This document shows, one piece after another, positions 1-64,000 of a stretch of DNA of 64,000 nucleotides. This stretch comes from a virus: IMG/VR virus record IMGVR_UViG_3300027782_000036, one strand, 5' to 3'. The notes below the pieces were generated by a model. The model ran no database searches. It was given only the letters and a program-made list of their open reading frames with translations, and was not told the DNA's origin. Position 1 is the first letter of the stretch, and each line of letters opens with the position of its first letter. Position numbers and translations under genes: made by a program.

Positions 1-1
1 T

Positions 2-787
2 GGTAACAAACAAGGTATTACAGAATTATTTAAATTTTATAAACCACATTTCATTGTAAACTTTGCAGCCGAATCACATGTAGATAATTCTATTGACAAC
101 TTTAAACCTTTTGTTGATACAAATATATCAGGCACTATTAATTTATTAGAGTGTTCTAGATCACTAAAGAGCCTTAAAAAGTTTATACATGTTTCGACAG
201 ATGAAGTGTATGGTAGTTTAAATTTAGATTCAAAGAATAAATTTACAGAAGAAACACATTATGAACCTAATAGTCCATATTCAGCAAGTAAAGCTGCAAG
301 TGATCATTTTGTAAATGCATGGAGAGCAACTTATGGTGTTCCAACAATTATTACCAACTGTTCTAATAATTATGGACCATCTCAACATATTGAGAAGTTT
401 ATACCAAAAGTAATTGCACATGCGTTAGAAAATGTTGCCATACCCGTATATGGTACCGGTGACAATGTAAGAGATTGGTTATATGTAGAAGATCATTGTC
501 ATGCTATTAATCTTGTATTAAAGAATGGCAAAGTTGGACACAAATACAATATTGGTGGTGGGGTTGAACTATCTAATTTAGAATTAGTCAAAAAGATTCT
601 AAAGATGATGGGTAAACCTGAAACGTTAATTAAGTTTGTTGATGATCGTCTTGGTCATGATAAACGGTATGCTATTGATTATGCTAAAATTGAGAAAGAA
701 TTAAACTATAAACCTTTATTTTCGATTGAAGAAGGTTTACTTAAAACAATAGAATGGATAAAAAATGGCAACAACAAACAAACCTAA
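2..787 (+). CDS. rfbB: dTDP-glucose 4,6-dehydratase, 5'-truncated by the window edge
   Basis: Frame is open from position 2: NFAAESHVDNS, STDEVYG, YSASK, RDWLYVEDH, GHDKRYAID motifs. Confidence 0.92.
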   Translation, partial: GNKQGITELFKFYKPHFIVNFAAESHVDNSIDNFKPFVDTNISGTINLLECSRSLKSLKKFIHVSTDEVYGSLNLDSKNKFTEETHYEPNSPYSASKAASDHFVNAWRATYGVPTIITNCSNNYGPSQHIEKFIPKVIAHALENVAIPVYGTGDNVRDWLYVEDHCHAINLVLKNGKVGHKYNIGGGVELSNLELVKKILKMMGKPETLIKFVDDRLGHDKRYAIDYAKIEKELNYKPLFSIEEGLLKTIEWIKNGNNKQT

Positions 788-1301
788 AAAGAATTACATC
801 AATAATTCTGACTTCTTAAAAGCTTTGGTTGATTTTAAAGAAAGAAAAATAAACAATCCAAATGAACCAATACCAAATTATATTGGTGAATGTTTCATGA
901 AGATTGCTGAAGGTCTTTCTCACAAACCAAACTTTATCAACTATACCTACCGAGATGAAATGATTGGTGATGGTATTGAGAACTGTCTTATGTATTTTGA
1001 CAACTTCAATCCAGAAAAATCAAAGAACCCTTTTGCGTATTTCACACAAATCATCTACTTTGCATTTCTTCGTAGAATTCAAAAAGAGAAAAAACAAACA
1101 TATATCAAATATAAAGCCACAGAACAATTTGGTATTTTAGATGAAATGGAAATGTTAGAGAATGAAGATGGCACTAATCGTCAATTTGAACTATATGAGA
1201 ACCTATCAGAGTTTATAGAACAATTTGAACTCACTCAAAAAGCCAAGAAAAAGAAAACGGCAAATAGTAAAAAGGGGCTTGAACTCTTCATCGAAGAGTG
1301 A
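765..1301 (+). CDS. gp55: T4-like late transcription sigma factor
   Basis: NYIGECFMKIAEGLS, YRDEMIGDGIENCL, NPFAYFTQI motifs; lies upstream of gp47/46. Confidence 0.93.
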   Translation: MATTNKPKKNYINNSDFLKALVDFKERKINNPNEPIPNYIGECFMKIAEGLSHKPNFINYTYRDEMIGDGIENCLMYFDNFNPEKSKNPFAYFTQIIYFAFLRRIQKEKKQTYIKYKATEQFGILDEMEMLENEDGTNRQFELYENLSEFIEQFELTQKAKKKKTANSKKGLELFIEE

Positions 1302-1332
1302 TATAATTCAGTTAATTGTAAATGGAGATTTT

Positions 1333-1767
1333 ATGAAAGTAGGATTCAATTGTTCTACCTTTGATTTGTTTCATGCAGGCCACGTCACAATGCTTAAAGA
1401 AGAAAAACGGCATTGTGATTATCTCATTGTGGCTATTCAATATGATCCAACACTCGACAGGCCAGATACCAAAAACAAACCAATTCAGTCAATCTATGAA
1501 CGATATTGCCAAGTATCGGCATGTAAATATATTGATGAAATATTAGTTTATGCTTCAGAAGAAGACTTATTAAACATTCTCAAGACACAACATATCGACA
1601 TTCGTTTTTTAGGTGATGAATACAAAACTAAAGACTTTACCGGTAAACAATGGTGTCTAGACCATGGTATTGAATTATTTTACCATGATAGACAACATCC
1701 ATATAGCAGCTCTAATTTAAGAAAAAGAGTTGCTGATGCTGAAAAAAACAATAAAGCGAACAAATAA
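1333..1767 (+). CDS. Cytidylyltransferase (TagD/RfaE-like HxGH family)
   Basis: FDLFHAGH and SSSNLR motifs; ATG at 1333 follows a GGAG RBS, so the ORF-track start at 1225 is too far upstream. Confidence 0.85.
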   Translation: MKVGFNCSTFDLFHAGHVTMLKEEKRHCDYLIVAIQYDPTLDRPDTKNKPIQSIYERYCQVSACKYIDEILVYASEEDLLNILKTQHIDIRFLGDEYKTKDFTGKQWCLDHGIELFYHDRQHPYSSSNLRKRVADAEKNNKANK

Positions 1768-2843
1768 TGAAAGTAGCAATTATAACGGACCAGCACTTTG
1801 GTGCTAGAAATGATTCACCCAATTTCTTAGATTTCTACCAGAAGTTTTATGATAATGTATTCTTTCCTAAGCTAGAAGAAATTGGCATCAAAGAATTACT
1901 AATCTTAGGTGATACATTTGACAGACGTAAGTATGTTAATTTCTATTCTTTACAACGAACAAAACAAATGTTTTTTGATAAACTTAAAGAAAAGAATATT
2001 AAGATTTACATGTTGGCTGGTAATCATGACACATATTTTAAGAATACAAACGATGTAAATTCACCAGATTTGTTATTAAAAGAATATGATAACATCCAAA
2101 TTATAGATGAACCTACATTAATTACAGTTGGTGAAACACCTATTTGTATGATGCCTTGGATTTGTCCTGAAAATTATAATCAAAGTATGGAGTTTATAAA
2201 AGATGTTAAGTCTGAAATCTGCATGGGTCATTTTGAAATTGAAGGCTTTGCAATGTATCGTGGCATGCAATCTCATGAAGGTCTTCCTGCTAATATTTTT
2301 AATAAGTTCGATCTTGTATTTTCCGGCCATTATCACCATAAATCTAGTAATGGCAACATACATTATTTGGGGAACCCATACGAATTAACATGGTCGGACT
2401 ATAATGACCAACGTGGCTTTCACATATTTGATCTTGACAATAGAGAATTAGATTTTGTCAAAAACCCATATTCAATCTTTCATAAGATTACGTATGATGA
2501 CAAAATTGAAGATAGTATTAAAGAAATATCAGGTAAAGATTTAACACCATATAAAGACACATATGTTAAAGTTGTTGTGATGAATAAGACAAATCCTTAT
2601 TTGTTTGATATGTTTATGAACAACTTATATAAAGCTTCACCGCTTGACGTTTCTATTATTGATGATAATCTAGAACATATGAACAGTGAATTGACGGAAG
2701 ACATCATATCTGAAGCTGAAGATACATTAACTATTCTAAACAAATATGTTGATGGTTTAACAACTTCTGATATTGATTCTGGTAAACTAAAGAATATTCT
2801 TAAAGAACTTTACATCGAAGCACTAAATTTAGAGAACTCATGA
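1767..2843 (+). CDS. gp47: Recombination endonuclease subunit (Mre11/SbcD-like)
   Basis: TDQHFG, GDTFD, GNHD, GHYH metallophosphoesterase motifs; synteny. Confidence 0.93.
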   Translation: MKVAIITDQHFGARNDSPNFLDFYQKFYDNVFFPKLEEIGIKELLILGDTFDRRKYVNFYSLQRTKQMFFDKLKEKNIKIYMLAGNHDTYFKNTNDVNSPDLLLKEYDNIQIIDEPTLITVGETPICMMPWICPENYNQSMEFIKDVKSEICMGHFEIEGFAMYRGMQSHEGLPANIFNKFDLVFSGHYHHKSSNGNIHYLGNPYELTWSDYNDQRGFHIFDLDNRELDFVKNPYSIFHKITYDDKIEDSIKEISGKDLTPYKDTYVKVVVMNKTNPYLFDMFMNNLYKASPLDVSIIDDNLEHMNSELTEDIISEAEDTLTILNKYVDGLTTSDIDSGKLKNILKELYIEALNLENS

Positions 2844-4555
2844 TACTATTTAAAACCATTCGCTGGAAAAATATATTAAGTACCGGTAATTTCTTTACAG
2901 AGATTCACCTAAACAAATCACCAAATACATTGGTTATTGGCACCAATGGTGCTGGCAAGTCAACTATACTTGATGCTTTATGCTTTGGTTTATTTGGTAG
3001 ACCTTTTAGAAAGATTAAGAAAGACCTATTACTCAATTCAATCAATAATAAAGATGCTGTTGTTGAACTTGAGTTTGAAATTGGTGACCGTGACTATAAG
3101 ATCATTCGTGGTATCAAACCAAATGTATTTGAAATCTATTGTAATGGCAATTTGGTTGACCAAGATGCTAAGTGTAAAGATTATCAAGAACATTTAGAAA
3201 ACCTCATTCTACGATTGAATTATAAGACATTCACTCAAGTGGTTGTTTTAGGTTCAGCTTCATTCACTCCATTTATGCAGTTGTCACCTACTGATCGTAG
3301 AACCATTATTGAAGATTTACTTGATATTGAAATTTTCTCTACCATGAATACATTGGTTAAATTGAAGTTATCTGAACTTAAAGAATTAACACAACAAAAT
3401 AAATTTGATACAGATTTGGTGATTGAAAAGATCAATCTACAGAAACAAAATATTGAAGAGCACAAAAAACATAACGAAGAAGAAGTAAAGAATAAACAAG
3501 ATGAGATTAATACAAACAATGAACAGATTACAAAGTTACAGTCCGACATTGGTTTAGTTCAGAAACATATTGAACAACTACAATCTAAAGTATCTGATAA
3601 AGAAACAGTATCAGCTAAATCTAAAAAGTTAGTTCAAGTTGAAGCCAAATTAGAAGGCAATAAAAATAAGATTAAAAAAGACATTCAGTTCTATGAGGTA
3701 AACGATCATTGTCCTACATGTAAACAAAATTTAGATACAGACTTTAAGACAGAACAAGTTAAAGAACGTAATACTAAACTTGCAGAGATTGAAGATGGTA
3801 TTATAAAACTAGAAGAAGCACTTGCTGAAGTGAATACCCGCATCACAGAAATTAATAATACCGCAATTAAAATATCAGAACATCATTCTGAAATTATTAA
3901 GATGAATTCGTCTATACAATCTATCAATAAGTATATTGTTAAACTTAATACAGAAATCAATCTTCTTGTTACCAAAAAAGACAACATGGAAGTTGACAAT
4001 GAAAAGTTAAAAGAACTTCGTGATAACTTAACACTATTAACTGAATCACAAAAAGAAGTATCAACAGAAAAACATTATTATGATTTTGCTAGTTCATTAT
4101 TAAAAGATACAGGTATCAAAACAAAGATTATCAAACAATATCTACCTGTAATGAATAAGTTGATTAATAAGTATTTGGCTTCAATGAATTTCTTTGTTGA
4201 TTTTAATATTAATGAATCATTTGAAGAAACGATTAAGTCGAGATATAGAGATGAGTTTAGTTATTATAACTTTTCAGAAGGTGAGAAGTTTAGAATTGAC
4301 TTAGCTTTATTATTTACATGGCGACAGATAGCAAGACTAAAGAATTCAGCTAATACAAATTTACTAATACTAGATGAAGTATTTGATTCTAGTCTAGATA
4401 CAGGTGGTACCGATGAGTTCATGAAATTAATACATGAATTAGGACACGATAGTAATGTATTTGTTATTAGTCATAAGGGTGATCAATTGTTTGACAAATT
4501 TAGATCAGTAATTAAATTTCAGAAACGTAATAACTTTAGTGAGGTCGTAAGATGA
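2840..4555 (+). CDS. gp46: Recombination ATPase subunit (Rad50/SbcC-like)
   Basis: Walker A GTNGAGKS, coiled coil with CPTC hook, FSEGE signature, LILDEVFD. Confidence 0.95.
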   Translation: MILFKTIRWKNILSTGNFFTEIHLNKSPNTLVIGTNGAGKSTILDALCFGLFGRPFRKIKKDLLLNSINNKDAVVELEFEIGDRDYKIIRGIKPNVFEIYCNGNLVDQDAKCKDYQEHLENLILRLNYKTFTQVVVLGSASFTPFMQLSPTDRRTIIEDLLDIEIFSTMNTLVKLKLSELKELTQQNKFDTDLVIEKINLQKQNIEEHKKHNEEEVKNKQDEINTNNEQITKLQSDIGLVQKHIEQLQSKVSDKETVSAKSKKLVQVEAKLEGNKNKIKKDIQFYEVNDHCPTCKQNLDTDFKTEQVKERNTKLAEIEDGIIKLEEALAEVNTRITEINNTAIKISEHHSEIIKMNSSIQSINKYIVKLNTEINLLVTKKDNMEVDNEKLKELRDNLTLLTESQKEVSTEKHYYDFASSLLKDTGIKTKIIKQYLPVMNKLINKYLASMNFFVDFNINESFEETIKSRYRDEFSYYNFSEGEKFRIDLALLFTWRQIARLKNSANTNLLILDEVFDSSLDTGGTDEFMKLIHELGHDSNVFVISHKGDQLFDKFRSVIKFQKRNNFSEVVR

Positions 4556-5172
4556 GTGACGATATTATAAGCATAGACACGGGTGAATTGGCCAAGGTTA
4601 AACCAACGGCAACCAAAGTTGAAGTTCCATTATTTAAATTGGTATCAGAAGATAATCCTATTTTACGACAACCAATTGAAAAATTTGATTTTGAAAATCC
4701 ACCAGTTAATCCAAATGCGTTTGCTAGTTCGTTAGTTGAAACATGTAAAGCAAATAAAGGTTTAGGTTTATCTGCTAATCAATGTGGTTTTAAATATAGA
4801 GTATTCGTAGTTGGTTATGCTGAAAATTATGTTGCATATTTTAATCCAAAGATTACATGGGTATCTGATGTGTTATCACATGCTGATGAAGGATGTTTAT
4901 CATTCCCAAATTTATTCATAAAGATTACCAGACCAGAGTCAGTTGAAGTTGAGTATCAAGACTTTACAGGTGAAACTAAAACAGCAAGATTTGGCGGTCT
5001 AACTGCCAGATGTATACTTCATGAGTTTGATCATATGAATGGTGTGGTATTTACCACTCAAGCTAAACCATTAGCATTAAAAACTGGTCTTGACAAACGT
5101 ATGAAACTTGTGAGAAAATATGAAAAGTATTCAAAACTATTACAAAAACAAGTGAAGAAATTAGGTAAATAA
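4552..5172 (+). CDS. def: Peptide deformylase
   Basis: GLGLSANQ, EGCLS and HEFDH motifs. Confidence 0.93.
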   Translation: MSDDIISIDTGELAKVKPTATKVEVPLFKLVSEDNPILRQPIEKFDFENPPVNPNAFASSLVETCKANKGLGLSANQCGFKYRVFVVGYAENYVAYFNPKITWVSDVLSHADEGCLSFPNLFIKITRPESVEVEYQDFTGETKTARFGGLTARCILHEFDHMNGVVFTTQAKPLALKTGLDKRMKLVRKYEKYSKLLQKQVKKLGK

Positions 5173-6437
5173 TGGCAACACCAATAGAATATGTAGATAA
5201 ACAGTGGGAAGATTGGCAGAAGAATAATGATCCTGCCACGTTCAACCACATCGATGAAGAAGAACTTAAAGTCATTTTAACAAAAGATTTGACTTATGCT
5301 TCTCAAATGGATGTGCGTGAATACACACTCTATCAAAAGTGGTGTGAAATTCAAGAGAGATATCCCACTCAAGAAGTATCTACATTGTTTGGTACAGAAC
5401 GTCAAATGGTTTATCCAGACCAAGAAAAACTAATTAAAAAAGTTAAATCAAACTTTTGGAATCCAGAGAATCCAGATGATTTCGATAAGTTAGATATTGA
5501 ATTGGTATTGTCAAATGGTGAAGGTGCTGAAGAATGGAATGCTATTCGAACATTCACTTCTACCATGAAGAACAATTCAAACATTGGTAGAAATCTATTT
5601 TACATTATTAAAGATAAAGCTACTGGTAAGTATCTTGGTGTAATCTGTATTTCATCAGACTTCCTTGATTTGACACCTAGAGATAATGCCATCGGTTGGC
5701 CAAGAGATATTAAGACACAAGGTAACATGATTAACCATACAGCAATCGGTTCTACTATTGTGCCTCTCCAGCCGCTTGGATACAATTATATGGGCGGTAA
5801 ACTGTTAGCTTTGTTATGTCTATCTGATACTGTTCAACAAGATTGGCAAAACAAATATGGTGATGTTCTAGTTGGTGTCACCACAACATCACTTTATGGT
5901 AAAACTAAAGCGGGTGGACTATCACAATATGATGGTCTTGAACATTGGAATGCCATGGGTTTTACTTCTGGTTCAGTTGCTTTTGATCCATCTAAGAAGA
6001 CTATGAAAATGGTATTTGAATGGATTAAAGAAAATCATACTAAGAAATACTTTGAATGGTGGGAAGCAAAGAACACACAAGGCTTACCATTAAAACGAGA
6101 CCATAAGAATAGATCATTACATTTTGCTTATGCCAAACTTAAAATACCAAAAAATCTAATTCGATGTGAACATGCACGTGGTATCTATTTTTCACCATTA
6201 TATAATAATTCTTTTGAATTTTTAAGAAAAGAAATTGGTAAAGATGTTCTTGTTAAGAGTTTTGATACTAGTGTAAAAGGATTGACTGATATATGGAAAA
6301 CAAAATATGCTAAAGGTCGTATATCAATGTTGAAGAAGAAGAATACCGTTTCTAAAGAATCACTTTTCTATGATGATTTAATTTATCTCACATGGGAAGA
6401 AACAAAAGCCAAATATTTACCACAAGTTGGTAGATAA
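5172..6437 (+). CDS. DUF4338/DruA-like protein, paralog 1
   Basis: PLGYNYMGGKLLAL and TTTSLYG motifs, shared with 29384..30496. Confidence 0.55.
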   Translation: MATPIEYVDKQWEDWQKNNDPATFNHIDEEELKVILTKDLTYASQMDVREYTLYQKWCEIQERYPTQEVSTLFGTERQMVYPDQEKLIKKVKSNFWNPENPDDFDKLDIELVLSNGEGAEEWNAIRTFTSTMKNNSNIGRNLFYIIKDKATGKYLGVICISSDFLDLTPRDNAIGWPRDIKTQGNMINHTAIGSTIVPLQPLGYNYMGGKLLALLCLSDTVQQDWQNKYGDVLVGVTTTSLYGKTKAGGLSQYDGLEHWNAMGFTSGSVAFDPSKKTMKMVFEWIKENHTKKYFEWWEAKNTQGLPLKRDHKNRSLHFAYAKLKIPKNLIRCEHARGIYFSPLYNNSFEFLRKEIGKDVLVKSFDTSVKGLTDIWKTKYAKGRISMLKKKNTVSKESLFYDDLIYLTWEETKAKYLPQVGR

Positions 6438-6442
6438 TACGC

Positions 6443-6471
6443 TTGACATATCAACTAGATAGTGATATGAT
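6443..6471 (+). promoter_or_regulatory. sigma70-type promoter
   Basis: TTGACA-N17-TATGAT in an intergenic gap. Confidence 0.8.
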
Positions 6472-6525
6472 TATAAAACTAATCAATACGATTAGGAATT
6501 TTGTTATTTTATAGGAGTTTTACAA

Positions 6526-6801
6526 ATGGTTAAATTGAGTGCGAAACAACGTATGTTGAATTATCTCATGAAAAAATCTGGTTACAATACTTTCACAACA
6601 GCACAAGCTAGACGCTTATTTGGTGTGCAAAATATTGCAGCTCGTATTTCTGAACTTCGTCAAGAAGGTTATGCAGTATATCTCAATACTTACAAGCGTG
6701 GCGACGGCAGTCGTGTAAATGGTTATCGTTTAGGTACACCATCTAAAGCGTTTCGTAAGTATTTCAAAGAGATTGGCGTCAGAGCTAAGTCCGTAGCTTA
6801 A
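6526..6801 (+). CDS. Small winged helix-turn-helix protein
   Basis: TTAQARRLFGVQNIAARISELRQEGY; AGGAG RBS. Confidence 0.7.
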   Translation: MVKLSAKQRMLNYLMKKSGYNTFTTAQARRLFGVQNIAARISELRQEGYAVYLNTYKRGDGSRVNGYRLGTPSKAFRKYFKEIGVRAKSVA

Positions 6802-6816
6802 TCGTCAATGCTGTGG

Positions 6817-6846
6817 TGAGGGGTCGCAAAGGCCCCTCATTTTTAT
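6817..6846 (+). terminator. Rho-independent terminator
   Basis: TGAGGGGTC-GCAAA-GGCCCCTCA followed by a T tract. Confidence 0.85.
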
Positions 6847-6864
6847 TATTATTAGGAATATATT

Positions 6865-7662
6865 ATGGAAATCAAAATCTCGAAAGAAGATTTACAAACA
6901 AAAAGTCTATTCATTGCAACACCAATGTATGGCGGTATGAATCATGGTCTTTACATGAAAGCATGTCTTGATTTACAAGCTACGATGATGCAATATGGTG
7001 TATCTACAAAGTTTTCATTTCTATTCAATGAATCATTAATTACACGAGCAAGAAATTATCTTGTCGATGAATTCTTAAATCGTTCAGATGCAACACATCT
7101 ACTCTTCTTAGATTCTGATATCCATTTCAATCCACAAGATGTGGTTGCTATGTTGGCATTAGATAAAGATGTTATCGGCGCTCCTTATCCAAAGAAAGCC
7201 ATTAAATGGCGTAATATTTTAACTGCTATTAAAAAGAATCCAGATATCGAACTTGGAACTTTAGAAAAATTAGCAGGCGATTTCGTATTCAATCCAGTAA
7301 AAGGCACGTCACAATTTTCTGTGACAGAACCTTTAGAAGTATTAGAGATTGGTACAGGTTTTATGATGGTTAAACGTGAAGTATTCCCTAAATTTGAAAT
7401 GGCATATCCTGATTTGAAATACAAACCAGATCATGTTGGTCAAGCTCACTTCGATGGTTCACGATACATCCATGCTTATTATGATACAGTAATCGATCCA
7501 AAATCAGAACGATACTTATCAGAAGATTATATGTTCTGTCAATATTGGCGTAACATTGGTGGTAAAATCTGGTTATGTCCATGGATGAGAACATCACACA
7601 TTGGTACATATCATTTCCAAGGTGACATGCCAGCAATTGCTAACTATGTTGGTGAAATGTAA
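6865..7662 (+). CDS. GT-A fold glycosyltransferase-like protein
   Basis: IATPMYGG, ESLITRARN, FLDSDI (DxD), GTGFM, LSEDY. Confidence 0.65.
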   Translation: MEIKISKEDLQTKSLFIATPMYGGMNHGLYMKACLDLQATMMQYGVSTKFSFLFNESLITRARNYLVDEFLNRSDATHLLFLDSDIHFNPQDVVAMLALDKDVIGAPYPKKAIKWRNILTAIKKNPDIELGTLEKLAGDFVFNPVKGTSQFSVTEPLEVLEIGTGFMMVKREVFPKFEMAYPDLKYKPDHVGQAHFDGSRYIHAYYDTVIDPKSERYLSEDYMFCQYWRNIGGKIWLCPWMRTSHIGTYHFQGDMPAIANYVGEM

Positions 7663-7991
7663 TGAATAAAGACATCGTTAAAGCATCTCAAACGGCTAAA
7701 AGCGGTGGTCGTAAGTTTGATGGTGGTAAACTACAATATGGTTTACTGCCACCACTTGCATTAAAAGAGGTTGTAGAAATACTAACTTTTGGTGCAGAGA
7801 AGTATGAACCCGATAACTGGATTCATGTTCCAGATTCTAAACGTAGATATTTCGATGCAGCGCAAAGACATATTTGGGCTTGGAAACAAGGTGAACAGAA
7901 TGATCCAGAAACAGGTAAGAATCATATAGCTCACGCTTTATGTTGTTTAATGTTCTTATACGAACATGATGTTAAGTATTCAAAAGATTAA
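7662..7991 (+). CDS. dATP/dGTP diphosphohydrolase-domain protein (DUF5664-like)
   Basis: GRKFDGGK, FGAEKY..NW, DPETGKNHIAHA..L.FL. Confidence 0.8.
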   Translation: MNKDIVKASQTAKSGGRKFDGGKLQYGLLPPLALKEVVEILTFGAEKYEPDNWIHVPDSKRRYFDAAQRHIWAWKQGEQNDPETGKNHIAHALCCLMFLYEHDVKYSKD

Positions 7992-8016
7992 ATTTTATAT
8001 TATGAAGGAGTTTTAA

Positions 8017-8682
8017 ATGAAGTTATCAAATCAAACGTTAAATGTTTTGAAGAATTATGCAAGTATCAATCAAGGCATCGTCTTTAAAAAAGGCAATACT
8101 ATTTCAACCATGTCTGCTCAAAAAAACATCTTGAGTGAGGCAACAATTCCAGATGAGATTCCACAAAGTTTTGGTATCTATGATCTGAACAATTTTCTAT
8201 CAGTTGTATCTTTAAACAAAGATCCTGAAATTGAATTTGATGAGAAAAATGCAATCATTAAATCTTTAAATGGTCGTTCTAAAATCAAATATCGTTTCAC
8301 TGAAGCGTCAATGATTGTTACACCACCAGAAAAGAAGATTACACTTCCATCAGTAGATGCAACGTTCACTCTTACAGAAGAAGACTTTGCATGGATTCAA
8401 AAGACATCAGCAGTATTAGGTTCACCTCATATTGCGGCTGTAAGTGATGGCTCAGAAGTTAATCTAGTGGCATTTGATGCTACAAATGATTCTGCTCACA
8501 CAACTTCAATTAAAATTGAAGCACAAACAACTGGTTCATATAAGATGATTTTCAAAACAGAAAATCTTAAAATGATTCCTGGTTCATATATTGTTGAAAT
8601 TTCTTCTAAAGGTATCGCAAGTTTCAAAAATACAAAAGAAGATATTCAATATTGGATCGCAACAGAAGCAACAGGAGCTTAA
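8017..8682 (+). CDS. gp45: DNA polymerase sliding clamp
   Basis: MKLSNQTLNVLKNYASINQ, FGIYDLNNFL, NLKMIPGSY. Confidence 0.93.
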   Translation: MKLSNQTLNVLKNYASINQGIVFKKGNTISTMSAQKNILSEATIPDEIPQSFGIYDLNNFLSVVSLNKDPEIEFDEKNAIIKSLNGRSKIKYRFTEASMIVTPPEKKITLPSVDATFTLTEEDFAWIQKTSAVLGSPHIAAVSDGSEVNLVAFDATNDSAHTTSIKIEAQTTGSYKMIFKTENLKMIPGSYIVEISSKGIASFKNTKEDIQYWIATEATGA

Positions 8683-8683
8683 T

Positions 8684-8959
8684 ATGGCATCAGTATCAAC
8701 AATTTTTGGTAATTTCAACGAAGAACAATTGAAGGCATTAAAAGATGCTCTTAATGAAATGGGTCAATGTATGCAGAAAATGGATACTGAAAAACTCATC
8801 ATTAATGACATTATTGGTGCTACACATGACAACTTAAAGATTCCTAAAAAGATTCTTAAACGTATGGCTGTTGTTCATTATAAAAATACATTCAGTCAAC
8901 AAGTGGTCGAAGATAAAGAATTTGAAGCACTATACGTTGGCGTTTCGGAGGTTAAGTAA
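8684..8959 (+). CDS. Small helical protein, possibly T4 DsbA/GapR-like dsDNA-binding
   Basis: ATG at 8684 after AGGAG; IPKKILKRMA..HYK..F pattern. Confidence 0.5.
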   Translation: MASVSTIFGNFNEEQLKALKDALNEMGQCMQKMDTEKLIINDIIGATHDNLKIPKKILKRMAVVHYKNTFSQQVVEDKEFEALYVGVSEVK

Positions 8960-8960
8960 A

Positions 8961-9182
8961 ATGGCTTTAAAAATCTTTGTAAATAATTTTGATGGTAATG
9001 CTAGTGATTCTATTGCTATTAATAGTGATCAAGTGATTTCAGTATATGAAACTGAAGTTGAAGAAGGTACTGGTAAGAAAAAGACAACTAGAAAGATAAC
9101 AAATATCTATTGTCAAGGTAATGCTACATTCCAAGTTAAAGAAAAGTATCTAGATGTTGTTGCACGGTTTAATGAAGTTTAA
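8961..9182 (+). CDS. Hypothetical protein
   Basis: ATG at 8961 after GGAGG; fills the gap before gp44. Confidence 0.65.
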   Translation: MALKIFVNNFDGNASDSIAINSDQVISVYETEVEEGTGKKKTTRKITNIYCQGNATFQVKEKYLDVVARFNEV

Positions 9183-9211
9183 TTTATTATATTATATTAT
9201 GAGGTGTGTGA

Positions 9212-10150
9212 ATGAGCGAACAATTACTGTGGACGGAAAAGTATCGTCCTAAAACTGTAGAAGATTGTATTCTTCCAGATGCAATCAAAACTACTTTTCA
9301 AGAGTATGTCAAATCTGGAAATATTCCAAATTTATTATTATCTGGTTCGGCCGGCGTAGGGAAAACTACAATTGCCAAAGCCTTGTGTAATGAAGTTGGT
9401 TGTGATTTCATCATAATCAATGGTTCAGATGAGAGTGGTATTGATGTCTTACGAAATAAGATTAAGAACTATGCTTCTTCTGTATCATTATCAGGTGGTC
9501 GTAAAGTCATCATCATTGACGAAGCGGATTATCTAAATCCAAATTCAACACAACCAGCTCTTCGTGGCGCAATTGAAGAGTTTGCAGGTAACTGTTCATT
9601 TATCTTCACATGTAATCAAAAAAATCGAATCATTGAACCAATTCATTCACGGTGTGCCGTTATTGAATTCAAAATTCAAAATGGTCAAAAGGCCAAGATG
9701 GCTTCAGCATTTTTCAAACGTGTTGAATGGATTCTAGGTGAAGAAAAGATTACATATGATAGAGAAGTTATTGCAGCTTTAATCACTAAACATTTTCCAG
9801 ATAATCGTAGAATTCTGAATGAGTTACAAAGATATTCTGTATCGGGAACAATTGACAATGGTATTCTTTCTAATATTGTAGACATCAATCTTACAGAATT
9901 AATTAAGACAATTAAAGATAAAGATTTTGGTTCAATGCGTAAATGGGTCACTCAAAATTTAGATAACGATCCAGTTAGAATTTATCGTAAGATTTATGAT
10001 TCACTATATGATAATCTTAAACCGAATTCAATTCCAAATGCAGTTATGATTTTGGCCAAATATCAATACCAAGCAGCTTTTGTGGCTGACCAAGAAATTA
10101 ATCTTGTAGCTTGTTTAACTGAATTTATGGTAGAATTGGAGTTAAAATGA
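9212..10150 (+). CDS. gp44: Clamp loader large subunit
   Basis: WTEKYRP, GSAGVGKT, IIDEAD, HSRC. Confidence 0.95.
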   Translation: MSEQLLWTEKYRPKTVEDCILPDAIKTTFQEYVKSGNIPNLLLSGSAGVGKTTIAKALCNEVGCDFIIINGSDESGIDVLRNKIKNYASSVSLSGGRKVIIIDEADYLNPNSTQPALRGAIEEFAGNCSFIFTCNQKNRIIEPIHSRCAVIEFKIQNGQKAKMASAFFKRVEWILGEEKITYDREVIAALITKHFPDNRRILNELQRYSVSGTIDNGILSNIVDINLTELIKTIKDKDFGSMRKWVTQNLDNDPVRIYRKIYDSLYDNLKPNSIPNAVMILAKYQYQAAFVADQEINLVACLTEFMVELELK

Positions 10151-10605
10151 AATTAGATCATACTGCTAAAATGGATATATTAGGTCGTATGGGTGAAAAG
10201 GTTGTATCTAATTATTTTGCCAAACGTGGTGTTATGGTAGAACAAGCTGTGAATCATTTTGATCATACTAAAGATTTAACTGCTGATGGTAAAACTATTG
10301 AAGTTAAAACACAAGTTCCTTTTATTCTAGAAAAAGCTTTTACATTTAAAGAAAATCAATTAACAAAATGTAGAAATGTTGACGAATTATATTTCGTGGC
10401 TATACCAGCACCTAGACATCACTTTGAACATGAAGGATGGTTATTTCGTGTTGACCCTAAGAAATTTAAAACTAGAACAAGAATGACAAAAGACGGTAGA
10501 AAAATGGTACTTATTGACATCTATCAAGAAGCAGTTAAACCTGTTGAAAAAATGGCTGATGAAGTCATCAAAGATATGATGAAATATACTGTATCGGATT
10601 ATTAA
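10147..10605 (+). CDS. Hypothetical protein with a PD-(D/E)xK-like nuclease motif
   Basis: GEKVV...KDL...IEVKT. Confidence 0.5.
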   Translation: MKLDHTAKMDILGRMGEKVVSNYFAKRGVMVEQAVNHFDHTKDLTADGKTIEVKTQVPFILEKAFTFKENQLTKCRNVDELYFVAIPAPRHHFEHEGWLFRVDPKKFKTRTRMTKDGRKMVLIDIYQEAVKPVEKMADEVIKDMMKYTVSDY

Positions 10606-10606
10606 A

Positions 10607-11002
10607 ATGGCAGATTTATTTAAAGAGATTATTCCATCAATTTTACAGACCAAAAAAGATTATTTGGTTGATGAACATGATGAGAAAGCATATGCCAGAG
10701 ATGCGTTCCTAGTAAACAGGGCACTATCTTATCATATGGATTGTGTGTTGTATGCAAACCAGATGAACATGAATCCACACTTGGATGCCAAATTACAATA
10801 TCAGTATTACATAAATACTATTAGATCAATGAAACGGAAATTTCAACCGTGGCAAAAGGTCAATAAAAATAGTGATTTGAATGCTGTTAAAGAATATTTT
10901 GGTTTCAATAATGAAAAAGCCAAACAAGCCCTTCGCATTTTAAATAATGATCAAATCACTTCAATAAAAGAAAAAACAAACAAAGGTGGAGTGACCAAAT
11001 GA
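10607..11002 (+). CDS. gp62: Clamp loader small subunit
   Basis: FLVNRALS, KEYFGFNNEKAKQAL, C-terminal KGG; synteny. Confidence 0.9.
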   Translation: MADLFKEIIPSILQTKKDYLVDEHDEKAYARDAFLVNRALSYHMDCVLYANQMNMNPHLDAKLQYQYYINTIRSMKRKFQPWQKVNKNSDLNAVKEYFGFNNEKAKQALRILNNDQITSIKEKTNKGGVTK

Positions 11003-11415
11003 TTCGTATCGAAGACCTGGTTGAGGTTCTATTAGAAGAAAAAGATGACTTTCTGAAAGTCAGAGAAACCTTAACTCGTATAGGACTTGCATCCAAGAAA
11101 GATAATACACTATATCAATCTTGCCATATTTTACACAAACAAGGTAAATATTACATAGTCCATTTCAAAGAACTCTTTGCTTTGGATGGTAAAGAAACTG
11201 ACCTCACCGAAAACGATATTGCACGTAGAAATACCATTGTCAATTTATTGGCTGAATGGGAATTGGTAAAGATTGTTAATAAAGACCAGACAAAGGATCC
11301 AATCGTTTCTATGTCACAAGTTAAGATTATTCCATACAAAGAAAAAGATGAATGGAATTTGGTAACAAAATATAGTATTGGTAAGAAACTTAATACAAGT
11401 AATTACGCAGACTAA
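10999..11415 (+). CDS. regA: Translational repressor RegA
   Basis: DFLKVRETLTRIG, LYQSCHILHKQGKYYIVHFKELF. Confidence 0.96.
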   Translation: MIRIEDLVEVLLEEKDDFLKVRETLTRIGLASKKDNTLYQSCHILHKQGKYYIVHFKELFALDGKETDLTENDIARRNTIVNLLAEWELVKIVNKDQTKDPIVSMSQVKIIPYKEKDEWNLVTKYSIGKKLNTSNYAD

Positions 11416-11442
11416 TCTAATGATTATCTGTAGGGTGGTTGG

Positions 11443-11471
11443 TTGACTTACTGAATAAGTAAGTATATAAT
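11443..11471 (+). promoter_or_regulatory. sigma70-type promoter for pqqA
   Basis: TTGACT-N17-TATAAT. Confidence 0.8.
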
Positions 11472-11591
11472 AGTAGTTATAGTAGTAAATCAAATTACTA
11501 TTATGTAATATAGGCCTCAAGTTAGACCTTTGACGAAAGTCATCTCTAACGATCTGAGTTTATAAATTTTTATAAACAAAGGAGAAATACT

Positions 11592-11663
11592 ATGTGGACA
11601 AAACCAGCAGCTACTGAAATGCGCTTTGGCTTCGAAGTTACGATGTATGTAATGAACAAGTAA
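11592..11663 (+). CDS. pqqA: Pyrroloquinoline quinone precursor peptide (23 aa, not in the ORF track)
   Basis: MWTKPAATEMRFGFEVTMYVMNK with the ExxxY motif; AAGGAG RBS; own promoter and terminator. Confidence 0.95.
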   Translation: MWTKPAATEMRFGFEVTMYVMNK

Positions 11664-11684
11664 TTCAAAACGTATCAGAAACAC

Positions 11685-11710
11685 ACCCGCCTATATGGCG
11701 GGTTTTTTAT
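11685..11710 (+). terminator. Rho-independent terminator after pqqA
   Basis: ACCCGCC-TATAT-GGCGGGT followed by a T tract. Confidence 0.85.
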
Positions 11711-11722
11711 TTTGGAGATATT

Positions 11723-12517
11723 ATGATCACGTTAATTGGCCACGGTTATGTGGGTAAGTATATCAAAAAAGAACTTGAAAAACAAGTTATCAAACATGAG
11801 TGGATTGACCATGAAACTCAACCATCAGCATCAACAAAAGTAATCATCAATGCAGGTGGATTTACTGGTGTTCCAAACGTGGATGCCTGTGAATCTCAAA
11901 AAGACAAAACTATTGATGGTAATGTTCTTTTCCCATTAAGACTATCAAGATGGGCTGAATTACGTAATATATCTATTGTTCATATCTCTAGCGGATGTGT
12001 CTATACAGGATACAAGGAAGGCGGCTGGACAGAAGAGGATGCGCCTAATTTTACGTTTGATAATGCATCATTCTATAGTGCCACAAAAGCATTAAATCAA
12101 GAGATACTTGAACCATATCTAAAACAGTCATATCTATTGAGAATTCGTATGCCTTTTGGACCAGATAATGACGATAAGAATCTGTTGACAAAACTATCAA
12201 AATATAATAAGTTGGTAAACTTTGAGAATAGTGTATCTAACGTGGAAGAGGTGGCTGAATGTGCAGTCTGGTTTGCTGAAAACTTACCACAACCTGGTAT
12301 CTACAATGCTGTCAATCCTGGTGGCGTAAAAACGCACCAAATAGCACAAATGATGGGTTTAGTGAAGTCTTACTTTACAGATGAAGAATTCAAGGCAGCC
12401 GTTATTGCACCTAGAAGTAATTGTGTTTTAAATACTGATAAAATGCAAAAGGTATTTCAATTCAAAAATGCCACAGAATCTTTAATAGATTCTATTAATA
12501 AAATAAAACCATTATAA
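11723..12517 (+). CDS. NAD-dependent sugar epimerase/reductase (RmlD-like)
   Basis: GHGYVG, PNVDACE, SSGCVY, YSATK. Confidence 0.8.
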   Translation: MITLIGHGYVGKYIKKELEKQVIKHEWIDHETQPSASTKVIINAGGFTGVPNVDACESQKDKTIDGNVLFPLRLSRWAELRNISIVHISSGCVYTGYKEGGWTEEDAPNFTFDNASFYSATKALNQEILEPYLKQSYLLRIRMPFGPDNDDKNLLTKLSKYNKLVNFENSVSNVEEVAECAVWFAENLPQPGIYNAVNPGGVKTHQIAQMMGLVKSYFTDEEFKAAVIAPRSNCVLNTDKMQKVFQFKNATESLIDSINKIKPL

Positions 12518-12520
12518 ATA
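12513..12520 (+). promoter_or_regulatory. T4-type late promoter
   Basis: TATAAATA upstream of hsp20. Confidence 0.6.
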
Positions 12521-12555
12521 AACGTGATACGCCTTCGGGGTATCAATTTTATTAA

Positions 12556-12573
12556 CTCGCTTAATTTAAGGAG
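12556..12573 (+). promoter_or_regulatory. ROSE-like RNA thermometer hairpin over the hsp20 RBS
   Basis: CUCGCUUA-AUU-UAAGGAG; the UCGCU motif pairs with the SD; upstream UUCG hairpin at about 12526-12545. Confidence 0.65.
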
Positions 12574-12582
12574 AACTTAAAC

Positions 12583-13068
12583 ATGGTATCACCATATCGC
12601 TCATTATTACCTTCAACCGTTGGATTTGATAGACTCTTTTCAACACTTGACGAATTCGATACATTATTTTTAGAAGGTAAAAAAACTCAAACTTATCCAC
12701 CTTACAATATCGTCAAACTTGATGACACCGATTATGCAATAGAAATCGCTGTTGCTGGTTTTGGTATGTCAGATTTAGATATAACAACAGAAGGTAATAA
12801 ACTAACTATTACTGGATCAACTAAAGAAACAGATGGTAAAGAATATTTACATCGAGGTATTGGTACAAGAGATTTTACCCATACATTCACTTTAGCGGAC
12901 ACTGTTATTGTTAAATCCGCTAATATTGTAAATGGACTTCTAGTAATTATTTTAGAAAATGTTATTCCAGAAGAAAAGAAACCACGAAAGATTCAAATTG
13001 GTGAAAGTATAACACCATTGACTGGTATTGATCTTGTCAGACAATTGTATTCTGAACGTAGTGACTAA
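12583..13068 (+). CDS. Small heat shock protein (Hsp20/IbpA family)
   Basis: YPPYNI, IEIAVAGF, YLHRGI, NGLL, PEEKKPRKI. Confidence 0.93.
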   Translation: MVSPYRSLLPSTVGFDRLFSTLDEFDTLFLEGKKTQTYPPYNIVKLDDTDYAIEIAVAGFGMSDLDITTEGNKLTITGSTKETDGKEYLHRGIGTRDFTHTFTLADTVIVKSANIVNGLLVIILENVIPEEKKPRKIQIGESITPLTGIDLVRQLYSERSD

Positions 13069-13089
13069 TGGTAATTAATTAGTAAACGC

Positions 13090-13118
13090 TTGACATTTCT
13101 TGGTTGTTTGTGTATAAT
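13090..13118 (+). promoter_or_regulatory. sigma70-type promoter for bS21
   Basis: TTGACA-N17-TATAAT; a CATAAATA late-type box follows at 13124. Confidence 0.8.
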
Positions 13119-13163
13119 AGTATCATAAATAAATCTTTTGACGCAACAACCAAGGAATTTAAC

Positions 13164-13430
13164 ATAGCTAAGCCAGATAAATTTGTAAAGAAACCTAGTA
13201 GGAACGATATATCAGGATCACTGACACCCGTGCCTGATGGTCCATATGGTTTTGATAACGCATTTAGAAAGTTTAGAAAAAAGATTGATGAATCTGGTTT
13301 ATTACGTGAAATTCAAGAACGTATGCATTATGAAAAGCCAACCACTGTTCGTAAACAAAAGAAAAGTGCAGCTAAGAAACGTTGGCAAAGAGAATTAGCT
13401 AAAACAAAAATACCTAAAAAGATGTATTAA
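13164..13430 (+). CDS. rpsU: Ribosomal protein bS21 homolog (start codon uncertain)
   Basis: FDNAFRKFRKKI...GLLREIQERMHYEKPT..RK.KK.AA.KR; AAGGAA RBS precedes an in-frame ATA at 13164. Confidence 0.85.
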   Translation: MAKPDKFVKKPSRNDISGSLTPVPDGPYGFDNAFRKFRKKIDESGLLREIQERMHYEKPTTVRKQKKSAAKKRWQRELAKTKIPKKMY

Positions 13431-13434
13431 ACGC

Positions 13435-13463
13435 TTGACAAACAGAATGATTTATTGTATAAT
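13435..13463 (+). promoter_or_regulatory. sigma70-type promoter
   Basis: TTGACA-N17-TATAAT. Confidence 0.8.
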
Positions 13464-13488
13464 GTTTTATATGAATGAGAGATTAAAC

Positions 13489-13554
13489 ATGGGTAACCGA
13501 GACAAGAAAAAAGAATCTAAAGGTAGACCAAAGAAAGATAAACTACCTAAGTAA
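13489..13554 (+). CDS. Putative 21-aa basic micropeptide
   Basis: MGNRDKKKESKGRPKKDKLPK, directly after a promoter; weak GAGAG RBS. Confidence 0.4.
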   Translation: MGNRDKKKESKGRPKKDKLPK

Positions 13555-13562
13555 CCAGTTAT

Positions 13563-13630
13563 GCGGTGGGTTGTAGAACAGTATAGGTGTCCAACTTATA
13601 CCTTTGGTGCGAATCCAAATCACCGCTCCA
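13563..13630 (+). tRNA. Atypical tRNA-Gly(TCC)-like gene
   Basis: Acceptor GCGGTGG/TCACCGC, U discriminator, encoded CCA, T-arm TTTGG-TGCGAAT-CCAAA, anticodon loop TGTCCAA; reduced D-arm. Confidence 0.7.
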
Positions 13631-13647
13631 ATTTTTGAAAGTAAACA

Positions 13648-13896
13648 ATGAATATCAAACCATTGCGTGATAACATTATCATCGTTAAAGAAGAAAAAAA
13701 TCTAACGACCGCTTCCGGTATTATTCTCAAATCAACAGACGATGCGGACAAAGCAAGAGTTGTTGCTATAGGTCCAGAAGTCGAAGACGTTCAAATTGAC
13801 AATGTAGTTATAGTTAATTGGAACAAAGCTCAAATGATTGGTGATGATCAATATAGAGTTAATATTTCAGACGTAATTGGTGTATTAGAAGACTAA
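13648..13896 (+). CDS. groES: Co-chaperonin GroES-like
   Basis: MNIKPLRD, TASGIIL, VVAIGP, DVIGV. Confidence 0.88.
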   Translation: MNIKPLRDNIIIVKEEKNLTTASGIILKSTDDADKARVVAIGPEVEDVQIDNVVIVNWNKAQMIGDDQYRVNISDVIGVLED

Positions 13897-13931
13897 CTTC
13901 TTATAAATGATTATGTGTATCATATTAGTTT

Positions 13932-15572
13932 CTATGATATTGTAGTATAACCCCAATAAACAGTTTGAGATGAACCGCTAGTGTTGTTAATTCCAAAATC
14001 AAATCTATTGGTAGTCGAACTTGCAGACACACTGCTACGAACTATGGTGTTTGCAGTGCCTATAAACTGATTAGGTATACTAGTAAAGTCAATGGGAGTT
14101 CCACCACCATTGTAGACCCAAGCATAATGTTGACCCACAACAGGTACATTGCTATTGGTAACTGTGGCAATGGCATTGTATGCTATAATTCCATTAGGTA
14201 TATTACCACTAACCCATAGTTCATAGGTACCACTTCCTGGAACTGTAAAGCTATAAGTACCTGATCCTATAGTAACAGTCCATGTGCCTGTAGTTTTTGT
14301 AACTGCTGATGCAGACGTTGGGCCTGTGGCACCTGTTAATCCAGTAGAACCTGAAGCGCCTTGAGTTCCTGTAGCTCCATTAGTACCTGCAACTCCAGTA
14401 GATCCACTTGCACCTTGGAAACCTGAAGCTCCTCGAATACCTGTAGAACCATTTACTCCGCTAGCCCCATTAACACCAGTTGCTCCATTGGTTCCAGTTG
14501 TACCTGTAGCTCCGTTGTTTCCAGCAACACCACTAGCTCCTTGTATTCCACTTGCTCCGTTAATACCGGTAGCTCCATTACTTCCAGAAGTACCAATTGC
14601 GCCTGATGCACCTTGAATACCAGTTGCACCGTTTACACCCGTAGCACCATTTGTTCCGTTATTTCCTGGCGATCCAGTTGCACCATTGACACCTATTATT
14701 CCACTAGCACCAGCAACACCGGACGCACCTTGTTGACCTTGAGTTCCACTAGCACCTATAACTCCAGTGGCACCAGCATCTCCTCCACCTGGACCGGTTG
14801 CTCCAGCAGGACCAGTAGCACCATTACCTCCACCACCTTGTGCATTTTTTGGTGTCCATTTACCTAGTGTTGAATCAAATGTTAATACTTGATCGTTTGA
14901 TGGACTTTTAACACTACTATAATCTGTATCACCTAAATCATATAGCCAATAGGAACCACTACCTGGTCCTGCAATTGATACTTTACCCAACCACTGTTCA
15001 AGATATTTTAATTTGTCTTGAATTGCTTTAATATTAGGTTCAGTCTTTTTAGCAATTGGATCGGTGAAAGTATTTGTATAACTTTCTTGTTTGGTAATTT
15101 TTTCAGAAGTTACTTCGACAATATCTTTAGGTTTAGAAGGTTCAACAACAACTTCTTCTTTGACAACAGGAACTTCAATAAATTCTTCTTGTTTTTGTTC
15201 GATGATTTCAATTTTATCATCAAGTTGTTTTTTAGCTTGTGAAAGTTCTTTGAAGAAATCGCCTAATGTAACAGGTGGTTCTGATTCTTCTTTGATTTCT
15301 GGAATATAACCTTCAACAGGTATTTCTTCTATTTCTTTTTTGAGGTTAGCTAATTCAGATAAAAAGCTTGTTGTGCTTTTAGCATTTTCTTGAAGATCAA
15401 CTCCAATATTCTCTAAAAACTCTTTGTTCTTTTTATCTTCTTCTTCTAATTTGACCTTTTTGCCTTCTTTTACTACATTGGCAAATTCAGCCATCAAAGA
15501 TGCTAAATCATTTTGAGGTTGCACGATATGTTCCATCCCAATTATCTGGTTTTCCTTCTTCAAGTCTTTCAA
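13932..15572 (-). CDS. Collagen-like repeat protein, putative fibre (start uncertain)
   Basis: Acidic N-terminal region, long G-x-x repeats, beta-rich C-terminus. Confidence 0.75.
   Translation of the reverse strand: MKDLKKENQIIGMEHIVQPQNDLASLMAEFANVVKEGKKVKLEEEDKKNKEFLENIGVDLQENAKSTTSFLSELANLKKEIEEIPVEGYIPEIKEESEPPVTLGDFFKELSQAKKQLDDKIEIIEQKQEEFIEVPVVKEEVVVEPSKPKDIVEVTSEKITKQESYTNTFTDPIAKKTEPNIKAIQDKLKYLEQWLGKVSIAGPGSGSYWLYDLGDTDYSSVKSPSNDQVLTFDSTLGKWTPKNAQGGGGNGATGPAGATGPGGGDAGATGVIGASGTQGQQGASGVAGASGIIGVNGATGSPGNNGTNGATGVNGATGIQGASGAIGTSGSNGATGINGASGIQGASGVAGNNGATGTTGTNGATGVNGASGVNGSTGIRGASGFQGASGSTGVAGTNGATGTQGASGSTGLTGATGPTSASAVTKTTGTWTVTIGSGTYSFTVPGSGTYELWVSGNIPNGIIAYNAIATVTNSNVPVVGQHYAWVYNGGGTPIDFTSIPNQFIGTANTIVRSSVSASSTTNRFDFGINNTSGSSQTVYWGYTTIS
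14322..14828 (-). repeat. Collagen-like (GA[TS]Gxx)n coding repeat
   Basis: Tandem GATG/GASG hexapeptide units. Confidence 0.85.
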
Positions 15573-17517
15573 TCATTTTTTCATAATATTCATGGATGGT
15601 AACTTCTGGATCATTCAATAATGTTTGTGCAACAAATATTGCTTTCTTCCAATCACCATTATAATATAAATTTAAAAATTCTTTATGACCAATTATTCTT
15701 GTTTTGCCTATAGTATATATCTTGACGCCAATTGTCTTACCTTTAACCGCTATATTGTCTAATTCAATAACATTATAGTTATCTTTAACTAATTCGGCAG
15801 TTTTTTCACCTAATACTATTTTAACACCGTATGGTTTAGATTGACCTTCTAACCTACTTGCCAAATTGACAGAATCACCGAGGCAAGTATAGTCGAAACG
15901 TTGTCTAGAACCCATGTTACCAACAACAACACTGCCAGTATTAATACCAAGTCCCATACCAAACGGAGGGATACCTTCTTTAGAAATTTCTTTATTAAAT
16001 CCATCTAAATCTCCTAACATTTCTAGACCAGTTTTTACTGCATTGAGAGCGTGATCTTTATCATCTAATGGTGCATTCCAAAAAGCCATCTGTGCGTCAC
16101 CAATATATTTATCGAGTGTTCCATTATTATCTAAAATCTTGGAAGTCATGGCAGTCATATATCGATTCATGATTTGTGTTAAACCTTGAACATCTTTACC
16201 ATAGTGTTCTGATATGGTTGTAAAACCACGAACATCTGTAAACATAATACTCAATTCTTTTGTTTCACCACCAAGTCTCAATAACTCTGGATTCTTTTGT
16301 AACTTTTCAACAAGTGCTGGTGAAAGATATGTTCCAAATTGTTTTTTGATTTGTAATTTTTGGTTTAGTTCACTTATAAACTTAACAGTATATGCATGAG
16401 CATACACAACAGCCAAACTGAAAATAGGAAACACACAATCCACAAGATAGCTGAAATGAGTAAAGGTATAATAAGAACAATAATATAAACCACTAATAAG
16501 AAAAACAATAGGGACAATAGCATATTTCCACCTCGATAAGAAGATAATTAAAATTGATAATAATACTACTACAAGAATTTCTGCACCATCTAACCAATCA
16601 GGTCGAGATATACTTGTACCACTCGTTAAAGTATCTAGGACTACAGCTTGTAAATAGTGTGGATACTGTTCACCTCTAGCTGTTGCAATTGGGTTATTGA
16701 GACCACGAGCCGTAAGTCCAACGATAACGATACCACCATCAAATGATTTAGGCATCTCCACAAGTGAATGTTCAATTGGTTTACTTGACCAGTCGACCCA
16801 AATTCTACCAATTGTATCTGTTGATATTTTGGCAAATTTAGGTATTCTAACTGCTTCGATTCCTACATCAGTAGATTTAACTTGAAAACTTGGGTCTCCA
16901 ACTGCAACACGTAAAGTTTCAAGAGATATACTTGGGTAGAGTAGGTCGTTACTTGATACAACCATAGGTATACGGCGAACAACACCATCAATTTCAGGTA
17001 AGACATTTACGACTCCAACACCAGCTGCCTTATCATTTAGTAGTTGGATGTTAGGTTGAATACCTGGATAATCAATGGTAAAATTATGTGCAGGTGTTCC
17101 AATTTCCGAAACTCCTGGTCTAAATGCTAAAGTTTTTTGTTTCTCTGGTGCGGCTATCTGAGGTAAGATGACAGGGTGTCTAGCAAGACTATCAGCCAAG
17201 TTGGCATCACGTCCAAAGCGATCATTGTCAGGCATAAAGATGTTAAAAACAACAAGACCAGCATTACGTTGGTAAAGGTCCTCGATAATGTTTGCATATT
17301 GGCTCCTAGGAAATGGAAATTGACCAAGTCTTTCGATTGATTTATCATCAATGTTTACCACATGAACCTGCTTGGAAATAGTTTGTGGTTTACTTGTTAT
17401 GAGTGTATCAAAATATCGTAGTCTAACAGATTGAACAAATGATGGATCGAATGTTCTAACACCAATTAATAATGCTAATGTAAGTAATGCAAACCATGGA
17501 CTAAGTAACCTCTTCAT
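15508..17517 (-). CDS. CHASE2-domain class III adenylate cyclase
   Basis: N-terminal TM, VNIDDKS..GQFPFPR and DGVVRR (CHASE2), 3 TM helices, then FTDVRGFT, DKYIGDA, DYTCLGDSVNLASRLE. Confidence 0.92.
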   Translation of the reverse strand: MKRLLSPWFALLTLALLIGVRTFDPSFVQSVRLRYFDTLITSKPQTISKQVHVVNIDDKSIERLGQFPFPRSQYANIIEDLYQRNAGLVVFNIFMPDNDRFGRDANLADSLARHPVILPQIAAPEKQKTLAFRPGVSEIGTPAHNFTIDYPGIQPNIQLLNDKAAGVGVVNVLPEIDGVVRRIPMVVSSNDLLYPSISLETLRVAVGDPSFQVKSTDVGIEAVRIPKFAKISTDTIGRIWVDWSSKPIEHSLVEMPKSFDGGIVIVGLTARGLNNPIATARGEQYPHYLQAVVLDTLTSGTSISRPDWLDGAEILVVVLLSILIIFLSRWKYAIVPIVFLISGLYYCSYYTFTHFSYLVDCVFPIFSLAVVYAHAYTVKFISELNQKLQIKKQFGTYLSPALVEKLQKNPELLRLGGETKELSIMFTDVRGFTTISEHYGKDVQGLTQIMNRYMTAMTSKILDNNGTLDKYIGDAQMAFWNAPLDDKDHALNAVKTGLEMLGDLDGFNKEISKEGIPPFGMGLGINTGSVVVGNMGSRQRFDYTCLGDSVNLASRLEGQSKPYGVKIVLGEKTAELVKDNYNVIELDNIAVKGKTIGVKIYTIGKTRIIGHKEFLNLYYNGDWKKAIFVAQTLLNDPEVTIHEYYEKMIERLEEGKPDNWDGTYRATSK

Positions 17518-17645
17518 TGTATAATTTGGGTCTTCTTGTGTTGTAGGCTTTTCTTTAGTGCCTTAAACCAAAGTTTCTTTTGTTTCTTTGCTTGGTGTCT
17601 AACGCAAGCTAGGTACATCTTACGAATTAATTTTTTAACTTTCAT
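17514..17645 (-). CDS. 43-aa basic protein (not in the ORF track)
   Basis: MKVKKLIRKMYLACVRHQAKKQKKLWFKALKKSLQHKKTQIIQ; ATGA overlaps with both neighbouring genes. Confidence 0.7.
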   Translation of the reverse strand: MKVKKLIRKMYLACVRHQAKKQKKLWFKALKKSLQHKKTQIIQ

Positions 17646-18388
17646 TTTATCTTCTTCCAATAAATTATCTTCCATTCACCTTCATGCGTCTCAACTAAAG
17701 CTGAACATGATTCAACCCAATCTCCATCATTCATGTATATGATGTCTTTAATTACTTTTATTTCTGGAGTATGTATATGACCACATATAACCCCATCGTA
17801 TCCTTTTTTTGCACAATAGTCTGTTATTGTCTCTTCAAACTTAAACACAAATCCTACAGCTTTCTTGACTTTATGTTTTAAAAATTGGCTGAGACTCCAA
17901 TAACCAAACCCCAACTTATGTCGTATATAATTAAACTTTGTGTTTATCCATAATACTGTATCATATGCATGATCACCCAATACAGATATCCATTTTGCCA
18001 TACGAGTGATACCATCAAACATATCGCCATGAGTTATAAGAAACCTACGGCCATTGATATCAGTATATTCTGACTGATTACATAACAATATGTTTTTACC
18101 AAGACTAAAGTAGTTTACAAATGGTCTAAGAAACTCATCATGATTACCCGTGACATAAACAACTTTTGTTCCACGTTTACTGAAACCTAATATTCTACGA
18201 ATAACATTTGTGTGACTTTGTTTCCACTTCCATTTGTTTAAATGTATCTTCCAACCATCTATAATATCACCTATTAAAAATAAGTTATCACAATCATTAT
18301 GCTTGAGAAAATTATTAAGTAAATCAGCCTTAGCTTCACCAGCTCCTAAATGTGTATCAGATATACAAATAGTTTTATACTTTTTCAT
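17642..18388 (-). CDS. Calcineurin-like metallophosphoesterase (LpxH-like family)
   Basis: SDTHLG, GDIIDGW, GNHD, HGD, CGHIH, NDGDWVES. Confidence 0.85.
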   Translation of the reverse strand: MKKYKTICISDTHLGAGEAKADLLNNFLKHNDCDNLFLIGDIIDGWKIHLNKWKWKQSHTNVIRRILGFSKRGTKVVYVTGNHDEFLRPFVNYFSLGKNILLCNQSEYTDINGRRFLITHGDMFDGITRMAKWISVLGDHAYDTVLWINTKFNYIRHKLGFGYWSLSQFLKHKVKKAVGFVFKFEETITDYCAKKGYDGVICGHIHTPEIKVIKDIIYMNDGDWVESCSALVETHEGEWKIIYWKKIK

Positions 18389-19455
18389 TAATTACCTTTT
18401 TGATTAATTGTAATTACATTTGTGGTACTATCTTGTGTTTGTATTGATGTAGAAGAACCACTTTGGTTTATATTTATCTGATATCCTAAATCTTTATTAA
18501 TTAGAATTGTGGTGTTTTGATTATTCTTTGGACGTTGAATTATCCAATAAGACTGTTTATCAAACACATAGGTTCCAGTCAATGAGTTATATCCTACTTG
18601 AAATGCGGTCAACAATTGATTATCAAAAGCATTTGTAAGATACTGTGCATCTAATAAATTAACATCCAACTCTACAAAATCTTTATACGGATCTTTATAG
18701 ACCTTCGTATCTAAAGCGTTTTGATCCAATCCATTAAAATCTAATGCTGATCCAGATTTATCTTTAATATCAGATTGTATTCTTTCTAATATCTCCTTAG
18801 GAGGTTTTACAATAAGCATGTTATCAATAGCTGATTCGGACAAAAGCAAAAGCACGGGTTTCATAGGCTTTATTTCAGTTGAAGATGTAACTGTTGCTTG
18901 AAATGCTTGATTGAGTATAACTGTACCAACTTCTGTTGTTACTTCAATTGATCCAACTGTACCATCTGCGTTTGGCAACAATATAATAAGACTTTTTCCT
19001 ATTTCATCGACTGTCATAGTAAATGCTGTACCACGAACGGCTACTGAAGCAGTTGGTGTATTAATAGATACGTTTTTATTATTTTCGTGTGCGATATTAC
19101 CAGAAGCATAACGAACAGTTCCCATGGTAACTTTGAGTGCTAATTTACCTGCACCTTTTTTATTCGGATCATAGACAAAATCATCTATGACTAGTTTTGA
19201 ATTTTCTGTGACACGAACTTGAGTGTTATCTTCAAACGTGATGCCAACTACACCGGCACCAGTTTGAACTAAGTCATTTGAATCTATCGGAGATTTGGGT
19301 TTAGCATCCATCGCCTGCTTATTATGCGTGATGGATGCTGACCCTTTTTGTTCAGTTACAGAACCAATTGCTGACCAACTAGTGTTGGGTGACAGAGATA
19401 GCAGAGTTAGAACCAGTGAGGTTAATAACTGCGCTATTCGAAATTGTGTTGCCAT
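18388..19455 (-). CDS. Exported FecR-domain protein
   Basis: Signal-like N-terminus; ITFEDNT.V...ENS.L.ID and TPTASVAVRGT. Confidence 0.8.
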   Translation of the reverse strand: MATQFRIAQLLTSLVLTLLSLSPNTSWSAIGSVTEQKGSASITHNKQAMDAKPKSPIDSNDLVQTGAGVVGITFEDNTQVRVTENSKLVIDDFVYDPNKKGAGKLALKVTMGTVRYASGNIAHENNKNVSINTPTASVAVRGTAFTMTVDEIGKSLIILLPNADGTVGSIEVTTEVGTVILNQAFQATVTSSTEIKPMKPVLLLLSESAIDNMLIVKPPKEILERIQSDIKDKSGSALDFNGLDQNALDTKVYKDPYKDFVELDVNLLDAQYLTNAFDNQLLTAFQVGYNSLTGTYVFDKQSYWIIQRPKNNQNTTILINKDLGYQININQSGSSTSIQTQDSTTNVITINQKGN

Positions 19456-20077
19456 CTTGAATCACTGATATTGTATTACTGTCACCGATAACATTAGCTG
19501 AAATATTATGACCACCACCTGATAATGTACCAAAACCAGTTTGTGTAGTTGTCAATGTATTGCTATCACCTGCAAGAGTAAAATTGTTAATAGTGTAAGC
19601 ACTGTTGATTGTGCTTGTGATGCTATTACTATCACCAGTCACATCTAAATTATAAAGATAATTACTAGAATTACGTAATGTACCAATGTTTAAGATAGAG
19701 TTGTTGTTAGAACCATTAAGTGAAATACCTAATGTGCCTGAACTTGTGCCAAAGTTACCATAGTTCAATAATGTAGAGTTGCTGTTACCAAGTTGACTAA
19801 TTGTTGCGTCAGAGTTTCCACCAATAAAGTTACCTAAGATACTATTGTTCATACCATCTTGTGTAATAGTCAAGAACATACTGTTACCATCAATCGTAAA
19901 TGGATTACCAGTCGTTGTATTTGTATCACCAACGTTGTTGTTAGATCCAGTTTGTGTAATAGTTACAGCTGATTGATCAGCGTTTGTCTGATCGATATAG
20001 ACTGAGTTACCTCCGTCTGCCCAAACACTAACTGCTAATAACAAACCCATCACAAAAGTGATAAGTTTACTTTTCAT
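19379..20077 (-). CDS. Secreted curlin-like repeat protein
   Basis: Signal peptide MKSKLITFVMGLLLAVSVWA; I-x-Q-x-G-x-x-N repeats; N/S/T/G-rich; AAGGAG RBS. Confidence 0.7.
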   Translation of the reverse strand: MKSKLITFVMGLLLAVSVWADGGNSVYIDQTNADQSAVTITQTGSNNNVGDTNTTTGNPFTIDGNSMFLTITQDGMNNSILGNFIGGNSDATISQLGNSNSTLLNYGNFGTSSGTLGISLNGSNNNSILNIGTLRNSSNYLYNLDVTGDSNSITSTINSAYTINNFTLAGDSNTLTTTQTGFGTLSGGGHNISANVIGDSNTISVIQDGNTISNSAVINLTGSNSAISVTQH

Positions 20078-20861
20078 TACTTTTCTCCTTAAATTGCCAC
20101 ATTCCTTTTTTTTCACCTTGAATAATCAATTGTTCAACGGCCAAGTCTGTGGCTAACTTGATACAGTGAATACTTGCTTCAGTTTGTGATAACCCAATTT
20201 CTGATTCAAAGTTTTTAGTGCCGTTATCATAAAATTTAAATATTGCCACAGCAGCAGTATAACTAAGTAACGTTTTTTGAGTATTCACAGTTAATAATAC
20301 TTCACCAGTTTGCACACTAATTGCTCTTATACTAACTGTTACGACATCTTCTTGATATTGTGTATCTGGTCCTATTCCTAACCATCGAACACCAATACCA
20401 CCAGTTCTTATATTACTGTCATAAGAAACTATGCCACCTTCAATTAACATACCTGCATAGAGTATAGGACTTATATTCTTCTTATCATTCACTTCTTCTC
20501 TTGCAGATCGAATGAGTTGTCTTTCTTTAAGTAAGTTATCAAGACCAACTCGTTCTACAATTCTAAACCATTTACCATCACCGGCTTCTTGTAATGATTT
20601 AATTAATACTGTTTCACCACCTTGAGTAACAGCAGTTGAGAACTTAGCTATATTACCAGAATCTTTTCTTTGGCCAGTTTTATCACCAAAATTATAAACA
20701 GCAACTACGACCTTACCTTGTTTAGGTTCAGGTAATTGAACCTTCTTTGGTTTTACGGTTGATTGTGTTTCTAATACTTCAGGATCTTTTTTAACAACAT
20801 TCATAGGTCCACCACACGCAGACAAAAGAACACATATTAATATTATGAATATATTCTTCAT
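20067..20861 (-). CDS. csgG: Curli secretion channel lipoprotein CsgG
   Basis: LSAC lipobox; VAVYNFGDKTGQ, STAVTQG, WFRIVERVGLDNLLKERQLIR. Confidence 0.9.
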   Translation of the reverse strand: MKNIFIILICVLLSACGGPMNVVKKDPEVLETQSTVKPKKVQLPEPKQGKVVVAVYNFGDKTGQRKDSGNIAKFSTAVTQGGETVLIKSLQEAGDGKWFRIVERVGLDNLLKERQLIRSAREEVNDKKNISPILYAGMLIEGGIVSYDSNIRTGGIGVRWLGIGPDTQYQEDVVTVSIRAISVQTGEVLLTVNTQKTLLSYTAAVAIFKFYDNGTKNFESEIGLSQTEASIHCIKLATDLAVEQLIIQGEKKGMWQFKEKSNEK

Positions 20862-21301
20862 TAGAATTTTAATGTTCCAATTGGTATTTCAACTTGAGTG
20901 ATTGTACCATCAGCAGCTGTAACTGTTAATGATATTGAATCGGCTGTCTTTGTATATTGAATAGTATTACCTTCAATAGTAACAGTTCCACTATTCTGTG
21001 GATTCTCACCGAACAAGTTGTTGATTAATTGTGTAGATAGTTGAGCATAAACTCTGCTCTCAAAGTTGTTTAAGAACTTTTGTAAGTTCGTATTTTTAGC
21101 AGCTGCCGCTGCATCTTTTGCTGCTTGGAGTTTAGCCTCTTCAATTGCTTTCTTACGACTACTCTCTGTATTCTCTATCGTTTGAACGTGAGAACTATAT
21201 CCTATACCAGAAAAAGAAGGAGATTTAAATTGGAATACTTGCTCAGCATAGACGTTACTTGTTAGTATCGTCAGTATTAGAATTCTTATTATTTTTATCA
21301 T
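20861..21301 (-). CDS. csgF: Curli assembly component CsgF-like
   Basis: Signal peptide followed by FQFKSPSFSG (cf. CsgF FxFxNPxFGG); adjacent to csgG. Confidence 0.78.
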   Translation of the reverse strand: MIKIIRILILTILTSNVYAEQVFQFKSPSFSGIGYSSHVQTIENTESSRKKAIEEAKLQAAKDAAAAAKNTNLQKFLNNFESRVYAQLSTQLINNLFGENPQNSGTVTIEGNTIQYTKTADSISLTVTAADGTITQVEIPIGTLKF

Positions 21302-21533
21302 CTTTGATTTCTCGCATCATTAATACAACGTTAAGTTTTTGATTTAATCTAATCAAATCATTATCTAACATTCTAATACGATCTATCAAAGCAATTAATA
21401 CTGAATTTACTTCACTTAAAACTGGTTTAACTTCTTTTGTAGCCCACACCCAAACATAATATACAAAATAGCCACCACCACAAGCAGCTACAATTGGGAA
21501 ACCATATTTGTTTATTAAACTTACTAAATCCAT
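21255..21533 (-). CDS. Small membrane/coiled-coil protein, paralog A
   Basis: GFPIVAACGGGYFV TM segment, ALIDRIRMLDNDLIR. Confidence 0.75.
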   Translation of the reverse strand: MDLVSLINKYGFPIVAACGGGYFVYYVWVWATKEVKPVLSEVNSVLIALIDRIRMLDNDLIRLNQKLNVVLMMREIKDDKNNKNSNTDDTNK

Positions 21534-21845
21534 TTAAATATTATTTTCGTTTTTATTGTTTAAAAAATAATTAGCGGGAAATATACTATGATCACCTTTT
21601 TCCCATTGGATATAAATTGAATCTCCTTCACCATTGAAGCAAGCTTCCATTATTTCACCATCTTTACGAACAGCTTTAGCTGACCATGGGAATTTGTCTT
21701 TATATTTTTTTAATTCACATGGTTGATTTGAAATCCAAATTGTAACATTATCGTTGAAATTAAAATGTAACATCTTTACCGGTTCTTCAGCATAAGATAT
21801 TAATGTTATGAATATTAAAAATAAACTAATCTTTGCGAGCATCAT
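21534..21845 (-). CDS. Small secreted hypothetical protein
   Basis: Signal peptide MMLAKISLFLIFITLISYA; two Cys. Confidence 0.6.
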   Translation of the reverse strand: MMLAKISLFLIFITLISYAEEPVKMLHFNFNDNVTIWISNQPCELKKYKDKFPWSAKAVRKDGEIMEACFNGEGDSIYIQWEKGDHSIFPANYFLNNKNENNI

Positions 21846-22104
21846 TTTTCCCATCTGCACGAGCAATACGGTCAATGTCTGGTTTAACACCTAATGCGCT
21901 ACTCATAAGTGTATCGATACGAATAATATCATGATTCATGGTCTTGACACGATTATCCAAAGCTGATATAATTGCACTTAATGATTTAATTGAGCTCATA
22001 ACACCAGCTAAAATAAATTTAAGAGTAAGAAAAACAAAATAACCGCCAGCACAGGCGGATGCAATGGGAAAACCCACTTCAGCAATTAGTTTGAAGATGT
22101 CCAT
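21826..22104 (-). CDS. Small membrane/coiled-coil protein, paralog B
   Basis: GFPIASACAGGYFV TM segment, ALDNRVKTMNHDIIR. Confidence 0.75.
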   Translation of the reverse strand: MDIFKLIAEVGFPIASACAGGYFVFLTLKFILAGVMSSIKSLSAIISALDNRVKTMNHDIIRIDTLMSSALGVKPDIDRIARADGKNDARKD

Positions 22105-22136
22105 ATTGATGTCCGTAGCTTAATGAATTACTAAAG

Positions 22137-22144
22137 TATTTATG
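22137..22144 (-). promoter_or_regulatory. Late-type promoter for the inverted csg/cyclase operon
   Basis: CATAAATA on the - strand, about 33 nt before the first ATG. Confidence 0.5.
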
Positions 22145-22145
22145 C

Positions 22146-22174
22146 TTGACATGCATCAAAGGATGATATATAAT
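22146..22174 (+). promoter_or_regulatory. sigma70-type promoter for the gp43 operon
   Basis: TTGACA-N17-TATAAT. Confidence 0.8.
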
Positions 22175-22220
22175 AGTCAATTAGTGAGAAATCAATCTAA
22201 ATTCGTTATAAGGACAAAAA

Positions 22221-22529
22221 ATGAATATTATCGCATTAAAATTAATTACCGGTGAAGATGTTCTTGGTGAACTTGAAACAGAATCCGAAACCCAAATTGT
22301 CATTGAAACTCCAGTTGGTATTACAGTTGTTCGTGGCAAAGATGGCAACCCTAGTATTGGTTTTTCACCATTCCCACTGCATGCTGAACCGAAGACTGGT
22401 AATAAATTCACATTCAGCAAAAAACATGTAGTTTACAGTTATACTCCAGCTGAAGACTTTATAAACAATTATAAACAAATCTTTGGTGCTGGTATTATTA
22501 CTCCCACTAAACAATTAATTACAGGGTAA
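22221..22529 (+). CDS. Sm-like fold hypothetical protein
   Basis: LKLITGEDVLG; typical of the gene upstream of gp43 in T4-like phages. Confidence 0.65.
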   Translation: MNIIALKLITGEDVLGELETESETQIVIETPVGITVVRGKDGNPSIGFSPFPLHAEPKTGNKFTFSKKHVVYSYTPAEDFINNYKQIFGAGIITPTKQLITG

Positions 22530-22531
22530 TT

Positions 22532-25063
22532 TTGAAGACTTTCTATACTAATGTTCAATCGATGGGTAATTATATACTTTATCGTGGTGTCAAAGATGGT
22601 AAAAGGTTTAAAACAAGAATCGAATACCAACCAACGATGTATGTTCCATCTCGTAAAGTTGCCAATTTCACATCTTTAAATGGTGACTATCTTGAACCAT
22701 TTAAGGCAGGTGGTATTCGTGATACTAGAGATTTCATTAAAAAATATGAAGATGTTGAAGGTTTCAAAATCTATGGTCAAAATAGATTCGAATATGCTTT
22801 TATTGCTGAACAACATCCAGATATGGTTGAATGGGATCAAGATAAAGTATCCATAGCAATTATCGATATTGAGGTTGGTTCTGAAAATGGTTTTCCTGAT
22901 CCATATAAAGCAGACGAACCTATTACAGCAATTGCAATTAAATATATTAATGGTGATATGATTGTCTTTGGCTGTGGTGATTATGAAGTTAAAGGTGAAG
23001 AGAAATATATTAAATGCCAAAACGAACATTCATTGTGTCACAAGTTTATGGAATTATGGACTAAAAGATGTCCAGATATTATCACAGGATGGAATACTAA
23101 ATTCTTTGATATTCCATATATCATTAATCGCTTTCGTAAAATACTCGGTGAAGATGAAACTAAAAAGTTATCTCCATGGACTTATATTGGTGAGCGTAAA
23201 ACTGTCATCAATGGTCGAGAGTTTATTGCCTATGATATGTCTGGTGTTTGTTCTTTAGATTACATCGAATTATACAAATGGTACGCACCTGGCGGTAAAT
23301 CACAAGAGTCCTATCGATTAGACTATATTGCTGAAGTTGAATTAGGTAAAAACAAATTATCTTATGATGAATACGATAATCTACATGAACTTTTCAGACT
23401 AAACTATCAAAAGTTTATTGAGTATAATATTGTTGACGTTGAACTCATTCAAGAACTTGAAGATAAGTTAAAGTTAATTGAATTGGCTATGACTTTGGCT
23501 TATGATACGAAATCAAATTATGATGATGTATTTGCTCAAACTCGTATGTGGGATTCTTTAACATATAGTTATCTACTCAAACAAAATATTATTGTTCCAC
23601 CAAGAGAAGTGAAATCTAAAGATTCAGCTTTTGAAGGTGCTTATGTTAAAGATCCACAAGTTGGCAAACATGATTGGGTGGCATCATTTGACTTGAATTC
23701 ATTGTATCCACATCTTATCATGCAGTATAATATTTCACCAGAAACATTGATTGAACCAAAAGATTATACAGATGTTATGAAAGATATCATTTCAAAAGGT
23801 GTCAATGTTGATAAGTTATTGAATAAAGAAATTGATACATCAAAATTAGAAGGTGCAACTATTACACCTAATGGACAATTCTTTAGAACTGATATGCATG
23901 GTTTCTTACCAAAGATGATGCTTGAGATGTATGAAGATCGTAAGAAGTTTAAAAAATTAATGTTAAAGGCAAAACAAGACTATGAAAACGAACAAGACGA
24001 AAGTAAGAAATACGAAATCTCAAAGAGAATCGCAAGATACGATAATCTACAACTCGCTAAAAAGGTCTCTCTTAATTCTGCTTATGGTGCTCTTGGCTCT
24101 CAATATTTTAGGTTCTACGACTTACGGCAGGCACTTGCCGTTACGCTGGCTGGTCAATTAAGTATTCGTTGGATCGAAGGCAAACTTAATGGATACATGA
24201 ATAAATTATTAAAAACAGAGGATGATTATGTTATTGCGTCTGACACGGATTCTATCTACCTCAAACTTGCGCCGTTGGTGGATGCAATCTATAAAGAAGA
24301 GAAGTCAACTACTAAAGTTATCTCCTTCATGGACAAGGTTTGTGAAACTAAAATTCAACCGTTTATCGATGATAGTTATAAGGAACTTGCGGATTATGTC
24401 CATGCTTTTGAACAAAAGATGGAAATGAAACGAGAAGGTTTATCTGACAAAGGCATTTGGACTGCCAAGAAACGATATATTCTAAATGTTCATAATAACG
24501 AAGGTATTCAATATAAAGAACCTAAACTAAAGGTCATGGGTCTTGAGATGATTAAATCATCAACACCATCTGCTGTTCGTGTTAAGATGAAAGAATCCAT
24601 TAAAGTGATGTTGAATGGAACTGAAACAGATGTCCAAAAGTTTATTGCTGACTTTAAAGAAGAATTTCAACACCTTCCAGTAGAAGACATATCTTTTCCA
24701 AGAGGAGTCAATGGAATTAAAGAATATGCGGATTCAGCAAGTATATATAAGAAGAGCACACCAATACATGCAAAAGGTGCATTGATATATAATCACTTCT
24801 TAAAAAGCTTTAAATTAGATAAGAAGTATCCATTGATTCAAGACGGTGAAAAGATTAAATTTGTTTATCTTAAAACACCTAATACGTTTAATCAATCTGT
24901 AATTTCATTTCCCAATAGAATTCCTAAGGAATTTGATATTGAGAAGTTTGTAGATTATGATTTACAGTTTGAGAAAACATTCTTGGATCCTATTAAGATT
25001 ATTCTTGATTGCCTGCATTGGAGTACCGAAAAACAAAGTTCATTAGAGGATTTCTGGACATGA
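22532..25063 (+). CDS. gp43: Family B DNA polymerase
   Basis: DIEV exonuclease motif, SFDLNSLYP, KVSLNSAYG, ASDTDS. Confidence 0.97.
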   Translation: MKTFYTNVQSMGNYILYRGVKDGKRFKTRIEYQPTMYVPSRKVANFTSLNGDYLEPFKAGGIRDTRDFIKKYEDVEGFKIYGQNRFEYAFIAEQHPDMVEWDQDKVSIAIIDIEVGSENGFPDPYKADEPITAIAIKYINGDMIVFGCGDYEVKGEEKYIKCQNEHSLCHKFMELWTKRCPDIITGWNTKFFDIPYIINRFRKILGEDETKKLSPWTYIGERKTVINGREFIAYDMSGVCSLDYIELYKWYAPGGKSQESYRLDYIAEVELGKNKLSYDEYDNLHELFRLNYQKFIEYNIVDVELIQELEDKLKLIELAMTLAYDTKSNYDDVFAQTRMWDSLTYSYLLKQNIIVPPREVKSKDSAFEGAYVKDPQVGKHDWVASFDLNSLYPHLIMQYNISPETLIEPKDYTDVMKDIISKGVNVDKLLNKEIDTSKLEGATITPNGQFFRTDMHGFLPKMMLEMYEDRKKFKKLMLKAKQDYENEQDESKKYEISKRIARYDNLQLAKKVSLNSAYGALGSQYFRFYDLRQALAVTLAGQLSIRWIEGKLNGYMNKLLKTEDDYVIASDTDSIYLKLAPLVDAIYKEEKSTTKVISFMDKVCETKIQPFIDDSYKELADYVHAFEQKMEMKREGLSDKGIWTAKKRYILNVHNNEGIQYKEPKLKVMGLEMIKSSTPSAVRVKMKESIKVMLNGTETDVQKFIADFKEEFQHLPVEDISFPRGVNGIKEYADSASIYKKSTPIHAKGALIYNHFLKSFKLDKKYPLIQDGEKIKFVYLKTPNTFNQSVISFPNRIPKEFDIEKFVDYDLQFEKTFLDPIKIILDCLHWSTEKQSSLEDFWT

Positions 25064-26067
25064 TATACTTAACGTTTCTATCAGCATTTCTATTATCAGG
25101 TATTGCTGGATACTATTCAATTGTTGGATTAGCACTTATATTTCCTGGTGCTTTTTGGCCTGTCGTTGTTATGGGAAGTGCATTAGAGTTTTCTAAACTT
25201 GTAACCGCTTCTTGGTTATACAGACATTGGAAAGTAGCACCATTTTTACTTAAAACATATTTAACAACTGCTGTCTGTATTCTTATGTTAATTACCTCTA
25301 TGGGTATTTTTGGTTTCTTATCAAAAGCACATATTGAACATTCTGTTGAAATGGGACCTATTGCCGATAAAGTTGCTATCTATGAAGATAGAGTGTCATC
25401 ACTCAAACAAAGAATTGAAGAAAACAAAAGAACAATAAAAACAATGGACAATTCTGTTGATCAAGTTTTGTCAAGATCAACATCAGAAGAATCAGCTACT
25501 AAATCTGTAAACATTAGAAAATCACAACAAAAAGAAAGAACAAGATTATCTAATGAAAATTCACAATTACAAAAAGAAATAGCGCAAATACAAGAAGAAA
25601 AAGCACCAATTATGGCTTCATTAAGAAAGACTGAAGCTGATGTTGGTCCTATTAAATATGTTGCTGAATTGATTTATGGTAGTTCTGATTCTGGTATTAT
25701 TGATAAGGCAGTAAGACTGGTAATAATGATAATTATGGTTGTGTTCGACCCGCTAGCTGTGTTATTATTAATATCTGCGAATTTAACTTTAGGTCTTGGT
25801 AAAAAAGAAGAAATAAAACCAGAGCAAAAATTTAATTTGCCAGAAGATGATAAGCCTACTGATATCATAAGCCGAAACGGTAATGATGGCGAACATTATG
25901 GTGAAGAACCAAAAAATACAGTAGAAGTTGAAAAAGAAAACATAACTAATGTAGAAGACATTAATGAGTATGAAAGTCCCGCTAGAAAAAAAGTAGAAAC
26001 ACACCACGAAGATGGAATATATTCAGAGGAACACGTACCTTTTGACCATGTTAAGTATGATGAATAA
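25060..26067 (+). CDS. Multi-TM coiled-coil membrane protein
   Basis: 3 N-terminal TMs, coiled coil, C-terminal TM (VFDPLAVLL); ATGA overlap with gp43. Confidence 0.7.
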   Translation: MIYLTFLSAFLLSGIAGYYSIVGLALIFPGAFWPVVVMGSALEFSKLVTASWLYRHWKVAPFLLKTYLTTAVCILMLITSMGIFGFLSKAHIEHSVEMGPIADKVAIYEDRVSSLKQRIEENKRTIKTMDNSVDQVLSRSTSEESATKSVNIRKSQQKERTRLSNENSQLQKEIAQIQEEKAPIMASLRKTEADVGPIKYVAELIYGSSDSGIIDKAVRLVIMIIMVVFDPLAVLLLISANLTLGLGKKEEIKPEQKFNLPEDDKPTDIISRNGNDGEHYGEEPKNTVEVEKENITNVEDINEYESPARKKVETHHEDGIYSEEHVPFDHVKYDE

Positions 26068-26086
26068 TTTATGAAAAGGAAATGAT

Positions 26087-27160
26087 ATGAGCATTTTAGA
26101 TAAGATTAAAAAGAACACCAGTATTAAAGACGCAGCTATTCTATCACATTCTAAATTCTTTACCGAAAAGGATATGATACAAACACAGATACCAATTATT
26201 AATGTTGCGTTATCTGGCAAATTAGATGGTGGTTTAACACCAGGTTTAACAATGTGGGCTGGCCCATCTAAACACTTTAAGACTGCCTTTTCATTATTGA
26301 TGGCTAAATCTTATCTTGACAAATATCCTGATTCTGCTTTATTATTCTATGACAGTGAGTTCGGCACTCCACAATCATACTTTGATTCTTTTGGTATTGA
26401 TACTAAACGTGTATTACATACTCCAATTACTGACATCGAACAATTAAAGTTTGACATCATGCAACAACTTCAAGGACTTGAACGTGATGATAGAGTTATT
26501 ATCGTTGTAGATTCTATTGGTAATTTGGCATCAAAGAAAGAAGTTGAAGATGCTCTTGATCAGAAATCAGTTGCTGATATGTCAAGAGCTAAACAAGTTA
26601 AATCATTATTCAGAATGGTAACACCACATCTTAATCTTAAAAACATTCCAATGATTGTAGTTAATCACACTTACATGGAAATTGGTATGTTCCCTAAAGC
26701 AATCGTAGGTGGTGGCACAGGTTCATATTATTCTGCTGATAACATCTTTATTATTGGTCGTCAACAAGAAAAAGAAGGTCAAGATATCATTGGTTATAAC
26801 TTTATTATTAATGTGGAGAAATCAAGATATGTTAAAGAGAAAGCTAAAATCCCTGTTACTGTTTCCTTTGAAGGCGGTATTTCTCGTTTTTCAGGTTTAC
26901 TTGATGTTGCTATTGAAGGCAACTTCGTTGTTAAACCATCTAATGGCTGGTATTCAAAAGTTGATACTGAAACAGGTGAAGTTCAAGAGAAGAAATATCG
27001 TATCAAAGAAACTGACACCGAAGATTTCTGGAAAGATATCTTAGCAAGTAAGAAGTTCCAAGAATATATTAAAAACAAATATACAGTAGCATCTGCTGAC
27101 ATCATGAATTATTCACAACCTGAAATTGAAATTGAGGTTGAGGAGGAAGAAGATGCGTGA
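26087..27160 (+). CDS. uvsX: RecA-like recombinase
   Basis: AGPSKHFKT, YDSEFG, DSIGNLAS, GGGTG. Confidence 0.95.
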   Translation: MSILDKIKKNTSIKDAAILSHSKFFTEKDMIQTQIPIINVALSGKLDGGLTPGLTMWAGPSKHFKTAFSLLMAKSYLDKYPDSALLFYDSEFGTPQSYFDSFGIDTKRVLHTPITDIEQLKFDIMQQLQGLERDDRVIIVVDSIGNLASKKEVEDALDQKSVADMSRAKQVKSLFRMVTPHLNLKNIPMIVVNHTYMEIGMFPKAIVGGGTGSYYSADNIFIIGRQQEKEGQDIIGYNFIINVEKSRYVKEKAKIPVTVSFEGGISRFSGLLDVAIEGNFVVKPSNGWYSKVDTETGEVQEKKYRIKETDTEDFWKDILASKKFQEYIKNKYTVASADIMNYSQPEIEIEVEEEEDA

Positions 27161-27473
27161 AGCAGTTGATTATGAATATGTAATAGATGAGAAAGATAAA
27201 AATTCGGTACATATTAAATTACTTACCGGTGAATATAAAGATACCCTATTCAAATATGGTAAAGTCGGTGTCAAAGAAGAAGATGATAAAGCCTATTTAC
27301 AATTTAACTTTGATGTGATACAATCACCGATTAAGAATTTAGAAAAAAAATTAGAATTCAGAAATTATATTGGTGATCTATTATCGATTATTATTACAAA
27401 ACAAGTAGACGTGGAAGAAACATATTATGATGAGAACCGAACTGACGATATTAAAGAATCTGGTATTCAATGA
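27153..27473 (+). CDS. Hypothetical protein at the gp40 position
   Basis: Between uvsX and gp41; GGAGG RBS. Confidence 0.6.
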   Translation: MREAVDYEYVIDEKDKNSVHIKLLTGEYKDTLFKYGKVGVKEEDDKAYLQFNFDVIQSPIKNLEKKLEFRNYIGDLLSIIITKQVDVEETYYDENRTDDIKESGIQ

Positions 27474-28791
27474 TGAATATTCAAAGAAAGTCTTACCTTT
27501 CATAAAAAGTGAATATTTTTCAGATAGAACAGACAAACTAATTCATGAACAAATTAATGATTATATACTCAAGTATAATTCATTACCATCTTATGAAGCT
27601 TTAGTATTATCCCTTAAAGAGAAAAATGGACTTACTGCCGAAGAGGTGAATAAGTCCACCGAACTCTTACAAGAAATAAATCAAACAAAAAATGAAGAAT
27701 CCAAACTAGATTGGCTTCTTGACGTTACCGAAAAGTTCTGTCAAGAGAAGGCTATCTATAATGCGGTATTGGATTCTATTCATATTCTCGATAACAAGTC
27801 TAAGAACGATAAAGGGGCCATTCCTGGCATACTTTCCGATGCTCTGGCAGTGTCTTTTGATAGCCATATAGGTCATGATTACTTGGGTAACTCGGATGAA
27901 CGATATGACTTCTACCATAGAAAAGAAGAAAGAATACCATTTGATCTAGAGTATTTCAATAAGATCACCAAAGGTGGTTTACCACAAAAGACTTTGAATA
28001 TTGCTTTGGCTGGTACCGGTGTCGGTAAGTCATTGTTTATGTGTCATGTGGCCGCAGGTGCAATGGTTCAAGGACGCAATGTTCTTTATATTACGATGGA
28101 AATGGCAGAAGAAAGAATTGCCGAACGTATTGATGCAAACCTACTGAATGTTAGACTGGACGACCTTACAGACTTACCAAAAGACGTTTATGACAAGAAA
28201 ATTGGTAAAGTTCGTGAAATGACTACAGGAAAGCTAATTATTAAAGAGTATCCGACTGCGGCGGCCAGTGCTGTCCATTTTCGAACACTTCTTAACGAAT
28301 TGAATTTAAAGAAGAATTTCGTACCTGATATTATATTCATAGATTACCTAAATATTTGTTGTTCCTCTAGAGTTAAACCAGGGGCTTCGGTCAATTCTTA
28401 TACTTACATTAAAGCGATTGCCGAAGAGTTGAGAGGTTTGGCTGTAGAGTTTTCAGTACCAATCGTGAGTGCCACACAGACTACAAGAAGTGGTTTCACC
28501 AATTCTGACCCAGGTCTTGAAGACACATCAGAATCTTTTGGTCTACCAGCAACAGCTGACTTCATGTTTGCCTTAATTTCATCAGAAGAGATGGAAGAAT
28601 TAGGTCAAATCATGGTGAAACAGTTAAAGAACAGATATAATGATCCTACACATTATAAGAGATTTGTATTGGGTGTAGATCGAGCTAAGATGAAGTTGTA
28701 TGATGTAGAACAAGTTGCACAGGTTGACTTGGTAGATTCAGGTCAAAATCAAAAAACTTTTAAAAAGAATTTCGACGGATTTAAGATATGA
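27427..28791 (+). CDS. gp41: Replicative DNA helicase
   Basis: AGTGVGKS, EMAEERI, IDYLNI, SATQTTR, KQLKNRY. Confidence 0.96.
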   Translation: MMRTELTILKNLVFNDEYSKKVLPFIKSEYFSDRTDKLIHEQINDYILKYNSLPSYEALVLSLKEKNGLTAEEVNKSTELLQEINQTKNEESKLDWLLDVTEKFCQEKAIYNAVLDSIHILDNKSKNDKGAIPGILSDALAVSFDSHIGHDYLGNSDERYDFYHRKEERIPFDLEYFNKITKGGLPQKTLNIALAGTGVGKSLFMCHVAAGAMVQGRNVLYITMEMAEERIAERIDANLLNVRLDDLTDLPKDVYDKKIGKVREMTTGKLIIKEYPTAAASAVHFRTLLNELNLKKNFVPDIIFIDYLNICCSSRVKPGASVNSYTYIKAIAEELRGLAVEFSVPIVSATQTTRSGFTNSDPGLEDTSESFGLPATADFMFALISSEEMEELGQIMVKQLKNRYNDPTHYKRFVLGVDRAKMKLYDVEQVAQVDLVDSGQNQKTFKKNFDGFKI

Positions 28792-29396
28792 ACATAGTCA
28801 GAAAACTTAACAGGACAGTAGATACATTAAAACTACAAGGCCTGAAAGTTTCTGATATAGTTCAAAAGTTACAAAACAAATTCAGACAATACTTTATTAC
28901 TATTGAACATCATAAAACAAAAACAACAGGGTTTTCAATCACAGCATATCACCATTGTGAAAAACAAAAAAGTAGTTTGTTTATTTGTTGTAAGTCAGAT
29001 TGGCGATTAAAGAAAAAAGAATACGAAGAATTCAAATTTGAAATTGTATCAACCATATTACATGAACAGGTACACAATAGACAATTTGAAAAAAGATTAG
29101 CAATACTTCATGAATATGAATGTGGTTTTCATAGAAATGATGTGAACAAAACGGAAGACCAGAATTATTATGGCAATCCAGACGAGATAGAAGCATATGC
29201 AAATGATATAATTCTAGAATTGTCAAAAGCTGGAAAAGTTGAAGAAGGATTGAGAAAGCCAAAGAAAGTTGGAATAAATCATTCTAATTATCTTTATACA
29301 TATTATAGAGCATTTAAATCATTTCGTCATCCTGATATGAAGCGTTTACTTAAAGAATGTTATAAAATTAAAGACAAGGTGAAATGGGAAACTTAA
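28788..29396 (+). CDS. Hypothetical protein with an HExxH motif
   Basis: ILHEQVHNRQ ... YYGNPDEIEAYA. Confidence 0.55.
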   Translation: MNIVRKLNRTVDTLKLQGLKVSDIVQKLQNKFRQYFITIEHHKTKTTGFSITAYHHCEKQKSSLFICCKSDWRLKKKEYEEFKFEIVSTILHEQVHNRQFEKRLAILHEYECGFHRNDVNKTEDQNYYGNPDEIEAYANDIILELSKAGKVEEGLRKPKKVGINHSNYLYTYYRAFKSFRHPDMKRLLKECYKIKDKVKWET

Positions 29397-30496
29397 ATAC
29401 AGAACAAGCATTATACATCTCGAAGACATTTAAAGATTACTTTGATCAATATAGTAATATAGAATCATATATGAGGGAAGAAAAACTCAAATCTATTGAG
29501 TATCTTTCTAATCCTTTATTCCCTATTGAAGATGATTTATTCTCAGACTTTACTATGCATCCAAAAGATATGGACATAGAATTGTGTGAGATCAATCGAA
29601 CTCAATGGGAAGATTTAATGAATATTACTTCATCTCACATCAATAAAGCTCCCGTTGGTCGTAACATTGAATTGGCCGCCAGAGAAAAGAATACAGGCAA
29701 AATTCTAGGATTCATTCGTCTCGGTTCACCAATGATCTATATGAAACCACGTAATGTCTTGTTAGGTCAAGTCTTCTCACAACAACCAGAATGGTCTAAA
29801 CGTTTCAATAAAGCAACCATTATGGGTTTTGTGATTGTGCCATCACAACCTTTCGGTTTTAATTATCTTGGTGGTAAATTATTGGCTTTAATGTGTGCTT
29901 CACATGAAGTTAGAGAAATATGCAATAAGAAATATGGTATGGACTTATGTTTTTTTGAGACCACTAGTTTATATGGTTCAACTAAAGGTATGTCACAATA
30001 TGATGGTTTAAGTCCATATATAAAATATCGTGGTACAACTGATTCTGATATGATTCCTATGTTACATGGTAAAGATTGGGAAAACATGAGAGATTATGTT
30101 GAAAATATTGTAGGTGATATACTAGAAGGTGATGTATCAACAACTTCACGTAAACTAAGATCATTTATTAAAATTATTGCGATGGCTAAAGCTGCATTGA
30201 AAAACACATCTGAAGGTGAGAAGTTTAATAGTATTATTAATGGAGCTAAAACATTAACCGAGAAGAAAAGATATTATACAAGTAATTATGGTTTCTCAAA
30301 CTATATTGATTATGTAAATTGTAAAACTGATAAGTTAATTCCTGGTGAAAACTATGAGAAACATAATTTAGCAAATATGATTGAATGGTGGAGAAACAAA
30401 GCTAGTAATAGATATGATACACTCAAGGCGGAAGGTCGATTAAAGATGGATCTTGAAGTGTGGAATACAAATAAGAACATACAAATCATAAGATAA
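29384..30496 (+). CDS. DUF4338/DruA-like protein, paralog 2
   Basis: PFGFNYLGGKLLAL, ETTSLYG, SQYDGL. Confidence 0.55.
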   Translation: MGNLNTEQALYISKTFKDYFDQYSNIESYMREEKLKSIEYLSNPLFPIEDDLFSDFTMHPKDMDIELCEINRTQWEDLMNITSSHINKAPVGRNIELAAREKNTGKILGFIRLGSPMIYMKPRNVLLGQVFSQQPEWSKRFNKATIMGFVIVPSQPFGFNYLGGKLLALMCASHEVREICNKKYGMDLCFFETTSLYGSTKGMSQYDGLSPYIKYRGTTDSDMIPMLHGKDWENMRDYVENIVGDILEGDVSTTSRKLRSFIKIIAMAKAALKNTSEGEKFNSIINGAKTLTEKKRYYTSNYGFSNYIDYVNCKTDKLIPGENYEKHNLANMIEWWRNKASNRYDTLKAEGRLKMDLEVWNTNKNIQIIR

Positions 30497-30506
30497 ATAG
30501 AAAACT

Positions 30507-31775
30507 ATGGCTGATAAAGATAAACCTAAAATAAACACCAGACAACAAGAACTTGGATCAAAGTGGATTTTTGAACGAGTGTTGATTGATAATATAAAAT
30601 ATAATTCTGTTCAAGACATTACTAATGATAAAAAATATTTAGAATTACAATTAATTTTTGATCCAACTTTTAATCCTAAAAAAAGTAAAGAAGATCCCGT
30701 GCCGATGGATTGGTTAATTTCTTATTTTTCACAACAAAAAGCTCTTTTAACTAAGTTTCAACCAAATAAATTTAAAAAAGCCAAATTTGATCGTGACGGT
30801 GGATTTATGCAATTTATTTCAGACTTAGTAAAAAAATTAGGTATAATTAAAAAAGATGCATGGGATCCTGCGGATATTTGGATCGTCAATACGAACAAAA
30901 TACAAAACCTAGAAAAACAATTAAATGATCTTATTTTAATTAATGGTAAAATACCAGTTACACAATCGGATAGAGCTGCAAAAATACAAGAACTCAATAA
31001 AGTATTAAGAGATTTATATAGACAAGAAGCAATTATTGGTGTGTCTCTTAAAAAAGCAGGAAAAACAGCAATATATGTTGATGTTAATGTTGGAAAAAAT
31101 GAAGCAATAACTGAATCAGAATTTAAAGCAATAGAAAAAACTGTTTTTAAAATTGAATCAATAAAATGTATTTTAAAGAAACAAAATCTTAAAAATTTAC
31201 CAGAAAGATATAAAAGAATGAAAACAGATGGATATGCAAAAGGAACAAATCCACAAACATTCTTAACACAAGAAGTATACATGAAAATTCAAAATGGAAC
31301 TAAGCCACCAGATTCTTATGATTTCTATATTAAAGGTGATCAAACAAACCATTTTTCAAATTTAAAATTTGAACCAAAAGAACGTGGCGCTGGTGCAGCT
31401 CGTTTGGGTAAATCACCAATTGACATGGTGTTAAATTTATTAAAATCTTATGACAAATCATTTAAAAATGATCACACAACTTATGCTAAGACATTTGCCG
31501 ACATAAAAAAATCAGAATTATCTTCAGCATTTGATATATTAAATAAAACTGAGGGTTGTGATTTAGGTGGAGTTTCAAAGAAAGACTTTTTTATTAATTT
31601 ATCTGACGTATATTCTGGTGATCCAATACAAGCACATTCAAAAATTATGCAAATATATTTTCTTGCAGAAGTGTTATCATTAAAAGAAAATGAAAGAAAC
31701 AAATTTATGACCGATCTCATCTTCTTAGCTCAGAAAAAAGGAAGAACGTTCGGTCCGTTTGGTAAAATTTATTAG
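30507..31775 (+). CDS. Hypothetical late protein, possible PD-(D/E)xK-like nuclease
   Basis: WDPADIW ... IGVSLKK; GATAAATA late-type box at 30492. Confidence 0.5.
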   Translation: MADKDKPKINTRQQELGSKWIFERVLIDNIKYNSVQDITNDKKYLELQLIFDPTFNPKKSKEDPVPMDWLISYFSQQKALLTKFQPNKFKKAKFDRDGGFMQFISDLVKKLGIIKKDAWDPADIWIVNTNKIQNLEKQLNDLILINGKIPVTQSDRAAKIQELNKVLRDLYRQEAIIGVSLKKAGKTAIYVDVNVGKNEAITESEFKAIEKTVFKIESIKCILKKQNLKNLPERYKRMKTDGYAKGTNPQTFLTQEVYMKIQNGTKPPDSYDFYIKGDQTNHFSNLKFEPKERGAGAARLGKSPIDMVLNLLKSYDKSFKNDHTTYAKTFADIKKSELSSAFDILNKTEGCDLGGVSKKDFFINLSDVYSGDPIQAHSKIMQIYFLAEVLSLKENERNKFMTDLIFLAQKKGRTFGPFGKIY

Positions 31776-31783
31776 GAAATAAT

Positions 31784-32068
31784 ATGCCATTAGATTACAA
31801 TATACAAAACATATTAAAAGAATATGAAGACTTAACTGATGATTTTGGCTTTTCAGCCGTATCTGAAGCTGAGTATAATTCTGTTATAAGTAAATCAGCA
31901 GAAACAGCTGACGATTATAAACTAAGATTAGAAGAAGTGGAGAAGTTAATCATACCTTTCCTACAGAAACTATATAAGACTGCCGATAAAGAATATATCT
32001 ATTGGCCACATAGAAAACCAATTATTGAAGGTCAGATTAACAAGATTTTAAAATTAACTAGAGGATAG
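31784..32068 (+). CDS. Hypothetical protein
   Basis: DFGFSAV, KEYIYWP; AGGA RBS. Confidence 0.7.
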   Translation: MPLDYNIQNILKEYEDLTDDFGFSAVSEAEYNSVISKSAETADDYKLRLEEVEKLIIPFLQKLYKTADKEYIYWPHRKPIIEGQINKILKLTRG

Positions 32069-32071
32069 ATT

Positions 32072-32623
32072 ATGATTAAAGATTTTTCAAAGGTGTATGT
32101 GTCTGGTGCAGGTATTCCAGAATATATCAATCGTTTAGGTGAAGGTACCATTGGTCTTGAATTGGGTGTTTGGACTGGTGAAAACTTTGGTTACATTTTA
32201 CAACAATGTCCTGGCATTAAAACATTACATGGTATAGATCAATACAAACCATATGAAGATTGGAACAGGCCAATTACACAAGAAATGATTGATGATGTTA
32301 AACTTCAAGCATTTGCAAACATCAAAGCTTCCGGTCATGAAGATAAAGTCATATTTCATGAAGTATCGGCTAAAGAAGGTCTTGATCTTATTCCTGATGG
32401 ATCATTAGATTGGATTTTTGTTGATGGTGATCACTCATATGAACATGCTAAACACGACATCTCAGCCTATTATTCTAAAGTTCGTTCTGGTGGTTTATTC
32501 TCTGGCCATGACTTCAGTTTACCTGGTGTCACTAAGGCTGTAAAAGAATTCAGAGAAGAAAACAATATCAAAGAACAAATTATGTTCACTAATAATGATG
32601 TGTGGTTATGGTATAAGAACTAA
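32072..32623 (+). CDS. Class I SAM methyltransferase (Methyltransf_24-like)
   Basis: ELGVWTG, FVDGDHSYE, GGLFSGHD. Confidence 0.85.
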   Translation: MIKDFSKVYVSGAGIPEYINRLGEGTIGLELGVWTGENFGYILQQCPGIKTLHGIDQYKPYEDWNRPITQEMIDDVKLQAFANIKASGHEDKVIFHEVSAKEGLDLIPDGSLDWIFVDGDHSYEHAKHDISAYYSKVRSGGLFSGHDFSLPGVTKAVKEFREENNIKEQIMFTNNDVWLWYKN

Positions 32624-33288
32624 TGAGTAATATCTTTATTATTAGTTCCTGTTTGAAACCTAAAGTTGGTGTGATAGATCATGAAATCAGATACACTCAA
32701 ACATTAAACACAATCAAATCTATACGAGATAGAGTTTTGGATTCTATTATTGTATTTGTTGATTCATCACCTACACCAATCGATGATGTTAAAATAGAAA
32801 CAATAAAACATCAAGTTGATTATTTTGTGACTCTCTTTAATCATTCTAGAGCATTAGAAATGGGAGAACAAGGATTAAAAACACCAGGTGAAGCTTATAA
32901 CATGATTGTTGCTTTTGATATTATCAGAAGTATTGGTCTACAAAACGTTCAACGAGTATTTAAAATAACAGGTCGTGCCGAACTCACTGATGATTTCCAT
33001 ATTGAAGACTATAATGATTTAGGCGACAAATATATATTCAAAAAGAGAAACGCATCTTGGATGTCTCCAGCACTACAACTGGTAGATACCAGATTGTGGT
33101 CTTTTAGTTTTAATATGATAGAAGAGGTTGCCAACTTGATGGTAAACGTGTATAATGAATACTTCAATACGGGTTGGGATATGGAACATCTGGTATTCAA
33201 ACATATAGATAAAGAAAAATTTGTTGAAAAAGAAGTTCTTGGTTTAAAATGCCAAGTATCAAGTGACGGAAGAATCCAATATGACTAA
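32623..33288 (+). CDS. Hypothetical, glycosyltransferase-like protein
   Basis: RYTQTLNTIKSI and FKITGR; sits in a sugar gene cluster. Confidence 0.5.
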   Translation: MSNIFIISSCLKPKVGVIDHEIRYTQTLNTIKSIRDRVLDSIIVFVDSSPTPIDDVKIETIKHQVDYFVTLFNHSRALEMGEQGLKTPGEAYNMIVAFDIIRSIGLQNVQRVFKITGRAELTDDFHIEDYNDLGDKYIFKKRNASWMSPALQLVDTRLWSFSFNMIEEVANLMVNVYNEYFNTGWDMEHLVFKHIDKEKFVEKEVLGLKCQVSSDGRIQYD

Positions 33289-34024
33289 ACCATTAGTAAC
33301 AATTATTACAGCAACAACAGGAACAGAATATCTAGAAGACAATATTAGAAGTGTTCTTAATCAAACATATGATAATATCCAACATCTAATAGTTATTGAC
33401 GGCAAGCATCCACACGCTAATGTAATCATTTCAAACTATGGTGAACATAAAGGCAATAAAATAGATGTAATTCAACTACCTTATGCTACAGGAATAGACC
33501 AATATAATGGACATAGAATTTATGGTGCTTGTACCTATTTGGCCAAAGGTGAATACATTATGTTTTTAGATGAAGATAATTGGTTAGAACCTAATCACGT
33601 AGAATCGTTAGTTGAAGTTTCTAAAACAAATAAATGGGCATTTTCATTACGAAAAATTGCTGATATGGATGGCAACTATATATGTAATGATGATTGTGAA
33701 TCATTAGGTAAATGGCAATCAGTCATTAATGATTATTTTGTAGATGTCAACTGTTTCTTTTTACCAAAAGATTTAGCATTACAATTTTCACCAGGTTGGT
33801 ATAGACGTGCAAGACATCCACAAGAACAACCAGAAGTAGATAGATTATTAAGTATGTGGTTAAAAGGCAATAATTTCACATGTAACACAAACGGTGATTA
33901 TACAGTTAATTATCGAGCAGGCAATAGAGCAGATTCGGTTCAAGCTAAATTCTTTATAGAAGGTAATGAATTGATGAAACAAAAATATAATGGAGAATTC
34001 CCATGGCGCAAAAAGACCTCGTAA
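33281..34024 (+). CDS. Glycosyltransferase family 2
   Basis: SVLNQTY, VIDG, FLDEDN. Confidence 0.85.
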   Translation: MTKPLVTIITATTGTEYLEDNIRSVLNQTYDNIQHLIVIDGKHPHANVIISNYGEHKGNKIDVIQLPYATGIDQYNGHRIYGACTYLAKGEYIMFLDEDNWLEPNHVESLVEVSKTNKWAFSLRKIADMDGNYICNDDCESLGKWQSVINDYFVDVNCFFLPKDLALQFSPGWYRRARHPQEQPEVDRLLSMWLKGNNFTCNTNGDYTVNYRAGNRADSVQAKFFIEGNELMKQKYNGEFPWRKKTS

Positions 34025-34884
34025 TAGGTGTATTTTCAAACTACACATATGACTTTGTAAAACCTTGGATCAAATCAATAAAAGGAACAGGTTTTAAAGG
34101 TGATGTTATATTATATGCAATTGAAATTGACCAAGAAACAGTAGATAAGATTGTTGCTGACGGTGTTAAAGTCATCAAAGCCAAAAAAGAAGGCAACTTG
34201 ATGATTCACATGCAACGTTTTTTTTACATCTATGATTTTCTAAAAGAGTTCGGTGACAATTACAGATATGTCGTGTCAACCGATGTTCGTGATGTGATCT
34301 TCCAACAAAATCCAATAGAATTTTTAGAGACATTTGAAGCTAGAACAGCCATCATCACATCTGGTGAATCTATTCGTATTAAAGATGAGGCATGGAATCG
34401 TAATAACATTATTAAAAATTTTGGTGATTACTTCTATGATGAAGTTAAAGATAAAGAAGTCCAAAATGTTGGCATCTTAGCTGGAACAGTAACATATATG
34501 AAAGACTTATGTTTTGCACTATATCAGATGTCATTAAATCGACCTGATTGGGTTGCTGATCAAGCCGCTTACAATATGTTAGTTCATCATGAACCATGGA
34601 ATTCACTCGCAACAAAATGTGACTTACAGGACTCTTGGGCTATCAATGCTCACGTTACAAACTATGATCGAGAGAAAGAAAAGTTTGCACCATTCTTAAT
34701 GGATGTTCCACCTATTTTAGAGAATGGCCAGGTTGTTCATGGAACAACAAAAAGACCATTTTATATCATACATCAATATGATCGAGTTAAAGAATGGAAA
34801 AAGTTTTACGAAGAAAAGTATGATGTGAAGATAGAATCACAATATACTCCAGATGAAGATATGATTATTATAAGGACTGCTTAA
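34003..34884 (+). CDS. GT-A glycosyltransferase-like protein
   Basis: TDVRDVIFQ, DQAAYN, IIHQYDR. Confidence 0.65.
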   Translation: MAQKDLVIGVFSNYTYDFVKPWIKSIKGTGFKGDVILYAIEIDQETVDKIVADGVKVIKAKKEGNLMIHMQRFFYIYDFLKEFGDNYRYVVSTDVRDVIFQQNPIEFLETFEARTAIITSGESIRIKDEAWNRNNIIKNFGDYFYDEVKDKEVQNVGILAGTVTYMKDLCFALYQMSLNRPDWVADQAAYNMLVHHEPWNSLATKCDLQDSWAINAHVTNYDREKEKFAPFLMDVPPILENGQVVHGTTKRPFYIIHQYDRVKEWKKFYEEKYDVKIESQYTPDEDMIIIRTA

Positions 34885-34885
34885 T

Positions 34886-35800
34886 ATGAGATGCATAGTT
34901 ACAGGTGGAGCCGGATTCATTGGTTCACATATTGTTGATAGATTAGTTTTGATGGGTGCAGATGTTACCGTAATTGATGATGAATCGGCAACATGTCATG
35001 ATAATTTTAATTACAATGATATGGCTGAATATTATAAGTTTGATATTTCAGACTATAATCAAATTAGATCATTATTTGATGGCATAGATTATGTATTTCA
35101 TCTAGCCGCTGAATCTCGTATTCAACCAACAATTGATAATCCAATTTTAGGGTTTAGAACAAATACATTAGGCACAGTTACAGTATTACAATGTGCTAGG
35201 GAAGCGGGTGTCAAACGAGTAATGTATTCATCAACATCATCTGCTTATGGATTAAAAAATATACCACCACTCAAAGAAGATATGCTTGTAGATTGTTTAA
35301 ATCCATATTCAGTAGCTAAAGTCGCTGGTGAAAGTGCCTGTAAGATGTATACAGATCTATTTGGATTAGAAACAATTACATTTAGATACTTTAATGTATA
35401 CGGTTTAAGAGAACCACTTAAAGGTCCTTATGCTCCAGTTGTTGGTCTATTCTTACGAAAACATAAAGCTGGTGAAACATTAACGATTGTTGGTGATGGT
35501 GAACAACGAAGAGACTTCACTCATGTCAGTGATGTAGTTGAAGCTAACATATTGGCTATGACAAATGGTATTCCTGGAAGTTTATATAATATTGGTACAG
35601 GAAGAAATCATTCCGTCTTAGAACTTGCAGCTATGATATCAAATAATTTAGAATTCATTGCGCCAAGATTAGGTGAAGCAAGAGAAACTATGGCATGTAA
35701 TAATAAATCATTTACCGAATTGAAATGGACACCAGTCTATAAGATTGAAGATTATGTTGCGGAAAGATTAACGAATGGGTATAACGAATGGGTAATATAA
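34886..35800 (+). CDS. NAD-dependent nucleotide-sugar epimerase
   Basis: VTGGAGFIGS, HLAA, YSVAK, RYFNVYG, RDFTHV. Confidence 0.9.
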   Translation: MRCIVTGGAGFIGSHIVDRLVLMGADVTVIDDESATCHDNFNYNDMAEYYKFDISDYNQIRSLFDGIDYVFHLAAESRIQPTIDNPILGFRTNTLGTVTVLQCAREAGVKRVMYSSTSSAYGLKNIPPLKEDMLVDCLNPYSVAKVAGESACKMYTDLFGLETITFRYFNVYGLREPLKGPYAPVVGLFLRKHKAGETLTIVGDGEQRRDFTHVSDVVEANILAMTNGIPGSLYNIGTGRNHSVLELAAMISNNLEFIAPRLGEARETMACNNKSFTELKWTPVYKIEDYVAERLTNGYNEWVI

Positions 35801-36600
35801 CAATAGTAACGGCGTTTTTTGATATTGGTAGAGGTGATTGGACACCAGAAAAAGGTCTTCCACATTACTTACAACGATCAAACGAAACCTATCTAGAAAG
35901 ATTCGGCCATCTTGCCACTTTAAATAATGAAATGGTAATCTTCACATCAGCTGATTTGGTTGATAAGATTACACCATATCGTAAAGGTAAAGAAGACATT
36001 ACCAAGATTATTGCTATCGATTATAAAGATATGTTCAAAGAAGAACGTCTAAACATAGCGTTAATCCAAACAGATGAAGATTATAGAAGTAAGATCAACC
36101 CATCACAGATTAAGAATCCAGAATATTGGTCAGCTGACTATGTTTTGGTAAACTTCTTAAAATCACATTTTGTCAATCATGCAATCGAGAGTGGTTCTGT
36201 CACTAATGATACAGCAGCTTGGATAGACTTTGGTTACTGTCGAGATATGTCTATGTTAGGTGGTCATACTGAGTGGAACTATGATTTCACTAAAGATAAG
36301 ATTCACTTTTTCCAACATAAAGAATTTGATAATACCAAAACTATTTTAGATGTTATTGCCAACAATGATGTTCACATTCTAGGTGCCAAGATCGTGGCAA
36401 GTGTTGAGATGTGGCCTACATTAGAGAAGATAATGGATCACTCTATTAGAGAAATGATGAAACACAAGTTAATAGATGATGACCAAACGGTTATGTTAAT
36501 TTCAAGTCTTTTGAAACCTGAGCTATTTGAAATACATAAAATTGTGCCGGATCATACATGGATTGAACATAATTCGATTTTCAAAGAATATAACGTATAA
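35788..36600 (+). CDS. HtrL/YibB-family protein
   Basis: TIVTAFFDIGR, AWIDFG, DDDQ. Confidence 0.8.
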   Translation: MGNITIVTAFFDIGRGDWTPEKGLPHYLQRSNETYLERFGHLATLNNEMVIFTSADLVDKITPYRKGKEDITKIIAIDYKDMFKEERLNIALIQTDEDYRSKINPSQIKNPEYWSADYVLVNFLKSHFVNHAIESGSVTNDTAAWIDFGYCRDMSMLGGHTEWNYDFTKDKIHFFQHKEFDNTKTILDVIANNDVHILGAKIVASVEMWPTLEKIMDHSIREMMKHKLIDDDQTVMLISSLLKPELFEIHKIVPDHTWIEHNSIFKEYNV

Positions 36601-36603
36601 ATA
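36596..36603 (+). promoter_or_regulatory. T4-type late promoter
   Basis: TATAAATA ahead of the internal-protein cluster; GATAAATA variants at 40306 and 43767. Confidence 0.7.
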
Positions 36604-36638
36604 GTTATATCATTACGACCATAGTGTGTTGTTAACCA

Positions 36639-37805
36639 ATGAAAACTTTTTATACCCATTTAACCGAGCAGGCCGAAGGTGAGAAACTCACCCATATCGA
36701 GCATTTAGAAGACCATCCAATCAATAATGGATCTGAAGGATTTAAAAAATCCATAGATGTTCTACATGGTGTTAAACAACACATTCTTGCTGGCCGCAAT
36801 AATTCAGATTTAACTATGAAACATGATGGATCACCGTCTATTGTTTATGGTCATCATCCAGAAACTGGTAAGTTTTTTGTTGCCACCAAATCAGCTTTCA
36901 ATAAAACACCAAAGATTAACTATACAGATAAAGACATTGAAAAGAACCACGGTCATGCTCCTGGTCTAGTAGATAAACTTAAATCTGCATTACATAATAT
37001 TCCAAAAATAGCACCTAAAAAAGGTGTTTTCCAAGGTGACGTTTTACATTCCGGCACTGATGTAGAAAAGAAAAATGGTAAAGTAAATTTTACGCCTAAT
37101 ACAATTACATATTCAGCTAAAAAAGATTCACCAGAAGGACAAAAGATAGCCAAGTCTAAATTTGGATTATACACTCATACTGAATATAGAGGTGACGATG
37201 CTTCTTCGATGAAAGCACATTTTAATCCTAATCTATCGGGTTTTAAACAAAATGCAGATGTCTATCATAGAGAACCTGGCCATGATACATCTAAAACACC
37301 ATTGAAACCAGAAGATTCAAAAGAATTTGATAAACACGTTCAAGCTGCTGAAAAATTAAATAAAGAATCTGGTAATAAAATGTATGCTTCTGTTGAACCA
37401 CACAAAGAACATATTAAAACATATATTAATCATACAGTAAAAACTGGTGAAACTCCAAGTGCTGAAGGACTTGCTAATCACATTACAGGTAAACTTGGTA
37501 AAGTAATTGACAAGTTAAAAACACCAAAAGCTAAAGAAGCCAAGACTCAAGAATTAAAAAATCATTTATCTCACATTGAAAAGAATAAAAATCATCTTGA
37601 TAATGTATTTCAAATGCACCATCACCTACAACAAGCAAAAAATGTATTAGTAAAAACACTATCACGAAATACTGGTGGACTTGAACATACAATTAATGGT
37701 CAAAAAGTTAAACCTGAAGGCTTTGTTTATAATCATAACGGTGAAGCAACTAAATTAAATGATAGGGCTGAGTTTAATAGACTTAATGCTTTAAAAAGAC
37801 AATGA
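36639..37805 (+). CDS. Putative ligase-fold nucleotidyltransferase (DUF6267-like) with a capsid-targeting-like N-terminus
   Basis: MKTFYTHLTE; KHDG (motif I), FQGD (III), PEGFV (IV), K (V). Confidence 0.55.
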   Translation: MKTFYTHLTEQAEGEKLTHIEHLEDHPINNGSEGFKKSIDVLHGVKQHILAGRNNSDLTMKHDGSPSIVYGHHPETGKFFVATKSAFNKTPKINYTDKDIEKNHGHAPGLVDKLKSALHNIPKIAPKKGVFQGDVLHSGTDVEKKNGKVNFTPNTITYSAKKDSPEGQKIAKSKFGLYTHTEYRGDDASSMKAHFNPNLSGFKQNADVYHREPGHDTSKTPLKPEDSKEFDKHVQAAEKLNKESGNKMYASVEPHKEHIKTYINHTVKTGETPSAEGLANHITGKLGKVIDKLKTPKAKEAKTQELKNHLSHIEKNKNHLDNVFQMHHHLQQAKNVLVKTLSRNTGGLEHTINGQKVKPEGFVYNHNGEATKLNDRAEFNRLNALKRQ

Positions 37806-37993
37806 AATCATTTAAGTCATTTTTAGAAGCAAGAGCTCCTTTAGTTAAAACTGATGTTGATGATTTACATAAAGAATTAGCATCTCATGATTTTGCTCAA
37901 AGAAATTCTTCTTCTGAAAAAGCTAAAGAATATCACAGAACTCAGGCATTAAAAGTTCTTGAAAAAATGAAAAAAAGAATTGGAATGAAATGA
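37802..37993 (+). CDS. Small putative internal head protein
   Basis: MKSFKSFLEA leader. Confidence 0.6.
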   Translation: MKSFKSFLEARAPLVKTDVDDLHKELASHDFAQRNSSSEKAKEYHRTQALKVLEKMKKRIGMK

Positions 37994-38607
37994 AAACATT
38001 CAAATCATTTTTAACAGAAAGTGGTCTTCATATGTTTGATATAGATGATACTCTATTTCACACTAGTGACAAGATTCATGTTAAAGATAAGTTTGGCAAT
38101 ACAGTTCAAACATTAAGTAACCAAGAGTTCAATACTCACAAATTACCTAAAGATCACAGTTATGATTTCTCTGAGTTTAGAAATGCTGACAAGTTTCATA
38201 AAGAAGGTGAACCTATTCACCCTATGATTAACAAACTCAAAGCAATACAGAAGAACGTGGAGAAGAAGACTGGTAGTAAGGTCATTATAAATACAGCAAG
38301 GTCTGATTTTGATAAACAAGGTAAGTTTGCTAAGAAGTTTAAGAAACATGGAATTGATATTAATAAAGTCCATGTAGAACGAGCAGGTAATATTCCTGGT
38401 GATGAACCACCATCAGAGAAGAAAGTAAAAGTGGTTAAAAAGTATTTAGATAATCATCCATATAATCATGTAACACTATATGATGACAGTAAACAAAATT
38501 TATCTAGATTATTAAAAATGAAAAAGGAATATCCAAACGTCAAGTTTCATGCTTATCATGTTCAACCTGACGGAACAACGAAGAAATTAAACGATGACTC
38601 AAATTAA
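37990..38607 (+). CDS. HAD-family phosphatase with a capsid-targeting-like leader
   Basis: MKTFKSFLTE; FDIDDTL, TAR, K, YDDSKQN. Confidence 0.75.
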   Translation: MKTFKSFLTESGLHMFDIDDTLFHTSDKIHVKDKFGNTVQTLSNQEFNTHKLPKDHSYDFSEFRNADKFHKEGEPIHPMINKLKAIQKNVEKKTGSKVIINTARSDFDKQGKFAKKFKKHGIDINKVHVERAGNIPGDEPPSEKKVKVVKKYLDNHPYNHVTLYDDSKQNLSRLLKMKKEYPNVKFHAYHVQPDGTTKKLNDDSN

Positions 38608-40366
38608 ATCTTTTATAGAATTAACGGAAGAAAAGAATAAGGCCGTAGTCTTACACTATGGTCGTATGAATCCTCCTACAAAAGGCCATGAAGAAAATAT
38701 TAATGGTGTAAAAGATTTGGCTGCAAAACATAATGCAGACCATTTGGTTGTTGCTTCACATACTCAAGATAAGAAAAAGAATCCATTAACACCAGAACAA
38801 AAACAAAAGCATTTAAATAGAGCTTTTCCAGATACTAACATTGAAGTTGCTTCTAAAGAAAAACCTACAATCATGCACCATGCAAAAGCTTTGGCTGCAA
38901 AAGGTTACAATCACCTTATTGTAGCCGCTGGTGCCGATAGAGCAAAAGAATATCATGATCTATTACACAAATACAATGGTAAAGAATATAACTTTAAAAA
39001 GATTACAGTAACATCTACAGGTCAGAGAAAAGAGGGTGTATCTGGTACTGATATGCGTAATCATGCTAAGAATAATGATTATGGTTCATTTAAAAAGAAT
39101 TTACCATCCAATATTCAAAAGAACGACAAACATTCAAGAGAATTATTCCATGACACAAAAAGTGGTATGGGATTACATGAAAACGCAAATCGTAGTATGT
39201 TCAAAGCATTATTCCTGGTTGGTGGACCTGGTTCAGGAAAAGATGTTATTATTCGAGAAGCAATTGCAGAAAAGAACGCAGTTGAGATTAATGCCAACAA
39301 AGCCTACGATTTCATAATCGACAAATTAAAGTTATCGGAAGAAACTAAAGACTATCAACTCAATGCTATTCGAAATAGAAACGCATTGGTGATTAATGGT
39401 GCTTCAGATGACATTACAAAGATTTCTACTATCAAAGAAGAACTTGAAGAATTGGGTTACACAACAATGATGGTATTTGTTAATACGACAAATGAGATAT
39501 CAGAAAGACGTAACCAACAACATTCTAGAATCATTTCTGAACAAATTAGAATTGATAAGTGGAATAAATCACAAGAAAATCTTGATAAGTTTTATGATAT
39601 ATTTGAAGCTTTTTTAGAATTCGATAATTCGATCAATTTACAGGAATCAGATGCCCTTGTAAAAGAGAATAAAGAAAACGAACTGAGTGACATGTCTAAT
39701 GAGATTTCATTCTTCTTTAGAACTAAAGTATTGACAGAAACGGCTAAAGATTGGTTGAGATCAAAGAATCGTTTAGATGTAAATGAAGACATCAAGTCAC
39801 TATTCGAGAAAAGAAAAGTATTAAAAGATAATAGTGCTCCTATCACACAAATGACTAGAAAAGATGGTAAAATTGATAGAGTTGATGATGGTGATGTTAA
39901 AGATAACTCTAGTTATATCTTCAGAACTTATGTTGAATCACAACCAACATTGAAGATTAATCCTACACCAAAAGTACCAAATTTTGATCAAGATAAAGAA
40001 TCTAAAAAGAACAAAAGAACAGCAGTAAACAACGTATTACCTGGCAAAGTCATGAATGGCACAGGCGTAGGTGATACATGGGATAATAGAACTTCTGGTA
40101 CCGTATATCCAATGAGTGGTCTTGGTAACACAACATACAGAGAAAGTTTCAATAAGTTTAGAAATAAAGTTAAAGAGGCCATTGACGATCCAGGTGCTTC
40201 AGACATGGGAACGTTTGGTGGTATGGGTAATGGTGTCGATAAAGAACCATTAGAAACACCATTGAACAAATTTTCATCATCAGGTGATAATACAAAGAAA
40301 AAAAAGATAAATAAGCAATCAAATGCTGGTTCTAGCGTAGAGCAGAAGCAAACCAGTGGAAAATAA
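38594..40366 (+). CDS. HxGH nucleotidyltransferase fused to a P-loop kinase-like domain
   Basis: GRMNPPTKGH, GADR, VSGTDMR, then GGPGSGKD; KSFIELTEE leader. Confidence 0.7.
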   Translation: MTQIKSFIELTEEKNKAVVLHYGRMNPPTKGHEENINGVKDLAAKHNADHLVVASHTQDKKKNPLTPEQKQKHLNRAFPDTNIEVASKEKPTIMHHAKALAAKGYNHLIVAAGADRAKEYHDLLHKYNGKEYNFKKITVTSTGQRKEGVSGTDMRNHAKNNDYGSFKKNLPSNIQKNDKHSRELFHDTKSGMGLHENANRSMFKALFLVGGPGSGKDVIIREAIAEKNAVEINANKAYDFIIDKLKLSEETKDYQLNAIRNRNALVINGASDDITKISTIKEELEELGYTTMMVFVNTTNEISERRNQQHSRIISEQIRIDKWNKSQENLDKFYDIFEAFLEFDNSINLQESDALVKENKENELSDMSNEISFFFRTKVLTETAKDWLRSKNRLDVNEDIKSLFEKRKVLKDNSAPITQMTRKDGKIDRVDDGDVKDNSSYIFRTYVESQPTLKINPTPKVPNFDQDKESKKNKRTAVNNVLPGKVMNGTGVGDTWDNRTSGTVYPMSGLGNTTYRESFNKFRNKVKEAIDDPGASDMGTFGGMGNGVDKEPLETPLNKFSSSGDNTKKKKINKQSNAGSSVEQKQTSGK

Positions 40367-40379
40367 ACAGGAGATAATA

Positions 40380-42989
40380 ATGTCATCAAAATTTGCCCCA
40401 GATGTTCCAAAATCACTAATCGATGCGGTCAGTTCTATTATGAACGAAGCTAAAGCGGATGAACTCCCACCAATCGATAAAACAGAAGCACAAAAACGTA
40501 AAGAACGTCAAGCTAAACTAGACGCTATTGAAGACAAACGTGCTGAACGTGATGCCGGCAAAGAAAAACCTAAAAGTGCTGTTACTAAAGTATCTGGTAC
40601 ACAATATGGTGGTTCTAAACAAAAAGACCCTGTTGAAGTTGAAGAAGAATTATCTCCAAAACAAAAGAAAATTGCTGCTATGGCAGGCGATAAAGGTAAA
40701 ATTGATGCTGATGATTTGGCTGCATTGAGATCAGGTAAAAAACCAGGATGTGATACTTGTGATGAAGAAACTGTAGAAGAAAAACATATGACTGATGCTG
40801 AGATGGCAAAACGTGAAAAGATTGTTAAATCGATGAAAAAAGGTTTAGCAGGCTTCAAAGCGAGATATGGCTCTAAAGCTAAAAATGTAATGTATGCTAC
40901 AGCTACTAAACAATCCATGAAAAGTGAAGAAACAATTACAGAAGGCATTGTAAACCATGCTGACATCGCCAAAGACTTAGTAAAAAAACACGGTAAAAAT
41001 GTAACAATGGATCACATTGATGATTACATCGATGGTGCTGATGATGCACATAAAGTTGATAAACGAGAAGTATTACATCACATCAAACTTCTACAAGATA
41101 TGAATTGTGAAAGTGTTCAAATTACTGAAGGCAAACTTCGTGGCATGGGAGCTGTCTATACTGATATGATGGATCATGCTACTAAGAAGGGTTATACAAA
41201 TAAAAAACAATTTACTAAAGCTGACTATGAAACTATTGGTAAACAAAATGGTGTTAGTGGTGCAGACATAGCTATCGTTGCTGGTCATCACACTGCTGAT
41301 AGCTATAGTAAACTTAAAGAAGCTAGTGAACCAAAGAAAATTGAGCCACCATTCACACCAGATAAAAAACCTAAAAAAATAGCAGTTCCTGGTAAACATG
41401 GTTATGGTCCATCAGCAGCTTCACATTTAGCACATCTAGGTATGAAATCTCTTCAAAAGAATTCATTTGATCCGGACTTATCAGAAGGCACAGGTGGTCC
41501 AATCTATACTAAACCATTAGTTAAACTTGGTGATCTTCTTGCTCGTGCTAAAGATATGAAAAATATCAAACAAGCAACTATTGTTAATCCTAAAGATGAA
41601 AATCAAGTTGCAATGAAAAAAGAAGATGTCGAATCAACTGAAGATAGACATAAAAGAGAAGATGAAGAAGAAAGAGAACGTAAACGTAAAGAACAGATAG
41701 CAAAAAATAATAAAGCATTTGTAAGAGCTGTTAAGCGTCAAAAAACTCCTGGTGCTAGTCTTGGCATTGCTAAAGACATCCAACAAAGATATTATAAAAC
41801 AGGTAAATGGGAAGAAGTTTCAATAGTTGAAAGTATTGAAGTCAAAAAAGAATATGATGATAAAGATGAAACTGAACATGGTGTTTATCATAATGGTAAA
41901 AAAATTGGATATGTAGTTCATCATAAACCAAGTAACACACATACTGCTTATCACAGTCCATCAAGTTATGATAAAAAAGGACATGCGGATGACTATGAAG
42001 AAATTGATGATTTTCATAATCATAAAGATGCGGTTAATCAAATTAAAAGTTCAGCTTTAGATGAAACTTACATGGGTAAAGCTGGTTGCACATCAGAAGA
42101 CGATAAAAAAAAAGATAAGAAACCGGTAGATTACGATAAACCAACATTCTTACGTAAAAAGGATGATTGGAGAAAAAGTAATCTAGCACATCTACCTAAA
42201 CCAACAAAAGAAGATGTTGAGTTAGATGAACGTGTAATTACACCAGGTACAGGAACTTCACCTGACCCACTTCTAGCTAGAACTGGTTTAAATAAAGTTT
42301 TAAGAAAACCAAGAGTTGGACAGACTAATTTAAAAAATATACCCGGTGGAAATTTACCAGGAAGCCAATATAAATTTTCTGATGATGAAAAAACCAAACA
42401 ACGAGCATCATTAAAAACTGCAATCAAGTCAACACTTGCTAATAAAGAGCATGGTGTAAAACGTAAATTGCCAGAAGAAATCGAACAACTTGATGAATTA
42501 GATCCTAAAACGTATGCATCATATGCTAATAAAGCAGTTGGTGATACAACTAAAGATAGATCAAAAATGATTAAGGTTGCTGATAAGAAACTTTATGGCA
42601 ATCCAGATTTAAGATACAAATCTGAAGGTTTTAACACATTTAAAGGTGTGGCCGCTGAAATAAAAGCTGGAACATTTAGTAGAAGTAAACCTGATTTAGA
42701 ATTGGCCAAACAAAAGAAAAAAGATTTAGAATCTTCTTTTGAAAATAAAACAAAAAAGAGAACCGAAGAAGTTTCAATAGATGAAACAGCAACACTAGAC
42801 AAATATATCAGATCAATGGGTTATGACCCACAACATCTTGATAAAAATAAAAAAGTGATGTTCGCTAAAACGAATGCATATAAAACATTTGCATCATCAC
42901 AAAAAACAGAAGGTTTATATGATGGTGGCCAAAAAGGTACCCAAGACATTGATGACCATATGTCACCAGGTGCGACTGCTAGAGGATAA
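40380..42989 (+). CDS. Large charged, modular putative internal head protein
   Basis: AGGAG RBS before ATG 40380; late-type box at 40306; many [ILV]xE sites. Confidence 0.65.
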   Translation: MSSKFAPDVPKSLIDAVSSIMNEAKADELPPIDKTEAQKRKERQAKLDAIEDKRAERDAGKEKPKSAVTKVSGTQYGGSKQKDPVEVEEELSPKQKKIAAMAGDKGKIDADDLAALRSGKKPGCDTCDEETVEEKHMTDAEMAKREKIVKSMKKGLAGFKARYGSKAKNVMYATATKQSMKSEETITEGIVNHADIAKDLVKKHGKNVTMDHIDDYIDGADDAHKVDKREVLHHIKLLQDMNCESVQITEGKLRGMGAVYTDMMDHATKKGYTNKKQFTKADYETIGKQNGVSGADIAIVAGHHTADSYSKLKEASEPKKIEPPFTPDKKPKKIAVPGKHGYGPSAASHLAHLGMKSLQKNSFDPDLSEGTGGPIYTKPLVKLGDLLARAKDMKNIKQATIVNPKDENQVAMKKEDVESTEDRHKREDEEERERKRKEQIAKNNKAFVRAVKRQKTPGASLGIAKDIQQRYYKTGKWEEVSIVESIEVKKEYDDKDETEHGVYHNGKKIGYVVHHKPSNTHTAYHSPSSYDKKGHADDYEEIDDFHNHKDAVNQIKSSALDETYMGKAGCTSEDDKKKDKKPVDYDKPTFLRKKDDWRKSNLAHLPKPTKEDVELDERVITPGTGTSPDPLLARTGLNKVLRKPRVGQTNLKNIPGGNLPGSQYKFSDDEKTKQRASLKTAIKSTLANKEHGVKRKLPEEIEQLDELDPKTYASYANKAVGDTTKDRSKMIKVADKKLYGNPDLRYKSEGFNTFKGVAAEIKAGTFSRSKPDLELAKQKKKDLESSFENKTKKRTEEVSIDETATLDKYIRSMGYDPQHLDKNKKVMFAKTNAYKTFASSQKTEGLYDGGQKGTQDIDDHMSPGATARG

Positions 42990-42990
42990 A

Positions 42991-43779
42991 ATGAATCAAT
43001 TAGACGAATTTGCTAAAGACGTTGTAGATAGATATATCAAGTCTATGGGTTATAATCCACAGACTATTGATAGAAATAGACGTATGGCTTTAACTAAAAC
43101 GATCAGATTTCAACAGTTTGCACAACGTATGCGAGAAGAAGTTGAATCTTTACAGGAAGGTGAATATTATCCTGAAAAAGTTGCAAAAGCTTTACCTAAA
43201 GGTTTAAAAAGTGAAAAAGATATTTTAAATCATTCTCATGAACATGTTACTAAAGAATTAGGTAAAAAACAGGCTGATCATTTACACTACTACGACCAAG
43301 ATTTTCCTAGTGATGTTGTGTCTAACTATGCACATCTTCATAATAAAAGTGAAAAATTGAGTCTCGAAGCTTTAGAGTTTCCAGGTGATGATGGTATGAA
43401 TGCTAAAGGTTCTAGTTCTAAAGTTGTCGGAGAAAGAGCAAAAGGAATGTCTAAAAACGCAAACCTAATTAAAGCAATATACAAATATCATAAAGTTAAA
43501 AAAGAAGTAAAAGAAGAGCTATATGACCACGAAAAAGATGACAAAGGTGGTGAAGAAACATATGGCAAGAAACCCAAATTTGCTAAAGTAAAAGAAGGTG
43601 AGAAAGAAGATCAGTCAGATAGTAAAACAAAAGCAGCGGCTGTATTAACTGGTGGAACAACATTAACAGGTCAAAAACGAGATGATGTCGAGTTTGATCC
43701 AATGTTGAATAAACCTAATACAAATTCTGATACTTCTGGAATGCAAATTAAAGCAGATAAAAAAAAGATAAATAGATAG
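42991..43779 (+). CDS. Putative internal head protein
   Basis: GAGGA RBS; repeats the YIxSMGYxP module of the upstream gene. Confidence 0.65.
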   Translation: MNQLDEFAKDVVDRYIKSMGYNPQTIDRNRRMALTKTIRFQQFAQRMREEVESLQEGEYYPEKVAKALPKGLKSEKDILNHSHEHVTKELGKKQADHLHYYDQDFPSDVVSNYAHLHNKSEKLSLEALEFPGDDGMNAKGSSSKVVGERAKGMSKNANLIKAIYKYHKVKKEVKEELYDHEKDDKGGEETYGKKPKFAKVKEGEKEDQSDSKTKAAAVLTGGTTLTGQKRDDVEFDPMLNKPNTNSDTSGMQIKADKKKINR

Positions 43780-43810
43780 TAACATCTAACAAGATTAAAG
43801 GAGAATAAAG

Positions 43811-44362
43811 ATGTCCTCATGGGGAAATAACGATAACGCAGCGAACTCACCACTTTGGGGTGCGGGAACTGTCAATTTAACACCATCATCGGCTAATAGA
43901 ACATTACTTTACGGTAACACTAGAATTAGTGAAATTGTATCTGGTATAGAAGTTGGTGTATTTGGTGTTGATTCGACCGAAGCAAATTTAAAAAAGGCTG
44001 GCGCACACTCAGGTTGGGTTAGACGAGTTAAAGGCACAGGACCAGTTGTTAGTATTACAGCTAATACTGGTGCTCACGGTGCTAACGGATACTTAACATT
44101 TACTGGTGGTGGCACAGGAAGTTCTGCTGCTAATGCTTACATGTATGTAAAAACAACAGGTGAAGTTAAAAATGTAGTAGTATTAACTGCCGGTACATAT
44201 TCAGCTACACCAACAGCAGTTAGACCAACAGGCGGCGCTGCAAATTCAACATTCACAGTAATTATGGGTGGTCGTGCTAATAGAGAACAACAAGAAGTAT
44301 TAGCTGCTATGGATACTATTATCAGTGATGGTTCTGATGATACTATCTACCCTGATTCCTAA
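43811..44362 (+). CDS. Late virion structural protein (G/T/A-rich)
   Basis: MSSWGNND, AHSGWV, C-terminal DDTIYPDS; late-type box and strong RBS. Confidence 0.65.
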   Translation: MSSWGNNDNAANSPLWGAGTVNLTPSSANRTLLYGNTRISEIVSGIEVGVFGVDSTEANLKKAGAHSGWVRRVKGTGPVVSITANTGAHGANGYLTFTGGGTGSSAANAYMYVKTTGEVKNVVVLTAGTYSATPTAVRPTGGAANSTFTVIMGGRANREQQEVLAAMDTIISDGSDDTIYPDS

Positions 44363-44374
44363 TATTTGATAAGG

Positions 44375-44402
44375 TGTTGGAGAGAAATCTCCAACATTTA
44401 AT
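44375..44402 (+). terminator. Rho-independent terminator
   Basis: TGTTGGAGA-GAAA-TCTCCAACA followed by a T-rich tail. Confidence 0.75.
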
Positions 44403-44409
44403 TTGTTAA

Positions 44410-44796
44410 ATGCTAAATGATTTAAATGATGAGAATTTCACGATATATGCAATGAAATCTTATAATTCTCCAAATTGCATAATGTCTGAATTTGAGGGTG
44501 ACTTAAAAAGAACGAAGTATCTTAAAAAGTTATTTCGTAAATATAAGAAAAGCAATATATTAAAAGAGAGATTGATACTTAATCATATCATTCTCGTTTA
44601 CAATGTCTTTGGTGTAGAAGCAGCCACAAGGATTCTATTCTATAAGATAGATGATCGTGACTACGATATACTAAAGACATTTTTATTGTATCTCAATTAT
44701 ATGCCTGATAAAGTTATTGGCATTAGAGGTAATAACATAGATTCATCTACTATTATGGTAGATATGAACATCGCAGAGATATTGAGGAAACTATGA
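44410..44796 (+). CDS. Conserved T4-like hypothetical protein
   Basis: YAMKSYNSP, ERLILNHII, LKTFL. Confidence 0.7.
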   Translation: MLNDLNDENFTIYAMKSYNSPNCIMSEFEGDLKRTKYLKKLFRKYKKSNILKERLILNHIILVYNVFGVEAATRILFYKIDDRDYDILKTFLLYLNYMPDKVIGIRGNNIDSSTIMVDMNIAEILRKL

Positions 44797-45227
44797 AAAC
44801 ATTCAAAGCTTTTTTAGAAGAAGTTAAAAAACCTACAGGTGATTTAAAAGATGCTTGTTGGAAAGGTTATACTGCTGTCGGAACAAAAAAGAAAAATGGC
44901 CAAGAAGTTCCTAATTGTGTTCCTACTAAAGAAGAAGTGGAACTAGAAGAATCAACTCCTGCATGGCAACGTTCAGCTGGCAAAGATCCTGAAGGTGGTT
45001 TAAACCGTAAAGGTATAGCTTCATATCGTAGAGAACATCCTGGTTCAAAACTATCTATGGCTGTTACTACCAAACCAAGTAAATTAAAACCCGATTCAAA
45101 AGCTGCTAATAGAAGAAAATCATTCTGTTCAAGAATGAAAGGCATGAAGGCCAAACTAACTTCAGCAAAAACTGCTAAAGATCCGGATTCAAGAATTAAC
45201 AAATCATTAAGAAAGTGGAATTGCTAA
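44793..45227 (+). CDS. Putative internal head protein
   Basis: MKTFKAFLEE leader; CWKGY...VPNCVP; RRKSFCSRM. Confidence 0.7.
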   Translation: MKTFKAFLEEVKKPTGDLKDACWKGYTAVGTKKKNGQEVPNCVPTKEEVELEESTPAWQRSAGKDPEGGLNRKGIASYRREHPGSKLSMAVTTKPSKLKPDSKAANRRKSFCSRMKGMKAKLTSAKTAKDPDSRINKSLRKWNC

Positions 45228-46123
45228 TGAAATCATTTGGTAAACTCAGAAAAGAAGCTTGTTGGACAGGATATAAAGCTAAAGGCATGAAAAAGAAAGG
45301 TGATCGAATGGTCCCTAATTGTGTGCCTGAAGATGTTCAATTACAAGAAGAAGATGGTTATTCACATGAAGTTCATGTTCGTAACTATGATGAACCGGAT
45401 GATGAACATTCTACATTTCCAAAAGATCATATCAACTATGGTGTAAACCAACATCATGGTACATTTAAAGGTGCTACTGATAAAGGTTATGTGTTTGGCT
45501 TCAGAGAGAAAGAACATGCTGACAAATTTGTTAAACATGTTAATACACATAAACATACTCATGCTGAACATTTATCGGAAGAAGTTATTCAAGAAGCAGA
45601 TGAAAAAGATACAATAACTTTTGATATACCATTACTCATTCGTGTATTCGAACTTGTTCGTGAAGATGTGAAAACAGATGTAGCGTTACATAAAGTTGTT
45701 GAACGACTTATTGATATGCGCCATAAAGGTATATTAACTATGGATGACTATATGACTATTGCTCATCTTAAAGAAGAAGTAGAACAAATTCAAGAAATTG
45801 GTGATACGCCGGCTGGCAAAGAAACTTTAAAATCATATAAACAAAAAGCTAATTTAGATAGAACATATACTATGATGAGACCTAGTGCTCCTGATGCTTT
45901 AAATGATAGAAAATGGAAAAACAGAAATGTCGGTGCAGCTCAAGCTAGAAAAAGATTAGGTGAAGATGGCATCGCAGTTCCAGGTCCAACAAATACAGCA
46001 GGTTCAGGTGCAGTAGCAGGATTAGGTCAACCACCTGGTAGTAAATCTGGTGAACCACCAGTTGGAAAAAGACGTAAGCCAATTGTCATAAAAATGACTC
46101 GTAGAAGTCCTCCTAAAATGTAG
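45227..46123 (+). CDS. Putative internal head protein
   Basis: MKSFGKLRKE leader; CWTGY...VPNCVP; DIPLLIRVFE. Confidence 0.65.
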   Translation: MKSFGKLRKEACWTGYKAKGMKKKGDRMVPNCVPEDVQLQEEDGYSHEVHVRNYDEPDDEHSTFPKDHINYGVNQHHGTFKGATDKGYVFGFREKEHADKFVKHVNTHKHTHAEHLSEEVIQEADEKDTITFDIPLLIRVFELVREDVKTDVALHKVVERLIDMRHKGILTMDDYMTIAHLKEEVEQIQEIGDTPAGKETLKSYKQKANLDRTYTMMRPSAPDALNDRKWKNRNVGAAQARKRLGEDGIAVPGPTNTAGSGAVAGLGQPPGSKSGEPPVGKRRKPIVIKMTRRSPPKM

Positions 46124-46134
46124 AAAGGTGTAAA

Positions 46135-46758
46135 ATGAGTTTTGAATTTGATTTTACAGAAGATAAATTAAAAGAGTGTGTACCAACTAATAAAAATATT
46201 AGTGGACTATTCAATGCTTTATCTGAAATTTTACCAAAGTATGATATCAACACACCACGTAGAGTTGCTGGTTTTCTAGCACAATGTGGCCATGAATGTG
46301 CTGATTTCAATACACTAAAAGAAAACTTAAACTATTCAGCTGATGGTTTACATAAAGTATTTCCAAAAAGATTTCCTACAGTGGAATCAGCACAACCATA
46401 TAACAGACAACCCGAAAAGATTGCTAATAAAATTTATTCTGATCGTATGGGTAATGGTGATGAAGCATCAGGTGAAGGATACAAATTCCGTGGTCGTGGT
46501 GCAATCCAATTAACGGGTAAAGATAATTACAGTAGATTTGCTGAATCTATTGGTAAAGATTTAGATGAAGCAGTTGCTTATTGTGATACACTAGAAGGTG
46601 CTATCGAATCAGCATGCTGGTTTTGGACAACACATAACTTAAATGCTAAAGCTGATGAGAATGATGTCACTGGTTCAACAAAAGTAATCAATGGTGGAAC
46701 CCACGGCCTAGATGATCGTAAAGCTCGTTGGTTAAAAGCTTTAAAGGCATTTAATTAA
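46135..46758 (+). CDS. GH19 endolysin
   Basis: FLAQCGHE, ENLNYS, FRGRGAIQLTGKDNY, INGG..GL.DR. Confidence 0.9.
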   Translation: MSFEFDFTEDKLKECVPTNKNISGLFNALSEILPKYDINTPRRVAGFLAQCGHECADFNTLKENLNYSADGLHKVFPKRFPTVESAQPYNRQPEKIANKIYSDRMGNGDEASGEGYKFRGRGAIQLTGKDNYSRFAESIGKDLDEAVAYCDTLEGAIESACWFWTTHNLNAKADENDVTGSTKVINGGTHGLDDRKARWLKALKAFN

Positions 46759-46759
46759 G

Positions 46760-47251
46760 ATGTGGTTCATATTACACTTTATACCTGACGCATGGTATAA
46801 ATTATTTGTCCATGGTGTAGTTGTTTTAGGATTAGGTTTAACTATTCTATCAACTATATTAAGATGGAGATTATATCAAATCATTGGTATTCTAGTTTTA
46901 ATAGCTGGAGTATTTTTTGAAGGTAGTTATACTACTGAAATGATGTGGCGTGCTAAAGTTGAAGAAGTGCAGAAGAAATTAGATATAGCAAATAAAAAAT
47001 CTAAACAAGTAACTATAAAACTTCAAAAGAAACTTAATGCACAGACACAATTAATTAAAAAAAAGGCTAAAGATAATGCTAATCTTATTAAACAAAATGC
47101 GAATAAAATTGATGCTGATTGTAAGCTCACTGATACTGTTGTCGAGTTGCACAACCGTGCCAGTGACAATGAAGTTTCCAGAACCACCAAAAGAAATGTT
47201 GGAAAGTTGCCCAAATCTTCAACCAGCGCAGAAGACTTCAAAATTAAGTGA
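46760..47251 (+). CDS. Putative i-spanin (Rz-like)
   Basis: N-terminal TMs plus coiled coil; follows the endolysin and overlaps a lipoprotein gene. Confidence 0.65.
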   Translation: MWFILHFIPDAWYKLFVHGVVVLGLGLTILSTILRWRLYQIIGILVLIAGVFFEGSYTTEMMWRAKVEEVQKKLDIANKKSKQVTIKLQKKLNAQTQLIKKKAKDNANLIKQNANKIDADCKLTDTVVELHNRASDNEVSRTTKRNVGKLPKSSTSAEDFKIK

Positions 47252-47366
47252 TTTATTAGAAACTGTATCAAACAACTATTCAAGTTATTATGAATGTAAA
47301 ACTAAACACGATAGTTGGATTGAATGGTATAATGATAACAAAAAAATATACGAAAGTGTAAAATGA
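47097..47366 (+). CDS. Putative o-spanin (Rz1-like lipoprotein)
   Basis: LLSSC lipobox, Pro-rich FPEPP, overlaps the i-spanin gene. Confidence 0.7.
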   Translation: MRIKLMLIVSSLILLSSCTTVPVTMKFPEPPKEMLESCPNLQPAQKTSKLSDLLETVSNNYSSYYECKTKHDSWIEWYNDNKKIYESVK

Positions 47367-47773
47367 AAAAACTCATTATACTATTATTGATTCCATTTAT
47401 ATCATCTTGTGCATTAACAACAATAGGAACACATGCTATTGATGCATTCACGATGGCACATTTTGATAACAATGAATATAAAATTATTACTGAGATGAGA
47501 ACTGTTTCTCAACTAGTAGATTGTAATAATAAAGATAATGTAAAAGATGCGACAAACAAATTATGGTATTATACTAATGAACTACAAAACTATTCTCAAT
47601 ATATTCCTAAAAATGAAAAGTCATACAAAATGGCTCAAAGTTTAGTTGAGGTAGTAAAAGGACTACATGATAAGAATGGTGAAATGGGTAAGTTGTATTG
47701 TGAAGAGAAATTTAAAGTAATACAAGATACAACAGAAAACATCCAGAAAGCAACGGGGAATAAACCAAGATGA
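47363..47773 (+). CDS. Lipoprotein of unknown function
   Basis: MKKLIILLLIPFISSC lipobox. Confidence 0.7.
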   Translation: MKKLIILLLIPFISSCALTTIGTHAIDAFTMAHFDNNEYKIITEMRTVSQLVDCNNKDNVKDATNKLWYYTNELQNYSQYIPKNEKSYKMAQSLVEVVKGLHDKNGEMGKLYCEEKFKVIQDTTENIQKATGNKPR

Positions 47774-47979
47774 CATCATTATTAGATTTACAAAATAAGA
47801 TTTTAGACTTAGAAGCAAATTATCAAAAAAGTCTATTGACAAAAGAAGAATATTTAGAATTACTAAAAGATTTAGATACTTCTCAAGTTATTGCTGAATC
47901 AGCAAGAGATTTGGAAGACTTAGCTAAATTGAACGGTATCATTTCTAATACGATTGCAGTATTATCAGCTGTTGCATAA
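47770..47979 (+). CDS. Hypothetical protein
   Basis: ATGA-coupled to the upstream gene. Confidence 0.6.
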   Translation: MTSLLDLQNKILDLEANYQKSLLTKEEYLELLKDLDTSQVIAESARDLEDLAKLNGIISNTIAVLSAVA

Positions 47980-47990
47980 AGGACAAACAA

Positions 47991-48395
47991 ATGACGGAAT
48001 ATGTAGCAAAATCTCTTAAGCAAGATAAAGAAGATTGGATGACCAAGAAATGGCGTCCTATGATGGCCATTGTTTATATGTTAATTAATCTATTTGACTT
48101 TATTATTGGTCCTATACTATATAACTTACTACAATACTGGAATCCAGGCCAAGCAATTGGTATGTGGCAACCATTAACATTACAAGGTGGTGGTTTAATT
48201 CATATCGCCTTTGGTGCTATTCTTGGTATCTCTGCATGGACACGTGGTCAAGAAAAAGTAGCTTCAATTAACAATGGTTTAGATCCTAATGGTTATGGTG
48301 CTTCACCAGCACCACAATCACAAATGGTACAAGGTTATCAAGAACAACCTGCACCTAGACCACTCAACAACCGTAATGATTTTGACTTAAAATAA
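47991..48395 (+). CDS. Putative holin
   Basis: KWRPMMA, TM segments, GAILG..AWTRGQEK. Confidence 0.65.
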   Translation: MTEYVAKSLKQDKEDWMTKKWRPMMAIVYMLINLFDFIIGPILYNLLQYWNPGQAIGMWQPLTLQGGGLIHIAFGAILGISAWTRGQEKVASINNGLDPNGYGASPAPQSQMVQGYQEQPAPRPLNNRNDFDLK

Positions 48396-48829
48396 TGGCA
48401 GACGATAATTTACATGACGTTAAAGTTGATGTTGAGGTGCTTAAACATGATGTTGGTACTTTAACTCGACTTTGCGAAAAAATGGACAAAGTGATTGAAA
48501 AACTTGTTGACCACCAGGATGTAATCATTTTACAGATATACAAAGACATGGATAAAAGAAAATCAGATACTAATCAAGATGTTAAAGAATTACATTCGAG
48601 GATTACAAACGTGAGTAAAGAATTGAGTGAAAAGGTTGAAGAAACCGAAGATAAGATCATGAATGAAATTAAAGAGATGCGTAAAGAAATCTCTGAACAT
48701 AATCAAAGAGAACAAGACGCAATGGATAAACTTCTACAATGGAAGTGGACTATTGTTGGTGGTATAGTTGTTATAACATGGTTGACACAACACATAGGAC
48801 TTGATACAATACTAAAACTAATTAATTAA
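48395..48829 (+). CDS. Coiled-coil protein with a C-terminal TM
   Basis: Heptad repeats followed by WKWTIVGGIVVITW. Confidence 0.65.
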   Translation: MADDNLHDVKVDVEVLKHDVGTLTRLCEKMDKVIEKLVDHQDVIILQIYKDMDKRKSDTNQDVKELHSRITNVSKELSEKVEETEDKIMNEIKEMRKEISEHNQREQDAMDKLLQWKWTIVGGIVVITWLTQHIGLDTILKLIN

Positions 48830-48843
48830 AGTATTGTTTCATT

Positions 48844-49836
48844 ATGAGCGTTTACATTGACAGAAAGTTCCTGTTACAGGTTTCCCCCAAACTATTAAGA
48901 TTTACCCAAAAGAAGACGGATCTCTATAACTTCCGTTGTCCGTTTTGTGGTGATTCTCAAAAGAACAAATTAAAGGCAAGAGGATTCATTTACCGTAAGA
49001 AAAATGACTACTTCTATTCTTGCCATAATTGCCATGTTGGCCACACTTTCTATAACTTTCTAAAGTTCATAGATGCCAATCTTGTTCGTGAATATTCTTT
49101 AGAACGATATAAAGATGGTGAAACAGGTAATCACAATTACACTAAACCTACATTTGATATACCAAAACCTATATTCAAACAAAAAATTGATTTAGAGAAT
49201 ATCGATTCTTTACCAGACAATCATTTCGCTAAACAATATGTGGCAAATAGGCAAATACCAAAAGATAGATGGTCTGAATTATATTTTGCATCTGATTTTA
49301 AATTATTTGTTGAGAGTTTTGACATTGATAAAGATTTAAAAGAGAATGATCCTAGATTAATTATACCATTCTATAATGCAAAAAAAGATTTGATAGGATT
49401 TCAAGGAAGAGCGTTATCCGAATCCAAGATTAGATATATAACCATAAAGCTAGACGAAAATGCACCAAAGATTTTTGGTCTAGATAGATTGAAATCTGGT
49501 ACAACTTATGTTGTGGAAGGTCCAATCGATTCTATGTTTATAGATAATGCTTTGGCAACAGCTGATGCTAATCTATCTTCAATAGAAATTGATAACAAAG
49601 ATTTAGTTTTAATCTATGATAATGAACCAAGAAACAAAGACATTGTAAAACAAATAGCTAAGGCAATCAAGGAACAATTTCAAGTTGTTATCTGGCCTGC
49701 GACAATTGAATCTAAAGATATTAACGAAATGGTTTTAAGTGGATTGACAAAACAACAATTAATAAGTATAATTAAAGAGAATACATATTCAGGACTTCGT
49801 GCTGAAATGGAACTCAACAACTGGCATAAAATTTAA
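48844..49836 (+). CDS. gp61: DNA primase
   Basis: CPFCGDS...CHNC zinc finger, VEGPIDS, DNEPRN, KDINEM. Confidence 0.94.
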   Translation: MSVYIDRKFLLQVSPKLLRFTQKKTDLYNFRCPFCGDSQKNKLKARGFIYRKKNDYFYSCHNCHVGHTFYNFLKFIDANLVREYSLERYKDGETGNHNYTKPTFDIPKPIFKQKIDLENIDSLPDNHFAKQYVANRQIPKDRWSELYFASDFKLFVESFDIDKDLKENDPRLIIPFYNAKKDLIGFQGRALSESKIRYITIKLDENAPKIFGLDRLKSGTTYVVEGPIDSMFIDNALATADANLSSIEIDNKDLVLIYDNEPRNKDIVKQIAKAIKEQFQVVIWPATIESKDINEMVLSGLTKQQLISIIKENTYSGLRAEMELNNWHKI

Positions 49837-49850
49837 TATAAGGTAATAAC

Positions 49851-51635
49851 ATGGAACATCAAGGAATTAAAATTGATTTGGAACAAGATAAACTATTTGA
49901 TGAATTAGGTTTAAAACGTCTTAAAGAATCTTACATGAGAGATGATGAAACTTCACCACAACAAAGATTTGCTCATGTATCAAAAGCTTTCTCAAGTAAT
50001 CAAGAACACGCACAAAGATTATATGAATATAGTTCAAAACATTGGTTATCATATTCAACACCAATTTTATCTTTTGGTAGATCGTCAAAAGGTATGCCAA
50101 TTTCATGTTTTCTAAATTTCATTGATGATACATCACAAGGTCTAGTAGATAATCTATCCGAGACAAATTGGTTATCGATGCTTGGAGGTGGTGTTGGTAT
50201 CGGTTTTGGTATTCGTGCGGCTGGCGAAAAATCAACTGGTGTTATGCCACATTTAAAGATATATGATGCTTCTTCTCTTGCATATCGTCAAGGAAAGACA
50301 CGCCGTGGGTCCTACGCAGCTTATCTAGACATTTCACATCCTGATATCATTTCATTTATTGAGATGAGGAAACCCACAGGAGACCCAAACCTACGTTGCC
50401 AAAATATGCACCATGGTGTTAATATTACAGATGATTTCATGAACATCATTGAAAAATGTATGACTGATCCAGAGTTTGATGATTCATGGGAATTAAAAGA
50501 TCCACATTCAAATGAAGTTCGTGAAGTGGTATCTGCCAAAGTATTATGGCAACAATTAATGGAACTTCGTATGCAAACAGGTGAACCATATTTACATTTC
50601 ATTGATACAAGTAATAATGCTTTACCACAATGGCTAAAGGATAGAGGTTTAAAGGTACATCAATCTAACCTTTGTTCTGAAATTATTTTACCAACTGACA
50701 AAGATAGAACAGCTGTATGTTGTTTATCAAGTCTTAACTTAGAGAAATATGATGATTGGAAAGACAATGGACTTTTTATTAGAGATGTTGCAGAAATGCT
50801 GGATAACGTTCTTCAATATTTTATCGACAACGCTCCTGATGTTATTGCTAGGGCTAGGTATTCTGCTCAGCGTGAGCGTTCAATTGGTGTTGGCGCTCTT
50901 GGCTTCCATGCTCTTCTTCAGCAAAAAGGTATTGCGTTTGAAGGTGTAATGGCTAAGTCATTGAATAATCAAATATTCAAAAATATAAGGAGTAAGTTAG
51001 ATGTTGCAAATAAAGAATTGGGTAAAGAACGTGGTGAAGCTCCTGATGCTGCCGGTACTGGTAATCGTTTTAGTCATCTTATGGCCATTGCTCCTAATGC
51101 TAGCTCGTCCATTATCATGGGTAATACTTCTCCTAGTATTGAACCTTATCGGGCTAACGCTTATAGGCAGGACACTTTATCAGGTGCTCATTTAAATAAA
51201 AATAAATACCTTGATAAATTATTAAGAACCAAAATAGATAATGAAGATGAGTTAGCTGAAGTATGGTCATCTATTATTGCTAATGATGGTTCTATTCAAC
51301 ACTTATCAATATTAAATGATGATGAGAAGTTTGTATTTAAAACATCAATGGAAATCGATCAGCGTTGGGTTATTGAACATGCAGCTGATAGGCAACAATA
51401 TATTGACCAAGCACAATCAGTTAATGTATTCTTTAGACCTGATGCTAACATTATGTATGTTCATGCTATACACTTTACTGCTTGGAAGAAAGGTGTTAAA
51501 ACACTATACTACTGCCGTTCTGAAAAGATTGGTAAAGCAGATAAAGTATCTAAACGTATTGAAAGAGAAGTTATTAAAGAACTTGACATGACACAAATTG
51601 CTCAAGGGAATGATTGTATAGCTTGTGAAGGTTAA
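49851..51635 (+). CDS. nrdA: Ribonucleotide reductase class I alpha subunit
   Basis: PISCFL, SNLCSEI, APNASSS, TLYY, C-terminal CIACEG. Confidence 0.95.
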   Translation: MEHQGIKIDLEQDKLFDELGLKRLKESYMRDDETSPQQRFAHVSKAFSSNQEHAQRLYEYSSKHWLSYSTPILSFGRSSKGMPISCFLNFIDDTSQGLVDNLSETNWLSMLGGGVGIGFGIRAAGEKSTGVMPHLKIYDASSLAYRQGKTRRGSYAAYLDISHPDIISFIEMRKPTGDPNLRCQNMHHGVNITDDFMNIIEKCMTDPEFDDSWELKDPHSNEVREVVSAKVLWQQLMELRMQTGEPYLHFIDTSNNALPQWLKDRGLKVHQSNLCSEIILPTDKDRTAVCCLSSLNLEKYDDWKDNGLFIRDVAEMLDNVLQYFIDNAPDVIARARYSAQRERSIGVGALGFHALLQQKGIAFEGVMAKSLNNQIFKNIRSKLDVANKELGKERGEAPDAAGTGNRFSHLMAIAPNASSSIIMGNTSPSIEPYRANAYRQDTLSGAHLNKNKYLDKLLRTKIDNEDELAEVWSSIIANDGSIQHLSILNDDEKFVFKTSMEIDQRWVIEHAADRQQYIDQAQSVNVFFRPDANIMYVHAIHFTAWKKGVKTLYYCRSEKIGKADKVSKRIEREVIKELDMTQIAQGNDCIACEG

Positions 51636-51636
51636 T

Positions 51637-51816
51637 ATGCCAATATATGATTATGAATGTAAGGCGTGTGAAGTTGTCTTTGATAAGTTAGTTAAGTTTG
51701 ATGATCCTACACCAAATTGTCCTGAATGTGGTAGTGATAATGTTCAAAAAAAAGAAATACAGGCCATTAATTTTGAATTAAAAGGTGTAGGTGTATATAA
51801 GAATGGAACGAATTAA
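51637..51816 (+). CDS. FmdB-family zinc ribbon protein
   Basis: MPIYDYECKAC...CPECGS. Confidence 0.8.
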   Translation: MPIYDYECKACEVVFDKLVKFDDPTPNCPECGSDNVQKKEIQAINFELKGVGVYKNGTN

Positions 51817-52042
51817 ACAAATTGATATAAAGTGGTTATCTTCGATATTATTCATAATTGCTGGAACAATGGTAGCATTAAGATTACCAATGATGAAGAT
51901 AGCTTTTCCTATGTTTGTTGTAGCACATGGAATTTTAGTCTATGATTTTCACAAAACACACAAAAACAAGCCGTTAATTATACAGAACATATATTTCTTT
52001 ATAGTTAATATTATCGCAACCTATATTTGGATGGTCAAGTAG
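51803..52042 (+). CDS. Small membrane protein
   Basis: 3 hydrophobic segments. Confidence 0.6.
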   Translation: MERIKQIDIKWLSSILFIIAGTMVALRLPMMKIAFPMFVVAHGILVYDFHKTHKNKPLIIQNIYFFIVNIIATYIWMVK

Positions 52043-52044
52043 AT

Positions 52045-53028
52045 ATGACAAAGAAAACGGACTATAAACTAACCGACACAAGAGAATACTTTAAGCCTTT
52101 TAATTATCCGTGGGCTTATAATGCTTGGTTGAAACATGAGCAATCACATTGGTTACATACAGAAGTTCCAATGTTAGAAGATGTTAAAGATTGGAAAAAG
52201 AAACTCACAAAAGAAGAAAAACTATTCTTAACACAAATTTTTAGATTTTTCACACAAGGTGATATTGACGTTGCTGGTGGTTATGTTAAGAATTACTTAC
52301 CATACTTTCCACAACCTGAAGTTAGAATGATGTTGATGGGTTTTGCTGCTCGTGAAGCATTACATGTTGCAGCTTATTCACATCTTATTGAAACACTAGG
52401 TTTACCTGAATCCACTTATAATGAATTTTTAGATTATGTTGAAATGAAAGAGAAACATGATTATGTTACTGACATTAGTTCGAAAAATGGTGACGCTGCT
52501 TCTACTGCTACTCATATTGCTGTCTTTTCTGCTTTCACTGAAGGCATGCAGTTATTTAGTTCATTCATTATGCTCCTTAATTTCCCACGCCATGGTAAAA
52601 TGAAAGGTATGGGTCAGATCATTACATGGTCAATTGTGGATGAAACACAACACTGTGAATCGATGATAAAATTGTTCCGAACATATATAGAAGAGAATAA
52701 TGAAATTTGGAATGATGATTTGAAGTCTAGAATATATACCATAGCTGAAAAGATGGTTGAACTAGAAGATAAATTTATTGATCTCGCATTTGGTATTTCT
52801 TTAATGGAAGGTTTGACATCGGAAGATGTTAAGAAGTATATTCGATATATTGCTGATAGACGTTTGATTTCCTTAGGTCTTAAAGGTATATTCAAAGTGA
52901 AAAGAAATCCTTTACCGTGGGTAGAGGAAATGATTAACGCACCAACTCATACCAATTTCTTTGAAAATAGAGCAACCGATTATGCAAAAGGTGCTTTATC
53001 TGGAAATTGGGGAGACATTTGGGCTTAA
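52045..53028 (+). CDS. nrdB: Ribonucleotide reductase beta subunit
   Basis: [32 protein letters not shown]. Confidence 0.95.
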
Positions 53029-53035
53029 GAACAAT

Positions 53036-53365
53036 ATGCATCAGATAACAATAGAAGAATCAGCATCAGACAAAATTAAACTATTATTAGCAGAAGAAAA
53101 TACACCTGAACTAAAGTTGAGGATATTTGTTTCTGGTGGTGGATGTTCGGGTTTTCAATATGGTTTTACTTTTGATGAAACTCAAAGTGAAGATGACTTT
53201 GTTATAGAACAAAATGGAGTTAATTTATTAGTTGATGTGATGAGTATGCAATATTTATCAGGATCAGTCATTGGATATAAAACATCATTAATGGGAGAAC
53301 AATTTGAGATAAAGAATCCAAACGCCACAAGTAAATGTGGTTGTGGTTCATCATTCTCAGCTTAA
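53036..53365 (+). CDS. erpA: A-type Fe-S carrier (ErpA/IscA)
   Basis: [20 protein letters not shown]. Confidence 0.9.
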
Positions 53366-53366
53366 T

Positions 53367-53750
53367 ATGGCATATTCAGATAAAGTATTAGATCATTATG
53401 AGAATCCTAGGAATGTAGGATCTTTAGATAAAGAATCATTGAACGTAGGTACTGGTATGGTAGGGGCCCCAGCATGTGGAGATGTAATGAAGTTACAAAT
53501 TCAAGTAGAAGGAAACATCATAACAGATGCAAAATTTAAGACATATGGTTGTGGTTCTGCTATTGCTAGTTCTAGTCTTGTCACCGAGTGGCTCAAGGGT
53601 AAAACGTTGGATGAGGCACAAACAATCAAGAACTCCGATATCGCAGAAGAGTTAGCATTACCACCAGTTAAAATACACTGTTCCGTATTGGCAGAAGATG
53701 CCATAAAATCAGCTATTGCTGATTATAAAAATAAACTATTAAGGAATTAA
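53367..53750 (+). CDS. iscU: Fe-S scaffold IscU
   Basis: YSDKVLDHYENPRNVG, PACGD, GCGSAIAS, LPPVKIHCS. Confidence 0.95.
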   Translation: MAYSDKVLDHYENPRNVGSLDKESLNVGTGMVGAPACGDVMKLQIQVEGNIITDAKFKTYGCGSAIASSSLVTEWLKGKTLDEAQTIKNSDIAEELALPPVKIHCSVLAEDAIKSAIADYKNKLLRN

Positions 53751-53751
53751 A

Positions 53752-53949
53752 ATGTCAGAAAAATACATAGTTGCCGATTGCATTCAATGTGAATCAAATT
53801 ATGAAATTCAATATGCGACTGAAGTTACTTCAGCTGAATTACCAGAATTTTGCCCATTTTGTGGTGAAGTGATTGAAAAAGAAAACATTCAAGATGAATC
53901 TCAAGATGATGAGTTGGATGAGGAAGATGATGAATGGGAAGAATCTTAA
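53752..53949 (+). CDS. Small zinc-ribbon protein with an acidic tail
   Basis: CIQC...CPFCG. Confidence 0.7.
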   Translation: MSEKYIVADCIQCESNYEIQYATEVTSAELPEFCPFCGEVIEKENIQDESQDDELDEEDDEWEES

Positions 53950-54395
53950 ATTGGACTTACCAGAATATAATATTCACTGAAAATGATATTGCCAACAACT
54001 ATGGTTTCGTGTATAGTATTGAGAATACACTAACTAATAGAAAGTATATTGGTAAGAAGTTATTTTGGTCAGCAAAGACCAAACAGGTCAATAAGAAGAA
54101 GAAACGATATAAAGCACCTTCTGATTGGCAAGACTATTACGGTTCTAATGAAGTTTTAAAGAAAGATATTGCAGAATTTGGTAAAGAGAACTTCACTAGA
54201 ACTATTCTTCATTTATGCAAATCGAAAGGTGAATGTTCTTACCTAGAAGCAAAAGAACAATTTATTAATGGTGTTATTGAGAGTTCTGATTATTATAATA
54301 CATGGATTATGGTTCGTGTAAGAGATACACACATCAAAGACTATATTGAAAGAACGAAAAATGAAAGAAATATTCGCAAAAATGAAGGAAGCTGA
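53934..54395 (+). CDS. GIY-YIG nuclease-family protein
   Basis: YGFVY...KYIGKK, YYGS. Confidence 0.7.
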   Translation: MGRILNWTYQNIIFTENDIANNYGFVYSIENTLTNRKYIGKKLFWSAKTKQVNKKKKRYKAPSDWQDYYGSNEVLKKDIAEFGKENFTRTILHLCKSKGECSYLEAKEQFINGVIESSDYYNTWIMVRVRDTHIKDYIERTKNERNIRKNEGS

Positions 54396-54765
54396 ATGTC
54401 ACGCTATAGCTTTTTTACCATCAGAAGATCCTAAAGAACAAGCAATTATCCAAGGTTTACATTATAAAGATGAGGGTGAAATTGTTAAGACGGAATCGGA
54501 TGTAGGTGAATTATATGAAATTATTATATTTCAAGGTGATATTGATGATGGTTTTAGTCAGTTAGAACAATTTGAAGCTGTGTTATCATGTCCATTTACC
54601 TATAGTGATAGAATGTACCATGGAAATTATTTTGGAGTTGTAGCAAAAAAAACAAGCACTTCAGGTGAAGTAGTTGAGAGTCTTTTAGAAAAAATTGGTG
54701 ATTTAATTTATGGAGGAAGTGATGAAAGAAATTTGGAGCAAAACAGTTTTAAAGCAAACACTTGA
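54361..54765 (+). CDS. Hypothetical protein
   Basis: ORF in operon context. Confidence 0.55.
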   Translation: MKEIFAKMKEAECHAIAFLPSEDPKEQAIIQGLHYKDEGEIVKTESDVGELYEIIIFQGDIDDGFSQLEQFEAVLSCPFTYSDRMYHGNYFGVVAKKTSTSGEVVESLLEKIGDLIYGGSDERNLEQNSFKANT

Positions 54766-54985
54766 GAATGGTGTTAATACAGTAGTATTTACAAAATTAA
54801 ATGGAGAAGTGAGGGAATTGTATTGTACCTTAGATCCCGAAGAATTACCTGTATCAGATAAACAACTATTAACAGAGAATATAACTAAAAAAGAAAACGA
54901 TGAAGTTCTATCTGTGTGGGACTTAGATAAAAAAGCTTGGAGATCGTTTCGTTTAGATTCAATTATTGAAGTTAGAAACCACTAA
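54722..54985 (+). CDS. SH3/WYL-like small protein
   Basis: VFTKLNGEVR...CTL, VWDLDKKAWRSFR; GGAGG RBS. Confidence 0.7.
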   Translation: MKEIWSKTVLKQTLENGVNTVVFTKLNGEVRELYCTLDPEELPVSDKQLLTENITKKENDEVLSVWDLDKKAWRSFRLDSIIEVRNH

Positions 54986-55407
54986 TGTCCGATCAAGAAG
55001 AAAAAGTAATCAATATACAAGAACGAACTGAAAATAAGACCCGTGAGATGATGGGTGAAATTGAAGGTTTGTTTGACAAGTATGTTACTGAATGGAAAGA
55101 ACTAAAGAATTATTCTTTCTTGTATAATCTTGGCATAAAGCCTGCTCATGCTCGAAAAATTAAAGTATGGGCTCAAGATCGCATTATGACATGGAAAGAA
55201 GCCGTATCAAGTGAAGATGAGCAAATTAAAGAAGCATACAGTTGTTATACCAAATCACAATTAAATAAATGTGTAAGTTGGTGGTCTAGTATTATCGATG
55301 ACTGTGATAGACTTGTCTCTGATGGTAAAGTATTAAATAAACAGAACCGATTAAGGAAACAATTAAGAACTCCAACGAAATCTAAAAAGATTAAACCTAT
55401 ACTATGA
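54985..55407 (+). CDS. Hypothetical protein
   Basis: NIQER and QIKEAYS motifs; coupled to neighbours. Confidence 0.6.
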   Translation: MSDQEEKVINIQERTENKTREMMGEIEGLFDKYVTEWKELKNYSFLYNLGIKPAHARKIKVWAQDRIMTWKEAVSSEDEQIKEAYSCYTKSQLNKCVSWWSSIIDDCDRLVSDGKVLNKQNRLRKQLRTPTKSKKIKPIL

Positions 55408-56258
55408 TACTTATTGACCTAAACCAAGTCCTTTTATCAGGACTAATGGCCCAAATCGCTGGCCAGAAAAATCAAACATTAAATGAAGATTTAGTTAGAC
55501 ATCTTGTTCTAAACATTCTTCGTGGACATATAAAGAACTTTAAAAGAGAATATGGCAACAACATTATTCTATGTTGTGACAATAGAACATATTGGCGTAA
55601 AGAGATATTCCCTTTCTACAAAGCTGGTCGTAAGAAAACTAGAGAGAAATCTGATCTAGATTGGAAACTCATATTTGATATTCTTGGTAATCTAAAGAAT
55701 GAACTCAAAGAGAACTTTCCATATAAAGTAATTGATGTTGAGAACGCTGAGGCTGATGATATTATTGGCACATTGGTTCCTAGAATGGCACCACATGAGA
55801 AGATACTGATTCTATCAAGTGATAATGACTTTCTACAATTACAGAAGTATGGTGATAATGTTAAACAATATAACCCAGCTCAAAAGAAATATATCAAGTC
55901 ACCTAATCCAGTATTAGACTTAAAAGAGAAGATTATCCGTGGTGATAAGGGTGATGGCATTCCTAATGTCTTATCGGCTCAAGATTGTTTTGTAACAGAA
56001 ACAAGACAGAAACCTATCAATAAAAGTATATTAGATAAATTACTAAATGAAGATGTTGATAATTGGTCAGATGCTAATGCTAAGCATGGATATTCAAGAA
56101 ATCAATTATTGATAGATTTGTCCTACATACCTAACGAAGTCAAAGAAAATATTATAAAGACTTACGATGAAATTAAACCAGCACCACGCAATAAATTATT
56201 AACATACTTCATTGAGAAGAAACTTCGTAATTTAATGGGTGATATAGAGGATTTTTAA
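55404..56258 (+). CDS. rnh: T4-like RNase H (5'-3' exonuclease)
   Basis: ILIDLNQ, EADDII, SSDNDF, GDKGDGIPN. Confidence 0.92.
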   Translation: MILIDLNQVLLSGLMAQIAGQKNQTLNEDLVRHLVLNILRGHIKNFKREYGNNIILCCDNRTYWRKEIFPFYKAGRKKTREKSDLDWKLIFDILGNLKNELKENFPYKVIDVENAEADDIIGTLVPRMAPHEKILILSSDNDFLQLQKYGDNVKQYNPAQKKYIKSPNPVLDLKEKIIRGDKGDGIPNVLSAQDCFVTETRQKPINKSILDKLLNEDVDNWSDANAKHGYSRNQLLIDLSYIPNEVKENIIKTYDEIKPAPRNKLLTYFIEKKLRNLMGDIEDF

Positions 56259-56259
56259 A

Positions 56260-56724
56260 ATGACAAGAATTTATGAGATACTAGATGAATGTAGATTATG
56301 TGAAACGCTTGATGAAGTAGTAAATGTGATGAGAAAGTATGATTCACCCACAGTAAGAGAAGTTTTTAAGTGTGCTTATCATCCATACACTCAATGGTAC
56401 TTATCTGATATACCTGATGACTACAAAAAACCAGATACTTTCCCTGGAATCTCAAGGACACAGCTCTATACTGAATTTAGACGTATCTATTTGTTTCAAA
56501 AAGGTCATCCTGTAGCCGATACACTCTCGGAAGACAAGAGAAAGAACTTACTAACACAAATTCTTGAAGGATTAGAGCCGGATGATGCTCAAATCTTCAT
56601 TGATGTGCTTCGAAAAGACTTAAAAATACAAGATTTGACGCCGGAAGTGATAAATTTAGCGTATCCTGGACTTTTACCAATTCCTGAAGTCAAAAAAGAC
56701 GAAAAAAACACAAAAAAAGCATAA
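56260..56724 (+). CDS. Conserved hypothetical protein
   Basis: LYTEFRRIY, QILEGL...A, AYPGLL. Confidence 0.65.
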   Translation: MTRIYEILDECRLCETLDEVVNVMRKYDSPTVREVFKCAYHPYTQWYLSDIPDDYKKPDTFPGISRTQLYTEFRRIYLFQKGHPVADTLSEDKRKNLLTQILEGLEPDDAQIFIDVLRKDLKIQDLTPEVINLAYPGLLPIPEVKKDEKNTKKA

Positions 56725-56730
56725 TTTCGC

Positions 56731-56759
56731 TTGACAAATGATCAATTCTATGTCATAAT
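56731..56759 (+). promoter_or_regulatory. sigma70-type promoter
   Basis: TTGACA-N17-CATAAT. Confidence 0.7.
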
Positions 56760-56797
56760 TACCACATAATTGAAAATTTTAACGGACTACATATATT

Positions 56798-58864
56798 ATG
56801 CTTATTGAATCTAAATCAAATCTCGCCAAATTGATGGCCACAGAGAATATCCTTGTGGAACAGAAGAATGTTCCAACAGCATATTTCAATTTAAAGGACC
56901 GAGTTCTAGTTGTTCCTACTCTCAAAGAAGAAATTGGTCCTTCTTTATATGATTTGTTCATGGGTCACGAAGTTGGCCATGCACTTTTCACTCCAGAACA
57001 AGGTTGGCACGATTCAGTCGTTGAAGTTGGTGTCAACCGTTCTATTCTAAACGTATGTGAAGATGCTCGTATCGAGAAACTCATATGCCGTAAGTATCCA
57101 GGTCTTAAACAATCATTTATCAGAGCTTATCGTGATTTATTAAATAGAGATTTCTTTGGTATCAAAGACTTAGATGTCGATCTACTTAAACTCATTGATA
57201 GAATCAACCTACACACAAAATGTGGTCTAGGTGCTAATGCTTCATTCAATGATGAAGAAATGTATTTTGTTGGTGAAGTAATGAAATCTGAAACTTTTGA
57301 AGATGCTGTAGAGATCGCTAAGAAGATCCAAGCATATATGAAAGAAAGAGTTGAAGAAACAAAAATCAAGTTAGGCATGGAAAAAGATGATGCTGGTGAA
57401 GGTGATGACCTAGAAGAAGATGCTGATGATGAAGGTCAAGATATGTCTATGGAAGGTAATGCTGATTATCAAGACTATGAATCAGAAGATGCTGGCAAGA
57501 GCCGTGCTATTCAAGATGAACAGTCTGATGATGGTGATGAAGAATTAGACTCTATTACCGATAATAAGTTCCGTGAGAATGAAAAAGAGCTTTATGACTA
57601 TCAATCAGCTGATCGTATCTATGCTAACATTCCAGATATCGACCATAATAAAGTTATCATTAGTTATAAACAAATGTATCAAGAAATCAAAGATGAAGAT
57701 AGTAAAGACTATGGTTCAAACTTTATACAAAAACATAAAATTGATACTAAGAAGTTTATTGAATTCAGAAACAACACTAACAAGGTTGTATCATATCTAG
57801 CTAAAGAGTTTGAATTACGTAAGAACGCTGACCAACTTAAAAGAGCTAAGACAGCTAAGACTGGTGAGATCGATATGAACCGTATCTATTCATACCAATT
57901 TAATGAAGACATCTTTAAGAAGATCACTAATGTGCCTAATGGTAAATCTCATGGCCTAGTGTTATACCTTGACTGGTCGGCTTCAATGTCAAATGTGATG
58001 GATAATACAGTTAAACAATTATTGACCTTGGCTATGTTCTGTAAGAAAGTCATGATACCATTTGAAGTATATGCTTTCTCTGATCGATATGGTTATTATG
58101 GTAATAAAGAACAACCTATACATTCATTCAAAGAAGGTGACTTGACGATCAAAGGTGATTTTCGCTTATTGAACATACTATCAAGTAAAATGTCATCATC
58201 AGAGTTTAGCTACGCATCTTCTGCTTTATTACATGGTATCTATAATCACCATGACTTTCCAGATTACTGCCTTGGTTCAACACCATTAAATGAAGCTATC
58301 ATCTCAGCGATGACCATTATACCAGAGTTTCAAAAGAAATACAAACTACAAGTGGTCAACGCTGTATTCTTAACCGATGGTGAAGGTCATCACCTATCTA
58401 AAATTAAAGATAGTACCATGGATTATGGTATTCGTAATGAGTATAACCTAATCTACCGTGACCCAAAGACTTTGGCTCAGATGAAAGATGATAACAACAA
58501 TCGAGTATCGAACTCCAAACCGTTCCTATACCTCCTTAAACAAAGGACGGGTTGTAACGTGATTGGATTCCGTATTCTATCTCTAAGAGATGTCCGTAAC
58601 TTTCTATGGCATACCTATAAGTCTGGAGTGGATACAACACCGATCTATAACAAGTTTAAGAAAGATAAATCGATGGTCGTCACCTCCGCTGGTTTTGACG
58701 AATACTATTTACTTAAATCAGATAAACTTGACGTAGAAGACGAAGCCGAACTAGAAGTTAAAAGCCAAACAACACGTGGCTTAGTATCTGCTTTCAAGAA
58801 GTATTCTAAAGGCCATATACAGAACCGAGTAGTCTTAAATAGATTTGTTGAGATGATTGCTTAA
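56798..58864 (+). CDS. Metallopeptidase-like plus vWA domain protein (CobT-like)
   Basis: HEVGH, NVCEDARIE, acidic linker, DWSAS MIDAS, TPLNEA, LTDGE. Confidence 0.8.
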   Translation: MLIESKSNLAKLMATENILVEQKNVPTAYFNLKDRVLVVPTLKEEIGPSLYDLFMGHEVGHALFTPEQGWHDSVVEVGVNRSILNVCEDARIEKLICRKYPGLKQSFIRAYRDLLNRDFFGIKDLDVDLLKLIDRINLHTKCGLGANASFNDEEMYFVGEVMKSETFEDAVEIAKKIQAYMKERVEETKIKLGMEKDDAGEGDDLEEDADDEGQDMSMEGNADYQDYESEDAGKSRAIQDEQSDDGDEELDSITDNKFRENEKELYDYQSADRIYANIPDIDHNKVIISYKQMYQEIKDEDSKDYGSNFIQKHKIDTKKFIEFRNNTNKVVSYLAKEFELRKNADQLKRAKTAKTGEIDMNRIYSYQFNEDIFKKITNVPNGKSHGLVLYLDWSASMSNVMDNTVKQLLTLAMFCKKVMIPFEVYAFSDRYGYYGNKEQPIHSFKEGDLTIKGDFRLLNILSSKMSSSEFSYASSALLHGIYNHHDFPDYCLGSTPLNEAIISAMTIIPEFQKKYKLQVVNAVFLTDGEGHHLSKIKDSTMDYGIRNEYNLIYRDPKTLAQMKDDNNNRVSNSKPFLYLLKQRTGCNVIGFRILSLRDVRNFLWHTYKSGVDTTPIYNKFKKDKSMVVTSAGFDEYYLLKSDKLDVEDEAELEVKSQTTRGLVSAFKKYSKGHIQNRVVLNRFVEMIA

Positions 58865-58884
58865 CTTTTTAAAAGATTTTTCCG

Positions 58885-59010
58885 ATGGATCAAAACGAAG
58901 CCCAATACTTTATACAACTATTAACCAGAATCAAGGTTAATCTTCCAGAATACCCTAACAAGGCGCTAAAGGAAGAATTAGAGATCGTAATTAGAAAACT
59001 GAGAGGATAG
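58885..59010 (+). CDS. 41-aa hypothetical protein
   Basis: MDQNEAQYFIQLL...KLRG fills the intergenic gap. Confidence 0.4.
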   Translation: MDQNEAQYFIQLLTRIKVNLPEYPNKALKEELEIVIRKLRG

Positions 59011-59012
59011 TA

Positions 59013-59159
59013 ATGAATAAAACAACACTAATCGGTGGTATCATCACACTAAACATACTTGCACTGGTGGTCGCTGTGTCATACAGAGATATATTTAATG
59101 TCATCTGTTATGGACTCAGTATAATGGGTGTAATGGTTTACTATATGGAGACCAAATGA
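59013..59159 (+). CDS. 48-aa membrane protein
   Basis: GAGGA RBS; two hydrophobic segments; ATGA overlap with the next gene. Confidence 0.55.
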   Translation: MNKTTLIGGIITLNILALVVAVSYRDIFNVICYGLSIMGVMVYYMETK

Positions 59160-59449
59160 GTAACCTTGATCGTATTGTAATGTTTATTATGGTGATTATC
59201 TCTGCCATCTCCACCTACGTGGCTGTGTCCTGTTATTATAGAATATCAGAGTATGATGCTAAATTGGTATCGCTGAATCTTTTACTTAACCAGCAGTCAG
59301 ATATATCCAATTCACTTAAAGAAGAAGACCTTATCATATTGAAACACTTTGATAGTGTAGATAAGAGATTTAAAGAACTCGAAGAAAAACAAAGAGTAAA
59401 CGATGTAAGAATCACCGAATTAGGCTCTAAATTAACTAGGAGAAAATAA
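59156..59449 (+). CDS. Membrane-anchored coiled-coil protein
   Basis: N-terminal TM plus heptads. Confidence 0.6.
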   Translation: MSNLDRIVMFIMVIISAISTYVAVSCYYRISEYDAKLVSLNLLLNQQSDISNSLKEEDLIILKHFDSVDKRFKELEEKQRVNDVRITELGSKLTRRK

Positions 59450-59664
59450 TGGCAGGTCCAAGTGTAAAGGTTCATCCAGGCAAACGTAAAGGTAATCCGA
59501 TGCTCACCAGAAATGGTAGACCAAGATTAGGTCCATTAAATGTAAAACAATTAGTTGCTTTGTTAGATAAGACATCGGCTGTTAAGATAAAGGCGAAGAT
59601 CGTGAGAGAGATAGCGAAGAAGAATCTTCGTTTGATTAAGAAGAACCATCCAGAAATTTTGTAA
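59449..59664 (+). CDS. Small basic hypothetical protein
   Basis: AGGAG RBS; K/R-rich; last + strand gene of the block. Confidence 0.65.
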   Translation: MAGPSVKVHPGKRKGNPMLTRNGRPRLGPLNVKQLVALLDKTSAVKIKAKIVREIAKKNLRLIKKNHPEIL

Positions 59665-59815
59665 TCCTGTGACTGGGGCTCCAGAAAAAAAATTCGAATT
59701 CAAGAGAACCGGTACCAGATTTTAAGTAACGCCATGACCCGTTCGGGCCATGGACCACAATTTTACACTGGCCTAGGCTGCTTGCCAACCTAAGCCACTT
59801 GTGTTACCATTCCAC

Positions 59816-59944
59816 CTATTTAAACTGTGAGAATGAGTCCGTGCTTTTATACTCCGAAAAGTCGTCCGCTGATGCGCCTATAATTGCATATTTTACCAAT
59901 AATGCCAATACCACACCAACCAATATACCTTTGATTATATCCAT
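59816..59944 (-). CDS. 42-aa single-TM protein
   Basis: AAGGAG RBS before MDIIKGILVGVVLALLV. Confidence 0.55.
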   Translation of the reverse strand: MDIIKGILVGVVLALLVKYAIIGASADDFSEYKSTDSFSQFK

Positions 59945-60062
59945 GCCATTCTCCTTTATATTAATGATAGCCAATGGCATACGCCTGCCAATAGGCCAAA
60001 TATGGCCTGTGCCACTCCATAATGGAATAGGACCCAGGCCAAGGCCAACCATAGGATGGTCC

Positions 60063-60230
60063 TCATCCAGTGAACACCATTTGGCTGTAACCAATTGGCT
60101 TGGATGAGGTGGTGTATGTATGGCTGGTCCGTGCCTTCTGACGGAAGGTACGGCTGCCCTTGGTGGCACGGACCTTGTGGTCCACTGTGACCTTGATACC
60201 CATGGCTCTATACTCTGCTAATGTAATCAT
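60063..60230 (-). CDS. 55-aa basic hypothetical protein (not in the ORF track)
   Basis: AGGAG RBS; MITLAEYRAMGIKVTVDHKVRATKGSRTFRQK... Confidence 0.55.
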   Translation of the reverse strand: MITLAEYRAMGIKVTVDHKVRATKGSRTFRQKARTSHTYTTSSKPIGYSQMVFTG

Positions 60231-60292
60231 ATGTTCTCCTAATGTGAGGTGGTGGTGAGGTAGCTTAAGGTAAGCTTGAGGTAAACTCCTGG

Positions 60293-60535
60293 TTAGTCCA
60301 GGAGTGTCATGTATTCTGATGGGTAGTATTGGCGGAACAAGTCTAGTCCTTTGCGGACTGTGCCATACTCGCCTATCATCTCTGCGCCTTTGATGAGGTC
60401 ATAGAGTGAGACAGCATAGCGGTCTAGTGTAGCGCTGTCACCGCTAAATGGGTTTTCTACTGTAGCGCCTTCTTGGTAAAGAGTGATACCAGGGAAGGTC
60501 TTGAGGATCTTTGCTTCGATTGTAACTTGAGTCAT
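60293..60535 (-). CDS. Early hypothetical protein
   Basis: GGAGAG RBS and its own promoter. Confidence 0.7.
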   Translation of the reverse strand: MTQVTIEAKILKTFPGITLYQEGATVENPFSGDSATLDRYAVSLYDLIKGAEMIGEYGTVRKGLDLFRQYYPSEYMTLLD

Positions 60536-60601
60536 TTTTTTCTCTCCGTGTTTTGTTATTGAATAAACCATTATACAGGTTTCTGGTAAAAAGGCAAGCG
60601 G

Positions 60602-60859
60602 TTAAGCCGCTTCCCTTTGGTTTTCTCGGACTCTAAACATGATGAACTTAGCACGGTTGATATACTGTCTAGCAGTCTCGTGGTCTGGTTCGCCAAATTC
60701 AGCGCTTAGCACCTCTTGAGCGTCTGATAGAATTCCAGCTGCGAACATGATTTCCTCGCCTGGAAAGCATTGCGTTTTAACGATATGCTCTAGCTGCGCC
60801 TTGCTGCAACCATAACATTGTAATTCCCATGCTAACTGTTCTTTTTGACTTCTTTCCAT
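60602..60859 (-). CDS. Early hypothetical protein
   Basis: GGAGAG RBS and its own promoter. Confidence 0.7.
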   Translation of the reverse strand: MERSQKEQLAWELQCYGCSKAQLEHIVKTQCFPGEEIMFAAGILSDAQEVLSAEFGEPDHETARQYINRAKFIMFRVRENQREAA

Positions 60860-60979
60860 TTTTCTCTCCGTTTTGTTATTGTTCATGTTACCATTATAAC
60901 GGAATAGGGGGAAAAGGCAAGCGTTTACCGGAGAGAGTGGTAAATAAAGTGCTTGCCTTTTCGGAGGGGGTGTGATATA

Positions 60980-61159
60980 CTAGCTGGTGGTATTGGCTAG
61001 GAGTAGCTTGTGGATTTTGTCTTCAATCACCGGTGCTCGGAAATCTGGATCGGCTGCTCTCAAGGAGTGCCAGATATACTCCAGCTGGTCGAGCGTTATC
61101 TCTTGGGTGCCTAGGCAATTATTGCCGGACTCGTCCCATCTTTTTAAGGTTATGCTCAT
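60980..61159 (-). CDS. Early hypothetical protein
   Basis: GAGGA RBS; last gene of a coupled run. Confidence 0.55.
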   Translation of the reverse strand: MSITLKRWDESGNNCLGTQEITLDQLEYIWHSLRAADPDFRAPVIEDKIHKLLLANTTS

Positions 61160-61160
61160 G

Positions 61161-61376
61161 TTAATCATCCTCATGTAGGTTAATATAGTCTGGTGTATCT
61201 TGGCGCTGCAGTGCTACAATCCGCTCATCGGTTGCCTTCTGCAAGAATTCCACCGTGGACTTTAATAGTGCCTCGAAGTCACCAATGGACACCAATTCGT
61301 CCATGTTATTCAGAGTGGATAGGATATGGAAGTCTCCATCGTCCCGCTCTATGCCTATGCTATAGCAGATGCTCAT
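61161..61376 (-). CDS. Early hypothetical protein
   Basis: Coupled run; GAGG RBS. Confidence 0.6.
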   Translation of the reverse strand: MSICYSIGIERDDGDFHILSTLNNMDELVSIGDFEALLKSTVEFLQKATDERIVALQRQDTPDYINLHEDD

Positions 61377-61579
61377 GTTACCACCTCGGATGCTGTCATC
61401 TCGTGGTGCCAGTATTCCCTGGTTTGGTAGTCATCATCTTCATAACGGTCTACTGGAATATAGGTCTCTTGGTCTTTAACTATTCGCATGGCCTCTTCGG
61501 CGGACTCTGCCTCAACCGTATAGACCTCGGTCTCAATGAATTCAACCACCTTTGGTAATCGTACCGTGAATTTACTCAT
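61373..61579 (-). CDS. Early acidic hypothetical protein
   Basis: GGAGG RBS; YTVEAESAEEA motif. Confidence 0.65.
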   Translation of the reverse strand: MSKFTVRLPKVVEFIETEVYTVEAESAEEAMRIVKDQETYIPVDRYEDDDYQTREYWHHEMTASEVVT

Positions 61580-61775
61580 ACGCAGCCTCCACACAATTTG
61601 CTACCGTGTTTATCGCTACTTGCACTGCCGTCCATACTGCCATCGGATTGTCCGATGCCTTTGCTACCATGTCCACATAATCATATGCGGCTTGTAGGTC
61701 GGTGCCCTTGTCAGCGAACATCGGGTTTTTTAACGACATCACCAAGTCGGACTTGCTCATATCAAAATTGCTCAT
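61572..61775 (-). CDS. Early hypothetical protein
   Basis: AGGGG RBS; coupled to neighbours. Confidence 0.6.
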   Translation of the reverse strand: MSNFDMSKSDLVMSLKNPMFADKGTDLQAAYDYVDMVAKASDNPMAVWTAVQVAINTVANCVEAAYE

Positions 61776-61776
61776 A

Positions 61777-61980
61777 CTATTCCCCCTTGAGTTCATAATT
61801 AAAAGTCTGAATGATGTCATCCAGAATTTCCAAGCGGTCGATAGAACCGTAGCGCTCGGTCATATTTGCTTCACGGCGAACCAAGTCAAGTATTTCATTG
61901 ACATGGATTTGGTTGAGAACCGCCGTGTTTGCTTTCTTGTCCTTCTCAACCTTGGTGATACAATATATTACATTTTGCAT
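61777..61980 (-). CDS. Early hypothetical protein
   Basis: AAGGAGAG RBS and its own promoter. Confidence 0.65.
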   Translation of the reverse strand: MQNVIYCITKVEKDKKANTAVLNQIHVNEILDLVRREANMTERYGSIDRLEILDDIIQTFNYELKGE

Positions 61981-62027
61981 TTTTCTCTCCTTCGTTTACT
62001 GTATAAACCATTATACAGGTTTACCAG

Positions 62028-62060
62028 AAAAAGGCAAGCACTATTTTCGCTTGCCTTTTT
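62028..62060. repeat. 12-bp inverted repeat formed by back-to-back -35 boxes (promoter/terminator stem-loop)
   Basis: AAAAAGGCAAGC-N9-GCTTGCCTTTTT; equivalents at 62307-62337 and 60912-60961. Confidence 0.85.
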
Positions 62061-62072
62061 CGGGAGAGCCTG

Positions 62073-62258
62073 TTATAATGTATAGGCTGAAAATCTCAAG
62101 GCGTCCTTCTTCAGGCATGTAGATTGACCTAAGCGGCCTGGTCGTCTAGGACCCCTATACTTAACTCTGAATTTCAGACCTTGTGATTTTGACCATCTTC
62201 TAAAAAGGTCAAGTTGTTTTATATCAATGTTAGAATATATGGCTGCTACTGTTTTCAT
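62073..62258 (-). CDS. Early basic hypothetical protein
   Basis: AGGAGAG RBS; YRGPR motif. Confidence 0.65.
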   Translation of the reverse strand: MKTVAAIYSNIDIKQLDLFRRWSKSQGLKFRVKYRGPRRPGRLGQSTCLKKDALRFSAYTL

Positions 62259-62350
62259 AGTTTTCTCTCCTTTTTAACTATACAATCATTATACAGGTTT
62301 ACCATAAAAAGGCAAGCACTTTCGGCGCTTGCCTTTTCTGCCGTTTTATG

Positions 62351-62644
62351 TTATGATAATAAGTTTTGAATTCGTGACACTGTTAGAGAATTGAAACCCC
62401 CAATGTGAAATTCTAGAATCTCATCATCATCATAAGCACGATATTCTTTATAGTCATAGATTGTAGCGACTAGACCATCATCGAATTCAATCAAATACTC
62501 ATTGCGTGTTTTTGAATCAATGTCAGCATAAGTCACTGAAGGCGCTTCAAATATATTTTTGAGATTTGATAATGAAGTCATAACAGACCCCTGATAACTA
62601 GTCCCTGATGTTTTATTGAATTCGTCTAATTTTAGTTTTCTCAT
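62351..62644 (-). CDS. Early hypothetical protein
   Basis: GTSYQG, ATIYDYK, FHIGG; own promoter. Confidence 0.7.
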   Translation of the reverse strand: MRKLKLDEFNKTSGTSYQGSVMTSLSNLKNIFEAPSVTYADIDSKTRNEYLIEFDDGLVATIYDYKEYRAYDDDEILEFHIGGFNSLTVSRIQNLLS

Positions 62645-62874
62645 AATTTTCTCTCTCTTAATTGTTATAATCATTATAACACAAATGGTAAAAAAGGCAA
62701 GTGTTATTTCTTGTCTTTATTCTATTCTATACTAGGTGGTTTGTATGTAATATTATGTCATTCCTTACAGCTTAATCAAAAAGTGCTTGCCATTTTTACC
62801 AGTTACTGTATAATGGTACCATACTGAAAAAAAGGTAGAGCGGAACCTGCGTCACGCTTATGTATCGCAGCAAT

Positions 62875-62901
62875 AAAAAAACAGGCACCTATAGTGCCTG
62901 T
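62875..62901 (-). terminator. Rho-independent terminator
   Basis: ACAGGCAC-TATAG-GTGCCTGT followed by a T tract on the - strand. Confidence 0.75.
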
Positions 62902-62959
62902 CCCAAAATAGCAATTGCCGATTATATCTGCTGGCGCTTGCCTTTTTGTCCGTTTTATG

Positions 62960-63691
62960 TTATAACACCGAAGCGATGTCCACTATATTATAAACATGCT
63001 TGACAAAACCAGTGCTATCTTTTTTTGCTTTGCCTTTAGCATATAGTCCCACAATAACATTGCGTGGATCTAAAAAGCGGAGGTCGCTCTCATCGCCATT
63101 AAATACCGTGGTATTCTCGTAGCGCTCTGGCAATTTCTTGTCAGCAAATACCACTGCTACATTGTAATTTTGCTCAATTGCTTTTACCACGTCCGCATCG
63201 TTGCCGTCTGCTGCAGAAAAGGTTAAGTGATAATTGGATGGCACGGTACGACCGACAACCTTGGTATAATCATAAAACTGGACTGTAGGAAACATATCGA
63301 AAATGTTCCTATAATCTGCTATTCTGATTTTTTCCCAGGCGATATCGCTCGTGCCGTTTAAACGGAAGACAGGCACAAGTCCACGCTTTTCAGCATAGAT
63401 AATTGCATTTTGAATTTCATGAGCAAGTGCTGACATAAAAGCGGATCTATTCTCAAAAAAGGCACGTGTCTTGCGTATACGTGCTTGCTGAATAACGTTG
63501 GTGCTTTCGCCTTTTTTGAATATACCACCACGACCGGCAGTATTTAAACATGCTGCTTTGCAACCAGCGGTTGCTTTAGGACAAGTCTGATATCCTGATA
63601 GATCAGCAGGCGCCAAGTGTAATATACTGGTTAAATAACCTTGCTTTTCGCCTTTTAATATCTTAGGGTTACCACGTGTTAATAATGACAT
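62960..63691 (-). CDS. Phage gp88-like Cys-cluster protein
   Basis: CPKATAGCKAACL, RLNGTSD, QFYDYTK, GDESDLRFLD. Confidence 0.7.
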   Translation of the reverse strand: MSLLTRGNPKILKGEKQGYLTSILHLAPADLSGYQTCPKATAGCKAACLNTAGRGGIFKKGESTNVIQQARIRKTRAFFENRSAFMSALAHEIQNAIIYAEKRGLVPVFRLNGTSDIAWEKIRIADYRNIFDMFPTVQFYDYTKVVGRTVPSNYHLTFSAADGNDADVVKAIEQNYNVAVVFADKKLPERYENTTVFNGDESDLRFLDPRNVIVGLYAKGKAKKDSTGFVKHVYNIVDIASVL

Positions 63692-63751
63692 TTTTCTCTC
63701 CTGTTTAATCATTAAGTACCATTATACATGAACCACCGAAAATGGCAAGCA

Positions 63752-63940
63752 CTATTTTAATTCCTGCATATTATCTACAGCGTCCCTAGCACCATAATAG
63801 GTGCTCTCATTAAACTGATCGGAAATTGGTGAATAGTCCTCATCTGGTACAGCATGATCGACCGCTTCGCACATAGCGGTATATAACACCTCGACCTCAT
63901 CATCCGTTAATTCTATGATGAATTTTCTTTTATTGCTCAT
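63752..63940 (-). CDS. Early acidic hypothetical protein
   Basis: AGGAGAG RBS and its own promoter. Confidence 0.6.
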   Translation of the reverse strand: MSNKRKFIIELTDDEVEVLYTAMCEAVDHAVPDEDYSPISDQFNESTYYGARDAVDNMQELK

Positions 63941-64000
63941 ATTTTCTCTCCTGATTAATATAGTACCATTATACATGAATACCGAAAAAAGTCAAGCGTT

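Follow-up and report, generated by a model that had tools for sequence, protein, structure and literature searches.

Gene content of the locus

The window analyzed here, a 64-kb (64,000-nucleotide) stretch of DNA, comes from a T4-like marine phage. Four plus-strand open reading frames (ORFs) lie in a row at 36639-40366, with overlaps of 4, 4, and 14 nt, and all four open with a leader resembling the T4 capsid targeting sequence (CTS), MKTYQEFIAE. The ORFs, the overlaps, and an upstream late promoter box were all found, in agreement with the sequence-only reading, which had described four coupled late genes with such starts; that reading had overlooked a fifth tagged gene downstream. The features are as follows.

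36596..36603, + strand: T4-type late promoter box TATAAATA, 35 nt ahead of the gene 1 start codon
36639..37805, + strand: gene 1, DUF6267 protein, 388 aa, pI 9.4; leader MKTFYTHLTE (36639-36668)
37802..37993, + strand: gene 2, orphan basic protein, 63 aa, pI 9.9; leader MKSFKSFLEA
37990..38607, + strand: gene 3, HAD-superfamily phosphatase, 205 aa, pI 9.5; leader MKTFKSFLTE
38594..40366, + strand: gene 4, nucleotidyltransferase-kinase fusion, 590 aa; leader MTQIKSFIELTEE
38594..39181, + strand: part of gene 4, leader MTQIKSFIELTEE and (T/H)xGH nucleotidyltransferase domain, aa 14-196
39191..39793, + strand: part of gene 4, P-loop kinase domain, aa 200-400, pI 4.9 (acidic)
39794..40366, + strand: part of gene 4, basic tail, aa 401-590, pI 9.6
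44793..45227, + strand: fifth tagged gene, DUF6321, 144 aa, pI 10.0; leader MKTFKAFLEE

The TATAAATA octamer is scarce: the 64-kb window has 3 copies versus 10.3 expected. At related loci, [TC]ATAAATA precedes the DUF6267 start by 35 to 51 nt in 33 of 79 cases and lies upstream of the early neighbors gp41, UvsX, or HtrL in 0 of 42. The DUF6321 gene at 44793 probably belongs with the same cargo set; its homologues often separate the DUF6267 and nucleotidyltransferase genes.

Conservation of the genes as a cluster held in part. The DUF6267 and nucleotidyltransferase-kinase genes are adjacent or fused at 74 of 82 loci, with repeated fusions of the ligase-fold and nucleotidyltransferase proteins in either order, but the HAD gene is present at only 10 of 80 loci, abutting the DUF6267 gene in 10. 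The core pair is ligase plus nucleotidyltransferase, and HAD is an occasional cluster member.

Leader conservation and likeness to T4 internal proteins

The leader follows the pattern M-x-x-F-x-x-[FY]-[LI]-x-E, which by our estimate would occur through composition alone at ~4 in 10,000 starts in its strict form. It is carried by 67 of 81 DUF6267 homologues, 76 of the best 120 of 746 HAD relatives, 40 of 74 nucleotidyltransferase-kinase homologues, and 11 of 15 DUF6321 homologues, and by none of the neighboring HtrL (0/18), gp41 (0/15), and DUF7207 (0/30) proteins. Family logos have F/Y at positions 4 and 7, L/I at position 8, and E at position 10; Glu occupies position 10 in 59 of 65 DUF6267 leaders and 90 of 93 HAD leaders, and Asp is rare there. 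What is kept is protein sequence at positions 4, 7, 8, and 10, while codons and the other residues vary. In the T4 CTS, residues 4 and 7 serve targeting and residues 8 and 10 processing, and Asp at position 10 stops processing (PMC9026906). Because the conserved positions are those functionally mapped in T4, the reading of the leader as a CTS is strengthened. The fit is uneven within the window. Gene 1 has the weakest of the four leaders, with His in place of its family's Phe or Tyr at position 7, one of the targeting residues, and the leader of the 63-aa gene 2 product ends in FLEA, which misfits [LI]xE.

The T4-like character claimed for these leaders was upheld when they were set against T4's own ipI, ipII, and ipIII. 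IPII and IPIII start MKTYQEFIAE and IPI starts MKTFKEF; MKTFKSFLTE and MKTFKAFLEE of the phage under study likewise have an aromatic residue at positions 4 and 7, an aliphatic one at 8, and Glu at 10 of an N-terminal 10-mer. As with IPI, IPII, IPIII, and Alt, which the CTS loads and the gp21 prohead protease then trims, the proteins are basic and late transcribed, a constant leader precedes fast-changing gene content, and a gp21-type protease is encoded, here in related genomes (Peptidase_S77 in 5/5 tested). Sequence similarity to the T4 proteins ends at the leader, and targeting and cleavage are putative in this phage. Unlike the T4 internal proteins, which are small and DNA binding or antirestriction, the cargo consists of folded enzymes of 200 to 590 aa, and unlike the ip loci, the tagged genes are placed after replication genes.

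Packaging of the tagged proteins

Outside support for the earlier claim of packaging came from cyanophages. ORF91 of S-SCSM1, a virion protein by mass spectrometry, is a homologue of the gene 4 nucleotidyltransferase (32% identity, E value of 1e-27) with the leader MKSFLQFLKE; the leaderless DUF6267 protein of the same phage is absent from the virion proteins listed for it. Like virion detections have been published for S-CBWM1 and S-CREM2. The authors of the S-CREM2 virion proteome, which includes a cytidylyltransferase identified from 3 peptides, warn that abundant proteins may carry over. A protein kinase has been reported in S-CRM01 virions (PMC10665884); we infer that it is the product of g130, the kinase gene in the S-CRM01 cluster, which starts MISFDQFLSE.

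Tagged proteins have pI values of 9.1 to 10.0, versus 5.4 to 6.0 for gp41, UvsX, gp43, and HtrL. Potential [LI]xE cleavage sites are depleted in mature DUF6267 proteins, HAD proteins, and the nucleotidyltransferase domain (observed/expected ratios of 0.61, 0.05, and 0.20), ratios that overstate independence, as the input sequences are interrelated. In the DUF6267 and HAD proteins of the window, the sole [LI]xE site is the leader's own; the kinase domain, which is acidic, is 2.5-fold enriched in such sites. Site depletion is weak evidence for packaging. Judged from leader conservation, the T4 analogy, and the virion proteins of relatives, the packaging reading is well supported: the tagged proteins are likely to be packaged in the head and are probably injected along with the DNA.

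Gene 1 and the DUF6267 family

Gene 1 matches Pfam DUF6267 (E value of 1e-94), an uncharacterized family whose predicted ligase fold was previously unrecognized. In the structure prediction and fold search that had been proposed for it, the AF2 model (pLDDT of 94.3) yielded polynucleotide ligases as 20 of the 20 best matches in a VIA structure search, with RNA ligases first (Z scores of 8.6 for NgrRnl [5cot], 7.9 for Trl1, 7.4 for Rnl2, and 7.0 for Rnl1). The KHDG...FQGD...EGFV...K series noted earlier proved near-invariant: across 82 relatives, conservation is complete or reaches at least 90% at K61-H-D-G64, Q132-G-D134, E360-G-F-V363, and K372, and K84 and R376 are conserved as well. The modeled protein, a covalent nucleotidyltransferase domain into which a helical bundle (aa 224-341) is inserted, very likely has a ligase fold.

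The nucleotidyltransferase fold is shared with the ATP-dependent RNA ligases NgrRnl (Naegleria, Rnl5), Trl1 (fungal ligase domain), T4 Rnl2 and Rnl1, and trypanosome REL1 (Z scores of 8.6 to 6.9 over 164 to 202 residues), which have the same motif order and also lack an OB domain. DUF6267 differs from them in the bundle of ~120 residues inserted between motifs IIIa and IV, in a near-invariant H-x-x-H-x-E-D that opens the mature protein, and in motif V, which is K-x-x-x-R rather than K-x-K. No sequence-level match to RNA-ligase Pfam or PDB entries was found, and hhalign against T4 Rnl1 aligned motifs IV-V only (probability under 1%). Since the OB domain is absent and the closest resemblance is to RNA ligases, RNA is the more likely substrate than DNA, as judged from the model. 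DUF6267 proteins of cyanophages S-PM2, S-CRM01, and S-SCSM1 are leaderless, which implies that the basic role of the enzyme is independent of packaging.

Genes 2 to 4

Family searches with the 63-aa gene 2 product gave no match, and among 5.8 billion proteins it has one relative only (95% identical). In the closest contig (L003), its place is taken by a different, 327-aa gene that starts MKTFKTYLSE. By sequence comparison, the gene 2 position appears to be a cargo slot whose contents differ between close relatives.

The full HAD set attributed to gene 3 was borne out, D17-I-D-D-T21, T102-A-R104, K145, and D165-D166 being invariant in 41 relatives. Gene 3 matches phrog_415, "polynucleotide kinase" (E value of 9e-8), and has weak Pfam matches to HAD_SAK_2 and DUF2608; among the 746 relatives found, there are faint matches to Acid_phosphat_B and DUF2608. 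An hhalign comparison with the T4 Pnkp phosphatase aligned at motif I only (probability of 23%).

For gene 4, Pfam and structure matches agreed with the proposed nucleotidyltransferase and GGPGSGK kinase; two details needed correction. The supposed HxGH motif reads TxGH (PPTKGH), and GKD, called degenerate, is present in 116 of 120 relatives and is conserved rather than decayed. The nucleotidyltransferase domain scores 24.4 bits with CTP_transf_like (cutoff, 21). Its likeness to NMNAT stands (VIA Z scores of 14 to 15 with NadM and archaeal NMNAT), but PPAT is tied. The kinase domain (Walker A, GGPGSGKD) scores 23.3 bits with Zeta_toxin (cutoff, 22.3), and Foldseek matched it to Clostridium thermocellum polynucleotide kinase (4jt2) and equally to shikimate, thymidylate, and adenylate kinases. 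The fold prediction left out the basic tail (aa 401-590), which is rich in Lys, Asn, Gly, and Asp and has short conserved islands (alignment A2). A GMGLHE linker at the end of the nucleotidyltransferase domain (39173-39181; G191, M192, and E196 invariant; low pLDDT) is a candidate prohead-protease site.

Alternative explanations

Three other readings bear on the cluster. NAD or cofactor chemistry is a serious competitor to repair, although we consider it unlikely that the cluster is a packaged nucleotide-cofactor kit that restores or supplies NAD+ as infection begins, for instance to counter NAD-depleting defenses. The nucleotidyltransferase and kinase would work as NadR does, with its NMN adenylyltransferase and nicotinamide riboside kinase, or as CoA synthase does, with its PPAT and dephospho-CoA kinase; HAD would act on a mononucleotide, and the ligase-fold enzyme would obtain its AMP from the NAD+ produced alongside it. 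Foldseek placed the two-domain model on NadR (1lw7, E value of 8e-7; 6gyf, 6gzo, and 8x7f), which has the same order of nucleotidyltransferase and P-loop kinase, and on ATP sulfurylase/APS kinase; source annotations of relatives read NMNAT/predicted kinase, and cyanophage papers interpret the virion protein as NMNAT. The Acid_phosphat_B/DUF2608-type family, faintly matched by HAD relatives, includes NMN 5'-nucleotidases, and the ligase-nucleotidyltransferase fusions would be expected if one enzyme feeds the other. Against this, PPAT fits just as well, the kinase fits many P-loop kinases equally, and the Walker A of NadR differs from GKD. DUF6267 is closer to ATP-dependent RNA ligases than to the adenylation domain of NAD-dependent LigA, which it does not resemble, and few enzyme copies per head seem meager for rebuilding a cofactor pool. 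Gene 4 differs from NadR in having a 190-residue basic tail, and genes of its type invariably accompany a ligase-fold gene.

That the enzymes act late in the cytoplasm, with the N-terminal motif serving as a translation-initiation context, a gene-shuffling recombination cassette, or a cytoplasmic assembly tag, seems quite improbable. The AT-rich genome has many MKTF- starts, that of its DNA polymerase (MKTFYT) among them; leaderless DUF6267 genes occur; and a variable slot between leader-bearing genes suits shuffling at conserved leader DNA. Protein-level conservation despite varied codons, its coincidence with the mapped CTS positions, the contrast in S-SCSM1 between leader-bearing virion protein and leaderless DUF6267, and the basic pI and late promoter all speak for packaging instead. 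Least probable is a DUF6267 DNA ligase that replaces T4 gp30 within a replication module. The cluster does follow gp43-UvsX-gp41 in the window, HTVC008M, S-PM2, S-CRM01, and Melnitz, and Melnitz, HTVC008M, S-PM2, G002, and G003 yielded no PF01068 ligase, nor did the first four of these, the genomes searched for PF01653 and PF09414, yield a ligase of either family. However, 3 of the 10 related genomes tested (Stenotrophomonas phage DLP_6, Pseudoalteromonas phage XG4, and S-CRM01) encode both DUF6267 and a canonical ATP-dependent DNA ligase. This co-occurrence speaks against a role confined to replication, as do the modeled lack of an OB domain and the RNA ligases as best structural matches; a late promoter and a head-targeting tag also suit an Okazaki-fragment ligase poorly.

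A proposed heal-and-seal function

Of the RNA repair kit first envisaged, the ligase fold, the HAD motifs, and the nucleotidyltransferase-kinase stood; the repair role is more tentative, with HAD aligning to Pnkp at motif I only and the kinase matching polynucleotide kinase no better than other kinases. The comparison system is T4 Pnkp (PseT) and RNA ligase 1 (RnlA), which repair tRNA against the PrrC anticodon nuclease. The same three chemistries (P-loop kinase, DxDxT HAD phosphatase, and KxDG lysine-adenylate ligase) may occur here, but the T4 enzymes are cytoplasmic and unpackaged, and T4 fuses kinase to phosphatase, whereas here the kinase is joined to the nucleotidyltransferase and HAD stands alone. 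A repair function is weakened by the infrequency of HAD at related loci, by HAD and the kinase being indistinguishable from small-molecule enzymes, and by a core pair that includes a nucleotidyltransferase, for which, to our knowledge, known heal-and-seal pathways have no place. Heal-and-seal RNA repair is plausible from motifs and models, and we put forward repair as a possible, if doubtful, function.

In the explanation favored here, transcription of the four-gene late unit would start from TATAAATA at 36596, and the tag would bring the basic proteins (pI 9.1 to 9.9) into the prohead scaffolding core. A gp21-type prohead protease would cut the tag off after Glu and probably also cut the conserved GMGLxE linker, freeing nucleotidyltransferase from kinase. 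The mature enzymes (the DUF6267 RNA-ligase-fold enzyme, HAD phosphatase, PPAT/NMNAT-fold nucleotidyltransferase, P-loop kinase, and small orphan protein) would lie beside the DNA and accompany it into the cell. There, 5'-OH ends would be the target of the kinase and 3'-phosphate ends that of HAD, with sealing left to the lysine-adenylate ligase. The whole chain, from late unit through CTS-tagged enzymes to polynucleotide end repair on infection, is our tentative best explanation; the most likely job of the cargo would be to heal and seal broken ends of polynucleotides as soon as infection begins.

Genomic setting of the leader-bearing genes

The window is a portion of a T4-like marine myophage. 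The gene order gp43-UvsX-gp41-...-DUF6267-...-cytidyltransferase is common to the window, Pelagibacter phage HTVC008M, Synechococcus phages S-PM2 and S-CRM01, and Methylophilales phage Melnitz; the nearest relative of the window is a 26-kb contig (L003/G001). A glycosyltransferase/epimerase island follows gp41 and ends with an HtrL-family gene, after which comes a cluster of four genes with overlaps of 4, 4, and 14 nt.

22532-25063, DNA polymerase gp43
26087-27160, UvsX
27427-28791, gp41
35788-36600, HtrL-family gene, last of the glycosyltransferase/epimerase island
36639-37805, + strand, gene 1, DUF6267
37802-37993, + strand, gene 2, 63 aa
37990-38607, + strand, gene 3, HAD
38594-40366, + strand, gene 4, nucleotidyltransferase-kinase fusion
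44793-45227, fifth tagged gene, DUF6321, starts MKTFKAFLEE
45227 onward, gene starting MKSFGKLRKE (leader or remnant), with a Cys-Trp-x-Gly-Tyr motif

The four cluster genes, their starts, and their motifs were as the sequence-only reading had described them, apart from two motifs of gene 4 that are corrected in the section on that gene and the tagged gene at 44793, which it had overlooked. The genes downstream of the cluster (40356-46123) also encode basic proteins, two of them with a leader or its remnant (44793 and 45227), and in other phages, homologues of these two are often found with the ligase gene on one side and the nucleotidyltransferase gene on the other. The N terminus of another gene product from this region, P183 (43811-44362), resembles that of ORF95 of cyanophage S-SCSM1, annotated "tail fiber (virion protein)." The entire 36.6- to 46-kb stretch may encode virion proteins.

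The N-terminal leaders resemble the T4 capsid targeting sequence

The cluster proteins had been proposed to carry leaders like the T4 capsid targeting sequence (CTS), and this likeness was borne out by comparison with T4's own ipI, ipII, and ipIII genes and with the mapped CTS positions. The packaged internal proteins IPII and IPIII start with MKTYQEFIAE and IPI starts with MKTFKEF. In the CTS, residues 4 and 7 serve targeting and residues 8 and 10 serve processing, which is stopped by Asp at position 10 (T4 head assembly review, PMC9026906). Leader logos of the three enzyme families had F at position 4, F/Y at 7, and L/I at 8; position 10 was E in 59/65 DUF6267 and 90/93 HAD leaders, with D rare. 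The nucleotidyltransferase leader is one residue shorter and ends in L-x-E-E, and gene 4 itself has a shifted variant ending in LTE. All four determinants (positions 4, 7, 8, and 10) are present in gene 3 and in the 44793 gene, while gene 1 has H at position 7 and the leader of gene 2 ends in FLE-A.

Across 80 related contigs, a strict leader pattern was found in 67/81 DUF6267, 40/74 nucleotidyltransferase, and 11/15 DUF6321 homologues and in none of the HtrL, gp41, DUF7207, and P183-type neighbors. The DNA polymerase (22532-22549) and the DUF6267 protein (36639-36656) begin with the same six residues, MKTFYT, so an MKTF- start alone is not diagnostic of the tag and positions 7, 8, and 10 are needed.

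The T4 late-promoter box TATAAATA lies 35 nt ahead of the first ATG of the cluster; the 64-kb window contains just three copies of it, compared to 10.3 expected in shuffled sequence. CATAAATA likewise occurs 3 times, compared to 8.1 in shuffled sequence, and the ~3-fold rarity of both would fit a scenario in which stray late promoters are selected against. Among related loci, the box was located 35 to 51 nt upstream of the DUF6267 start in 33/79 and was never found upstream of gp41, UvsX, or HtrL. Tagged proteins had pI values of 9.1 to 10.0, versus 5.4 to 6.0 for untagged neighbors. A gp21-type protease (Peptidase_S77) was present in 5/5 related genomes tested, and in the window's DUF6267 and HAD proteins the sole [LI]xE site is that of the leader. 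Family-wide, [LI]xE sites are depleted in DUF6267 (0.61), HAD (0.05), and the nucleotidyltransferase domain (0.20) and enriched in the kinase domain (2.5), with the depletion counting as weak evidence because the sequences are related to one another.

DUF6267 has a predicted ligase fold

Gene 1 encodes a full-length member of Pfam family DUF6267 (E value of 1e-94), which comprises 2,100 representative clusters at 50% identity. To our search, no paper mentioned DUF6267, and none was found linking RNA ligase, cyanophage, and cytidylyltransferase. An AlphaFold2 model built with 82 relatives as input reached a pLDDT of 94.3 and a pTM of 0.91. When this model was compared with 48,161 PDB representative chains by VIA-align, ranks 1 to 20 were all ligases (Z scores of 8.6 to 5.7, 145 to 202 residues aligned). 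RNA ligases headed the ranking (Naegleria NgrRnl, 8.6; Trl1, 7.9 and 7.4; T4 Rnl2, 7.4; T4 Rnl1, 7.0; REL1, 6.9), with DNA ligases below them at 6.6 and lower. Foldseek matched archaeal DNA ligases weakly (E value of 0.04, probability of 0.82) and returned nothing at an E value of ≤0.001; since Foldseek alone was weak, the ligase assignment draws on VIA-align together with the motifs.

Those motifs occur in the expected order and are conserved among the 82 relatives. Motif I (KxDG) is K61-H-D63-G64, with G64 invariant and K61 and D63 at least 90% conserved, and it is followed by motif III (Q132-G-D134), motif IV (E360-G-x-V363), and motif V (K372...R376, a K-x3-R variant). An hhalign comparison with T4 Rnl1 placed EGFV/KL on EGYV/KI at low probability, matching single motifs only. 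A C-terminal OB domain with motif VI, which sets DNA ligases and capping enzymes apart from RNA ligases, is absent from the model, which stops 12 residues past motif V, with one helix there; its only additional domain is a helical bundle of ~120 residues inserted at amino acids 224 to 341, ahead of motif IV. A nearly invariant H-x-x-H-x-E-D motif stands at the start of the mature protein.

A Pfam search of gene 1 returned DUF6267 alone and no RNA_ligase, RNA_lig_T4_1, or similar family; a PDB sequence search gave no match with either a single sequence or a profile, and sequence searches connected no known ligase family to DUF6267. Membership in RNA ligase families Rnl1 to Rnl5 was considered and rejected, as the fold is alike but the sequence belongs to none of them. 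The ligase fold claimed in the sequence-only reading is therefore upheld by the model, the structural ranking, and motifs I, III, IV, and V, and we judge it very probable that DUF6267 has such a fold. Motifs and predicted fold together place gene 1 in the covalent nucleotidyltransferase superfamily, to which polynucleotide ligases and capping enzymes belong. Given the RNA-ligase-like model, the ordered motifs, and the absence of a sequence tie to known ligase families, we call DUF6267 a new family of putative enzymes with an RNA-ligase type of fold.

DUF6267 proteins vary in architecture. S-SCSM1 ORF257 (contig L123, 4407-5291) is a short member of 294 aa with KMDG as motif I and most of the helical insertion missing, so members of the family can do without the insertion. 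Two long relatives, P0043 and P0050, are fused to a LysM domain or a Pol-beta-type nucleotidyltransferase. Directly upstream of DUF6267, a gene of ~355 aa without a Pfam match is found in Melnitz (gene 15; contig L083, 7914-8999) and HTVC008M (gp126; contig L001, 6926-7984). Melnitz gene 15 starts with MQGFKTFLSE, and this upstream gene may encode another tagged cargo protein.

Gene 3 is a predicted HAD protein and gene 4 a predicted nucleotidyltransferase-kinase fusion

The complete HAD set first noticed in gene 3 was confirmed: motifs I (DxDxT), II, III, and IV, represented by D17, D19, T21, T102, K145, D165, and D166, are all invariant in 41 relatives. The family has 746 members, and the best named match is phrog_415, "polynucleotide kinase" (E value of 9e-8). 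HAD-clan Pfam matches fell under the cutoff, and Atlas neighbors have HAD-clan families. Aligned by hhalign to the phosphatase of T4 PseT, the gene 3 profile gave a match limited to the 17 columns that surround motif I (probability of 23%).

Gene 4 (model pLDDT of 86) was likewise supported as a nucleotidyltransferase joined to a putative P-loop kinase, with both domains scoring above Pfam cutoffs (PF01467, 24.4 bits against 21; Zeta_toxin, 23.3 bits against 22.3) and matching known folds. The first domain, of the cytidylyltransferase-like (H/T)xGH class, aligned over ~150 residues to phosphopantetheine adenylyltransferase with Z scores of 14 to 15, a level shared by NadM and archaeal NMNAT. 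Its motifs are T29-K-G-H32, with H32 invariant, and S150-G-T-D-M-R155; what had been read as HxGH is actually TxGH (PPTKGH). The kinase fold matched Clostridium thermocellum polynucleotide kinase (CthPnk) and shikimate, thymidylate, and adenylate kinases alike. Compared with Walker A (GxxxxGK[ST]), its P-loop, GGPGSGKD, has Asp in place of Ser/Thr. This had been taken for a degenerate motif, but GKD is the form that the family conserves, being found in 116/120 relatives, which rules out decay. Both domains together matched NadR and, likewise, ATP sulfurylase/APS kinase. The low-pLDDT linker between them, GMGLHE, has invariant G191, M192, and E196 and reads as [L]xE, making it a candidate protease site. 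In HTVC008M, kinase and nucleotidyltransferase are two separate genes. PDB sequence searches with three proteins and two profiles yielded nothing useful, and an NCBIfam search gave no match above the cutoff.

A conserved ligase-nucleotidyltransferase pair with variable neighbors

The conserved core of the cluster is a pair of genes. Ligase and nucleotidyltransferase genes were adjacent or fused in 74/82 loci, with fusions in both orders, whereas HAD adjoined the ligase gene in only 10/80; genome G002 (163 kb) has its tagged HAD gene elsewhere, ~8 kb from the prohead protease. For the 63-aa orphan gene, one near-identical relative was found and no other. In the closest contig, L003, a 327-aa gene unrelated to it fills the slot and likewise begins with MKTFK. 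This variable slot, presumably for cargo, is reminiscent of T4 internal-protein genes, which change quickly while the leader ahead of them stays the same. Between L003 (10001-12785) and the window (36639-38607), the flanks are 96 to 100% identical (gp41, 100%; nucleotidyltransferase-kinase, 99%), but identity falls to 84% for the DUF6267 gene and 81% for HAD, with an entirely different gene between the two. The result is local mosaicism, for which recombination at shared leader DNA is a possible origin.

Tagged homologues in virions of related phages

The record of cyanophage S-SCSM1 flags virion proteins detected by mass spectrometry, among them ORF91, "NMNAT (virion protein)." ORF91 is 32% identical to the gene 4 nucleotidyltransferase over 198 residues (E value of 1e-27), starts with MKSFLQFLKE, and lies downstream of an ATAAATA box. 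S-SCSM1 also has a DUF6267 gene, which lacks a leader, is sited elsewhere among small genes, and is unlisted among virion proteins; the pair of tagged ORF91 and leaderless DUF6267 serves, on a small scale, as a natural control for the leader. ORF90, a virion protein beside the NMNAT, was tested as a DUF6267 protein and is not one.

In S-CREM2 virions, a cytidylyltransferase was detected with 3 peptides (PMC10665884), and the same paper mentions, at second hand, a protein kinase in S-CRM01 virions. The S-CRM01 cluster includes a kinase gene, g130, starting with MISFDQFLSE and a cytidyltransferase gene, g127, starting with MKLFNQFFKE; we infer that g130 is the kinase detected. The authors of the cyanophage virion proteomes warn of possible carryover of abundant proteins into virion preparations (PMC10665884). 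On balance, we consider it likely that the cluster proteins are packaged in the head.

Possible functions of the cluster

The sequence-only reading had interpreted the cluster as an RNA repair kit. Of this, the head-tagged enzyme set, including a new ligase-fold family, is real and widespread; the repair role did not gain the same footing, as the HAD-PseT alignment covered motif I only. Polynucleotide heal-and-seal repair nevertheless remains a candidate, with a putative kinase, DxDxT phosphatase, and KxDG ligase all present, but it leaves the always-linked nucleotidyltransferase unexplained and depends on HAD, an accessory gene, and we regard it as possible rather than probable. NAD or cofactor chemistry, which also remains, would account for both the nucleotidyltransferase-kinase architecture and the ligase-nucleotidyltransferase fusions. 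That DUF6267 is instead a replicative ligase is suggested by five related genomes in which the PF01068 ligase is absent, PF01653 and PF09414 being also unmatched in the four of those five that were searched for them; this explanation is weakened by Stenotrophomonas phage DLP_6, XG4, and S-CRM01, which have DUF6267 together with a canonical DNA ligase. The proposal that DUF6267 phages have no other ligase holds in part only, with PF01068 found in 3/10 genomes.

A more ambitious reading joins ligase and nucleotidyltransferase: T4-like phages that abound in the sea, one of them related to the OM43 methylophage Melnitz, would carry in the head a complete nucleic acid repair kit built on a new RNA-ligase family, with the nucleotidyltransferase mechanistically coupled to the ligase. 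The HxGH-type nucleotidyltransferase would make the ligase's nucleotide donor on site or adenylylate 5′-phosphate ends directly, and RNA-cutting abortive-infection defenses would be disarmed before the phage expresses any gene. We hold this joint reading to be speculative and rather unlikely.

In coliphages, the T4 CTS is known for the packaging of small anti-restriction proteins. Very abundant ocean phages share this address tag, which in them probably loads whole enzymes, and a large domain of unknown function, DUF6267, can now be named a ligase-fold family. The leader offers a concrete reason for the recurrence of NMNAT-like proteins and kinases in cyanophage virion proteomes, and with its help, the proteins that uncultured T4-like phages are predicted to inject can be catalogued using nothing but sequence.

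Follow-up and report, generated by a model that had tools for sequence, protein, structure and literature searches.

Does a set of promoter-like motifs lying antisense to the early genes of an uncultured phage constitute a regulatory device, or does it follow from the way in which these genes are joined? The original prediction had described four such motifs, each with its -10 box over the stop codon of a - strand gene, as a systematic, module-wise shut-off of early genes by antisense RNA or polymerase collision, or alternatively as an array titrating host RNAP. We analyzed the 64,000-nucleotide stretch of viral DNA containing them (IMG/VR record IMGVR_UViG_3300027782_000036; the window) and compared it with metagenomic relatives (contigs given L numbers).

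An array of small-gene cassettes in a T4-like phage

Judged by its sequence, the source of the window is an uncultured freshwater T4-like phage. The window encodes the T4-type core genes for a gp43-type DNA polymerase, an SbcC-like gp46, a DnaB-like helicase and RNR, and its peptidase is 36% identical to cyanomyovirus peptidases. The array begins directly past a conserved + strand block, at ∼59.8 kb. Within 3.7 kb it contains seven - strand σ70-like promoters (P1–P7), each followed by an SD, an ATG and a small orphan gene. The GC content of the cargo reaches 46%, versus 32% for the phage, and only one of the ten array proteins, that of a GP88-family gene (PF17338, phrog_1617), could be given a PHROG or Pfam function. 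On balance, we regard this as a hyperplastic early-gene region assembled from cassettes of the promoter-early stem-loop (PeSL) type.

Read in the direction of transcription, the array starts with P1 (63968–63995; TTGACT, 16 nt, TATAAT), which drives gene 63752–63940; the interval from this gene to P2 (63721–63748) lacks a hairpin. P2 drives the GP88-family gene (62960–63712), whose likely start is the ATG at 63691 with an SD ahead, and a strong predicted intrinsic terminator, on the - strand only (62878–62904; 12-bp stem and T7), lies 3′ of it. P3 (62673–62700) drives a 97-amino acid orphan cargo gene (62351–62644), which starts at ATG 62644 with an SD ahead and whose longest ORF extends to 62674. 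P4 (62288–62315), P5 (62010–62037) and P6 (60893–60920) all comprise TTGCCT, a 16-nt spacer and TATAAT, then an SD and ATGs at 62258, 61980 and 60859, respectively. P4 drives a 61-amino acid orphan cargo gene (62073–62258), in which substitutions relative to L218 are biased to the third codon position (27/52). P5 drives a five-gene orphan operon of 46% GC with overlapping starts and stops (60980–61980), for which we found no PHROG or Pfam function, and P6 drives gene 60602–60859. The last promoter, P7, occupies 60570–60615 on the - strand together with a hairpin whose loop contains the stop codon of the upstream gene.

The + strand of the array carries a full-consensus promoter of the same family at 62785–62814 (GCTTGCCA, 16 nt, TATAATGG). 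From it, transcription of a ∼130-nt unit would extend to ∼62950 and converge with the GP88-family gene in the 3′ UTR of the latter. L215, L218, L222, L226, L207 and L233 have paralogs of this unit, and L215 also has four tandem + strand family promoters, 35–65 nt apart, just beyond the end of the window.

Rfam returned no matches at gathering scores and two meaningless weak matches in E-value mode, a tRNA search of the window found none, and a DNA search of a phage collection in near and distant modes gave no match. A Fur-box-like palindrome seen in relatives is not above chance in the window. One lake metatranscriptome run contains identical pieces of the region, as unstranded contigs, among which there are no joints of the mini-circles that recombination between flanking PeSLs would excise.

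Junction hairpins are built from -35 boxes

A recurring feature of the junctions between cassettes is a hairpin whose arms are -35 boxes, one belonging to the sense promoter and one to its mirror image on the + strand. At J1 (60912–60961), A4-GGCAAGC and GCTTGCC-T4 flank a 28-nt loop with an inner TTTACC/GGTAAA stem, and the predicted folding energies are -21.4 kcal/mol on the - strand and -26.0 kcal/mol on the + strand (z-scores -7.9 and -4.9). J2 (62028–62060) has A5-GGCAAGC, a 9-nt loop and GCTTGCC-T5 (-22.5 and -22.3 kcal/mol), and J3 (62307–62338) has A5-GGCAAGC, a 9-nt loop and GCTTGCC-T4 (-21.1 and -16.8 kcal/mol). The arms of these inverted repeats pair perfectly (60916–60922 with 60951–60957, 62033–62039 with 62049–62055 and 62311–62317 with 62327–62333). 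A fourth, degenerate hairpin, J4 (62911–62947), consists of GCAATTGCC, a 13-nt loop and GGCGCTTGC, then CTTTTT; the fourth mirror site pairs there with a degenerate arm (62911–62919 with 62933–62941), and no sense promoter lies behind it. Three of the four + strand motifs are, as the original prediction described, back-to-back with a sense promoter in GGCAAGC/GCTTGCC inverted repeats; these repeats are perfect, and the fourth motif sits in a degenerate one. The P1 and P2 junctions have no hairpin, and that of P3 is weak.

The predicted folding energies of the hairpins lie between -17 and -26 kcal/mol on either strand, each with a T-run, and the stable hairpins that overlap the -35 and lead into T-runs have z-scores of -3.4 to -7.9. 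They are predicted to be strong two-way intrinsic terminators. GCTTGCC occurs 12 times versus 2.2 expected, a count reached in none of 100 shuffles. The arms appear to derive from promoters rather than from an arbitrary stem, because promoters of this phage have GC ahead of TTG also at sites that lack a hairpin (GCTTGACA at 6441, 13088, 22144 and 56729). From the sequence, we infer the promoter and terminator activity of the junctions, their early timing and their evolutionary origin.

Four mirror sites overlap stop codons

Direct reading and pattern searching recover the four + strand motifs of the form TTGCCT-17 nt-TGnTAxxxx. A1 (60953–60981) comprises TTGCCT, 17 nt and TG-A-TATACT, with a predicted start near 60986–60988; the last two bases of its hexamer lie inside the stop codon (CTA, 60980–60982) of gene 60980–61174. 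A2 (62051–62079; TG-T-TATAAT) is the best of the four, and within it TTA at 62073–62075 complements the stop of gene 62073–62258. A3 (62329–62357; TG-T-TATGAT) and A4 (62938–62966; TG-T-TATAAC) have the same TTGCCT and 17-nt spacing, and their TTA triplets (62351–62353 and 62960–62962) are complements of the stop codons of gene 62351–62644 and the GP88-family gene, respectively. The overlap of each -10 box with a - strand stop therefore holds at all four sites, the ORFs ending at 60980, 62073, 62351 and 62960.

A1, A2 and A3 have the TGn, -12T, -11A and -7T of σ70 extended -10 promoters; they seem competent and may fire into the upstream gene; for A1, the target of any antisense RNA would be the operon at 60980–61980. 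A4 has C in place of T at -7 and is therefore probably weak or inactive; a search with a TANNNT pattern does not recover it. The claim that no credible + strand ORF follows these sites is borne out, in that none after A1–A4 has a ribosome-binding site. The term "systematic" was too strong. At the P7 junction (hairpin 60593–60615), a counter-example, the mirror arm is degenerate (TTCCCT) and there is no mirror -10, which is also absent at the P3 (∼62693–62718) and P2 (∼63740–63760) junctions.

The motif is more frequent than chance would give: the window contains four occurrences of TTGCCT-N17-TANNNT versus 0.85 expected, and 1 of 100 shuffles reached four. In the register of the stop codon, a hexamer matching at least five of six positions is found at 3 of 54 TAA-ending genes elsewhere in the window versus all three array junctions of this kind; TAnnnT itself occurs at ∼46% of TAA gene ends in this AT-rich genome.

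Mirror hexamers vary with the cargo

Across the window and its relatives, the sense promoters have TATAAT in 29 of 29 distinct copies, 28 of them with a 16-nt spacer. In the mirror arms of the relatives, TGTTA and its spacing are invariant, and TG, -12T and -11A are kept in every arm. TGTTA lies at the end of the module, 17 nt from the mirror -35, and contains the complement of the upstream stop codon; the remaining four "-10" bases are cargo codons and are variable, giving the hexamers TATAAT, TATACT, TATCCT, TATGAT, TATAAC, TAGATT, TACGCT and TAAGCA. Mirror hexamers in relatives, which lie outside the original ascertainment, score 5, 4, 3 and 2 of 6, and the stop-codon baseline has a mean of 3.1. 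The conservation test gave no indication of purifying selection on the mirror hexamer, and the sense promoters are invariant.

A1 is TATACT in L123 and TATCCT in L204, L215 and L229, and is polymorphic between these two forms even in a contig 98.9% identical to the window; in this non-coding hexamer, the only variable bases are -9, where changes are tolerated, and the n within TGn. A2 is unchanged with the same cargo in L204, L218 and L226 and is TATACT in L222. The gene orthologous to that of A3 ends in L226 with a different C terminus, giving TAGATT, and the A4 orthologs have TACGCT (L218 and L226) or TAAGCA (L222). Relatives with other cargo, to which the original prediction had looked for conservation, and those in which the C terminus of the same cargo has diverged, thus retain the spacing and TGTTA but not the hexamer. 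Downstream of each mirror site lies cargo, which shows no conservation from one junction to the next. In L207 (4964–4995), L215 (4697–4729) and L218 (1300–1332), hairpins of this type hold true divergent promoter pairs.

Insertions, deletions and replacements map to the junction motifs when the window is compared with L123, L204, L215, L218, L222 and L226. The 97-amino acid cassette is absent from L218, the cargo behind J2 differs in L204, L218 and L222, the gene end at J1 differs in L123, and L215 diverges from the window in a patch (60975–61148) that begins inside the module. In distant relatives (peptidase 44–49% identical), the junction type is absent, and the GP88-family gene of more distant relatives lies inside operons that have no such junction element.

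The closest IMG/VR relatives are contigs that break inside the array. A hairpin-only pattern in IMG/VR retrieved ∼118 mostly unrelated terminators, with L002 the only relative among them, and a second pattern search retrieved unrelated loci only, of 47–57% GC. A codon-phase test of + versus - strand coding was informative for few genes only.

Origin of the mirror sites

Taken together, these observations incline us to the view that the mirror sites are most probably a relic or by-product of the symmetry of a junction that is bidirectional by origin. We do not take them for a shut-off system that is conserved and under selection; antisense control by design is possible. On the coding (-) strand, the junction begins with the TAA stop, then CA and a spacer of ∼10 nt, runs through an A-tract, GGCAAGC, the loop, GCTTGCC, a T-tract and a 10-nt spacer, and ends with TGTATAATG, a leader, AAGGAGAGAAAA and ATG. 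The hairpin would terminate the upstream cassette, its descending arm and U-tract doubling as the -35 (TTGCCT) of the next promoter. The stem is palindromic, and its flanks are A and T tracts, so that a mirror -35 appears on the + strand. The conserved 5′ edge of the module, TGTTA, 17 bases past this mirror -35, supplies the TGn and the first TA of the -10, and the last four -10 bases are the cargo's own C-terminal codons. Because TGTTA is borne by the module and the rest of the hexamer is variable cargo, the pattern would come mainly from module symmetry and cassette shuffling. Any transcript from A1–A3 would be held within one cassette by the next hairpin.

The original prediction had itself named terminator stem symmetry as the alternative source of its -35 matches, and to this extent the alternative is correct: the + strand -35 boxes are one of the two arms of a palindromic terminator stem. 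A reading as pure coincidence, in which stem symmetry and AT-rich stop contexts produce sites of no promoter ancestry and no activity, draws on the same facts, with the -35 automatic from the palindrome, the TA coming from the stop codon and nearly half of TAA ends giving TAnnnT. We nevertheless hold it to be the least probable of the explanations considered. The distance from TG to the -35 is the same in all mirror and sense arms, the A2 spacer resembles those of sense promoters, true divergent pairs exist in the same hairpin type, and the window has 3/3 sites against a 6% baseline. Several observations also run counter to the by-product origin that we prefer: the agreement at three of three TAA junctions goes beyond what the module alone predicts; TG, -12T and -11A are kept in all of the mirror arms; the non-coding A1 hexamer varies only at -9, with the n of TGn; and the arms are promoter-derived.

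We think it unlikely, but with a real chance of being correct, that the mirror sites are selected, functional antisense promoters at cassette 3′ ends, limiting the early gene by collision or pairing, with the resulting RNA confined by the next hairpin. Their anatomy agrees with this: A1–A3 have a 4/6 -35 identical to that of the sense promoters, a 17-nt spacer, TGn, hexamers of 5–6/6, -11A and -7T, and they form a class distinct from the sense promoters, which have a 16-nt spacer and rarely TGn. The enrichment over the stop-codon baseline and the predicted + strand terminator at each next hairpin also fit, and in E. coli the repression exerted by an antisense promoter at the 3′ end of a gene scales with the strength of that promoter (PMC4731013). 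However, the hexamer is lost where cargo or C termini differ, -7T is missing from A4, a near-identical strain shows polymorphism at A1, and a mirror -10 is absent from several junctions. In more distant relatives the GP88-family gene is found in operons without the element, and the PeSL papers describe no antisense activity. Of the proposed shut-off, therefore, the anatomy stands and A1–A3 are plausible promoters, but stem symmetry, hexamer decay and the A1 polymorphism argue against a design that operates module by module.

A further reading, which we rate as improbable, would make the junctions bidirectional switches that travel with mobile cassettes. The sense promoter, with its 16-nt spacer and dependence on the -35, would act first. 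The mirror promoter would depend little on its -35 because it has a TGn extended -10, and so would persist after a phage factor disables -35 recognition, providing an antisense off-switch for each acquired gene, bounded by two-way terminators. In T4, AsiA disables -35 recognition. More improbable still is that the + strand sites serve to make separate products, either small RNAs or small proteins, or form an RNAP-binding array with neighboring + promoters, and have no part in antisense regulation of cargo. The promoter at 62785–62814, with its conserved unit, and the tandem promoters of L215 are in keeping with such a role. Against it, no SD or start codon follows A1–A4; the + strand ORFs at 60987, 61193 and 61702 lack a ribosome-binding site, and the operon that they overlap has starts led by an SD; and the sequence 3′ of the mirror sites is cargo that differs from junction to junction, with no Rfam matches.

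Relation to known systems

The closest parallel to the array is provided by the PeSLs of the T4-like phages RB49/phi1, T4/PST and KVP40/nt-1 (Arbiol et al., 2010, PMC2839356; Comeau et al., 2014, PMC4122927), which mediate cassette exchange and include subclasses in which the stem-loop overlaps the -35. As in PeSLs, a σ70-like early promoter and SD are combined with a stem-loop, a terminator in PeSLs and a predicted one here, and the elements cluster in a hyperplastic region ahead of small orphan genes and beside conserved core genes. The repeated intergenic motif likewise runs from the upstream stop codon, where the module here starts, and cassettes are inserted, deleted and replaced at the motifs. 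In contrast to PeSLs, the -35 element (GCTTGCC) and its complement themselves form the stem here, with A and T tracts, which makes the junction both a palindrome and, by prediction, a two-way terminator. It also has a mirror -35, which at some junctions is part of a complete mirror promoter; antisense or bidirectional promoters are not mentioned in the PeSL papers. There is no sequence homology between these junctions and published PeSLs. PeSLs are proposed gene-shuffling vehicles of T4-like phages, and the array would extend them to an uncultured freshwater lineage. In its palindromic form, a single 11-nt element would serve as terminator arm, sense -35 and mirror -35, and such a junction could permit cargo expression in either orientation.

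In synthetic parts combining a terminator with an antisense promoter, repression is proportional to the strength of the promoter and is brought about by both antisense RNA and colliding RNAPs (Brophy and Voigt, 2016, PMC4731013). The promoter of these parts is constitutive, sits at the gene's 3′ end and faces inward, and A1–A3 would act alike if they fire. There, however, the promoter lies beyond a one-way terminator, whereas here the -10 is on the stop codon and the -35 is inside a two-way terminator. Should the mirror sites fire, newly acquired and possibly harmful genes would come with their own dampener, and this would be a new principle by which phages cope with genes gained horizontally. 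Silent sites would be a warning that palindromic terminators beside AT-rich stop codons mimic antisense promoters convincingly.

Bidirectional intrinsic terminators, consisting of an A-tract, stem and U-tract, sit between convergent bacterial genes. The junction hairpins resemble them in being symmetric, with a T-run on both strands, and are predicted to stop transcription in either direction. Because the flanking genes here are co-directional, the second direction matters only if there is + strand transcription. Phage morons, discussed in PMC2839356, are promoter-gene-terminator units, and the cassettes are similar in providing every small gene with a separate promoter and terminator. The flanks of morons are not conserved repeats, whereas the conserved flanks of the cassettes are a likely substrate for recombination.

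A Small-Gene Array Resembling the PeSL Setting

From ∼59.8 kb to the window end, long + strand genes give way to small − strand genes arranged in an array. Every gene or short operon there has the same − strand motif in front of it, comprising GCTTGCC(T/A)TTTT, 10 nt, TGTATAATG(G), ∼20 nt, AAGGAGAGAAAA, and ATG. A promoter scan of the window located seven such sense promoters (P1–P7), with −35 elements at 63995, 63748, 62700, 62315, 62037, 60920, and 60597, all with TATAAT at 16-nt spacing. Nine of the ten array proteins lack a family match, the remaining one belonging to the GP88 family, and GC content is 32% overall versus 46% in the cargo (the small genes between junctions) at 60–62 kb. The five-gene orphan operon within 60000–62000 (60980..61980, −), with 46% GC where the phage otherwise has 32%, looks like a recent acquisition from a higher-GC source. 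Elsewhere, + strand promoters at 6441, 13088, 22144, and 56729 precede conserved + strand blocks; these comprise GCTTGACA, 17 nt, then TATAAT, TATGAT, or CATAAT, and make up a second class of promoters, with TTGACA and a 17-nt spacer, in which the GC prefix of the array promoters recurs.

Among the window's gene products are a T4-type DNA polymerase, an SbcC-like gp46, a DnaB-like helicase, RNR, and a peptidase 36% identical to cyanomyovirus peptidases. The array setting, a T4-like phage with orphan cargo, is that of promoter-early stem-loops (PeSLs), which combine an early promoter of sigma70-like type with a terminating stem-loop, in some cases overlapping the −35; located ahead of orphan genes in hyperplastic regions, they mediate the exchange of cassettes (PMC2839356; PMC4122927). 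Neither of these two papers mentions antisense or bidirectional promoters.

Mirror Promoter-like Sites and Junction Hairpins

Direct reading and a pattern search bore out the original prediction of four + strand sites (TTGCCT, 17 nt, TGn, −10 hexamer) at − strand gene ends: A1 (60953–60981, TG-A-TATACT), A2 (62051–62079, TG-T-TATAAT), A3 (62329–62357, TG-T-TATGAT), and A4 (62938–62966, TG-T-TATAAC). With − strand ORFs terminating at 60980, 62073, 62351, and 62960, the hexamer overlaps the stop codon at all four, as proposed. Judged by sequence, A1–A3 meet extended −10 promoter rules and may well initiate transcription; A4 lacks T at −7 and fails the TANNNT rule. The A2 spacer is similar to those of the sense promoters.

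Perfect inverted repeats (GGCAAGC/GCTTGCC), flanked by four to five A and four to five T residues, occur at three junctions. As RNA, these hairpins fold stably on both strands (−21 to −22.5 kcal/mol, − strand; −17 to −26, + strand; z-scores between −3.4 and −7.9), each followed by a U-run, and are therefore predicted two-way intrinsic terminators. The descending arm with its U-tract doubles as the −35 of the sense promoter that follows on the − strand, and the opposite arm as the mirror −35 on the + strand. The A4 stem is degenerate (62911–19 pairs with 62933–41), and behind it folding and scanning place a second strong predicted terminator at 62878–62904, on the − strand only. A mirror −10 is missing from the P7 junction, where the arm is degenerate and the stop codon lies inside the loop, from P3, where the hairpin is weak, and from P2, which has no hairpin.

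In one lake metatranscriptome run, 39% of sampled words are present, and contigs without strand or end information, which may include DNA, match 61355–62025 and 62874–63850 with 0 mismatches and 63511–63850 with one. One of them (X1 contig 6) matches 62874–63469 exactly and continues leftwards into 23 unrelated bases, suggesting that in another strain the junction at the 62878–62904 terminator differs.

The Mirror Hexamer Varies with the Cargo

A sense-promoter pattern search found 5 IMG/VR and 32 lake-metagenome loci. L215 is 98.9% identical to the window across 59511–64000 and reaches 1.9 kb beyond; its few differences cluster in a patch (60975–61148) starting within the module. L123, L204, L218, L222, L226, and L229 are 70%–93% identical, in parts. 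Cassettes are swapped at junctions: L218 lacks both the 97-aa cassette and a + strand unit, with a ∼100-nt unit in their place, the promoter and gene behind J2 (the A2 hairpin) differ in L204, L218, and L222, and the gene end at J1 (the A1 hairpin) differs in L123. The closest IMG/VR contigs stop inside the array, which repeats that break assembly would explain. More distant relatives have the GP88-family gene within operons, or a separate stem-loop upstream of the −35.

In the alignment of window and relatives, the A3/A4-type module, GCTTGCC.TTT....C..T.TATGTTA, is invariant and ends precisely at TTA, the complement of the upstream stop codon, with cargo beyond. The module therefore gives the mirror −35, 17-nt spacing, TGn, and hexamer bases 1–2, and the last four hexamer bases are C-terminal codons of the cargo. 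Thus spacing and stop overlap are both kept where cargo differs, the check proposed with the original prediction, yet they are kept for a reason that disfavours a selected promoter. The hexamer of the 97-aa gene (62351..62644, −) is TATGAT in the window and TAGATT in the L226 orthologue; that of the GP88-family gene (62960..63712, −) is TATAAC in the window, TACGCT in L218 and L226, and TAAGCA in L222. A2-type hexamers, whose cargo is always the same, read TATAAT, or TATACT in L222, and the mostly non-coding A1-type reads TATACT (window, L123) or TATCCT (L204, L215, L229). Sense arms from window and relatives have a perfect TATAAT in 29/29 distinct copies and 16-nt spacing in 28/29. Cargo ends found only in relatives score 5, 4, 3, and 2 out of 6, where the genome baseline averages 3.1, so the hexamer excess over baseline rests on the window's own sites, those that prompted the finding.

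Origin and Possible Roles of the Mirror Sites

That the mirror −35 might merely reflect terminator stem symmetry holds insofar as the −35 boxes are stem arms; but in promoters of this phage GC precedes TTG also where there is no hairpin (GCTTGACA at 6441, 13088, 22144, and 56729), so the stems are made of promoter sequence. The TG-to-−35 distance is equal in sense and mirror arms, a full-consensus + strand promoter lies in the window at 62785–62814, and true divergent pairs occupy the same hairpin type in relatives (L207 4964–4995, with genes after both arms; L215 4697–4729; L218 1300–1332; L222 879–911; L226 475–506). The most plausible view, given these promoter-like traits and pairs, is that each mirror arm is half of a junction with a bidirectional ancestry; the arm now points towards the 3′ end of a co-directional gene.

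The reading we favour, on balance a probable one, is that the junctions are PeSLs of a palindromic variety and that their mirror promoters are by-products or relics. Selected antisense control, the shut-off originally predicted, seems rather unlikely. Its anatomy stands, as does competence judged by sequence; RNA from A1–A3 would be confined to one cassette by the next hairpin, and in E. coli antisense promoters at gene ends repress in proportion to strength (PMC4731013). In the same register, moreover, all three TAA junctions inside the array have hexamers matching at least 5/6, versus 3/54 TAA-ending genes outside it. Against selection, mirror hexamers vary with cargo whereas the sense TATAAT does not, and the P7, P3, and P2 junctions have no mirror −10.

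Other + strand functions of the mirror sites and pure coincidence we both consider very improbable. The pattern exceeds chance: TTGCCT-N17-TANNNT occurs four times in the window versus 0.85 expected, and GCTTGCC 12 times versus 2.2, although shuffling tests overstate independence here because a single repeated module yields all these motifs.

Other Elements beside the Array

The 62785–62814 promoter is predicted to drive a ∼130-nt + strand unit, within 62785–62955, that stops at J4 (the A4 hairpin) and is convergent with the GP88-family gene, towards whose 3′ UTR it runs. A conserved motif in this unit consists of GGTAGAGCG followed by a short hairpin (GCGTCACGC) and TATG; the unit has no match in Rfam and may be a small RNA or leader. 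Paralogues follow promoters in L215, L218, L222, L226, L207, and L233. At L215 4700–5100, ∼230–600 nt past the window end, lie four tandem + strand family promoters 35–65 nt apart, two in the 17-nt spacer plus TGn form (TGATAGAGT, TGATAGAAT); they could represent either a dense promoter array or PeSLs that have degraded or slipped. A 17-bp palindrome, ATGAGAAT(C/G)ATTATCAT, at L215 ∼4938–4975, L233 ∼3245, and L207 ∼5620, is not above chance in the window; it closely resembles the Fur-box consensus and is alternatively readable as a mini-ORF, MRM(R)III(I)(K/R).

Between the last + strand gene and the array lies a conserved ∼140-nt non-coding block (59675–59812), 75%–93% identical in L123, L204, and L124, in which ARAGORN and Rfam found nothing. 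Within it, GCCTAGGCTGCTTGCCA is invariant and carries overlapping promoter-like sites, one per strand (+, TTGCCA, 17 nt, TGnTACCAT; −, TTGGCA, 17 nt, TAAAAT), whose spacers have diverged in L124.
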